DNA of 22,144 nt from positions 1 to 22,144 of the IMG/VR virus record IMGVR_UViG_3300046055_000032; one strand, 5' to 3'. This DNA is from a virus (lineage: Duplodnaviria > Heunggongvirae > Uroviricota > Caudoviricetes). The notes under the pieces are model-generated. The model was given only the letters and a program-made list of their open reading frames with translations. It had not been told where the DNA came from and did not search any database. The translations under genes and the position numbers were made by a program. Shown here piece after piece: positions 1 through 22,144 of this stretch. Positions within the stretch are counted from its first letter, which is position 1, and every line of letters starts with the position of its first letter.

Positions 1-117
1 TTGGTTTGGTTGGTTTGGTTGGGGTTGGGGGGGGGGGGTGGGGTAAACAACACTAACAAACATAACTTAACCTAACCTAACCTAACCTAACCCTACCCCA
101 CCCCCCCCCCTTACCCT
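1..117. repeat. G-string/C-string inverted repeat with sharp strand-skew switch (origin-like)
   Basis: 1-44 contains only G/T; 45-117 contains no G. Perfect 17-bp inverted repeat GGGGGGGGGGTGGGGTA (29-45) / TACCCCACCCCCCCCCC (94-110) flanks an A/C-rich spacer containing (CCTAA)4 at 71-90. Truncated by the window start. Confidence 0.8.
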
Positions 118-150
118 GTCGCGCGCGCGAGAAAAAAAGAAGCTCCTAAA

Positions 151-443
151 CTCCGACACTGTGCACGCCCCTCCCCCCTCACGGCTCCAATAGATTTGGA
201 GGTTAGAGCGGATTAGCGCGCGCGCGCGAGCGACGCACCCGCGCGGAGGGCATTTTCTCCGAAACTGTTACTCAAGTGAAAGAGAACCCACAGGTTTTGA
301 GGTTGTGATGCCTTCGCGCACAGGCGGGTGCGCACTCGCGCACTCACGCGCCCGCGCGCGCGAAGGCAGCATGGACTCCGAAACTGTTTCCGACACTGTC
401 AGAACAGTTTCCGAAATGTTTCCGACACTGTTTCCGACACTGT
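151..443 (+). repeat. 12-bp direct repeats YTCCGAMACTGT (iteron-like), 7 copies
   Basis: Copies at 151-162, 257-268, 376-387, 388-399, 409-419 (degenerate), 420-431, 432-443. The origin block also has (CG)n runs at 119-130 and 216-228. Confidence 0.8.
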
Positions 444-640
444 CACAGACGGGTCACGCACGCAGATGTGCCGTTGTACAGCGTTGGTGAAACCATGAAC
501 GGCTTTCATTCGCTTCCCTTCAAAACCTGTGGTTAGATCGGGCTCTCACGCCAGTGTTGGACATGTTCTGTAGCGGTTGCCTCGACGCGGGTGGTGAGCG
601 AGTGTTGCCAAGGAATCGACACGGCTCTCACTAAAATCTT

Positions 641-663
641 GAAAGAAATCAAAGCGCTTATAT
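641..663 (+). promoter_or_regulatory. Archaeal BRE/TATA promoter of the replication operon
   Basis: GAAAGAAATCAAAGCGCTTATAT: purine-rich BRE followed by TTATAT (658-663), about 30 nt upstream of ATG 691, in otherwise GC-rich DNA. Confidence 0.55.
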
Positions 664-690
664 CTCCGGCGCGGCTTCTGGGAAGTCGCG

Positions 691-915
691 ATGAGCAAGG
701 ATGGGATGCCGCTCCGCGAGGATCTCACCGTACCCAGTCTCGGGTACTTGAAGTTCCCCAAGGAGTTCGTGGAGCGGTTCGACATCGACAAGAAACAGGT
801 GCCCTCACCGCGGGCATCGTACGAGAAGGACGGTCACACCGTCCGCCTCGTCTTCGAGTGGGCCGAGCAGGAAATCGAACACAACGAACGCGTAACTGAG
901 GAGGATGACCACTGA
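691..915 (+). CDS. AbrB/SpoVT-like (swapped-hairpin) DNA-binding protein, 74 aa
   Basis: LTVPSLGYLKFPKEFVERFDI resembles the AbrB pattern (V-x3-G-x-I-x-I-P-K-x-x-R-x-x-L-G-I); first gene after the promoter; TGATG coupling to the next ORF. Confidence 0.5.
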   Translation: MSKDGMPLREDLTVPSLGYLKFPKEFVERFDIDKKQVPSPRASYEKDGHTVRLVFEWAEQEIEHNERVTEEDDH

Positions 916-1925
916 TGAGTACTGACAACGACACAAGCGAGCAAGATCTCAAGAACTTCGTTTCGGACGTCGCGAGCGCCGACAAAGACACTTGGCAGAA
1001 GATCGAGAGCATCGTGCAAGACCAAGGGCGCCCGCTCGTTCCCGACATCGCCAGCGAGCTACAGAACATTTACCACGAAGACTACTTGGAATCGTTCCCC
1101 GAGGACGAGCGGAAAGTGCACGCGCAGCGCATCCTGCTCTCCCGCCTCATGCAGGGCCAACTGGTCGAAGCCGACCCGTACGAGATTCACGTCCTCGACT
1201 ACGAAGAGCCGCGCACGATCGAGCGCGATGACGACGAGGACCTGACCATCGCGAACGTGTACGGGATCGGTCAACGCATCGCCGACGACGGTGACGAGCC
1301 GCTCGGTTACATTCAGGCGACGTTCTTCAACGAGGACGCCAGCGCGGTGCAAGGCGCCGAGCGCGGCAAAACGTACCGTACGGTCTTCACGGGCGCGTAC
1401 GACGAAGGCGTGTACGACGTGAACGCTGTCTCGAACACGAAGTTCCAGAACGGCGACCAGGACGACTTGGACCCCGTCGAGGCCGCGGAAGCGCTCTTCG
1501 ATCGCACGCTCATCGCTGACGCCGAGAACGAAATCAGCCAAACCCCACAGGACGTCAAACTGGTGAAAGGCAACGTCGTGATGGGTCGCGTCGGTAGCAG
1601 CGACTCCGGGTTCCGTTACGGGCTGTACCAAGTCATGGACGACAGCGTCAGCACCGGCACGGAAGGCGAACGACCCGAAGTCATGTCCGTGATGTGCCGG
1701 CCCTCACAAGTCCGGTTCGGGAGCGGTTCCGAAGTGTACGTGATCGGTCGCATCACGGACGACGACGAGTACGGCGTTGGGATGAACGCTGACGCCATCA
1801 TTCCGCGCCTGGAGATCCCGATCGACGAGCAACAACTCGAACCGGAAGACGACGACGGTGACGAGGATGGAGGCGAGGACGCGGAAGTGGACAGCGGCGA
1901 CATCAACTTCTCCGACTTCGAGTGA
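915..1925 (+). CDS. Single-stranded DNA-binding protein (RPA-like, two OB folds, acidic tail), 336 aa
   Basis: PRTIERDDDEDLTIANV...IQATFFNEDASAVQGAERGKTYR matches the archaeal RPA OB-fold pattern; second OB-like block DVKLVKGNV...EVYVIGRI; acidic tail ending INFSDFE; replication-module context. Confidence 0.7.
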   Translation: MSTDNDTSEQDLKNFVSDVASADKDTWQKIESIVQDQGRPLVPDIASELQNIYHEDYLESFPEDERKVHAQRILLSRLMQGQLVEADPYEIHVLDYEEPRTIERDDDEDLTIANVYGIGQRIADDGDEPLGYIQATFFNEDASAVQGAERGKTYRTVFTGAYDEGVYDVNAVSNTKFQNGDQDDLDPVEAAEALFDRTLIADAENEISQTPQDVKLVKGNVVMGRVGSSDSGFRYGLYQVMDDSVSTGTEGERPEVMSVMCRPSQVRFGSGSEVYVIGRITDDDEYGVGMNADAIIPRLEIPIDEQQLEPEDDDGDEDGGEDAEVDSGDINFSDFE

Positions 1926-1933
1926 GGTGAACG

Positions 1934-2806
1934 ATGAGCCTCGCCGACGAACTGAGTAAACAACCATCCGGGGACGGCGGGAGCGCGCCCTCCGCCCGGG
2001 ACGCCTCCCCGCAAAGTCTCGCGGACGCGATGTCGTTCCGTCAACAAAGCTTCCAAGTGTTCGGCCCGTACAAGAGCGGGAAAACGACGTTCGCGCTCTC
2101 CCTCCTGGACTGGCTCGAACACGACCAGGAAGTGGCGCCCGAGGATGCGAAAGTGGCGTTCATCGACAACGACAACGGCTTGCTGCCGCTCGTACAGAAG
2201 AAGATCCAGAACGGTGAACTGAACGAAGCGTGGTTGGAGAACGTCGAGTACCAGCTCTGCAACAGTTGGGAGGACGTGAAGAGCGCCACGCACACGTTCC
2301 TCAACCTCCTGCGTGAGCATCAAGACGAGCACGGGAAGAAGACCGCGTGGTTGATCGAAGACAACCGGCAAGCCACGTGGGAGTGGGCGCGCGACAAGTT
2401 CGCCGCCGACGTGTACGGGATGCGCGAGCACGAGCTGGCGAAGAAGAAACGAAAGAAGGCTCGCCAGGAGGGTAAACGGACCCTCCCCACGTACGACCAG
2501 CAAGTGGATTACGGCGCCATCAACGGGATGTACAACGCGCTCGCGAACAAGGTCAAGAACAGTGGCGTGAACTTCGTCTGGCTCGCACCCGAGAAAAAGG
2601 ACTACGACCAGGAGGGTAACGTCCAGGGCGTCACGGCCGGTGGACAGAAACATGATCCCGGGCGCGTCGACACCACCGTCTATCTGCACGAGGACGATGA
2701 CGTTCACTACGCCGATCTGGTCGGCGCCCGCGGCGTTGACGAGCGCTTCGAGCGCATGGAGAACCCCACGATGGGTAAAGTGCTGGACTTCTTGGGAGAG
2801 AACTAA
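1934..2806 (+). CDS. RecA-superfamily P-loop ATPase (Sak4/AAA_24-like recombinase), 290 aa
   Basis: Walker A GPYKSGKT, FIDND strand, Walker B-like LIED; SD GAGGTGA at 1924-1930; adjacent to SSB, as is typical for Sak4. Confidence 0.6.
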   Translation: MSLADELSKQPSGDGGSAPSARDASPQSLADAMSFRQQSFQVFGPYKSGKTTFALSLLDWLEHDQEVAPEDAKVAFIDNDNGLLPLVQKKIQNGELNEAWLENVEYQLCNSWEDVKSATHTFLNLLREHQDEHGKKTAWLIEDNRQATWEWARDKFAADVYGMREHELAKKKRKKARQEGKRTLPTYDQQVDYGAINGMYNALANKVKNSGVNFVWLAPEKKDYDQEGNVQGVTAGGQKHDPGRVDTTVYLHEDDDVHYADLVGARGVDERFERMENPTMGKVLDFLGEN

Positions 2807-2808
2807 CG

Positions 2809-3576
2809 ATGACGGACGCAACGATCGTCGGCAACGCCGGGCACATCCGGCAGCAAATCGAACGTTTGAGCCTTCCGTACCAGGGTGACGTCCTCTTCAA
2901 CCCGCTGAAGTTGGACATCCGCGAGAACGGCGTGTATTGCGCCGTGCAGAGCCCACGGAAGACGAGCTTCCTGAAAGCGAAAGTGGATCTCGGCAAGGCC
3001 GACGGCGACGATGACGTCGTCCTCGACAGCCAGGACCTCCTCACGTTCCTCGGCAACTATGACCGAGACGAGCAGGTCCGCATCACGGTCGGGGACACCG
3101 TCACCATCGACGGCGAACGGCGCTCCAGCACCATTTACCCGCAGAACCTGGAACCGAGAGCCCCCGCCTCCCTGCCCCAGTTCGAGGACGGGATCGTACA
3201 GTACCGCGTCGGCGAGGACGAGTACGCGCCGGCGCAAGCCGTTGCCGAGGTCGCCTCCGAGCATCTCGCCGAGCTGGTGGATGACGCGAAAACCATTGAC
3301 GTGGCAAGTTTCCCGTTGCGCTTCGGGCCGCGGGAGAGCACGGCCAGTCTCGGCAGCTTGAAACCGAAGCACAACCAGATCGACGTACTACTTGACGCGG
3401 ACGTCGAGGGCGAGCACGCCGAAACCGTCATCGGCGAGGACTTCATTCACCTCTTCAACAACATCCGTGGCGAGGTGGAAGTCCAGCTCCGCGACAGCGC
3501 TCCGCTGGTCGTGGTGCACGAGCCCGCGGACAGCGATCGCATCGTGTACGTTCTCGCGCCGCGCAAGGACGCATAG
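2809..3576 (+). CDS. pcn: DNA polymerase sliding clamp (PCNA-like), 255 aa
   Basis: PCNA length; C-terminal APLVVVHE...IVYVLAPRK matches the PCNA P...Y-x-L-A-P-R end; RFC and PolB genes nearby. Confidence 0.8.
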   Translation: MTDATIVGNAGHIRQQIERLSLPYQGDVLFNPLKLDIRENGVYCAVQSPRKTSFLKAKVDLGKADGDDDVVLDSQDLLTFLGNYDRDEQVRITVGDTVTIDGERRSSTIYPQNLEPRAPASLPQFEDGIVQYRVGEDEYAPAQAVAEVASEHLAELVDDAKTIDVASFPLRFGPRESTASLGSLKPKHNQIDVLLDADVEGEHAETVIGEDFIHLFNNIRGEVEVQLRDSAPLVVVHEPADSDRIVYVLAPRKDA

Positions 3577-3625
3577 CCGAGGATTGAAAGGGGAGATGGA
3601 CCGCACCGCGTAGGAGGGGTTCGCG

Positions 3626-4735
3626 ATACGCTATACGCTGCCACGGTACGTAGCCAACCCGTTCCAGCAACTGGTAACGACACGCGAATCCTTCCTGCGC
3701 TTCGTGCGGGCAAACAACGGGGAAACCCCCGTGTATACGAGTCACAACGCTCACCCCGAAGACGGAACGATCCGCATCCGTTACATCCCGTTCGACTTCG
3801 ACGCCGAGGACAAACGGGAGAACGCGCAACACGACGCGCTGAAACTCGCCGACTGGGCCAACGACCGGGGACTCGTTACCCGTTTCGCGTTCAGCGGCAA
3901 CAAAGGCTTTCACGGTTACTTGGCGTTCGATCCTGTACGGGCCAAGAACAATCAAGCGTTGAAGCGCGCGTACCTCAGCATCCAGCAAACGGCTCGACGG
4001 GACGCGGGGCTGCGCACCGCCGACGAAGGCATCGAAGGCGATACGCGCCGCCTCATGCGGGTCGTGAATACGCAGCACCAGGACAGCGACTATTACTGCG
4101 TCGAGCTGACGACGGACCAACTGGAGCGCTGGGACATCGCGGAGGTTCTCGATTACGCCAAGCAGCCGCGGTCGCCGCCCGAGTACGAGGACGAGCCCTC
4201 GGAGGGCTTCCACGAAGCAGTACAACGCTTGGATGTGGACATCCAGAAACGGGACGTTTGGGACCAACGCGCCGACGCCCAAACCGTCCCGTACGAGAGC
4301 GAGGGCGGGGAGGGCGGTACGCTCACGGAACAGTTCGTTCGCGATCTCTTGCCCCGCCCCTGCATCCACAACGACTTGTTGAGCCAGAACCCGGAGCACA
4401 TGACGCGAGTCGAAGCGTGCAGCTGGCTCGTGACACTCGGTTACGGTATCCAATGGCTCATCCCGCTGTTCGACGACATCGCCGAGGACGCCGCGTGGGT
4501 GGATCGCTTCCGCAAGGATCTGCGAGACTATCACGTCCTGCACATCTGGCGGAAAGGCGGGTACCATCCGCACAGTTGCCAAAAGTTGCGCGCGAACGGG
4601 CTGTGCGTCGGGGAGGACTGCCCGCTGTTCCGGCACGTTTGGCCGGACGAAGTTGACGAGGAGGTGAACGACGATGACGCGCCCTACGAGGAAGAAGAAG
4701 CAACGGCACCGAGCCATCCTGTACAAGATCATTGA
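3626..4735 (+). CDS. Archaeo-eukaryotic primase, catalytic PriS domain fused to PriL-type Fe-S domain (start uncertain)
   Basis: Motif I FDFDAED, motif II FSGNKGFHGY, motif III GDTRRLMRVVNTQH; C-terminal PRPC...H-x-x-R...YHPHSCQKLRANGLC...CP (four Cys). The ORF caller starts at GTG 3704, but primase-like LPRYVANPFQQLV lies upstream in frame; 3626 is an ATA after an AGGAGG SD. Confidence 0.85.
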   Translation: MRYTLPRYVANPFQQLVTTRESFLRFVRANNGETPVYTSHNAHPEDGTIRIRYIPFDFDAEDKRENAQHDALKLADWANDRGLVTRFAFSGNKGFHGYLAFDPVRAKNNQALKRAYLSIQQTARRDAGLRTADEGIEGDTRRLMRVVNTQHQDSDYYCVELTTDQLERWDIAEVLDYAKQPRSPPEYEDEPSEGFHEAVQRLDVDIQKRDVWDQRADAQTVPYESEGGEGGTLTEQFVRDLLPRPCIHNDLLSQNPEHMTRVEACSWLVTLGYGIQWLIPLFDDIAEDAAWVDRFRKDLRDYHVLHIWRKGGYHPHSCQKLRANGLCVGEDCPLFRHVWPDEVDEEVNDDDAPYEEEEATAPSHPVQDH

Positions 4736-5000
4736 GAAGTCGGAACACGACGGCATCCACTCCCAGGACCTCTACCAGCGGTACTTTGAGGTCGTCGCGG
4801 ACACCGACACTCACCCCTCCGGGAGGGACGAGGAACCGTACTCCAAGCGGTACTTGGAGGATCTCGTCACGGAGCTGGAGGACGACGAGCGCATCATCTC
4901 GGAGATCGAGTCCCGCGGCCGCGGCGGTTTCGGGAAACGGTTCTGGGTCACGACGTTCGTTTCGGCGCGAGACTTCGACGACTGGGAGCCTGACGTATGA
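4674..5000 (+). CDS. Stand-alone winged-helix protein resembling the Orc1/Cdc6 C-terminal DNA-binding domain, 108 aa
   Basis: DLYQRYFEV...EPYSKRYLEDLVTELEDDERII...SRGRGGFGKRF follows the Cdc6_C pattern (Y-x-x-Y...P-L-S-x-R...L-x-E-L-E...G-R-G); ATGA coupling to the next gene. Confidence 0.6.
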   Translation: MTRPTRKKKQRHRAILYKIIEKSEHDGIHSQDLYQRYFEVVADTDTHPSGRDEEPYSKRYLEDLVTELEDDERIISEIESRGRGGFGKRFWVTTFVSARDFDDWEPDV

Positions 5001-5629
5001 CGAACGAGCTGAACGTTGACATCCGCGAATCGCAACGCACGATCGACGCGCTCCGCGCGGAAGCCGGCGAGGAGTGGGACGTTAACGTCGCCATGTTCGA
5101 GGTCGCGGACGTCTTCTACACGAACCGCTTCGGCATCGAGCACAAGCGACCGAACGATTTCGCGAACAGCATCACGGACAACCGCATCTTCCAGCAAGCG
5201 GCAGAGTTGAACGAGAACTTCGCGCAACCGTTCATCCTCGTCAGCGGAACCCTCGACGACGCGATGCACGCTCGGCGCGGCTTGAGCCCCGAGAGCGTGA
5301 AAGGTGTCGTCGCCAGTCTTTGTACCCGTCGCGGTGTTCCCGTCCTCTTCGCCGAGAACGAGTTCGCGAGCCTCGTGTTGCGATTGGCGGCAAAAACCGT
5401 GAAGACGGGCCCGATCGAGTACAATCCTGTACGGAAAACCGGAAGCACTCAAGACAAGCGGTACGCTTTGTTAACCCAGTTACCGCAGGTAGGCGAAACG
5501 ATCGCGGAACGGATACTGGACGAATATCCCAACCCTCTAATAGCTCTAAATAATATCGGGGAATGGCCGGAAACGATTCACGGCATCGGTCCCACATCCA
5601 AGGACGAGATCATTGATGTCCTCGAATGA
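4997..5629 (+). CDS. ERCC4/XPF (Hef-like) structure-specific nuclease with C-terminal HhH motifs, 210 aa
   Basis: VDIRE; ADV...GIEHKRPNDFANSITDNRIFQQ (ERKx3D-type); HhH motifs LPQVGETIAERIL and IHGIGP. Confidence 0.85.
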   Translation: MTNELNVDIRESQRTIDALRAEAGEEWDVNVAMFEVADVFYTNRFGIEHKRPNDFANSITDNRIFQQAAELNENFAQPFILVSGTLDDAMHARRGLSPESVKGVVASLCTRRGVPVLFAENEFASLVLRLAAKTVKTGPIEYNPVRKTGSTQDKRYALLTQLPQVGETIAERILDEYPNPLIALNNIGEWPETIHGIGPTSKDEIIDVLE

Positions 5630-7067
5630 ACCACTCACGGAGAAGTACCGCCCGACGACCCTGGACGACGTTTTAGGGCAAGAACAAGCGACGCGCCGCA
5701 TGAAGGAGTACGTGTCGAACTATCACGACGGCGATCTACAGATGCCGCACCTTCTCCTCACCGGACCGCCGGGCGTCGGGAAGAGCAGCGCCGCGTTCGC
5801 GCTCGCGCACGAACTTTACGGGGACGGTTGGGAAGAGAGCGTCCTGGATCTCAACGCCAGCGACGATCGCGGCATCGATCTCATCCGCGGCCGTGTCAAG
5901 GAGTTCGCGCGCAGCGCTCCCGTCGGCGAGGAGTTCGATGTGATCGTGTTGGACGAGGCGGACCATTTGTGCTTGCCGTCGGGATCTCCTGTCGTGACAG
6001 GCATGAGGTCTGGTAGGACGGTGAAACCAATCGAGGAAGTATCTCCTGAGGGTGAAGTGATTCCGTCACTTGATACGGAGACAAAACAACTGAAAAAAGA
6101 TACTGGTAGGTTGGTCGATTCGGGGACGGCTGAATTTTACGAGGTGAACTTCAAAGATGGGAGAAGTGTAACTGCCAGCCCAGAGCATCCGTTCTTTGTA
6201 TTGACCGACGAGGGGGAAATCGTAGAGAAGGAGTTGAGAGAGTTGGGTCCTGGGGATGAGATCGTAGATTTACAAGATAGCGTTGGCCTTAAGAAGTGCG
6301 GGATATGCTCTGATTGGACAAGGAACTCAAGGTTTTGCAGTAAAGACTGCAAAAATGAAGGACATAGCCGCGAAGTCTCTGGGGAGGACAACCCCAGATA
6401 TGGAGAGGATGGTTGGAACAAAGGTCTGACGAAAGACGATGATCCGAGAGTTGCAGCGCAGACCAATCATGGCCCCGATAATGGTAACTGGAACGGCGAT
6501 TTTCATGGTAAGAGCTGGCATGAGTTTGACAACGAGGAGTTGAAAGAAGAGGTCAGGAGGAAGTTATCGAAATCCCGCTCCGGGAAAAGCTATGAAGAGA
6601 TATATGGATCTGAGGAAAGCGCCAGAAAAGAACGCAGAAAAAGAGCGCCGGGGGAAGGTGAAACCGGGAACCTTGGGTCCAGATACCATCTGAAAGACAA
6701 AGACGAGGCTGTGTGTGAAGTTTGTGAGTCAATGTTCCCCGCGTCTGGGATCGATGGCATTTACGTTCACCACATTGATGGGGATCAAAGTAATAACGAA
6801 CCGAGTAACTTGATGAATGTATGCCCAGATTGCCACAATAATGTTTGCCACAACATAGCTGAGAGAACGTCAAATCATTGGGAGAAAATGTCAGAAGATG
6901 AGAAACGTATGAGGGTTGAAAAGATGAGCGAGGGGGTCTCAAAGAAGTGGGATGAGTGGAAAGAAGAGCTACCGGTTTGTGGTGCAGATTGTAAGACAGG
7001 TGGTACTTGTTCAAACCCTGTTAAGGATGATGATGAACAATGTTACATACACAAAGGTGATTCATAA
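5616..7067 (+). CDS. rfcS: RFC small subunit N-terminal half fused to intein N-fragment and HNH endonuclease
   Basis: EKYRPTTLDDVLGQ, GPPGVGKS, LNASDDRGID, VLDEADHL, then CLPSGSPV (intein block A, codon 5970), TASPEHPFFV (block B), HNH VHHIDGDQSNNEPSNLMNVCPDCHN; TAA at 7065-7067. TTG 5613 is an alternative start. Confidence 0.9.
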   Translation: MSSNEPLTEKYRPTTLDDVLGQEQATRRMKEYVSNYHDGDLQMPHLLLTGPPGVGKSSAAFALAHELYGDGWEESVLDLNASDDRGIDLIRGRVKEFARSAPVGEEFDVIVLDEADHLCLPSGSPVVTGMRSGRTVKPIEEVSPEGEVIPSLDTETKQLKKDTGRLVDSGTAEFYEVNFKDGRSVTASPEHPFFVLTDEGEIVEKELRELGPGDEIVDLQDSVGLKKCGICSDWTRNSRFCSKDCKNEGHSREVSGEDNPRYGEDGWNKGLTKDDDPRVAAQTNHGPDNGNWNGDFHGKSWHEFDNEELKEEVRRKLSKSRSGKSYEEIYGSEESARKERRKRAPGEGETGNLGSRYHLKDKDEAVCEVCESMFPASGIDGIYVHHIDGDQSNNEPSNLMNVCPDCHNNVCHNIAERTSNHWEKMSEDEKRMRVEKMSEGVSKKWDEWKEELPVCGADCKTGGTCSNPVKDDDEQCYIHKGDS

Positions 7068-7204
7068 TGCCGGCTGCCAAGAAGAGGGAGATTAACACAG
7101 TAGAAATAGATTCGATAGAGAGTAAGGGCCAAGGCAAGGCTTGGAACATTACCATGGATAAGCGTCCTAACTTCCTGCTTGGCAATGGAATCCTCACGCA
7201 TAAC
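5970..7204 (+). mobile_element. Split intein with HNH homing endonuclease (IntN+HNH 5970-7064; IntC 7067-7204)
   Basis: Inserted at DEADHL|TNQAQAALRRTME. GC in sampled 60-nt lines: 28/60 (6481-6540) and 23/60 (7021-7080) versus 44/60 in the extein (5761-5820). IntC ends NFLLGNGILTHN followed by Thr+1. Confidence 0.85.
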
Positions 7205-7804
7205 ACAAACCAGGCACAGGCGGCGCTGCGCCGCACGATGGAGGATTATCCCTCGTCGCGTTTCATCCTCATCGGTAATTACCCGAACCGTATCATTCGA
7301 CCGATCCGTGACCGTTGCACGACGTTCCCCTTCACGCCCGTTGATCAAGAACGGGGTGTTTCGGCCTTGGCTCGCATCTGCGAGCGCGAGGGGATGGACA
7401 CTGACCGGGCCGCGCTGGAGGCGTTGTGGGAGCAAAACCGCGGTAGTATGCGTGGAGCCCTCAACGCTCTCCAGTCGTTTCCGCCGTCGTTCAGCGCCGA
7501 CGACGTTCAGCGCCATGCACCGTCGCAGGCGGCGAAGGACATCATGCAAGCCCTGGCGCAAGGCGAGACCCGGGACGCCGAGCAGCGGCTCTTGCAGCTC
7601 ATTCGCAGCGGCGTCAGCAGCGACGAAGTGTTCCGTTCATTGTTTGACGTGATCGATGACAGCTCGATGAACGAGGAGGCGAAGGACAACGTCTTGTTCC
7701 GGCTCGGCGAGTACGAGTACCGGGTCCAGACGGGATGCAGCCTCGACGTGCAAGCCCGGTGCTTCCTCCGGGAGATGAACAGTTTGCGGAGGAACGGTCC
7801 ATGA
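7067..7804 (+). CDS. rfcS: Intein C-fragment (46 aa) fused to RFC small subunit C-terminal half
   Basis: MPAAKK...VEIDSIE...AWNITM...GILTHN|TNQAQAALRRTMEDYP..RFILIGNYPNRIIRPIRDRC; own SD GGTGA (7056-7060) and TAATG overlap with the upstream stop. Confidence 0.9.
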   Translation: MPAAKKREINTVEIDSIESKGQGKAWNITMDKRPNFLLGNGILTHNTNQAQAALRRTMEDYPSSRFILIGNYPNRIIRPIRDRCTTFPFTPVDQERGVSALARICEREGMDTDRAALEALWEQNRGSMRGALNALQSFPPSFSADDVQRHAPSQAAKDIMQALAQGETRDAEQRLLQLIRSGVSSDEVFRSLFDVIDDSSMNEEAKDNVLFRLGEYEYRVQTGCSLDVQARCFLREMNSLRRNGP

Positions 7805-8616
7805 AGAGCATCGAAGAGGCACGAATCGAGACGGCGCAAGAGATCCTGGACGAGTCCGAAGCGCGCGATCCGGTGAAGACGTACTGCCTGTTCAGCGGCG
7901 GTCACGACAGTCTCGTCGCGACGCACGTTGCTCACGAACTGAGCGACCCGGATGGCGTCGTGCACATTAACACGGGCATCGGGATTCCCGAGACGAGAAC
8001 GTTCGTGCGCGACACTTGCGAGGCACAGGACTGGAACCTGATCGAGAAGGAAACGGAGCACGAGTACGAGGATCTCGTTCTGGAGCACGGGTTCCCGGGC
8101 CCACAAGCGCATCGGTACGCTTACACGACACTGAAGGAGCGAGCGATTGACGCGCTGCTCCGGGAAGCCAAAGAGTCTCGCGAGCAGGAAGTGGTGTTCC
8201 TGACGGGCGTCCGTCGATCCGAGTCCCGTAACCGGATGGGTAGCGCGGACGTGATCAACAAACGCGGTTCGCAGGTTTGGGCAGCGCCGATCATTTATTG
8301 GGACGCGTTGGACGTTACGCGATGGATTCGCGACCACGACATCGAGCGCAGCCCGGTCGTTGACAAGCTGCACATGAGTGGTGAGTGCCTCTGTGGCGCG
8401 TTCGCGACACGGGGCGAGTTCGAGCAGATCGAAATGTTTTACCCGGAGGTCGCGGAGCGAATCGAGCGATTGGAAGACGAGGCCCGGAACAAGGATATGG
8501 AACGGTGCCGTTGGGGTTGGGCGAACCGAAGACAGGGCGGTGAGAGCGACGATGCCACTGATTACTTCATGCCGTTGTGCAAGGACTGTGAGGCGGCCGA
8601 TGACGCCGAACAATGA
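7801..8616 (+). CDS. PAPS-reductase-family (PP-loop) protein, 271 aa
   Basis: CLFSGGHDS PP-loop, HINTGIGIPET, LTGVRRSESRNR, SGECLCG; ATGA overlap with the rfcS stop (in frame with the track ORF 7735-8616). Confidence 0.8.
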   Translation: MKSIEEARIETAQEILDESEARDPVKTYCLFSGGHDSLVATHVAHELSDPDGVVHINTGIGIPETRTFVRDTCEAQDWNLIEKETEHEYEDLVLEHGFPGPQAHRYAYTTLKERAIDALLREAKESREQEVVFLTGVRRSESRNRMGSADVINKRGSQVWAAPIIYWDALDVTRWIRDHDIERSPVVDKLHMSGECLCGAFATRGEFEQIEMFYPEVAERIERLEDEARNKDMERCRWGWANRRQGGESDDATDYFMPLCKDCEAADDAEQ

Positions 8617-8637
8617 TCACGACTCGAACCGCGGGAC

Positions 8638-8874
8638 ATGAACGGTCGGGAGCGAGGCTCGTACATGGATTGGACGGACACGATGGAGGACGCACCGATG
8701 GGTGAATGTCGAGCGTGCGGCGCAACGATGCCGTACAGCGAGTTCGCGAAACACTTGGACGAGAATCCCAAGTGCCAGGAACGTGTACAGGCACTCCGAG
8801 ACGCCGAACCGGACGACTTGCAAGAAGTCGTGGAACGCGACCCGGACATTGACGACATCACGGACTTGATGTAG
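8638..8874 (+). CDS. Small zinc-finger-like hypothetical protein, 78 aa
   Basis: CRACG...KHLDENPKC (C2HC spacing), acidic; ends 1 nt before the polB start. Confidence 0.55.
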   Translation: MNGRERGSYMDWTDTMEDAPMGECRACGATMPYSEFAKHLDENPKCQERVQALRDAEPDDLQEVVERDPDIDDITDLM

Positions 8875-8875
8875 G

Positions 8876-11800
8876 ATGGTTACGTTCAAACCGTACAGTA
8901 TCTATTACGAGACGGAGCGCGACGACCTGGTCGTGCACCTGCACGGCCGCACCGCCGATGGGGAACGTCGAAGCGTGAAACTGTACGGTACGCAACCGTA
9001 TTGTTACGGGACGATCGTCCCGAGCCATGACCTCGTCACGGGCGTTGAACGCGACGCTGCCGAAACGTTGCAAGGTGAGAGCGTTCACCGCATCGAGACG
9101 GCGTTCCCGTTCAACGTTCCGAAGATCCGTGACGAGTGCGGTGACACGCACGAAGACGACGTCTGGTTCAGTGATCGCGTCCGTTACGATCACGGCATCA
9201 GGGGCGCCGTCGAGATCCCGGATCGCGACATGTTGAACCCGGGGGAGATCACGCCCATCAGTTACGACGAGCGCCCCGGGATTGACGCGCGCGTCTGTGT
9301 TTTCGACATCGAAGTGGGCAGCAAGCAAGGCTTCCACGGCCCCGACAACCCTGGCGGGGAAGTGCTCAGTATCGCCGCCTGGGACAGTTACCATGACTCG
9401 TACGTGTTCCTGCTGAACGGCCAGTTCGACCCCGCGTCGCAGCGGAAAGCGATGCGGTACTTCAAAAACGAGGACTGGAACGTCCAAATCGTTGAATGCA
9501 GCAACGAGCGCTCGCTGTACCAACGCTTCTGTCAATTCTTGATCGCGGCGCAGCCGGACGTTTTGGCTGGGTGGAACAGTTCCGATACGATGGGCAGCAA
9601 CGGCACGGACGGGTACGACGTACCGTACTTGAAAGCGCGCGCCGAGCTGGTCGGACACCCGCAACCCGATTGGGACCAATACGTCGCGTTCGACCTCATG
9701 GACGCGTACGCTCGAATGCAATTCACCGCGCTGGAAAGCAAAGGCCTGGATTTCGTGAGTCAAAAGGAAGGGCTTGAGGGGAAAACCAGCGACGAGAGCG
9801 TTTGGAAGCTCTACGAGCAGGATCGCGGCAACTTCGCGATCTACAACGTCGCGGACGTCTTCCTCACGAAAGAAGTCATGCAGCGCGCGAACGTTCTCGG
9901 GTTCTGGGAAGAGTTGAGCGACTTCGCTGGCTGCGGACTTCAAGATGCTCTCGCGGCGGGGCGTGTCGTGGATGCGTTCGTGTTCCATTGGTTGCGCGGC
10001 GACGATCGCGTTTTGCCGTCGCGTGGCGGGGGCGAGTCCCTGGATCTCGGCGGGGGCGAGGTTCTCGATCCCAGCGACGGCCTGTTCCGGCACGTGGTCG
10101 AGATCGATCTCTCGTCACAGTACCCGAACGCGATGCGGACGTTCAACTTGAGCCCGGATACGCTCGTGGACGAGGACTTTGACGGTCCCGTGTTCACGAT
10201 GCCGAGCGGTGCCCGTTATCGGAAAGACCAGCGCGGCATTATTCCGCACATCATCGACGAGCTGATTAGCCTTCGCGAGGCGAAACGCTCGCAAGGCAAA
10301 GAGTTAGAGCAGCGCGTTATCAAGGAGGTAGCGAACTCGATCTATGGAAACATAGGTTCGCCCTACAGCCGATTCCGTAACGAGTACATCAGTAACGACA
10401 TCACGGCCAGCAGCCGCGAACTCATCAGCTGGATCGCCAACCAAACAGCCGAACGAGGCGATCGTCCACTGTATGGGGACAGCATCACCAGGGATCGGTT
10501 CGTTACTGTCCGGGACCCCGACGGCAACGTGTACCCCATCAACATCGAAGAGTTCTTCGAGAGCGTGGCGGAACAAACCGGTGCCGCTTGCGAGTTCTTC
10601 CAGCCTGACAACGTCACTCGCCGAGCCGATGGGAAGGAGGAAACGTATCCCGAAGAGTGGGAGGCCCTTACTGTAAACCCCGAAACAGGCGAACCGTGCT
10701 GGCGCCCGGTCCGTTGCATCATCCGTCACGAAACGGACAAGACGATCTACCAGGCCCGGCAAAAGCACGGCATCACTCGATGTACCGAAGACCACTCCCT
10801 CATCGATCAAGACTACGAAGAAGTTCGCCCCGAAGAGTTAGAGGGTCGAGAGATGGCGTATGTTCGGGAACTTCCCCAGGAAGAGTTGAACTCTTCCGTT
10901 GACTTGGCCGATTGGTTATCGTTCGAGGATGTGATGATTGACGAGACCCCCAACATCGGGCAGCGCACTATTTACTGGGACGCAGCACAACGGTGCGGGG
11001 AGGTGGACCGACGCCTCGACGGCAAGCAGCTTGAGAACTTTTGCCGTCTCTTGGGAGCGTACGTGTCAGATGGGAGCGCTGGGACAAGCATCACTCGCGA
11101 CACTCGACGGGGTAGTTGGGGCATCTCGAACCAGAACAATGAATGGCTGGAGGAGATGCAAGAATACGCTCAGTCCGTGTTCCGGGGCGTCAAGCACTCG
11201 ATACTGGACGACATGGAGGGCAGCGGAACGTACAAGATGACGTCAGGGACGCGCCTCCCCGCCACCATCATGACTGTGCTGGCTGGCGCGGGCGCTCGTG
11301 GCAAGAGAGTGCCACGATTCTTGTTCGGGCTTGAGGATCGCTTCAAGTGGGCGTTTCTGGAGGAGGCAATACAAGGCGATGGCTGGTGGAAGGAGGGGGG
11401 CGAGTCGCCGGACGTTGAACAGCATCGTTTCTCGTACTGTTCCACGAGCCAAGAACTCATCTCGGGCCTCTCGCTGTTACTGAACTGCCTGGGCATCGAT
11501 CACGGGGTCAAGTACCGTCCTGAGAAAGAGAGCTACGCTCTGTACCGGCGCGAGCAGGTTCGGGAGACCCGTCTACAAACAACCGTATCGACCATGAAGT
11601 ACGATGGCCCCGTCTTCGACGTGGAGGTCGAGGGAACAAACATGTTCTGCGACTCCCTGGGGCACGTACTTCTCCACAACACGGACTCCGTCTTCTTCTT
11701 GTTCGCGGACGCTCCCGACGATTACCGTGGCGTGCAACGCATGGCGGAGGAGCGTGTCACGGAGCTGAATGACCAACTCGGCGAGTTCGCGGAACGTTAC

Positions 11801-12445
11801 GGATGGGAAGACGGCGACGAGCTGCATCTGGAACTGGACGTAGAGCACGTTTACGAAGCCTGGTACCAGCCGGGCGCCAAGAAAACGTACGTGGCCGTGT
11901 ACCGTGACCCGGACGGCAACATCGAGCGGGACGGGTACCGGTACTCGATGAAAGCCCGCGGTTTCGATCTCCGGTTCAGTAACACGGCCAACCTCACGAA
12001 AACCTTACAAAGGGAGGTGCTCGTCGCGCTCCTGTTCGGTGCCGGCCAAGACGACATCATCGACCATATCCGCGGAACGATCGACGAGCTGAAAGCCGGC
12101 AACATCTCGCACGAAGAGCTGCTCGTCCCGACCGGGTGGAACAAGAGCGAGTACAAGACCGAGCCCGAGCATGTACGCGCCGCGCGGTGGAGCAACGAGA
12201 ACCTCGGCAAGAATTTCGGTCCCGGGGACAAACCGCTCGTCCTGCCAGCGCACGTCGAGGACAAGCCACCGACGGACGTGATCGCGCTCGCGTGGGGTGA
12301 CGATCTCCCGGAGGGTACTGTCATCGACTGGGACGAAGTCGTTCGTAAAGCCATCTTGCAACCGATGGATAACGTTCTGGAACCGATCGGTATCCGGCAA
12401 CGGGACATCCTTCGTCCCACGGCCGAGGCAGACAGCTTCTTCTGA
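8876..12445 (+). CDS. polB: Family B DNA polymerase with 3'-5' exonuclease; contains an intein (1189 aa precursor, about 789 aa mature)
   Basis: ExoI FDIEV, ExoII GWN...YDVPYL, ExoIII YNVAD, motif A DLSSQYP, motif B KEVANSIYG, motif C YGD|TDS split by the intein. Confidence 0.95.
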   Translation: MVTFKPYSIYYETERDDLVVHLHGRTADGERRSVKLYGTQPYCYGTIVPSHDLVTGVERDAAETLQGESVHRIETAFPFNVPKIRDECGDTHEDDVWFSDRVRYDHGIRGAVEIPDRDMLNPGEITPISYDERPGIDARVCVFDIEVGSKQGFHGPDNPGGEVLSIAAWDSYHDSYVFLLNGQFDPASQRKAMRYFKNEDWNVQIVECSNERSLYQRFCQFLIAAQPDVLAGWNSSDTMGSNGTDGYDVPYLKARAELVGHPQPDWDQYVAFDLMDAYARMQFTALESKGLDFVSQKEGLEGKTSDESVWKLYEQDRGNFAIYNVADVFLTKEVMQRANVLGFWEELSDFAGCGLQDALAAGRVVDAFVFHWLRGDDRVLPSRGGGESLDLGGGEVLDPSDGLFRHVVEIDLSSQYPNAMRTFNLSPDTLVDEDFDGPVFTMPSGARYRKDQRGIIPHIIDELISLREAKRSQGKELEQRVIKEVANSIYGNIGSPYSRFRNEYISNDITASSRELISWIANQTAERGDRPLYGDSITRDRFVTVRDPDGNVYPINIEEFFESVAEQTGAACEFFQPDNVTRRADGKEETYPEEWEALTVNPETGEPCWRPVRCIIRHETDKTIYQARQKHGITRCTEDHSLIDQDYEEVRPEELEGREMAYVRELPQEELNSSVDLADWLSFEDVMIDETPNIGQRTIYWDAAQRCGEVDRRLDGKQLENFCRLLGAYVSDGSAGTSITRDTRRGSWGISNQNNEWLEEMQEYAQSVFRGVKHSILDDMEGSGTYKMTSGTRLPATIMTVLAGAGARGKRVPRFLFGLEDRFKWAFLEEAIQGDGWWKEGGESPDVEQHRFSYCSTSQELISGLSLLLNCLGIDHGVKYRPEKESYALYRREQVRETRLQTTVSTMKYDGPVFDVEVEGTNMFCDSLGHVLLHNTDSVFFLFADAPDDYRGVQRMAEERVTELNDQLGEFAERYGWEDGDELHLELDVEHVYEAWYQPGAKKTYVAVYRDPDGNIERDGYRYSMKARGFDLRFSNTANLTKTLQREVLVALLFGAGQDDIIDHIRGTIDELKAGNISHEELLVPTGWNKSEYKTEPEHVRAARWSNENLGKNFGPGDKPLVLPAHVEDKPPTDVIALAWGDDLPEGTVIDWDEVVRKAILQPMDNVLEPIGIRQRDILRPTAEADSFF
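10481..11680 (+). mobile_element. Contiguous intein (400 aa) with LAGLIDADG homing endonuclease in PolB motif C
   Basis: Starts with Ser after YGD; TRCTEDHSL (block B), LLGAYVSDGS and FLEEAIQGDG (DOD motifs), STSQELISGLSLLLNCLGI; ends VFDVEVEGTNMF...LLHN followed by Thr+1. Confidence 0.92.
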
Positions 12446-12458
12446 TACCGTCCCCGAA

Positions 12459-12483
12459 CCGAAACGCTTTCAAATCCTAAAGG
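12459..12483 (+). promoter_or_regulatory. Putative BRE/TATA promoter of the modification cassette (likely leaderless)
   Basis: CCGAAACGCTTTCAAATCCTAAAGG: TATA-like TTTCAAAT starts 28 nt before ATG 12496. Confidence 0.5.
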
Positions 12484-12495
12484 GTTTTTTGCAGC

Positions 12496-12996
12496 ATGAA
12501 TCCCGAGAAGGCTACGTGCCGCTCGTGCGGGTCCACGTTCAACGTCACGTACGACGTCTGGGACGGCCGCCCGCGCGGCGTAGCTGACTTCATGAGCCCG
12601 AAACTGTCACCCGGTACCGAGAACGCGATCCGAACGATCGCGGCCTTGAACGAGTACGAGATGGTGGGTGTCGTGAGTATCGTGGACTGTGACGGCGTCG
12701 GTTACTTGACGGGCCTCAAAGTGGCGAGAACGGTCCGCAACGAGGGCATCGGGACGCGCCTGACGCGCCGCTGCTGCGAGGAGGGCGAGAAGCTCGGTTG
12801 GGATCGCATCTACTTGGACACGGTCACGGACAAGGCCGCATCCGTGTTCATCGGAGTCGGTGCCACGACGGTTACCTATGACGAGATGCTGGGCGCTGTC
12901 GAGGACCACTTGGGTGACGCTGTCCGAGGTTATCGGGCATCGGATCGCGATTACGAATGCTGGGTGATCGAGTTGAGTGATAACGATGACGAGTAA
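12496..12996 (+). CDS. GNAT-family acetyltransferase with N-terminal CxxC knuckle, 166 aa
   Basis: YLTGLKVARTVRNEGIGTRL = GNAT acetyl-CoA-binding motif A; WDRIYLDT; N-terminal CRSCG. Confidence 0.8.
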   Translation: MNPEKATCRSCGSTFNVTYDVWDGRPRGVADFMSPKLSPGTENAIRTIAALNEYEMVGVVSIVDCDGVGYLTGLKVARTVRNEGIGTRLTRRCCEEGEKLGWDRIYLDTVTDKAASVFIGVGATTVTYDEMLGAVEDHLGDAVRGYRASDRDYECWVIELSDNDDE

Positions 12997-14167
12997 CGAA
13001 CAAGACGAGAACCCGGACTGGGCTCGCGGTTACCCTGTTGAGGAACTGGAGCGCATCGCGGACATTTGCCAAGAGCACGATCACGAGTACAGTCTCAGCG
13101 TGTTCTCGAAAGTCCAGGAGCGCGACGTAGCGACCTGGATGGACGAGTACCAGGTGATCGCCGCCGACGACTGGTGCATCGTGTACGAAGACGTGGATCG
13201 CTCGCGCCGCATCCAGGACTTCCGCCGCGAGCCGCGCGGCAAGATGCAACGGTACGATCGCTTCGTTCGGCGCGTCGCGTGGCGAGACGACGACTCTTCC
13301 GATGCGTACAGTGCGGTCCGTGAGACACTGGGTGCTCTCCTGGACGACGTCACGGGATGGGTTCGTCTCTGGCAAGGCCATCCCGGCGATGAGCGTCTCG
13401 CGGACGACCTGGGCCTCGATCACGGGCTGACGAAGATCTCGGCCGCGAGCGAGCTGGAAGGCATTTGGGTCACGGACGACGAGATCGTTCACATCGATGA
13501 TCTCCTACCCGAGGAGGCGCTGCACTTGGAGCGAGCCAGTACAAGCATCGACCCGGACGCGTTCCAAGCAGCGCGGGACGCCCTGGATCGCATCGAGGAA
13601 TGGACGGGCCACTACTCCAAGTACGGGGACCCGGACACGTGGAGCGCGCTCGCGCTGCGCGGTTTCGGCGGCAAGACGGGGTTCATTGACAAGCCCGCGG
13701 AACGGAACCAGTCGTGGCGTGAGGACAACCCTGACAAACTGAACTGGGAATGCCAAGATACGCCGCTTCGGGACGAGCTGCCGGAACTGGACCCGCTCAT
13801 CGATGCCGTCCCGGGTCGCAAGGAGCGCATCCGGCTCATGCGTCTCGGTCCCGACGACGGGGAAATCGAACGTCACGCGGACATCACGGACCCGGACGCC
13901 GGCGCCGCGCTCGGCAACTTGATGCGAATGCACGTCCCGCTGCAAACGAACATCGGCGTCGCGTTCACGAGCTGGAACCGTTTCGGGAACCCGAAAACGA
14001 CGCACATGGGCGCGGGCGAGATCTGGTACTTGGACACTCGAAAACCGCATCGCGTCATCAACGAAGGCAGCACGGATCGCGTTCATCTCGTCCTCGACGT
14101 GGAAAGCAACGAACAGTTGCTCGACACGCTGGGCGTTGAGAAACAAACAGTGGGAGAGTTCTTTTGA
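12986..14167 (+). CDS. Two-domain protein: unassigned (possibly GNAT-like) N-domain + Asp/Asn beta-hydroxylase-like 2OG-Fe(II) oxygenase, 393 aa
   Basis: RIRLMRL...IERHAD (HxD), MRMHVPL, GEIWYLDTRKPHRVINEGSTDRVHLVLD (distal His and 2OG-binding Arg); ends KQTVGEFF. Confidence 0.8.
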   Translation: MTSNEQDENPDWARGYPVEELERIADICQEHDHEYSLSVFSKVQERDVATWMDEYQVIAADDWCIVYEDVDRSRRIQDFRREPRGKMQRYDRFVRRVAWRDDDSSDAYSAVRETLGALLDDVTGWVRLWQGHPGDERLADDLGLDHGLTKISAASELEGIWVTDDEIVHIDDLLPEEALHLERASTSIDPDAFQAARDALDRIEEWTGHYSKYGDPDTWSALALRGFGGKTGFIDKPAERNQSWREDNPDKLNWECQDTPLRDELPELDPLIDAVPGRKERIRLMRLGPDDGEIERHADITDPDAGAALGNLMRMHVPLQTNIGVAFTSWNRFGNPKTTHMGAGEIWYLDTRKPHRVINEGSTDRVHLVLDVESNEQLLDTLGVEKQTVGEFF

Positions 14168-14464
14168 TGAGCGATATGAAAGTGGACGATTGTCGCATCC
14201 TGCACGGAGACGCTCTCGACCGGCTTGGGGACGTGGATGACAATAGCGTGCATACGTGCGTGACCAGTCCCCCGTACTGGGGTTTGCGCGAGCGGCCGCA
14301 AACCATTCCCCCGTTCGCGGCGGTGCAAGCGGGGAAGTGCGCAGCGAAACGTTACACGTCGAAAGTGCACGAATACTGCCTCGTCTTCCGCAAGGGGGGG
14401 GGGCGTCCGTGAGGGAGAGATGGAGCCCGTCAGTCGCACCGATAACGCGGAGGATTTCTTTTGA
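14167..14464 (+). pseudogene. Internally deleted, frameshifted amino-methyltransferase relic
   Basis: ILHGDA...VHTCVTSPPYWGLR joined directly to KRYTSKVHEYCLVFRK; no AdoMet-binding motif I; TGA at 14410-14412 just after a G10 run (14394-14403). One G fewer would extend the frame to ...NAEDFF-stop at 14464. Confidence 0.7.
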
Positions 14465-15378
14465 CTCGCCAAAACTCGCTCGTTGACCAGTACGTGGAGC
14501 CGCCGTTCAGTACGCTGAACACTCAATCGCAGCGCTGGCAGGAGCGCAAGAACTGGTGGATCAACCTCGGCATCCAGAGCCACCTCGGTCGCGGGGACAA
14601 CCTGCTTGGTTTCAGCGAGACCGTTCTCGGTGAGAGCGGCGAACTGGACGGGACGAGCATCTTTGACCCCGTGCTGTGCGAGCTGATGTACCGGTGGTAC
14701 TCGCCAGACGACGGGACCGTACTTGACCCGTTCGCGGGCGGTAGCGTTCGCGGGGTCGTGGCTGCGTGCCTCGGCCGAGACTATGTCGGCATTGACGTGA
14801 ACGAGAAGCAGGTCGAGCACAACCGGCAACAATGGAACGAGATCCGCCACGTTAACGACTGGGGCGGCGAGCCGCGTTGGATCGCGGGCGACAGCAAGTA
14901 CGTGCTCCCCACGCTCGACGACGATGCTGATTTCCTGTTCTCGTGCCCGCCCTATTACGCGCTGGAACAGTACACGGACCGGGGCGACGATCTCAGCAAC
15001 GCGCCAAGTTACGACGACTTCGCGAGCGACATGCGCGACATCATCCAGCAAAGTTATGACCAGTTAGCGCCGAACAGTTTCGCTGTATGGGTCGTCGGCG
15101 AGATCCGCGACGACGACGGGTCCTATCACGGTTTCGTTCCCGACACGATCGAATGGTTCCGAGACGCTGGGTTCCGGTACGAGAACGAACTCGTACTGGA
15201 AACCAGTCTCGCGACCGCCGGAATGCGCGCACGGCGCCAGTTCGACGCGAGTCGGCGCGTCGTGAAAACGCACCAGAACGTTCTCGTGTTCTGCAAGGGG
15301 GACGCGAAAACGGCCACGGACCAGCTCGGGGACGTGCAAGCGCAGCCCGGGGACGAGAACGCACAGGAGTTCTTCTAA
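14461..15378 (+). CDS. DNA amino-methyltransferase (N6-A or N4-C), 305 aa
   Basis: Motif I VLDPFAGG precedes motif IV FSCPPY; N-terminal PPFSTL...W...K..W; C-terminal KTHQNVLVFCKG; TTG start with SD GGAGG (14449-14453); ends NAQEFF. Confidence 0.85.
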   Translation: MTRQNSLVDQYVEPPFSTLNTQSQRWQERKNWWINLGIQSHLGRGDNLLGFSETVLGESGELDGTSIFDPVLCELMYRWYSPDDGTVLDPFAGGSVRGVVAACLGRDYVGIDVNEKQVEHNRQQWNEIRHVNDWGGEPRWIAGDSKYVLPTLDDDADFLFSCPPYYALEQYTDRGDDLSNAPSYDDFASDMRDIIQQSYDQLAPNSFAVWVVGEIRDDDGSYHGFVPDTIEWFRDAGFRYENELVLETSLATAGMRARRQFDASRRVVKTHQNVLVFCKGDAKTATDQLGDVQAQPGDENAQEFF

Positions 15379-16328
15379 TGACGCTGCAAGCGGAGTTGTG
15401 TCCGGAGACGTTAACGGAGTACGGGAACACGGAAGAGGCGAGCGTTGGCCGGAACTTTATCGAAAGCTGGCAGCGCGGGCACCCGCTCGCGGACGCTCTC
15501 CTCCTCCACGGACCACCGGGCGTGGGTAAAACGACGCTCGTGCGTTGCCTTGCGCGCAGTTACGGGTTAGAGATGGTGGATTGGGACGCGAGCAGTGACG
15601 TTGACCGCGACACGATCCCCGTCATGTACCGTGCCGCGCTGAGCGCGTCCTGGAACGGGGACCCGAAAATCGTTTTCGTTGACGAAGTCGAGCACATCAC
15701 CACCACGCAACAGCAACGGATCGCTGACATCATTGACGCGAGCCGGCATCCCGTCATCTTGGCGTGCAATCATTACGGGGACGTGCACGAGAGCGTCAAG
15801 GACGCGTGCATGACGATCGAGTTCGGTCCGCCAAAGACGCGAGCCCTGGAACGGTTGGCGAAACGCATCAACGATCGCGAAGCGTTACCGGGCGTTAGCG
15901 CGGAGGACGTTGCGGAGGCCCGATCCTTCCGGCAGCTCCTCGGCGCCGCGTGTGGCGGCTCAGTCGGCGTCGCGCGTGCCGATGACTTCGATGCGCGCAT
16001 CCGTCAACTCCTCCGCGGCGAGGACGTCGATCTGCGGCCCAGCGAGTACTGGTTAGCGAAGGCGTGGCTGCTCGACAACAGTAACGGGACGCCCGCCGGC
16101 GAGTACGATCGATGGTTGGCACGGTACCGTGACGTCGGGTCGTCGATGGAGAAGTACATCAAGCGGGCCGTCCGGCAAGTACAGCGCCGGTGCCGGCAAC
16201 CTCGTTTCCCGTGGAGCGTGACGATCCAGGGTAAGAGCGACGACGAGGAGGACGGGGAGCGTGACGCGGACGACGAGGGGGACGAGGACGAGGAGGGCGC
16301 GAGCGGGATCGCTGCGTCGTTCTTCTGA
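15378..16328 (+). CDS. rfcL: RFC large-subunit-like AAA+ clamp loader, 316 aa
   Basis: LLLHGPPGVGKTT, WDASSD, IVFVDEVE, PVILACN; acidic tail ending IAASFF; TAATG coupling to the methyltransferase stop. Confidence 0.75.
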   Translation: MTLQAELCPETLTEYGNTEEASVGRNFIESWQRGHPLADALLLHGPPGVGKTTLVRCLARSYGLEMVDWDASSDVDRDTIPVMYRAALSASWNGDPKIVFVDEVEHITTTQQQRIADIIDASRHPVILACNHYGDVHESVKDACMTIEFGPPKTRALERLAKRINDREALPGVSAEDVAEARSFRQLLGAACGGSVGVARADDFDARIRQLLRGEDVDLRPSEYWLAKAWLLDNSNGTPAGEYDRWLARYRDVGSSMEKYIKRAVRQVQRRCRQPRFPWSVTIQGKSDDEEDGERDADDEGDEDEEGASGIAASFF

Positions 16329-16571
16329 CACGCTGGACAGAAGCGAAAAAGGGATAAAGGAGAGAGCCTGTTCCTTATCCCCGAGAGGGCAACTTTCGGC
16401 AGATGGTTCCGCCCTGGGCATGGCGTAAAACTGCCCCACCCCTCTGTACGGAGGACGACGTATGCGAGACGAAACCCGAGCCTGCCTGATGCTGCAAGGA
16501 CGTGCATCCATACCCCTCCTGACGCGTCATGCGCTCGGGCGTCAAACCGCCGCCTCCGTGGGGGTGCCGTG

Positions 16572-16730
16572 ATGGCTTCCTGTCTTGGTTGCGGTGAGTC
16601 GTTGACCGTTGACGAGAACGAGGCGGCGTGGGAGGAGCATATCGTGAAAGTCGAGCGCGGCGCTCTCGGGGCCAGTCGGAAGTACTTTTGCAGCGGAGAG
16701 TGCTTCGTTGCGCGGGAGCGTTCGACGTGA
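16572..16730 (+). CDS. Small zinc-finger protein, 52 aa (below the ORF-track cutoff)
   Basis: My translation: MASCLGCGESLTVDENEAAWEEHIVKVERGALGASRKYFCSGECFVARERST; CxxC...FCSxxC; upstream GGGGGTG; GTGA overlap with the next ORF. Confidence 0.6.
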   Translation: MASCLGCGESLTVDENEAAWEEHIVKVERGALGASRKYFCSGECFVARERST

Positions 16731-17005
16731 GTCTGCGTTTCGACGAGTACCAGGACGCAACCGAGGCGACGGCCGTGTATCCGCGCGACGCCGCGATCGA
16801 GGGCGTCGACGGCGGCGTCCTGTACACGGCCCTGGGTCTCGTTGGAGAAGCCGGACCGAAGTGTCCCGAGTGCGGGTGCTTGATCGCGCATCACTGTCAG
16901 TCGATCGGTTGCCGTGACTGCGAGGCGTCCGGCTGCGTGAGGGCGCCGCCGTTCGCGCGAGCGATTGTTCGCGGTGAGGAGCGGAGCGATCAGTGGTACC
17001 GATGA
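16727..17005 (+). pseudogene. Truncated MazG-like pyrophosphatase N-terminus fused to a CPxCG Cys-rich segment, 92 aa
   Basis: FDEYQDATEATAVYP...LYTALGLVGEAG is the MazG-like start, but it switches to PKCPECGC... without the second-half ELGD motif. Confidence 0.6.
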
Positions 17006-17139
17006 CGGGGACTGGTCCCGTGATGTTAACGCTCTCGCATGACGAGGCGCGTTGGTTGCTCATGCTGCTCGATCATCACAAGGCTGCGGGCGTGGACGAG
17101 GAGGAGTTGGCGAGCACGTACGAGAAGCTTCGTCGGTAG
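17002..17139 (+). CDS. Hypothetical protein, 45 aa
   Basis: ATGA overlap with the upstream stop; MTGTGPVMLTLSHDEARWLLMLLDHHKAAGVDEEELASTYEKLRR. Confidence 0.45.
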   Translation: MTGTGPVMLTLSHDEARWLLMLLDHHKAAGVDEEELASTYEKLRR

Positions 17140-17197
17140 GTGGCGCGTTTGCCCCGGGAGTGAGAGTCATGTCATGTGAGTTCGTGGGGAACTGGCC

Positions 17198-17217
17198 AAG
17201 GATTTAAATCCTTTAGG
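17198..17217 (+). promoter_or_regulatory. Palindromic TATA/operator upstream of the SNF2 gene
   Basis: Perfect 16-bp palindrome AAGGATTTAAATCCTT (17198-17213) containing TTTAAAT; SD GAGGTG at 17233-17238 before ATG 17244. Confidence 0.55.
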
Positions 17218-17243
17218 CGCCTATATGTGCTTGAGGTGCCAGG

Positions 17244-19457
17244 ATGAGTTCGACGAGTGACATTAAGCGCCTGCAACGCGCGACGCGTTTACTCGCGGCG
17301 CGCTGCGACGGCGCGAAGGCCCGTGACGGGCACGGGTTCAACAAGATCGATGCCCGTTTCGGTCAAGAGTTAGCCGCGCAAGACGACTGGACGGACCGAC
17401 AGGCTCGCGCGGCGTACGACATGCTGGAAAAGTACGAGCGGCAGCTGCACGAGGCCGGGATCGACATCGCGGACGTTGACCGCCCCGAGGTGTCAGAGAA
17501 CGTCGTGCTGGGCGTCAAAGACGACCGCCTCGTCTTCCGGTTCAGCGGCCCCGACTTCGAGTCGATCAAGGAGGACGTCAAGGCGTTGCCGTACCGTCGG
17601 TTCGTTCCCGAGAACGAGGGCGGCCCGCACTGGGTCGTTGGCGATCGGACCAAGGAGGATCTGCGCGCGCTCGAAGACTTGATCGAGGCGTGGGACCCGT
17701 TCCTGACGGACGCCGCGCGCCGCCGCCTGGAAACGGCTCGCGAGAACGCTGACGGCCCGAACGATTCGAGCCCGGCCCAGCACCGCGTCGTGCTTCACGA
17801 CGGCGTGCTCGCGCTCGATTTCCCGTACGACGAGGACGTGAAGGACGAACTGAAGAACCACTTCTCGTCCTGGGACTGGGCGCCCGACGCGAAGCTTTGG
17901 CTCGTGGACGGGAACGGGGAGCTGCTCGACGAACTGGACGCCTGGATGGAAACGTACCCGGAGTTCGAGCTGGGTGAGGACGCGAAGGAGTACGTTGCGC
18001 GGAAGCGTGAGGAGGTGCGCCAGAACCGTGAGGGTAGCCGCGCCGAGGACTCGGACGTTATGGCCGATTACGAGAGCGCGTCCGGTCACCAATTGTTCGG
18101 GTACCAGCGCGCGGGGGTCGAGTACGCGTGCGAGAACGAGCACGTCCTCATCGCTGACTCCATGGGCCTCGGTAAAACGATCCAGGCGCTCGCTACGCTG
18201 GAGAACAAGGACGCGTACCCGGCCGTGGCCGTCGTTCCCGCGAACTTGAAACAGAACTGGAAACGGGAAGCCAACGAGTGGGTGCCCGAGCGCGACGTCC
18301 GCATCCTGGACGGCACGACCGCGGACGAGCTGGGGGACGCTGACCTGTACGTGATGAATTACGCCATGCTCAGTCGCGGCGCGGACGAATGGCTCACCGC
18401 GTTCGCGAGCGAGGATCTCGCAGGCGTGATCCTGGACGAGAGCCATTACGTCAAGAACGAGGACGCGAACCGTTCCCAAGCGGCCGCGGATCTCGCGGAC
18501 GGCGTTCCGGTTCGGTTGCTCTTGACCGGTACGCCCGTCCTGAACCGTCCCCAAGAGCTGGTGCATCAGCTTCGCGTCCTGGACCAGCTCGGTGAGTTTG
18601 GCGGGTTCTGGGACTTCGCGAAACGTTACTGTGACGCGCACAAGGAGTACGTTCCCGGGCGCGGGCGCGTCTGGGACTTTAGCGGCGCGTCGAACACGAC
18701 GGAACTGAACCAGCGCCTGCGCGAAACCTGCATGGTTCGCCGCCAGAAAAGCGACGTCCTCTCCGAGCTGCCGGCGAAAAGTCACGCTAACGTTACGTTG
18801 CCCGCGGACCAGGACGAGCACGACGAGGCCGTCCGCGAGTTCCGCGAATGGCGGCGTCAAGCCGACGAGAGCGAACTGAACGCTGAAGCGATGGTGCGCA
18901 TCGAGAAACTGAAACAGGCAGCCGTTCGGGGAAAACTGGACGCTGCGATCGATTGGGTCGAGGATTTCGTCGCGAGCGAGAAGCTCGTCCTCTTCGCGAT
19001 GCATCGGGACGTCATTGACGAGCTGCGTGACGCGTTCCCGGACACGGCACTGATCGTGGAAGGGCAAAGCGGTGAGGAGCGCGAGCGCGAGAAGGAGCGG
19101 TTCCAGAACGATGACGATTGCCGTCTCCTCATCGGTGCGATGGGTGCGCACGCGGGTGCGAGCCCGGCCGGTTTGGGGCATACGCTCACGGCCGCGAGTA
19201 ACGTCGCGTTCCTGGAGCTGGGTTGGACGCCCGCGCATCACGACCAATGCGTGGATCGGACGCACCGCATCGGGCAGGACGAGCCCGTGACGGCCTGGTA
19301 CTTGATGGCGAAGGGAACGGTCGAGCAAGACATCAAGCAGGTCCTGGATCGCAAGCGCGAGGTCGTTGACGAAACCACTGACGGGCTTGCCAAGGATGAC
19401 GTCGCGCCGGAGCACGTTGCCGTTGACGTCGCTGACCGCGTTGCGGCGGAGGGCTGA
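17244..19457 (+). CDS. SNF2/SWI2-family ATPase (SMARCAL1/HARP-like), 737 aa
   Basis: LFGYQ (Q motif), IADSMGLGKTIQA, ILDESHYVKN, LLTGTPVLN, DRTHRIGQ; two HARP-like N-terminal segments. Confidence 0.9.
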   Translation: MSSTSDIKRLQRATRLLAARCDGAKARDGHGFNKIDARFGQELAAQDDWTDRQARAAYDMLEKYERQLHEAGIDIADVDRPEVSENVVLGVKDDRLVFRFSGPDFESIKEDVKALPYRRFVPENEGGPHWVVGDRTKEDLRALEDLIEAWDPFLTDAARRRLETARENADGPNDSSPAQHRVVLHDGVLALDFPYDEDVKDELKNHFSSWDWAPDAKLWLVDGNGELLDELDAWMETYPEFELGEDAKEYVARKREEVRQNREGSRAEDSDVMADYESASGHQLFGYQRAGVEYACENEHVLIADSMGLGKTIQALATLENKDAYPAVAVVPANLKQNWKREANEWVPERDVRILDGTTADELGDADLYVMNYAMLSRGADEWLTAFASEDLAGVILDESHYVKNEDANRSQAAADLADGVPVRLLLTGTPVLNRPQELVHQLRVLDQLGEFGGFWDFAKRYCDAHKEYVPGRGRVWDFSGASNTTELNQRLRETCMVRRQKSDVLSELPAKSHANVTLPADQDEHDEAVREFREWRRQADESELNAEAMVRIEKLKQAAVRGKLDAAIDWVEDFVASEKLVLFAMHRDVIDELRDAFPDTALIVEGQSGEEREREKERFQNDDDCRLLIGAMGAHAGASPAGLGHTLTAASNVAFLELGWTPAHHDQCVDRTHRIGQDEPVTAWYLMAKGTVEQDIKQVLDRKREVVDETTDGLAKDDVAPEHVAVDVADRVAAEG

Positions 19458-19463
19458 TTACTC

Positions 19464-19880
19464 GTGACTGTCAACAAGTACACGATCGACGAACTGGAGG
19501 GTTGGGAGGACGTGGAAGCGATCTTCCCCGCTATGGACCCGGAGCGTGAGGTGGACGTTGCGGCTCTCTACGAGCGGAACTGGCTGTTCGTGGGAACGGA
19601 TGGCGTTCACGGCAGCCCGCGAACCATCCAGGACGCTCGCGAGAACGAGGGCGGCGAGCAGGATCACGTCACGGTTCTCGTCGTTCAGCCGCGTCGGTGC
19701 GTTATGCGGTACGGGCACTTGCCCGTTGACCACGACGAGCGCCTGGACTGGCTGGAAACGCACCTCCACGGCACGCTGCGAGGCGTTCTCCGCCACCAGG
19801 CCGGCAGCCTCGGCGCGTACATCCTGGAACTGTACAGTTTGGAGGACGGGAACGTGTACCCTGGAGGATGGGAACAATGA
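19464..19880 (+). CDS. Hypothetical protein, 138 aa
   Basis: Acidic, host-like codon use, GTG start, ATGA coupling downstream. Confidence 0.6.
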   Translation: MTVNKYTIDELEGWEDVEAIFPAMDPEREVDVAALYERNWLFVGTDGVHGSPRTIQDARENEGGEQDHVTVLVVQPRRCVMRYGHLPVDHDERLDWLETHLHGTLRGVLRHQAGSLGAYILELYSLEDGNVYPGGWEQ

Positions 19881-20356
19881 CTGGACTTGGACCACATCTA
19901 CGAGACGCGAGCGAGCTGCACGTGACCTGGATCGGTGAACATCTCGTCGAGTTCGGTGACGGGGACGGGACCGACGCTGGCTTGTTCGAGATCGAGGAAG
20001 TGAATCGTTTCGTGAACGACGCCATGCAGCGTGGCTCGGTCAGGGATCGCCGGGCAGCGATGCGTGAGGCCGAGCAGATGCGACGCCTCGTCGCGAGCAG
20101 CCGGGACATGTACCGGGGACTGATCGACCAGATGCGGAAAGCCGGCACCATCACGGAAGACGCCTCCACCGCTTCCGACGACTGGAACGGCAACATGTAC
20201 GCGTGCCGTGAATGCAACGCTCGCGTTCCCGCGGACGAGCACGAACTAACGGACCCGTCCTGGCACCATCACGAGACGTGCTGTCTCCCGGGCCTTGACG
20301 TAGATCTCGAAGCGTCGTACGGTTGGGAGCCGCAGCATCGGAGGACCGAGCCGTGA
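19877..20356 (+). CDS. Hypothetical protein with C-terminal CxxC...HH..CC motif
   Basis: ATGA overlap at 19877; YACRECNA...HHHETCC. Confidence 0.6.
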   Translation: MTGLGPHLRDASELHVTWIGEHLVEFGDGDGTDAGLFEIEEVNRFVNDAMQRGSVRDRRAAMREAEQMRRLVASSRDMYRGLIDQMRKAGTITEDASTASDDWNGNMYACRECNARVPADEHELTDPSWHHHETCCLPGLDVDLEASYGWEPQHRRTEP

Positions 20357-20532
20357 GTTTTGTCGTCACGATGCACAAGGACGGTGAAACGCTATGGTTG
20401 GGCGAGGACGGATGGGTCCGGCAGCGACCCCTCGCCTTAACCTTCCCGTCTCGCAGCAAGGCTGAAACGGCCCGAGACGGGAACCAAGTGTTCGCTCCCA
20501 CGGGCGTCACGTTGGAGGTCGAGGAACGGTGA
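20353..20532 (+). CDS. Hypothetical protein, 59 aa
   Basis: GTGA overlaps at both ends; in frame with the track ORF 20323-20532. Confidence 0.5.
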   Translation: MSFVVTMHKDGETLWLGEDGWVRQRPLALTFPSRSKAETARDGNQVFAPTGVTLEVEER

Positions 20533-20624
20533 CGTGCGCGAACTGTGACCGCGAGTTCGACCCGTCGCGAGCGTTCTGGCGTAACCGGCTCTGCACTCAC
20601 TGCATCGGAGGGAACGCGCGATGA
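20529..20624 (+). CDS. 31-aa C4 zinc-finger microprotein
   Basis: My translation: MTCANCDREFDPSRAFWRNRLCTHCIGGNAR; coupled by GTGA and ATGA overlaps on both sides. Confidence 0.5.
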   Translation: MTCANCDREFDPSRAFWRNRLCTHCIGGNAR

Positions 20625-21049
20625 GTAAGGGCTGGACGCGCGAAGAAGTGGAGACGGCGAAGAGTCGCAGCCTCGGCGAGTTCTTCGCGGAGCGGTTGTT
20701 GAACAAGGAGCGGCGGATCGACAACGGACTGTGCCCGCGCTGCGGTCAACCGCTCGATGACGATGATCGCTGTCAGGCCTCCGGCGAGCCGGCTGACGAG
20801 CTGCTGGAGAAGGGGTTGAGGTGGGGCGTTTGGGCGTGGCCGGGACAGTGCCCGGATGCGCCCTGGGACTGTTACGGCCACATCGAAGGGCTGGGCCGAG
20901 AGGCAACGCCCTGGTGCGGGGAGCATGGGCGGCGCATGGAGCTGCACCCGCACGGCGGGCATCGCTGCCCCGCGTGCGAGGAAGCGGCGGCAGCGCGCTC
21001 GCAACGCTTCATGCAGAAACTCACGGAGGAGACGACGAACGATGACTGA
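20621..21049 (+). CDS. Cys-rich hypothetical protein, 142 aa
   Basis: LCPRCG, CPDAPWDC, WCGEHG, HRCPAC; ATGA overlap upstream. Confidence 0.6.
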   Translation: MSKGWTREEVETAKSRSLGEFFAERLLNKERRIDNGLCPRCGQPLDDDDRCQASGEPADELLEKGLRWGVWAWPGQCPDAPWDCYGHIEGLGREATPWCGEHGRRMELHPHGGHRCPACEEAAAARSQRFMQKLTEETTNDD

Positions 21050-21212
21050 ATGGTACAAGGTACGGGACGACGGGAACAATGAGTGGTTGATTGTGCAGGA
21101 GTTAGCGCATGGCGTTCGGCGCGTGTACGCGCGAGCGCAGAACAAGAAGGATGCGGCGAGGATCGCGGACGCGCTCGCGATCCATGCAGCCGAGAGATCG
21201 GCGGAACATTAA
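21042..21212 (+). CDS. Hypothetical protein, 56 aa
   Basis: ATG overlaps the upstream gene end; MTEWYKVRDDGNNEWLIVQELAHG... Confidence 0.5.
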   Translation: MTEWYKVRDDGNNEWLIVQELAHGVRRVYARAQNKKDAARIADALAIHAAERSAEH

Positions 21213-21348
21213 TCAGAGCGTATCCTCTCATGTTTCTCGCCCGGAGGGGCCCGCCTGGCACCTCAACCCGGTTCTTTCCCTGGATGAAAGGGTCTCCTCC
21301 GGGCGTTCTCGTCACGTCTCGAAAGCGAAAAGGCTTCAAGGCGTCTCC

Positions 21349-21498
21349 GTGTTGGTTGGGCGAGGGGATGGCTTGCAAACCGAGAACAGGGAATGTGAGG
21401 ACTGCGGCGATCTCGTTAGCGGCGTGAACGTTGACGCTCAGATGACGGTTCGTTGCTCGGACTGCATCGCGAACCTCTCCGCGGGGTCCAAGTACTGA
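21349..21498 (+). CDS. Small CxxC...CxxC protein (start uncertain)
   Basis: RECEDCG...VRCSDC; TGATG overlap with the next gene; GTG 21349 chosen within the track ORF 21109-21498. Confidence 0.4.
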   Translation: MLVGRGDGLQTENRECEDCGDLVSGVNVDAQMTVRCSDCIANLSAGSKY

Positions 21499-22144
21499 TG
21501 CGTACCGAGGAACGCGAACGCACGACACGCGACATCGTTGCCGAACACTTGGCGTCGCAGGAGAGCGAATGGCATCAGGACGAGCCGAACGTGTATCACG
21601 CCAGCCGGGTCTGGAACTGTTTCCGTAAAGCGTACTATAAGAAACAGGGCGAGGAGGGGGAGGACGTGCCGTTGGGTCTGTTCGCGATGGGGGCTCGTGC
21701 CGAGGACGTCCTGTTCGAGGCGTTGCGGGATCACTTCGGTGACGCGTTCGTGCTCACGGACGTGCCCGTCAAGGAGGACGTCGAGACGGAGCACGGGAGC
21801 ATCGCGATCGTGGGACGAACGGACCCCGTCGTGATCGGGTACAACGGCGAGTTCTTGCGCCTGTACGAAGTCAAGAGCAGCGAGAGCTGGAGCACGGGTC
21901 GGGACGATGCGGGGAGCGCGAAACCGACGCACACGCACCAGGCCGCCTTTTATGCGGCGAAGCTCGGGATCGATGACGTTCACATTCCGCGCCCGGGTAG
22001 AAGTGACGTTCTCGACATGCCGTCCCCGGACTTCACGATCCCGAGCGGCGAGATCTCGGAACTGTACCGGGAAACCGTCGAGTACTTCGTTCAGTTGCAC
22101 GAGTACGTGGCGAGCGACGAGCTGCCCGACCCGGAGCCGCGGCA
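21498..22144 (+). CDS. Cas4-like/RecB-family PD-(D/E)XK nuclease, partial (runs off the window)
   Basis: My translation from ATG 21498 stays open to the end: YHASRVWNCFRKAYY, GRTD, YEVKS, HQAAFYA. Absent from the ORF track because there is no stop in the window. Confidence 0.8.
   Translation, partial: MRTEERERTTRDIVAEHLASQESEWHQDEPNVYHASRVWNCFRKAYYKKQGEEGEDVPLGLFAMGARAEDVLFEALRDHFGDAFVLTDVPVKEDVETEHGSIAIVGRTDPVVIGYNGEFLRLYEVKSSESWSTGRDDAGSAKPTHTHQAAFYAAKLGIDDVHIPRPGRSDVLDMPSPDFTIPSGEISELYRETVEYFVQLHEYVASDELPDPEPR

Follow-up and report, generated by a model that had tools for sequence, protein, structure and literature searches.

A clamp-loader small-subunit gene divided within an HNH-bearing intein in an uncultured salt-crust virus: a candidate mobile split intein

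The stretch of DNA considered here, referred to as the window, comprises positions 1 to 22,144 (22,144 nucleotides) of IMG/VR record IMGVR_UViG_3300046055_000032, an 86-kb record of an uncultured virus from a salt crust that represents a 94%-complete genome. Its RFC small-subunit (RFC-S) gene is carried by two adjacent open reading frames that meet inside an intein (Table 1). ORF1 runs from 5613 (TTG) or 5616 (ATG) to 7067, giving 484 or 483 aa respectively, reads ...VLDEADHL|CLPSGSPVV... where the intein begins and ends ...CYIHKGDS before a TAA at 7065-7067. ORF2 lies in the -1 frame, extends from 7067 to 7804 (245 aa) and reads MPAAKKREINTVEIDS...GILTHN|TNQAQAALRR. Translation of the reading frames bore out all of the coordinates given in a first-pass annotation of this DNA (ORF1 5616-7067, ORF2 7067-7804).

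Table 1. Features of the divided RFC-S locus, in positions of the window
Feature	Positions	Strand	Remarks
RFC-S N-extein	5616..5969	+	118 aa from ATG 5616; Walker A GPPGVGKS, Walker B DEAD; ends ...DEADHL
IntN splicing lobe	5970..6272	+	intein residues 1-101; Cys1 in block A (CLPSGS), block B (SPEHPFF)
Low-GC island	5990..7200		44-50% GC vs 60-64% in flanks; coincides with intein
Homing-endonuclease region	6273..6977	+	in frame with IntN; Cys-rich linker, weak match to a NUMOD3-like (nuclease-associated DNA-binding) motif, HNH core
C-terminal Cys3-His finger + DS	6978..7064	+	CGADCKTGGTCSNPVKDDDEQCYIHKG; closes ORF1
Junction	7055..7069	+	SD-like AGGTGAT 7055-7061, 5-nt spacer, TAATG (stop 7065-7067, start 7067-7069)
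IntC	7067..7204	+	46 aa; block F (AWNITMDKRPNF), block G (GILTHN)
RFC-S C-extein	7205..7804	+	199 aa + stop; starts with +1 Thr (TNQAQAALRR); lid + Rep_fac_C domains

The two exteins jointly rebuild a full-length host protein, the predicted spliced product being 317 aa long. Pfam recognised Intein_splicing (E 1e-11), AAA and HNH/HNH_3 (under the gathering score) in ORF1 and Rep_fac_C (E 1.8e-9) in ORF2, and on the PHROG clamp-loader profile phrog_168 ORF1 covers positions 5-112 and ORF2 positions 111-304, the exteins abutting at 112/111. An intein-free RFC of 318 aa (P0014) is aligned by the exteins at 2-119 and 116-314, with identities of 63-64% for the N-extein and 60% for the C-extein. The AAA+ hallmarks of an RFC-S are all present, namely GPPGVGKS, DEAD, an IRDRC arginine-finger box and Rep_fac_C. 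The usual SRC box is DRC here, and likewise in P0014. No second RFC-S was found in the 94%-complete genome, whose replication module is otherwise intact, RFC-L and PolB included, and the virus probably needs this sole copy.

The element lying between the exteins has each of the features of a class-1 intein (HINT domain): an N-terminal Cys, block B, a His-Asn end and a +1 Thr. Cys120 of ORF1 stands immediately after DEADHL, the S-P-E-H-PFF of block B is invariant across the alignment, and residues 25-46 of ORF2 (AWNITMDKRPNFLLGNGILTHN) are followed by Thr47 as the +1 residue. The IntN lobe is 48-60% identical to contiguous RFC inteins and scores 45.3 bits against Pfam Intein_splicing (cut-off 35.8), and IntC is 55-63% identical to the matching segment of the contiguous relatives. 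The sequence gives no impression of decay, since the HNH motif is kept along with every catalytic or invariant residue of the intein, and those changes that are peculiar to this copy are for the most part conservative. The first-pass annotation had put the net charge of IntC at about +2 and had supposed that splicing occurs at high salt. The value could be reproduced (+2 for the full IntC, net 0 for the core segment), but it is not distinctive, as the matching segment in contiguous relatives spans -6 to +3, and the comparison lends no specific support to the high-salt proposal. The idea that IntC charge is an adaptation to the split was rejected on the basis of this range and of an IntN that is no more acidic than those of the relatives.

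The nuclease domain has neither a stop nor a start of its own and shares one reading frame with IntN over 5970-7064. Its core, at approximately 6714-6842, reads CEVCE...GIYVHHIDGD...NL...CPDCHNNVCH, and the HNH motif CxxC...HH...N...CxxCH, found here as CEVCE...GIYVHHIDGDQSNNEPSNLMNVCPDCHNNVCH, is kept in the HNH-type relatives P0002-P0006 and P0008. Matches to PHROG HNH families went down to E 7e-8, with Pfam HNH_3 at 22.4-23 bits, just below its cut-off of 24.8. Two other relatives (P0007 and P0010) carry a PD-(D/E)xK-type nuclease in the place of the HNH domain and another (P0009) is truncated there.

About 45 relatives of the intein are contiguous, and none of them has the finger. The contiguous HNH inteins of Halobacteria and halophile metagenomes (P0002-P0010, L006-L043) share the insertion point DE[AS]DxL|C...THN|T and the same splicing blocks, with lobes 48-63% identical and the HNH module common to the HNH-type members. 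Each is a single ORF, of 357-366 aa for the HNH inteins, 435 aa for the PD-(D/E)xK inteins and 168-221 aa for the mini-inteins, and unlike the present copy they are without finger tail, stop or restart; RFC-S inteins have been surveyed previously (PMC4760082). One relative, L045, is frameshifted, with the break at an A6 run, which puts the base rate for such breaks at approximately 1 in 40. A search with both ORFs, a check proposed in the first-pass annotation, returned no other split half of this intein family, and no other split copy was found in 5.8 billion protein clusters, IMG/VR, JGI metagenome contigs or indexed sequencing runs; a scan of IMG/VR with the intein protein gave only the source record itself. 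The split is thus a singleton rather than a conserved feature of the relatives, and there is therefore no comparative evidence of selection maintaining it.

The Cys3-His finger described earlier is real (CGADCKTGGTCSNPVKDDDEQCYIHKG, 6978-7058) and is a member of a repeat family found elsewhere. Pfam applied to the tail alone named no family, and the finger was recognised only through a search of 1.84 billion representatives, which revealed tandem C-terminal copies in integrase-like and GIY-YIG proteins. Those proteins terminate 1-4 aa past the finger His, as does ORF1, and no relative of the intein has the extra tail of approximately 55 aa whose end is the finger, the finger itself being absent in 40 related intein loci. 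The short ends of the finger proteins and the lack of the tail in the contiguous relatives argue that the stop codon would have come in together with the finger module. Because the finger is absent in relatives and C-terminal in other proteins, the split itself can probably be traced to the capture of a C-terminal finger, along with its stop codon, by the nuclease.

Nowhere in the 86-kb genome except the low-GC island, which coincides with the intein, does GC content fall below 50%. An approximately 97% identical virus in a sister sample of the same study has an allele without the intein, and in run X2 this allele reads ...GAC TCACTT|ACTAACAGCGCC... at the insertion site, where 10 of 18 nt differ, compared with 3 of approximately 125 in each flank; the extein differences listed against this sister allele comprise 7 synonymous and 1 non-synonymous. 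Judged by sequence, the intein is foreign and recently arrived, and the invasion is taken to be recent because the intein-free allele belongs to so similar a virus.

The N and C parts of the intein are separate ORFs, divided between blocks B and F as in naturally split inteins, and the break occupies a 6-nt interval at the canonical split or endonuclease-insertion site, between the nuclease and block F. A 1-nt overlap of TAA and ATG (TAATG) had been claimed earlier and is indeed there. An SD was also correctly placed upstream, but its extent had been given as GGTGA, 6 nt upstream; it is AGGTGAT, 5 nt before the ATG, and SD matches of at least 7 nt at a spacing of 3-10 occur at 0.18% of positions in the 86-kb genome. 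The match is partly dictated by the conserved K-G codons of the finger. As had likewise been pointed out, a TGA at 7058-7060 closes the ORF2 frame upstream, and a single indel would therefore be confined to 7061-7066, which reads TTCATA, with a longest run of 2 and no homopolymer. Homology backs the ORF1 frame up to HKG (7058) and the ORF2 frame from INTVEI (7091) on. The junction looks like a coupled gene boundary, and -1-type gene overlaps are translationally coupled in Haloferax volcanii, often linking subunits of one complex (PMC6728339, PMC10666635).

A complex model of IntN+HNH with ORF2 residues 1-60 scored 0.76, whereas none of 3 controls exceeded 0.00; the 0.76 mark was attained by 51 of 78 solved complexes and by 2 of 108 mismatched pairs. 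Three model runs showed contact agreement of at least 72% and a partner pLDDT of at least 64, and IntC residues 9-45 touch the IntN lobe in the model. The modelling supports an association of the two halves, and its success may reflect likeness to solved split-intein complexes, since such complexes have already been solved.

The two-gene RFC-S is real, and the data establish its sequence and domain anatomy, the foreign source and late entry of the intein, the contiguous state of the intein's relatives and the compatibility of the two halves in a model; expression, coupling, splicing and nuclease activity are inferred. Its halves are probably rejoined by protein trans-splicing, and we consider it likely that the locus encodes a split intein that is functional and translationally coupled and whose nuclease has stayed on IntN. 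A fuller proposal, in which the split intein is mobile, bears an active nuclease on its N-half, homes as a unit, trans-splices and was born by capture of the finger and stop, is offered more tentatively, as something that falls a little short of an even bet. On the likely reading, the viral gene was recently invaded at its Walker-B site (DEADxL|T) by a class-1 intein that is mobile and carries an HNH homing nuclease. The nuclease would have gained a C-terminal Cys3-His DNA-binding finger together with the stop codon of that module, and the last 46 intein residues would then have acquired their own start codon. One transcript would give rise to ORF1 (RFC-N, IntN, HNH, finger) and ORF2 (IntC, RFC-C), with termination-reinitiation at TAATG behind the strong SD coupling translation so as to yield near-equimolar halves. 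IntC would dock onto the IntN lobe and complete the HINT fold, and trans-splicing via Cys1, the block B His, the terminal Asn and the +1 Thr would then produce the 317-aa RFC-S with the junction ...DEADHL-TNQAQ..., freeing a non-covalent complex of IntN-HNH-finger and IntC that could serve as a homing nuclease on intein-free alleles.

There are considerations that weigh against a functional split. A 365-aa IntN with nuclease may associate or splice poorly, loss of the viral RFC-S is possibly tolerated if a host enzyme substitutes, and the recent arrival of the intein would allow a fresh 1-nt deletion to have left no further trace of decay yet.

An important question, then, is whether a contiguous intein with an internal finger suffered a recent inactivating frameshift, a 1-nt deletion in 7061-7066, such that ORF2 is made poorly or not at all, RFC-S is non-functional and the host clamp loader is used. 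The complete relatives are contiguous in all but one case, that case (L045) is plainly frameshifted, secondary decay would not yet be expected in so recent an intein, and an ancestral reading ...GDS-I-MPAAKK... is possible. However, a random indel would have a chance of approximately 6 in 2190 of falling in the sole interval that spares both halves, and it must also create an overlapping stop and start behind a 7-nt SD of the rarity given above, at a place that offers no homopolymer. The C-terminal position of the finger in its other carriers and the intact RFC-L and replisome module, with no second RFC-S, likewise speak against inactivation, which we therefore hold to be unlikely. Moreover a product born of a deletion could still trans-splice, and this explanation is accordingly limited to the non-functional outcome.

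It is very improbable that RFC-S acts as two pieces held together non-covalently, the intein halves being a dimerisation module that does not splice. The halves are predicted to associate, and fragmented enzymes that assemble without splicing are known (PMC2677866, PMC3045599), for example the split NrdA of phage Aeh1 (PMC2677866), but Cys1, the block B His, the THN end and the +1 Thr are intact and conserved with the contiguous relatives, and an intein of approximately 410 aa beside Walker B would probably block the ATPase site. A sequencing or assembly artefact, concealing a real virus with one contiguous RFC-intein ORF, is very improbable. Indels do occur in metagenome assemblies, the evidence base consists of contigs from 3 DNA runs of one halite study, and the second assembly probably derives from the same sample and the same reads as the record. 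Nevertheless a 54.9-kb Logan contig (run X1, depth 25.6) has 0 differences and 0 gaps against positions 5400-8000, so that two assemblers concur at a word depth of approximately 26x with no indel variant listed, TTCATA contains no run longer than 2, and a TAATG would also have had to arise by chance behind an SD. Runs X2 and X3 lack cover over 6009-7139 and are neutral on the split, and blastn of 5400-8000 against a phage GenBank collection gave 0 matches. Programmed -1 ribosomal frameshifting or read-through to a contiguous cis-splicing precursor would suit the -1 offset of the two frames, but was rejected as extremely improbable, there being no slippery heptamer (X_XXY_YYZ) in GAT_TCA_TAA, no significant RNA structure downstream of the junction (z = 0.28; 121 of 200 shuffles fold as well or better) and just 6 nt in which to slip.

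Returning to the proposed trans-splicing split intein, no described example of its layout, RFC-N+IntN+HNH followed by IntC+RFC-C, was found in the literature searched, nor any natural split intein with the nuclease fused to IntN or any split RFC intein, the coverage of that search being incomplete. If the halves splice, the locus would show that an intein may turn split while its homing nuclease is still present and attached, and the capture of a C-terminal DNA-binding module with its stop codon would be a concrete mechanism for it. A clamp loader and a salt-crust virus would also join the short list of natural trans-spliced replication proteins, and there would be a new orthogonal split-intein pair (Thr +1, 46-aa IntC) of hypersaline source, a candidate salt-adapted tool; halophile inteins already serve as salt-inducible tools (e.g. 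PMC7098700). The mobile trans-splicing element, if that reading is true, would make this the first virus of a hypersaline habitat with a natural split intein. Should the break be just a fresh frameshift, the metagenome-assembled virus simply carries a broken gene of an ordinary kind.

Naturally split inteins at separate loci are represented by cyanobacterial DnaE and Nanoarchaeum equitans PolB (cited in PMC2677866). These resemble the present intein in being split between blocks B and F with a small IntC (36-46 aa), but in them the nuclease has been lost and the halves lie at distant genomic positions, they are conserved from species to species, and their splicing is proven. Precedent for the insertion site comes from a phage metagenome contig, L001, with a fractured RFC-like clamp loader of classical type consisting of a 205-aa N-half, a 313-aa TnsA/Vsr-like nuclease ORF and a 241-aa C-half (P0128), a locus for which no description was found in the literature searched either. 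At both loci a split intein divides a clamp-loader ATPase close to the Walker-B site and the genes are adjacent, but L001 has the site DEC|L and an intein of an unrelated family (+1 Cys, IntC of approximately 39 aa), its nuclease is a free-standing ORF between the halves, and the setting is a low-GC bacterial-phage-like contig.

A further comparison is with 'fractured genes', in which a homing-endonuclease gene separates the halves of a split intein, such as gp41-1, NrdJ-1 and IMPDH-1 (Dassa et al. 2009, PMC2677866). As in those loci, the cut in a viral replication gene falls at the endonuclease-insertion site of the intein, the two halves lie side by side in one orientation, and the gene-breaking logic is the same, an invading module providing stop and start. 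The 3' end of the nuclease overlaps the start of IntC, by 1 nt here and by 6-69 bp in the 15 loci for which such overlaps were reported (PMC2677866). The differences are that there is no free-standing nuclease ORF, nuclease and IntN forming one 484-aa protein, that the nuclease is HNH with a Cys3-His finger whereas those of fractured genes are GIY-YIG and Vsr-like (PMC2677866), and that the host gene is RFC-S, in a virus of archaeal type. In the model of Dassa et al. the layout equates to step IIIa half completed, a state not reported as observed there (PMC2677866). If the halves splice, it would fill a step that was merely postulated in that gene-breaking model, and if the element is also mobile it would be a living intermediate between contiguous inteins and fractured genes.

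The RFC small-subunit (RFC-S) gene is carried by two ORFs that meet at TAATG and lie within a replication module on the first 22 kb of the virus record, a linear IMG/VR sequence of 86,144 bp that is 94% complete by CheckV and was assembled from a halite (salt-crust) metagenome. The coordinates proposed in the first-pass annotation, which had read the gene as split inside an intein, were all confirmed. The PHROG clamp-loader profile is divided between the two exteins at positions 112/111, and P0014, the closest intein-free RFC (318 aa), is aligned end to end by both exteins at 60-64% identity; the predicted spliced product has the junction DEADHL-TNQAQ. This locus is the only RFC-S copy in the genome, RFC-L and PolB nearby are both intact, and the virus is likely to need the gene. 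The public gene call for ORF1 (P0001; 6003-7067) starts at Met131 and, at 354 aa, omits RFC-N together with 11 residues from the start of the intein, so that the link between RFC and intein is hidden from automatic annotation.

Features of the replication module and of the two RFC-S ORFs
Feature	Position	Content
AAA_24 ATPase		first gene listed in the module
ERCC4 nuclease	4997-5629	
RFC-S locus	5613/5616-7804	ORF1 and ORF2
ORF1	5613/5616-7067	
ORF1, part 1		RFC-N: Walker A present, Walker B DEADHL at its end
ORF1, part 2		intein Cys1, blocks A and B
ORF1, part 3		Cys-rich linker; weak match to NUMOD3-like (nuclease-associated DNA-binding) motif
ORF1, part 4		complete HNH motif
ORF1, part 5		Cys3-His finger; stop four residues past its His
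ORF2	7067-7804	-1 frame
ORF2, part 1		46-aa IntC, blocks F and G, THN end
ORF2, part 2		+1 Thr, then RFC lid and Rep_fac_C domains
PAPS-reductase-like gene		listed between RFC-S locus and PolB
PolB	8876-12445	
Modification enzymes		listed between PolB and RFC-large
RFC-large	15087-16328	
SNF2 helicase		last gene listed in the module

Homology fixes the frame of ORF1 to 7058 and that of ORF2 from 7091, and the frame change therefore falls exactly within the loop that is both the cutting point of natural split inteins and the site of nuclease insertion. The break leaves the nuclease and both HINT lobes whole, the HNH motif and every invariant position of the intein are retained, and the private substitutions of this copy are mostly conservative, which suggests an intein without decay. 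The TGA reported at 7058-7060 is present and closes the ORF2 frame upstream, so that a single frame-fusing indel could lie only within 7061-7066. Five nucleotides before the ORF2 ATG stands AGGTGAT, a 7-nt anti-Shine-Dalgarno match that is among the best in the window and is equalled at only 0.18% of genome positions, although it must be somewhat discounted because the conserved Lys-Gly codons of the finger supply part of it. As read from the sequence, the junction is built like the boundary between two coupled genes; 1-nt gene overlaps in Haloferax volcanii are translationally coupled by termination-reinitiation and often join subunits of one complex (PMC6728339, PMC10666635).

The last ~55 residues of ORF1 form an insertion that no relative of the intein has, and they close with the finger CGAxxxxGxxCxxPVxxxxxxCxxHKG. 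A search of 1.84 billion representatives matched this finger to tandem repeats at the C-termini of the integrase-like proteins P0134 and P0135, to the small protein P0137 and to the GIY-YIG nucleases P0136 and P0140, and the four sequences read (P0134, P0135, P0137 and P0140) all end 1-4 residues beyond the last His. The end of ORF1 thus looks like a natural C-terminus, and the simplest history would be that the nuclease of the intein took up a terminal DNA-binding module along with the stop codon of that module. Among the finger-bearing proteins scanned, no Pfam model matched the finger itself. A second gene in the same virus (~80166-80948 of the record, G000:C1, minus strand; L046:1167-1949) encodes two tandem Cys3-His fingers, CEYPTDDGSPCQLIPPDGEDRCHHH and CGYPTDNGSPCELPGTRGDEERCHHH.

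Relatives of the intein were found, but the split state was not encountered among them. The RFC proteins with this intein that a protein search recovered, about a dozen (P0002-P0013), are each a single ORF of 598-770 aa. JGI metagenome contigs, scanned independently of frame, yielded 40 loci, and block G is in frame without a stop in every complete one except L045. In that low-GC relative (L045:31-2318, contig Ga0172365_10063633) the frame changes at an A6 run (~1113-1119), which places the Vsr-like nuclease and IntC on a second ORF, and the break looks like an ordinary homopolymer frameshift or assembly error. No other split N-halves or C-halves of the family were present in the collections searched (protein clusters, IMG/VR); the split is a singleton and therefore lacks support from conservation, which counts as the strongest evidence for function. 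The family takes three forms, with an HNH domain (357-366 aa), with a PD-(D/E)xK/Vsr-like domain (435 aa) and as nuclease-free mini-inteins (168-221 aa). At the same RFC-S insertion site, the nuclease module of one intein family is interchangeable (compare P0007, P0010 and L009-L033, the 435-aa class, with P0002-P0006 and with L034-L042); Vsr-like nucleases inside inteins were stated as not known by Dassa et al. (PMC2677866).

The intein is the sole stretch of the genome below 50% GC (44-50%, against 60-64% in its flanks), and the identity to relatives is 48-63% in the intein lobes but only 27-34% in the RFC-C extein, a contrast of the kind expected of a horizontally moving element. It is foreign to the virus and of recent arrival. 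Run X2, a sister halite sample from the study, contains a contig of a ~97% identical virus in which 5963 is joined straight to 7217, and the length of this intein-free RFC-S allele is exactly as expected; since this allele occurs in the same habitat, targets for homing exist. At the insertion point 10 of 18 nt differ between the alleles (DEADHL|TNQA in the window, DEADSL|TNSA in X2), compared with 3 per ~125 nt in each flank, and the other listed extein differences comprise seven synonymous and one non-synonymous. The differences at the site would fit co-conversion during homing or target-site divergence, and could mark either a tract left by co-conversion or a target that resists the nuclease. 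Low-GC codons are used there in both alleles.

A model of the complex between the IntN and IntC sides scored 0.76 (best control 0.00), a mark attained in 51 of 78 solved complexes and in 2 of 108 mismatched pairs, with at least 72% contact agreement between runs and a partner pLDDT of at least 64. In the model, IntC residues 9-45 pack against IntN residues 1-105. The model passes its controls, and because split-intein complexes are in the PDB, this pass indicates likeness to them rather than proof of binding. On the position of the break, the end of ORF1, the junction, the absence of signs of artefact or decay, the likely need for the gene and this model, a genuine split is favoured, and the intein is probably a functional split intein. 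A recent frameshift that abolished function is an unlikely alternative; a random one in a 2.2-kb gene would have roughly a 0.3% chance of hitting 7061-7066, and as frameshifts surviving in a needed gene would be expected to leave a working split intein, origin by recent deletion is compatible with function. Non-covalent assembly of the halves and programmed frameshifting share between them what little likelihood remains, and for the latter neither a slippery site nor RNA structure was found at the junction. A sequencing artefact is highly improbable, for the six nucleotides concerned, TTCATA, hold no homopolymer and a second assembly at ~26x is identical base for base.

If the split intein is functional, the replication operon would give a single transcript, from which ORF1 would be translated and the ribosome, stopping at TAA, would restart at the overlapping ATG to make ORF2 in similar amounts. 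IntC would dock onto IntN and standard class-1 splicing would follow (N-S shift at Cys120, trans-esterification to Thr47 of ORF2, cyclisation of Asn46), yielding RFC-S of 317 aa and an IntN-HNH-finger/IntC complex able to cut the intein-free RFC alleles of co-infecting relatives. The first-pass interpretation is supported in part, its observation standing in full, and its suggestion of high-salt splicing is plausible given the habitat but has nothing specific behind it, the RFC-C extein being nearly neutral and the charge of IntC unremarkable. Per 100 residues, the charge of that extein (7205-7804) is -0.4, compared with -1.3 over all of P0014, while the whole intein-bearing RFC relatives (cellular where a source is named) are strongly acidic at -8 to -15; so neutral a value is odd in a virus whose presumed host is of the salt-in kind.

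RFC-S inteins are well known at four sites in archaea, including Halobacteria (PMC4760082), and all those described are contiguous. No split RFC intein is described in the literature searched, of which coverage was partial; within the same coverage there is no description of a natural split intein with the nuclease retained on its N-half, nor, in the literature searched, of a split clamp-loader intein such as that of L001. This phage-like 60-kb JGI contig (Ga0394780_000078, 4424-6726) holds a classical fractured RFC-like clamp loader, made up of RFC-N+IntN (205 aa, split after DEC|L), a TnsA/Vsr-like nuclease on an ORF of its own (313 aa) and IntC+RFC-C (P0128, 241 aa, +1 Cys); L002 is arranged alike. 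Phage-like metagenome loci are known to carry natural split inteins, and also the "fractured gene" arrangement, in which a free-standing nuclease gene separates the halves, and step IIIa of the model proposed for them has the nuclease fused in frame by loss of its flanks, the half-fused state not being reported (PMC2677866). According to a recent survey (bioRxiv 10.1101/2025.01.02.630785), a split intein can arise through a stop codon inside a nuclease that is degrading, whereas in the window the stop comes after a nuclease that is intact. Given confirmation of the sequence and of splicing, the layout would be a variant of the known split-intein and fractured-gene kind.

Follow-up and report, generated by a model that had tools for sequence, protein, structure and literature searches.

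Phe-Phe C-termini shared by replication and DNA-modification proteins of an uncultured haloarchaeal virus as putative docking peptides for a virus-encoded sliding clamp

The sliding clamp of phages T4 and RB69, gp45, works as a tool belt, and its ligands, the gp43 polymerase, gp33 and gp55, share a C-terminal hydrophobic clamp-binding epitope. In archaea, PIP motifs are usually located at the extreme C-terminus, as in the clients PolB, RFC large subunit, Fen1, NucS and NreA, and follow the consensus Q-x-x-[LIM]-x-x-[FWY]-[FWYL], with KTTQSTLDSFFK as the consensus peptide of A. fulgidus (PMC4929162, PMC3504372). Some PIP clients, such as Dpo4, lack the Gln (PMC3504372). The eukaryotic DNMT1-PCNA pair couples maintenance methylation to replication (PMC1934996), and in the ParB-dependent phage T-dioxygenases a ParB/CTPase domain or partner is the accessory module (PMC13229309). 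M.EcoGIX and M.BceJIII are replication-associated, single-strand-specific methyltransferases, for which the authors suspected an intermediary such as a sliding clamp (PMC7736820).

The locus described here belongs to an uncultured virus of salt-loving archaea with a genome of 86 kb (86,144 nt). The window, i.e. the whole stretch of DNA that was analysed, has 22,144 nt; positions refer to it, and genes are on the plus strand, unless stated otherwise. An earlier note had listed five frames ending in Phe-Phe (FF), with a small hydrophobic residue at PIP position 4, and had claimed that no other called ORF ends in this way. All five were found where it had placed them, and the claim is true for the whole genome: exactly 5 of 1600 stop-to-stop frames (at least 30 aa, six frames, entire 86,144-nt genome) end in FF, all of them within 4 kb and on replication or modification genes. 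In the terminal 8-mers of PolB, the oxygenase, a methyltransferase relic, the methyltransferase and RFC-large, PIP position 4 is A, V, A, A and A and position 1 is T, K, T, D and S, respectively; the canonical Gln is absent from every window tail, as the same note had remarked. With a Phe frequency of 0.031 in the proteome and ~105 genes, ~0.1 FF ends are expected, and the chance of at least four is P = 3.7e-6. The FF-tail pattern is real and not a product of chance. A sixth aromatic end lies outside the window, on a Dam-type methyltransferase fragment (genome 71915-72256, minus strand) that finishes VEAWF. No tail was found on the GNAT, RFC-small, primase, SNF2 helicase or PAPS-reductase-like gene.

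The family-B DNA polymerase PolB (8876-12445), which contains an intein-like LAGLIDADG insert (Pfam DNA_pol_B, DNA_pol_B_exo1 and LAGLIDADG_3), ends in TAEADSFF (12419-12442). This tail is identical in the relative L018, reads TEDVGGFF in L013 and KNDEFF in L025, and is replaced by EDWV and ADWI in L014 and L023, from a more distant group referred to here as the W clade. A GNAT acetyltransferase (12496-12996; Pfam Acetyltransf_1, E 8e-9) is a neighbour in the modification block and ends in SDNDDE, without an aromatic tail. It is followed by a two-domain 2OG/Fe(II) oxygenase of the Asp/Asn-hydroxylase family PF05118 (12986-14167, start at 12977 or 12986; Pfam, 40 bits, cut-off 22.6) with the tail KQTVGEFF (14141-14164), which is KRTVGGFF in L013 and KLEAWI in the W clade. 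Its metal triad, H297-x-D299 and H355, is invariant in 56 homologues. Among solved structures its fold comes closest to L-proline cis-4-hydroxylase, a nucleoside-antibiotic hydroxylase and AspH, with matches to the DSBH (double-stranded beta-helix) folds 4p7w, 7v4f and AspH. The AF2 model has a pLDDT of 93.6, which drops from ~97 to 42 along the C-terminal tail; the last 12 residues are coil, with pLDDT below 50 at 390-393. The tail is thus predicted to be an exposed flexible coil, as expected for a short linear motif. Oxygenases of this kind are recurrently linked with N6/N4 methyltransferase-like, PLP-enzyme and hypermodification genes.

Downstream, the earlier note had placed a methyltransferase relic whose FF end lies behind a frameshift. 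Both end and frameshift are present, but the relic (14167-14464, three-frame reading) is the dead remnant of a separate beta-class N6/N4 methyltransferase with an FF end of its own, as judged from a close relative: the counterpart in L018 has a longer N part and a family-typical C-terminal end, finishing TEDVEDFF in another frame. The relic has an SPPY start, a frameshift at a G10 run (14394-14403) and the end TDNAEDFF, and its TGA is overlapped by the TTG with which the following gene begins. That gene (14461-15378) encodes an N6/N4-type DNA methyltransferase, a ParB-methyltransferase family member of the short form that has no ParB domain, with the tail DENAQEFF (15352-15375). It matches Pfam N6_N4_Mtase (PF01555; 53.2 bits, cut-off 26.7) and PHROG 12517 and 498, and motif I (DPFAGGS) and motif IV (CPPY) can be read directly in the sequence. 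Homologues at 44-54% identity are ParB-domain fusions. The tail is DEDVGEFF in L013, and the W-clade orthologue (39% identity) ends in VDLWV. The fifth carrier is an RFC-large-like AAA+ clamp-loader subunit (15378-16328) of 316 aa, compared with ~500 aa in cells, which has an acidic linker and the tail SGIAASFF (16302-16325). Its best NCBIfam matches are RFC large subunit equivalogs (E 5e-25), far below the curated cut-offs and restricted to residues 8-170. Relatives of this protein end in ALFF, ATSFF, ETWI, ESWL, NEWV, GEWI and DDWF. The tails of both RFC-large and the methyltransferase are preceded by acidic or low-complexity linkers.

The note had further claimed that the virus encodes its own PCNA (2809-3576). 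Sequence searches lend this no support, since the ORF has no Pfam, PHROG or PDB sequence match at E 0.01 or better, yet its predicted structure is a PCNA fold. The AF2 model of the 255-aa protein (pLDDT 94.2, pTM 0.90) has the PCNA architecture of two topologically identical beta-alpha-beta-beta-beta domains in about 250 aa. Foldseek against PDB placed human and archaeal PCNA at the top (E 1e-14, TM 0.75-0.78, ~15% identity), and the top 50 structure matches were all PCNA (TM 0.67-0.78). At the level of the model this confirms the fold of a divergent sliding clamp, the proposed receptor of the tails. In a library of 1.8 billion proteins 28 homologues were found, nearly all of 245-265 aa. A trimeric ring loaded by RFC has only contextual support, from the RFC-small and RFC-large-like genes in the same module. 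The RFC small subunit (5613-7804) is split into two ORFs (5613-7067 and 7067-7804), its halves being separated by an HNH endonuclease segment: PHROG clamp-loader matches lie in the N part (residues 2-119) and in the second ORF, while HNH matches cover residues 332-445, and GC falls to 0.476 within 6001-7000. A Sak4-like recombinase (1934-2806; PHROG 124, Pfam AAA_24) has the near-terminal PIP-like motif GKVLDFLGEN, which is kept as GKVIDFVEEH in L013 and SRVFEFIGE in L019 and is not present in L020 or L025. This motif makes the recombinase a candidate for a further clamp client.

According to the earlier note, its interpretation would be refuted if the FF ends were not conserved among close homologues. 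They are conserved: all four tails are kept in L018 (~95% identity), and in L013 (59%) 6 of 15 genes end in FF, namely PolB, RFC-large, the oxygenase, the methyltransferase and two DruA-like proteins. Positions 7-8 are FF in the window, L013 and L018, and all 11 FF-clade tails, which belong to seven unrelated protein families, have at position 4 a V or an A, residues of smaller size than the canonical L/I/M. Position 1 in the L013 tails is S, T, Q, K, D and G. The W clade has the form h-x-x-W-[ILVF]-COOH on PolB, RFC-large, the oxygenase, the methyltransferase, a 5-hmdU DNA kinase (HMUDK, Pfam E 2e-88) and others, with V, L, I, M or T at position 4. In two W-clade contigs (L015 and L022) the PCNA gene directly follows the oxygenase gene and overlaps its stop codon (hmmsearch E 1e-71). 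In this clade the replication genes come from the contigs L014 and L023 and the modification genes from L015 and L022; these are separate assemblies, and therefore it is not proven that they come from one virus. In a third clade, aromatic ends were found only on PolB (..DEFF) and RFC-large (..DDWF) among 25 genes, and position 4 is N or T. Such ends are absent in 118 of the 120 best methyltransferase homologues and in ~110 of 120 oxygenase homologues, which terminate directly behind the catalytic domain or have some other end; the tail is thus an add-on. Its absence from homologues in records without PCNA, also put forward by the note as a check, held in seven methyltransferase-bearing virus records (four of them at least 99% complete), which have neither PCNA of this viral family nor such a tail.

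We consider it probable that the FF ends are Gln-less C-terminal PIP-type peptides that dock replisome and DNA-modification enzymes on the viral clamp and so mark nascent DNA. The clamp-coupled modification proposed in the earlier note is therefore supported, with the clamp as partner, physical binding, the viral rather than the host clamp, orthogonality to the latter, the modification chemistry and an action of the oxygenase on DNA or a base adduct all being inferred. The ends [T/D/E]-x-x-[V/A]-x-x-F-F-COOH would be a form of the archaeal C-terminal PIP box that lacks glutamine and is specific to this lineage; the small aliphatic position 4 and the aromatic positions 7 and 8 would plug into the hydrophobic pocket of PCNA. 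The viral clamp loader, composed of the split RFC-small and the RFC-large-like protein, would place rings on primed viral DNA, and the tail would serve PolB and RFC-large in the same way as in cells. The oxygenase and the methyltransferase(s), together with the DruA-like proteins and 5-hmdU DNA kinase of relatives, may be concentrated by this tail on clamps located at the fork or immediately behind it, and nascent viral DNA could thus be modified at once. One common partner is suggested by the change of tail form between clades on the same set of proteins and, in the W clade, by the PCNA gene adjoining that of the oxygenase. The obvious choice for such a partner is the clamp, since PolB and RFC-large are classic archaeal carriers of C-terminal PIP motifs. 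Against clamp docking count the missing Gln, the V or A where canonical PIPs have L/I/M, and the lack of a tail on GNAT, RFC-small, the primase and the SNF2 helicase. Moreover, the third clade has N or T at position 4, which may leave no more of the motif than acidic-x-aromatic-aromatic-COOH, and hub-binding tails without relation to clamps show this pattern too. An argument against DNA as the substrate is that the closest relatives of the oxygenase with a solved structure have free amino acids, nucleoside-antibiotic intermediates or proteins as substrates, and not DNA.

The partner may instead be host PCNA, with the enzymes placed on host-loaded clamps or competing with host clients, and the viral PCNA having a different or additional role. 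The motif retains the hydrophobic core of the general archaeal PIP (PMC4929162), and no computation performed here distinguishes the viral clamp from that of the host. We regard this as unlikely, however: all three tail-bearing clades have a PCNA of the same divergent family and a clamp loader of their own, cellular RFC-large homologues end otherwise (QQRLDLF or QQRLDMF), and the clade-wise change of tail form is better accounted for by co-evolution with a viral partner than by co-evolution with host PCNAs, which are conserved. Docking on another hub of the viral replisome without any clamp, for instance on the primase, the SNF2 helicase or a 336-aa protein of very acidic composition (915-1925), appears more doubtful still. 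The constant carriers in every clade are PolB and RFC-large, classic for C-terminal PIPs (PMC4929162), the h-x-x-aromatic-hydrophobic spacing is kept in ~20 of 23 tails, and the W-clade PCNA gene is fused in operon position to that of the oxygenase. Such a hub remains conceivable on account of the acidic tails with aromatic ends and of the aliphatic position 4 lost in the third clade. Acidic, aromatic-ended tails are found in T7 gp2.5 and gp4 and in bacterial SSB.

In many systems C-terminal hydrophobic residues are degrons, and every carrier is located within one early gene block, so the FF end might be a stability or degradation signal that controls when the early proteins for replication and modification are abundant, and have no part in docking. 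This is very improbable in our view, as it leaves unexplained why the carriers are exactly DNA-acting enzymes and why the V/A spacing is conserved, and the GNAT, RFC-small, primase and PAPS-reductase-like genes of the same block have no FF end. Coincidence, or a T-rich terminator or translational-coupling sequence that merely reads as Phe-Phe, can be set aside almost entirely: two ends are indeed TTCTTTTGA, and in several cases the stop overlaps the start codon that follows, but P is about 4e-6, and the codon-level comparison of tail ends already contradicts an oligo-T DNA signal and points to the protein level, with TTC TTC TGA as the commonest form, the T4 run absent from most FF ends, synonymous differences among orthologues (TTC TTC vs TTC TTT), TGG and varied codons in the W clade, and likewise conserved residues upstream of FF.

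A broader form of the clamp-docking reading is offered only tentatively, as something short of probable. Haloarchaeal and related tailed viruses would possess a private clamp system, in which an RFC-loaded divergent PCNA reads a clade-specific peptide absent from host proteins, FF in one clade and W-hydrophobic in another, and thereby assembles a hypermodification pathway (PF05118 oxygenase, N6/N4 methyltransferases, 5-hmdU DNA kinase and DruA-like proteins) on viral, not host, nascent DNA. If true, the clamp would be both processivity factor and self-marker for modification. Post-replicative modification must outrun host restriction enzymes, and to our knowledge it is largely unknown, beyond eukaryotic DNMT1-PCNA, how viral modification enzymes could be targeted to new viral DNA fast and selectively. 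A short transferable tail on methyltransferases, oxygenase and DNA kinase would, if the reading is true, be a general answer for archaeal viruses; it would also provide a simple sequence rule for spotting DNA-acting enzymes among viral proteins of unknown function, and an orthogonal clamp-peptide pair usable as a tool. By such a rule the tail would point to an uncharacterised PF05118 oxygenase family and the DruA-like proteins as DNA-associated. No published description of these tails was found. The FF and W tail forms are compared here on orthologous proteins, and a PF05118 oxygenase and DruA-like proteins are among the putative clients.

The arrangement resembles that of T4/RB69 in that the virus supplies both clamp and clamp loader, and in that viral proteins not related to one another have one C-terminal peptide for docking on the clamp, a function inferred in our case. 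However, the non-replicative clients of T4 are transcription factors, while those proposed for this archaeal virus modify DNA, and its clamp belongs to the PCNA type. With DNMT1 it shares a DNA methyltransferase drawn to newly replicated DNA by a PIP-type motif, again with recruitment inferred here; the DNMT1 motif is internal and canonical, whereas the viral one is terminal, Gln-less and present on N6/N4-type enzymes and a whole modification set. M.EcoGIX and M.BceJIII are prokaryotic anti-restriction methyltransferases with activity tied to DNA synthesis, as is inferred for the viral enzymes, but no docking motif was defined in that work, and close homology to them was not detected (tblastn against plasmids, no E. 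coli match). In the ParB systems, as is inferred here, an oxygenase or methyltransferase that modifies DNA stays on it for longer by means of an accessory module that encircles the DNA or slides on it. The window methyltransferase has no ParB domain and carries a putative clamp-docking tail, although it falls in a family of ParB-domain/N6_N4 fusions, and the window oxygenase belongs to PF05118 and not to the TET/JBP family. The archaeal PIP boxes are alike in their location at the extreme C-terminus after a flexible linker, in the aliphatic position 4 and aromatic positions 7 and 8, and in their presence on PolB and RFC-large. The viral tails differ from them by lacking Gln1 and by having V or A, not L/I/M, at position 4, and their would-be receptor is a viral PCNA with ~15% identity to the cellular ones. 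The list of putative viral clients also goes beyond the archaeal one, with an oxygenase, DNA methyltransferases and DruA-like proteins, to which relatives add a 5-hmdU DNA kinase.

The claim that five frames of the window end in F-F-stop, each having position 4 of the terminal 8-mer occupied by V or A, held on re-reading, coordinates included. The ends are TAEADSFF in PolB (8876-12445), KQTVGEFF in the oxygenase (12986-14167), TDNAEDFF in a broken methyltransferase (the relic), DENAQEFF in the intact methyltransferase (14461-15378) and SGIAASFF in the RFC-large-like protein (15378-16328). The earlier note was also right that no further ORF ends in FF, these five being all the FF ends among the 1600 stop-to-stop frames of at least 30 aa scanned in six frames over the whole genome. 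By chance 0.1 FF ends are expected (Phe frequency 0.031, about 105 genes), and the probability of four or more is 3.7e-6. When the pattern was relaxed to an aromatic plus a hydrophobic residue, a single credible gene was added, a Dam-type methyltransferase fragment (NPPY..) outside the window, at 71915-72256 on the - strand of the genome. It ends in ..REVEAWF, a W-type h-x-x-aromatic-aromatic end, and thus all DNA methyltransferase genes of the genome have, or had, a PIP-like end.

Two close relatives carry the same tails. All four are retained in L018, a contig about 95% identical to the window. In L013, a syntenic contig of 15.6 kb with identities of 59% (oxygenase), 67% (methyltransferase) and 54% (RFC-large), 6 of the 15 genes end in FF: PolB (TEDVGGFF), the oxygenase (KRTVGGFF), the methyltransferase (DEDVGEFF), RFC-large (TDATSFF) and two DruA-family proteins (NVEAFF and EVDSFF). 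Seven unrelated protein families in total have a [V/A]-x-x-F-F-COOH end in this FF clade. The FF-ending DruA-family pair (PF14236, Druantia) lies on either side of PolB in L013, at 4063-4932 and 7439-8377; no DruA-family homologues were found in the window genome. RFC-large of L018 (4873-5823) was called as two ORFs of 56 and 251 aa, owing to a frameshift or an assembly error.

The relic is, judging from sequence comparison, what is left of a distinct methyltransferase gene of the beta class that had an FF end of its own. Its counterpart in L018 keeps the N-terminal 110 aa and has the family-typical C-terminal end in another frame, finishing TEDVEDFF. After this comparison, the idea that the relic is a duplicated C-terminal half of the adjacent methyltransferase was dropped; its middle piece could still be chimeric. 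The frameshift is at a G10 run (14394-14403), where G9 would give read-through to ..TDNAEDFF, and the TGA of this end shares bases with the TTG at which the next methyltransferase begins. L018 differs in the middle piece yet matches the final 19 nt exactly, perhaps because the coupling signal and the start of the downstream gene are carried there.

The window is the first 22 kb of an IMG/VR record of 86,144 nt, estimated to be 94% complete, which, from its GC content of 62%, its acidic proteome and its head, tail and replication modules, comes from an uncultured tailed virus with haloarchaeal hosts. The replication module lies in the window on the + strand and is composed of a Sak4-like recombinase (1934-2806), a 255-aa ORF (2809-3576), a primase-like protein, an RFC-small gene split by an HNH segment (5613-7804), a PAPS-reductase-like protein, PolB with an intein, a GNAT, the oxygenase (PF05118), the broken methyltransferase, the N6/N4 methyltransferase, the RFC-large-like AAA+ protein and a SNF2 helicase. 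Megablast of 12400-16400 gave no matches among GenBank phages. RFC-small consists of two ORFs (5613-7067 and 7067-7804) with a TAATG overlap, the first containing the HNH endonuclease segment, and GC falls to 0.476 at 6001-7000, within this split region. Its orthologue is a single unbroken 318-aa gene in L013 and has a LAGLIDADG intein instead in L020. PolB (1189 aa) has a LAGLIDADG-type intein-like insert at about 11345-11551, which its 805-aa orthologue in L013 does not have. Near the terminus of the Sak4-like recombinase is a PIP-like motif, GKVLDFLGEN, kept in L013 (GKVIDFVEEH) and L019 (SRVFEFIGE), and not in L020 and L025. Adjoining the recombinase gene, 915-1925 encodes a 336-aa protein, very acidic and without a known family, that ends in ..DINFSDFE. 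Its orthologues end in ..VVDFEDF (L019) and ..VVDFSSFQ (L020), and the conserved [VI]-x-F-x-x-F end is possibly an SSB-like partner-binding tail.

The ORF at 2809-3576 has no sequence match in Pfam, PHROG or PDB, and its identification as PCNA came solely from predicted structure, not from sequence searches. An exhaustive HMMER search gave 28 relatives of about 250 aa each, which were aligned, and the AlphaFold2 model made with this alignment has a pLDDT of 94.2 and a pTM of 0.90. Its best 50 structural matches in the PDB are all PCNA (E down to 1e-14, TM 0.67-0.78, about 15% identity). Because this confident model matches only PCNAs among these 50, the virus is predicted to have its own very divergent PCNA, beside its own clamp-loader subunits, and the fold bears out the earlier proposal of an element-encoded clamp at this locus. 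Related-locus searches returned no viral contig with the single PCNA as query, and with RFC-large only two distant ones.

More distant RFC-large homologues end in ETWI, ESWL, NEWV or GEWI. On the contigs of these W-ending proteins (L014 and L023), PolB ends in EDWV or ADWI, and W ends are also present on a 106-aa protein (EEWF), a 286/312-aa protein (DSWV) and an HNH gene (GEWL). This HNH_3 endonuclease gene (L014, 10936-11487) is right after RFC-large and its end, ..RPKVADMGEWL, is a close mimic of ..RSVSDVGEWI of RFC-large; from these ends it looks like a homing-endonuclease insertion with a duplicated 3' end of the target gene. Two other W-clade contigs, L015 and L022, have oxygenase homologues ending in LEAWI, an orthologous methyltransferase (39% identical to that of the window) ending in VDLWV and a 5-hmdU DNA kinase (PF18723, E 2e-88) ending in TEEWL. 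In both, the gene whose start overlaps the stop codon of the oxygenase (11176-12327 in L015, 11173-12318 in L022) belongs to the same PCNA family (hmmsearch E 1e-71), and its product is extended at the N-terminus by 125 aa rich in Ala, Pro and Lys; ThyX, DUF3310 and glycosyltransferase genes are nearby. In a third clade (L025; PCNA 40% identical), only 2 of 25 genes have aromatic ends, PolB (NDEFF) and RFC-large (DDWF). As far as the compared ends indicate, the tail is constant across clades on both classic clamp clients, PolB and RFC-large, and its dipeptide is uniform within a genome and differs between clades, with an inferred spread to DNA-modification enzymes in two clades.

Beyond these clades the tail is rare. 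In 120 oxygenase homologues the catalytic domain stops about 15 residues past the conserved HLV strand, and aromatic ends are confined to two FF-clade sequences, four of the WI clade and a few others. Among the best 120 methyltransferase homologues, mostly ParB-domain fusions, only the two FF-clade proteins have an aromatic-hydrophobic end. The tail is missing in 11 viral contigs whose methyltransferases show 42-53% identity, and a PCNA of this family is absent from the seven searchable records among theirs, four of which are 99% or more complete. Both expectations set out beforehand were met: conservation among close homologues, in L018 and L013, and absence from homologues in genomes without PCNA, in these seven records and as regards a PCNA of this family. 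Many ParB-methyltransferase homologues (P0190-P0307, L002, P0023) have a recurrent [FWY]-G-E-x-L motif at or near the end (..ELFGEPL, ..EDFGEPL, ..EWGERL, ..EFGEEL, ..SEYGEEL; ..DLDLFGNPL in one oxygenase homologue), perhaps a second docking motif at the C-terminus in other phage lineages, its partner unidentified. A few oxygenase homologues have beta-clamp-like ends (..GQLF, ..GSLF, ..DLDLFGNPL), for which the neighbour genes in L024 give no support. For the methyltransferase, homology to M.EcoGIX / M.BceJIII was considered, and no E. coli or Burkholderia match was found among plasmids.

In the model of the oxygenase (pLDDT 93.6), an alpha/beta N-terminal domain is followed by a C-terminal double-stranded beta-helix, and the final 12 residues are low-confidence coil. 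H297-x-D299 and H355 are invariant in 56 homologues, and among solved folds the model comes closest to L-proline cis-4-hydroxylase (24% identity), a nucleoside-antibiotic hydroxylase and AspH. Tblastn against phages gave one partial match only, in a mycobacteriophage. The gene repeatedly adjoins, or is fused to, N6/N4 methyltransferase-like and PLP-enzyme genes (P0012, P0049, P0094, L013 and the P0023 contig), and in L022 it lies inside a cluster of the thymidine-hypermodification type, a pathway already described (PMC5889632, PMC8989533). Because of this recurrent linkage and the L022 cluster, we infer that it acts on DNA or a base adduct; a replisome protein is not excluded as substrate.

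The archaeal C-terminal PIP box has the consensus peptide KTTQSTLDSFFK; archaeal PIP motifs are usually at the extreme C-terminus and clients without Gln are known (PMC4929162, PMC3504372). The viral tails match the hydrophobic core of this box. Cellular RFC-large homologues found here end in QQRLDLF, which sets the viral tail apart as a variant of its own. Clamp docking of replisome and modification enzymes alike is their best reading, and a PCNA-type clamp is probably the partner, with the viral clamp favoured within that reading. The complex predicted for the viral PCNA with the C-terminal 35 residues of the oxygenase (family alignment, without controls) scored 0.01 against a mark of 0.32, which is neither for nor against binding. 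Docking on the host clamp is a main rival. Binding to another viral hub is also a main rival. A third main rival takes the FF end as a degron. An oligo-T terminator or coupling signal behind FF was ruled out, most ends reading TTC TTC TGA without a T4 run, and the synonymous differences in the FF codons of the orthologues exclude, on codon evidence, a DNA-level cause.

In the literature searched, no account of clamp-docking tails on archaeal-virus DNA-modification enzymes was found. The additions made here are the FF form of the tail, three putative kinds of client (oxygenase, DruA and kinase) and a comparison, on orthologous proteins, of both forms. A precedent for clamp docking is the T4 gp45 tool belt. 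Other precedents are the recruitment of DNMT1 via a PIP (PMC1934996), phage dioxygenases with ParB assistance (PMC13229309) and replication-associated methyltransferases (PMC7736820).

Follow-up and report, generated by a model that had tools for sequence, protein, structure and literature searches.

What is the function of the four overlapping genes that a virus of salt-loving archaea carries between its DNA polymerase (PolB) and clamp loader (RFC-L) genes? Sequence reading combined with Pfam and PHROG searches identified them at positions 12496-15378 of the window, the whole 22,144-nt stretch of viral DNA analysed here, as a GNAT, a two-domain oxygenase (OXY), a methyltransferase relic and an intact methyltransferase-fold gene (MT). 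As judged from its gene content, the cassette represents the archaeal-virus form of a viral module that is widespread yet uncharacterised, and it probably adds a group larger than methyl to viral DNA during copying.

Organization of the cassette

The features of the locus and of its replication context are as follows.

2809..3576, plus strand: divergent PCNA-like sliding clamp, 255 aa (ESM Atlas model)
8876..12445, plus strand: family B DNA polymerase (PolB) with an intein, tail ...ADSFF (Pfam)
12446..12495, plus strand: promoter-like intergenic stretch, the 50-nt gap after polB, with TATA-like TTTCAAAT about 25 nt before the GNAT ATG
12496..12996, plus strand: stand-alone GNAT N-acetyltransferase, 166 aa (PF00583, E 8e-9)
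12977..14167, plus strand, likely start ATG 12986: OXY, two-domain, 396 aa (PF05118 at aa 217-376, E 4e-10; AF2 model)
14167..14464 (first frame 14167-14412), plus strand: relic of a beta-class N6/N4 methyltransferase (phrog_67, E 3e-10, aa 1-43)
14461..15378, plus strand: MT, intact N6/N4-type methyltransferase fold, 305 aa, TTG start (PF01555, E 5e-14)
15378..16328, plus strand: RFC large-subunit-like clamp loader (RFC-L), tail ...AASFF (AAA and Rad17 Pfam; phrog_11838, 6e-26)

A first-pass annotation had listed a GNAT, an AspH-like oxygenase, a methyltransferase relic and an intact methyltransferase between polB and rfcL, and all of these parts were recovered in place. The translational coupling that it had described is real, with overlaps at 12986, 14167, 14461 and 15378. 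The ATG of OXY at 12986 is located 8 nt upstream of the GNAT stop; one base is shared at 14167 between the TGA of OXY and the ATG of the relic; the TTG start of MT at 14461 overlaps the stop of the shifted frame of the relic; and one base is shared at 15378 between the TAA of MT and the ATG of RFC-L. The promoter-like site was also present, as TATA-like TTTCAAAT in the 50-nt gap 3' of polB, and is similar to TTTAAATCCTTTAGG upstream of the SNF2 gene at 17244. The stretch 12446..12495 is thus likely, on sequence grounds, to be a candidate haloarchaeal leaderless promoter directing a leaderless transcript. Comparison with the relative L088 indicated purifying selection on all three intact genes, with dN/dS values of 0.10 for GNAT, 0.14 for OXY and 0.13 for MT. 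Neither Rfam nor tRNA scans gave a hit in the window, and megablast of the cassette against cultured phages gave no match.

Domains and active sites of the encoded proteins

In the AF2 model (pLDDT 93), OXY consists of a divergent GNAT fold (aa 20-170) and an Fe(II)/2OG double-stranded beta-helix (aa 175-380) of the AspH/proline-hydroxylase/Cpz10 type. Its score against PF05118 was 40 bits at a threshold of 22.6, and structure comparison connected it via Z 15.7 to 4p7x, 15.2 to 7v4p and 14.9 to AspH. A complete HxD...H...R site is formed by H300, D302, H358 and R368, all invariant in 47 homologues; the spacing of H358 and R368 matches that of AspH H725 and R735. OXY is not AspH proper, as it carries the GNAT-fold domain instead of TPR and the full HxD triad. 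A profile search of the N-domain, proposed in the first-pass annotation, left this domain with neither an assigned Pfam family nor a GNAT Pfam match, whereas structure comparison gave a GNAT fold, with Z 11.6 and rmsd 2.6-3.3 Å over 123-138 residues against many GNATs, protein N-terminal acetyltransferases among them. The acetyl-CoA loop Q/R-x-x-G-x-G/A is absent from the domain in both the window sequence and the 47-sequence consensus. Because both this loop and a GNAT Pfam match are lacking, the domain is described by its fold only and not as an acetyltransferase.

The closest solved relatives of OXY act on amino-acid moieties: L-proline cis-4-hydroxylase on free L-proline, and Cpz10 on the SAM-derived aminobutyryl chain of glycyluridine, which it beta-hydroxylates. 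The view that AspH-like enzymes normally act on proteins or lipids was therefore too narrow. The Tet_JBP profile had no match in OXY or in the whole genome. We know of no PF05118 enzyme with a proven DNA substrate, which counts against a DNA-modifying OXY, and the literature searches yielded no relevant report of PF05118-type enzymes in the modification of phage DNA. By tblastn against cultured phages, a homologue of OXY was found in LilMcDreamy alone.

MT scored 53 bits against PF01555 (cut-off 26.7), with PHROG matches to phrog_12517 (E 2e-89) and phrog_498 (5e-68), and belongs to a phage family linked to ParB, although the ParB domain is missing from this member. Its SAM-binding motif I, DPFAGGS, is of the FxGxG type, D-P-F-A-G-G being invariant in 31 homologues. 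Motif IV reads S-C-P-P-Y in all 31; P-P-Y is retained, but the first residue of the motif is Cys, as against the (D/N/S)-P-P-(Y/F/W) consensus of N6/N4 amino-methyltransferases. The preceding gene retains motif IV (TSPPYW) and HEY..VF.KG in alignment to full-length beta-class enzymes. It is regarded as a relic because SAM-binding motif I is absent and its reading frame is disrupted by a run of ten G (G10, 14394-14403); read in +1, it continues to a TGA at 14462-14464, with the C-terminus ...AEDFF. The L088 copy of the relic has decayed differently, sharing the first ~125 nt and the EDFF end. Complex prediction of MT with OXY, run without controls, returned a score of 0.00 and speaks neither for nor against binding.

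The stand-alone GNAT scored 36.2 bits against PF00583 (curated cut-off 20.7), and its translation contains the canonical acetyl-CoA pyrophosphate loop as R-N-E-G-I-G-T. Its best NCBIfam match, a weak one, is ArsN2, an amino-acid N-acetyltransferase. Only one homologue was found among 5.8 billion proteins, with 92% identity and the same gene order, and tblastn against cultured phages gave no match.

A recurrent viral module and the FF tails of its halovirus members

The gene-neighbourhood survey suggested by the first-pass annotation covered 85 viral loci holding an OXY homologue, and the oxygenase-methyltransferase pair co-occurs in most of them. Of these loci, 69 encode an MT orthologue and 67 a PLP enzyme, with overlaps of 4-8 nt between genes in most cases. 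For the 44 loci well flanked by at least 2.5 kb on both sides, MT was found within 3 kb in 33 and the PLP enzyme likewise in 33, with neither nearby in five. No gene family besides these two recurred at the OXY loci. In total the module spans 427 protein clusters at 50% identity from bacterial and archaeal viruses, and its loci lie in replication or packaging modules. A search of the literature found no published description or chemistry of it.

Gene fusions, of many independent architectures, connect the same proteins, often as a single polypeptide. The order ParB-MT(N half)-PLP-OXY-MT(C half) was found in five clusters and ParB-MT(N)-OXY-MT(C) in three, so that OXY, with or without the PLP enzyme, is inserted into the methyltransferase fold; further fusions are ParB-MT-PLP-OXY, ParB-MT-OXY, PLP-OXY, OXY-MT(C) and beta-MTase-OXY. 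Cultured phages carry ParB-MT-PLP fusions without any other installer. The PLP partner is homologous along its full length to gp52 of phage M6 (hhalign 98.9%, E 2e-17), an enzyme that decarboxylates a thymine-attached amino acid in DNA (PMC8989533). In cultured LilMcDreamy, a full-length OXY homologue (E 3e-43) is located downstream of a gene for an amino acid:DNA transferase (PF18724, 47 bits); this transferase, gp3, had been considered as a PLP-enzyme homologue and was rejected as such. A gene for a SAM decarboxylase (PF02675, E 2e-19) overlaps that of an MT homologue in Croceibacter phage P2559S. Many MT-family genes of cultured phages stand without OXY or PLP partner, some annotated as adenine methyltransferases, and these may simply methylate.

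In the present virus, MT lies beside the two-domain OXY, and GNAT occupies the slot of the gp52-like PLP enzyme, which is found there in the relative L003. A stand-alone GNAT is present in only one of the 85 OXY loci, and also in the near relative L088; the swap is thus known from only two closely related contigs. By this distribution, the GNAT is best described as a lineage-specific finishing enzyme that replaces the PLP enzyme and stands outside the module core, rather than as the regular pathway component first proposed. No gp52-like PLP enzyme, amino acid:DNA transferase (ADDT/aGPT-Pplase) or TET/JBP enzyme was detected in the 86-kb genome (94% complete), indicating that it contains no other known hypermodification route.

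The proteins of the cassette share one more character with the replication machinery. Only four of 572 ORFs of the genome end in FF, namely PolB, OXY (...VGEFF), MT (...AQEFF) and RFC-L, and the relic does so in its shifted frame. FF tails on OXY, MT, relic, PolB and RFC-L are common to three related haloviruses (this virus, L003 and L088). The canonical PIP box is Q-x-x-[ILM]-x-x-[FY]-[FY] (PMC2737543); the halovirus tails are a variant of it and not canonical QxxLxxFF, since they retain the terminal FF but show no conservation at the Gln and aliphatic positions. The PCNA-like clamp at 2809-3576 escaped Pfam and PHROG searches, including the Pfam PCNA models, but in a structure comparison archaeal PCNA clusters matched its model (pTM 0.85) with TM scores of 0.80-0.82 along 228-230 residues, and it is likely the docking partner of the tails. 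Among bacterial-phage OXY homologues, a few tails are beta-clamp-like (DLDLF, GSLF, GQLF) and most proteins have none, while MT of these lineages ends in another conserved sequence, [LI]GGE[LIV]; clamp tethering is therefore proposed for the haloviruses only. The clamp-type tail of OXY suggests that OXY acts on DNA. Co-occurrence, fusions, placement in replication or packaging modules and shared FF tails altogether support a functional link between oxygenase and methyltransferase, with DNA as the most likely target.

Proposed function and relation to known systems

We propose, with a probability of roughly 0.55, that the cassette directs a clamp-tethered, replication-coupled hypermodification of DNA, in which an amino-acid-like side chain is hydroxylated and then N-acetylated, as the archaeal variant of the module. 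The module core would consist of a DNA-engaging MT-fold enzyme, the beta-hydroxylase OXY with its GNAT-fold and Fe(II)/2OG domains, and, in most cases, a PLP enzyme related to M6 gp52. We infer that MT puts the side chain on a base of newly made DNA; its installation by the GNAT-like domain of OXY is a less likely alternative. OXY would then hydroxylate the side chain, and in this lineage the acetyl-CoA-dependent GNAT would cap its free amine, at the point where relatives would use the PLP enzyme for decarboxylation. Recruitment of OXY, of MT and, in the past, of the second methyltransferase to the fork would rely on the C-terminal FF tail, a feature also of PolB and RFC-L that probably docks on the PCNA-like clamp of the virus itself. 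The expected benefit would be shielding of viral DNA from host nucleases. An order of methylation, hydroxylation of the methyl and acylation had been proposed earlier, for which no specific support was obtained; an amino-acid-like adduct is more likely than hydroxymethyl because the relatives of OXY act on amino-acid moieties and its usual partner trims amino acids attached to DNA.

A tentative version of this proposal, drawn by analogy, is that MT is not a methyltransferase and may move the 3-amino-3-carboxypropyl arm of SAM to a base of nascent DNA. Clamp-tethered OXY would beta-hydroxylate the arm and this virus would N-acetylate it, while the gp52-like PLP enzyme of relatives would decarboxylate it to a hydroxy-aminopropyl group. 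This is hinted at by the kinship with Cpz10 and the invariant C-P-P-Y motif of MT, and also by the installer-less ParB-MT-PLP fusions and the overlap of MT and SAM decarboxylase genes in P2559S.

It is doubtful that MT makes only m6A or m4C, with OXY and GNAT acting on proteins (for instance of the replisome or host) or on small molecules and sharing the operon only for co-expression. The known substrates of PF05118 enzymes are proteins, lipids, free amino acids and antibiotic intermediates, the GNAT-fold matches include protein N-terminal acetyltransferases, and lone MT homologues, some annotated as adenine methyltransferases, are many in cultured phages. However, OXY is repeatedly fused to or inserted in the methyltransferase fold, its usual partner comes from a family trimming amino acids on DNA, it bears its own FF tail as the polymerase does, and a second context pairs it with an amino acid:DNA transferase. 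Alternatively, OXY, with the PLP enzyme or GNAT, could remodel either a free amino acid or a donor that resembles SAM, and MT would then transfer the altered group to DNA, as CmoA and CmoX make and use carboxy-SAM. Such tailoring of the cofactor would agree with the small-molecule substrates of the nearest solved OXY relatives, with known phage methyltransferase-fold enzymes that use altered SAM (PMC12783734), and with the P2559S overlap, the SAM decarboxylase being a donor-tailoring enzyme. We consider it unlikely, since gp52, the homologue of the PLP partner, acts on a DNA-bound conjugate (PMC8989533), SAM itself is not accepted by Cpz10 (PMC9814697), and the clamp-type tail of OXY points to DNA as its work site.

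Least probable is that OXY is an AlkB-like enzyme that strips methyls or alkyl damage, editing the MT pattern or repairing viral DNA. The Fe/2OG double-stranded beta-helix, the AlkB-family structures among the lower matches (Z 10-11) and the location in a replication module would fit, but these matches rank well below the amino-acid hydroxylases, a demethylase inside its own methyltransferase would be futile, and the PLP partner, the GNAT and the GNAT-like domain would be left unexplained.

The arms race of viruses with restriction and CRISPR systems is shaped by hypermodification of viral DNA, which has also been a source of biotechnology tools. To our knowledge, nearly all known pathways begin at 5-hydroxymethyl-pyrimidines or deazaguanines. 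In the present module the enzymes differ: a protein with an amino-methyltransferase fold stands alongside a fusion of PF05118 hydroxylase and GNAT fold, and the third member is either a gp52-like PLP enzyme or an acetyltransferase. Its archaeal variant raises the ideas that finishing enzymes, PLP decarboxylase or acetyltransferase, swap between lineages, and that the clamp-binding tail of a polymerase can recruit DNA-modifying enzymes to the fork. If true, clamp-tethered transfer of the SAM arm would define a novel class of base modification, carried out on DNA at the replication fork. Direct tests are permitted by the cultured relatives HCTV-2, Croceibacter phage P2559S, Erythrobacter phages, Pseudanabaena phage Pam4 and Mycobacterium phage LilMcDreamy.

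Among known systems, human AspH and bacterial L-proline cis-4-hydroxylase (PF05118) share the double-stranded beta-helix family of OXY (Z 14.9 and 15.7, respectively), and the ligands of iron and 2OG occupy equivalent positions in them. Unlike AspH, which has two His iron ligands only and TPR, OXY has the HxD...H triad and no TPR; OXY is further set apart by its N-terminal GNAT-fold domain and by an occurrence limited to viral DNA-metabolism contexts. Few solved structures are closer to the OXY C-domain than that of Cpz10 (Z 15.2, profile E 3.5e-6), which belongs to the caprazamycin/muraymycin pathways together with Cpz13/Mur23 (PMC9814697). Its reaction is the beta-hydroxylation of a four-carbon amino-acid chain that derives from SAM and sits on an amine; a PLP enzyme alternatively decarboxylates the same intermediate, mirroring OXY and its PLP partner (PMC9814697). 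However, Cpz10 acts on a free nucleoside, an intermediate of an antibiotic, and not on DNA; it has no GNAT-like domain and its identity to OXY is only ~22-24%. Mom of phage Mu, a GNAT fold that transfers the glycine of Gly-tRNA onto N6 of adenine in double-stranded DNA, is a precedent for such folds acting on DNA bases (PMC13219725); it acts alone, without oxygenase or methyltransferase, and a Pfam scan detected no sequence similarity between it and either GNAT of the cassette.

Phage cassettes of C5-methyltransferase, TET/5mYOX and glycosyltransferase likewise pair a methyltransferase with an Fe/2OG dioxygenase and tailoring enzymes, often with ParB, and modify viral DNA after replication (PMC8256090; PMC13229309). 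Here, in contrast, the oxygenase is of PF05118 and not of Tet_JBP, the methyltransferase fold is of the N6/N4 amino type and not C5, and the relatives of OXY hydroxylate amino-acid carbons and not a base methyl. Phages M6, ViI and PaMx11 hypermodify thymidine by tailoring a base-linked amino acid in DNA after replication (Lee et al., PMC8989533), and PLP enzymes and acetyltransferases are alternative tailoring enzymes of sister phages, a swap of PLP decarboxylase and acetyltransferase of the same kind as that in this virus. These pathways begin with 5-hmdU, a DNA kinase and an amino acid:DNA transferase, none of which was found in this genome, whereas here a methyltransferase fold would engage DNA and a PF05118 hydroxylase is added. 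The cassette thus falls outside the 5-hmdU-based clusters and shares their logic only.

Replication operon and cassette genes

The source is a tailed virus of haloarchaea, since the cultured Haloarcula virus HCTV-2 is found among its relatives. Its genome record (86,144 bp, 94% complete), whose initial 22 kb make up the window, has a G+C content of about 61% and an acidic proteome. The left arm of the genome is organized as a single long replication operon on the plus strand.

Operon start, plus strand: Sak4-like ATPase, 255-aa PCNA-like protein, primase-like protein, ERCC4 nuclease
2809-3576, plus strand: apparent PCNA-like sliding clamp, 255 aa, from comparison of its ESM Atlas model with archaeal PCNA
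Operon, next part, plus strand: split RFC small subunit, PAPS-reductase-like protein, PolB with an intein
7735-8616, plus strand: PAPS-reductase-like gene, in the slot of the first DruA-like gene of the related halovirus contig L003
Operon end, plus strand: cassette, RFC-L-like clamp loader, SNF2 helicase

The 255-aa protein gave no Pfam or PHROG match. Its ESM Atlas model (pTM 0.85) resembled PCNA clusters of archaea (TM 0.80-0.82, about 229 residues aligned); as judged from this model, the virus appears to have a divergent sliding clamp of its own. L003 begins with an orthologue of this protein. Between the RFC-L and SNF2 helicase genes, no convincing ORF, tRNA or Rfam match was detected for about 900 nt (16329-17243), at the 3' end of which a promoter-like palindrome GGATTTAAATCCTTTAGG and GAGGTGCC precede an ATG. 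In the close relative L088, the RFC-L gene (4873-5823) was called as two ORFs of 56 and 251 aa, perhaps because of a frameshift or a mistake in assembly.

The first-pass annotation had proposed a cassette of four coupled genes at 12496-15378, placed between PolB and RFC-L. All four were found, each overlapping its neighbours, and the placement was seen again in the gene order of the operon. The 50-nt spacer 3' of polB contains the TATA-like TTTCAAAT, a putative promoter at a spacing which we take to be that expected for a leaderless haloarchaeal transcript. The stand-alone GNAT (12496-12996) scored above the Pfam threshold with a canonical acetyl-CoA loop, and the intact methyltransferase (MT, 305 aa) is undamaged. 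The description of the second gene as a two-domain AspH-like oxygenase (OXY, 396 aa) held for its C-terminal domain, with PF05118 at aa 217-376; its N-terminal domain is newly read as a GNAT fold. The dN/dS values between the window and L088 were 0.10 for GNAT, 0.14 for OXY and 0.13 for MT, which shows that all three genes are maintained.

The relic, also recognized as such before, is an 82-aa ORF (14164/14167-14412) that keeps the N-terminal motif IV region and a later HEY..VF.KG motif of a beta-class amino-methyltransferase; by alignment, SAM-binding motif I and everything else were lost. Its frame is broken by a run of ten G; with one G removed, the ORF would continue for about 99 aa in total and finish in EDFF. 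In L088, a 7.5-kb JGI contig that is the closest relative with the layout of the window (GNAT 92% identical), the relic has decayed differently: the first 125 nt or so and the EDFF end are the same as in the window, the latter in another frame. The gene must therefore have been intact at one time and have undergone decay on two or more occasions. Only four runs of at least ten G or C exist in the genome, about one being expected by chance.

27-38 and 101-110: G/C runs at the left terminus
14394-14403 (in the window) and 72260-72269 (beyond it): G/C runs inside methyltransferase genes, both breaking the frame

The runs in the methyltransferase genes could represent either slippage-prone switching or homopolymer sequencing error.

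The OXY family and its viral module

OXY is a member of a large protein family, about 380-400 aa in length, in which conservation extends to both halves. A word-based search yielded 237 matches, and the profile search with the N-domain alone, recommended in the first-pass annotation, gave 427 clusters at 50% identity, always with the C-domain alongside. In the AlphaFold model constructed from 47 homologues (pLDDT 93, pTM 0.89), residues 175-380 form a double-stranded beta-helix, for which the closest structure matches were L-proline cis-4-hydroxylase (Z 15.7), Cpz10 (Z 15.2) and AspH (Z 14.9); the former two again ranked first in a profile search of PDB sequences. Residues H300, D302, H358 and R368 are invariant in the 47-homologue alignment and are spaced like the residues that bind iron and 2OG in AspH, so that the Fe/2OG site looks active. 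Residues 20-170 adopt a GNAT fold (Z 11.6, rmsd 2.6-3.3 Å over 123-138 residues, against dozens of acetyltransferases), in which the acetyl-CoA loop is absent and no GNAT profile match was obtained.

The survey of gene neighbourhoods, also as recommended, covered 85 loci that contain an OXY homologue, of which 80 are on IMG/VR contigs, four on contigs from metagenomes or genomes and one in the window itself. OXY was regularly found beside MT and beside a PLP-dependent enzyme roughly 241 aa long. By iterated profile searches, an MT orthologue was detected in 69 of the 85 loci and the PLP enzyme in 67, most commonly in the order MT, OXY, PLP enzyme, the stop of one gene overlapping the start of the next. 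In the subset of 44 loci flanked by 2.5 kb or more on either side, MT was present within 3 kb in 33, the PLP enzyme in 33 and neither in five. Clustering of all ORFs in the neighbourhood of OXY in the 85 loci gave no other family in more than 15. The neighbours of the trio vary (terminases, portals, helicases, RecT, nucleases, ThyX and DNA polymerases), indicating that the trio travels as a cassette between viral modules for DNA metabolism and packaging.

Fused architectures were also identified: ParB-MT-OXY, ParB-MT-PLP-OXY, PLP-OXY, OXY-MT (C half) and beta-class MTase-OXY. The halovirus HCTV-2 encodes a ParB-MT protein, gp11, together with a beta-class MTase, gp12. In at least eight distinct clusters the methyltransferase fold is interrupted by OXY, with or without the PLP enzyme, between the equivalents of residues 128 and 135 of the window MT, that is, between motifs II and III. 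Such insertion within the fold argues that the MT, OXY (and PLP) enzymes would act jointly on a single substrate. Next to OXY, or fused with it, there is often a second small protein resembling a methyltransferase (L005 9151-9840, L004 1777-2500, L026 and L039); SAM-binding motif I is kept in these proteins and motif IV is degenerate (for instance QGSAYL or ITSLPDM versus SPPY).

Substrate and installing enzyme

We favour slightly, at a probability of about 55%, the reading that the viral DNA is hypermodified with an amino-acid-like side chain, which would then be tailored by OXY and GNAT. The PLP partner carries an invariant lysine within R-D-D-L-x-GGSK, has the ACC-deaminase homologue 1j0a as best solved match, and is homologous over its full length to gp52 of Pseudomonas phage M6 (profile comparison: probability 98.9%, E 2e-17), an experimentally proven PLP decarboxylase acting on an amino acid attached to DNA thymine (PMC8989533). 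Cpz10 beta-hydroxylates a SAM-derived four-carbon amino-acid chain on an amine of glycyluridine, and a PLP enzyme provides an alternative route for its intermediate by decarboxylation (PMC9814697).

The PLP enzyme was not found in a search of the whole 86-kb genome (94% complete). The slot upstream of OXY is filled in the window by the canonical GNAT and by the PLP gene in L003, the next relative (OXY 59% identical; order DruA-PolB-DruA-PLP-OXY-MT-RFC-L). A single homologue of the window GNAT exists among 5.8 billion proteins, in L088, and its best NCBIfam match, a weak one, is ArsN2. ArsN2 acetylates the alpha-amine of an amino-acid analogue. Since PLP enzyme action requires a free primary amine and a GNAT would acetylate such an amine, the GNAT-for-PLP swap, seen in two closely related contigs, would fit a substrate with a free alpha-amine. 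In PaMx11-like phages, a flavin lyase and an acetyltransferase are present in place of the PLP enzyme and its radical-SAM partner (PMC8989533).

The genome has 572 ORFs of 60 aa or more, and only four of them end in Phe-Phe (FF): PolB, OXY, MT and RFC-L; the relic also ends in FF in a shifted frame. The FF tail is carried in L088 by PolB, OXY, MT, the relic and RFC-L, and in L003 by PolB, OXY, MT, RFC-L and two DruA-like proteins (Druantia protein A, PF14236; 2885-3754 and 6261-7199, flanking PolB), the PLP enzyme being without it. Compared with the PIP box consensus (PMC2737543), the aromatic pair is present, and the Gln and aliphatic positions are absent. The shared tail, a putative clamp-type tail, and the PCNA-like clamp point to action on DNA at the fork.

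In the cultured Mycobacterium phage LilMcDreamy (L087, 1-3759), gp4 belongs to the OXY family over its full length (E 3e-43) and gp3, directly before it, is an amino acid:DNA transferase (PF18724, 47 bits, cut-off 26), this adjacency being a second link of OXY to an enzyme putting amino acids on DNA. Upstream of gp3 lie the ParB-like gp1 and then gp2, which is annotated as queuine tRNA-ribosyltransferase and gave a Tet_JBP match below threshold; a terminase follows just after gp4. The gp1-gp4 set has the look of a thymidine-hypermodification cassette, so far unreported, that includes a beta-hydroxylase. ParB-dependent thymine dioxygenases tied to amino acid:DNA transferases were described in 2026, without a PF05118 partner (PMC13229309).

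As neither an amino acid:DNA transferase nor a TET/JBP enzyme was found by whole-genome search of the source virus, the installer would be MT or the GNAT-like domain of OXY. Three observations lean towards transfer by MT of a group other than methyl. ParB-MT-PLP fusions, with the PLP enzyme inserted in MT, exist in the cultured Erythrobacter phages vB_EliS_R6L and ZS04, Pseudanabaena phage Pam4 and Microcystis phage Mae-JY30 and lack OXY, leaving no other installer in those phages. In Croceibacter phage P2559S (L090 2515-4156), the MT homologue gp66 overlaps the SAM decarboxylase gp67 (PF02675, E 2e-19); decarboxylated SAM is an aminopropyl donor, and the overlap hints at its use by the MT family. 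Motif IV of this family is an invariant S-C-P-P-Y versus the usual (D/N/S)-P-P-Y. Against non-methyl transfer, many MT homologues are solitary and may simply methylate. Transfer of a SAM arm onto DNA by MT is considered rather unlikely.

Comparison with known cassettes

Our literature search yielded no publication in which PF05118 enzymes are tied to the modification of viral DNA, and none on the MT-OXY-PLP trio. Phage cassettes in which an oxygenase and tailoring enzymes accompany a methyltransferase or a transferase are a known kind (PMC8256090, PMC8989533), and the transfer of non-methyl groups to DNA has precedents in both GNAT and methyltransferase folds (PMC13219725, PMC12783734). The window contributes a member from an archaeal virus, the exchange of the PLP enzyme for a GNAT, a second methyltransferase in decay and the common, putatively clamp-type tail.
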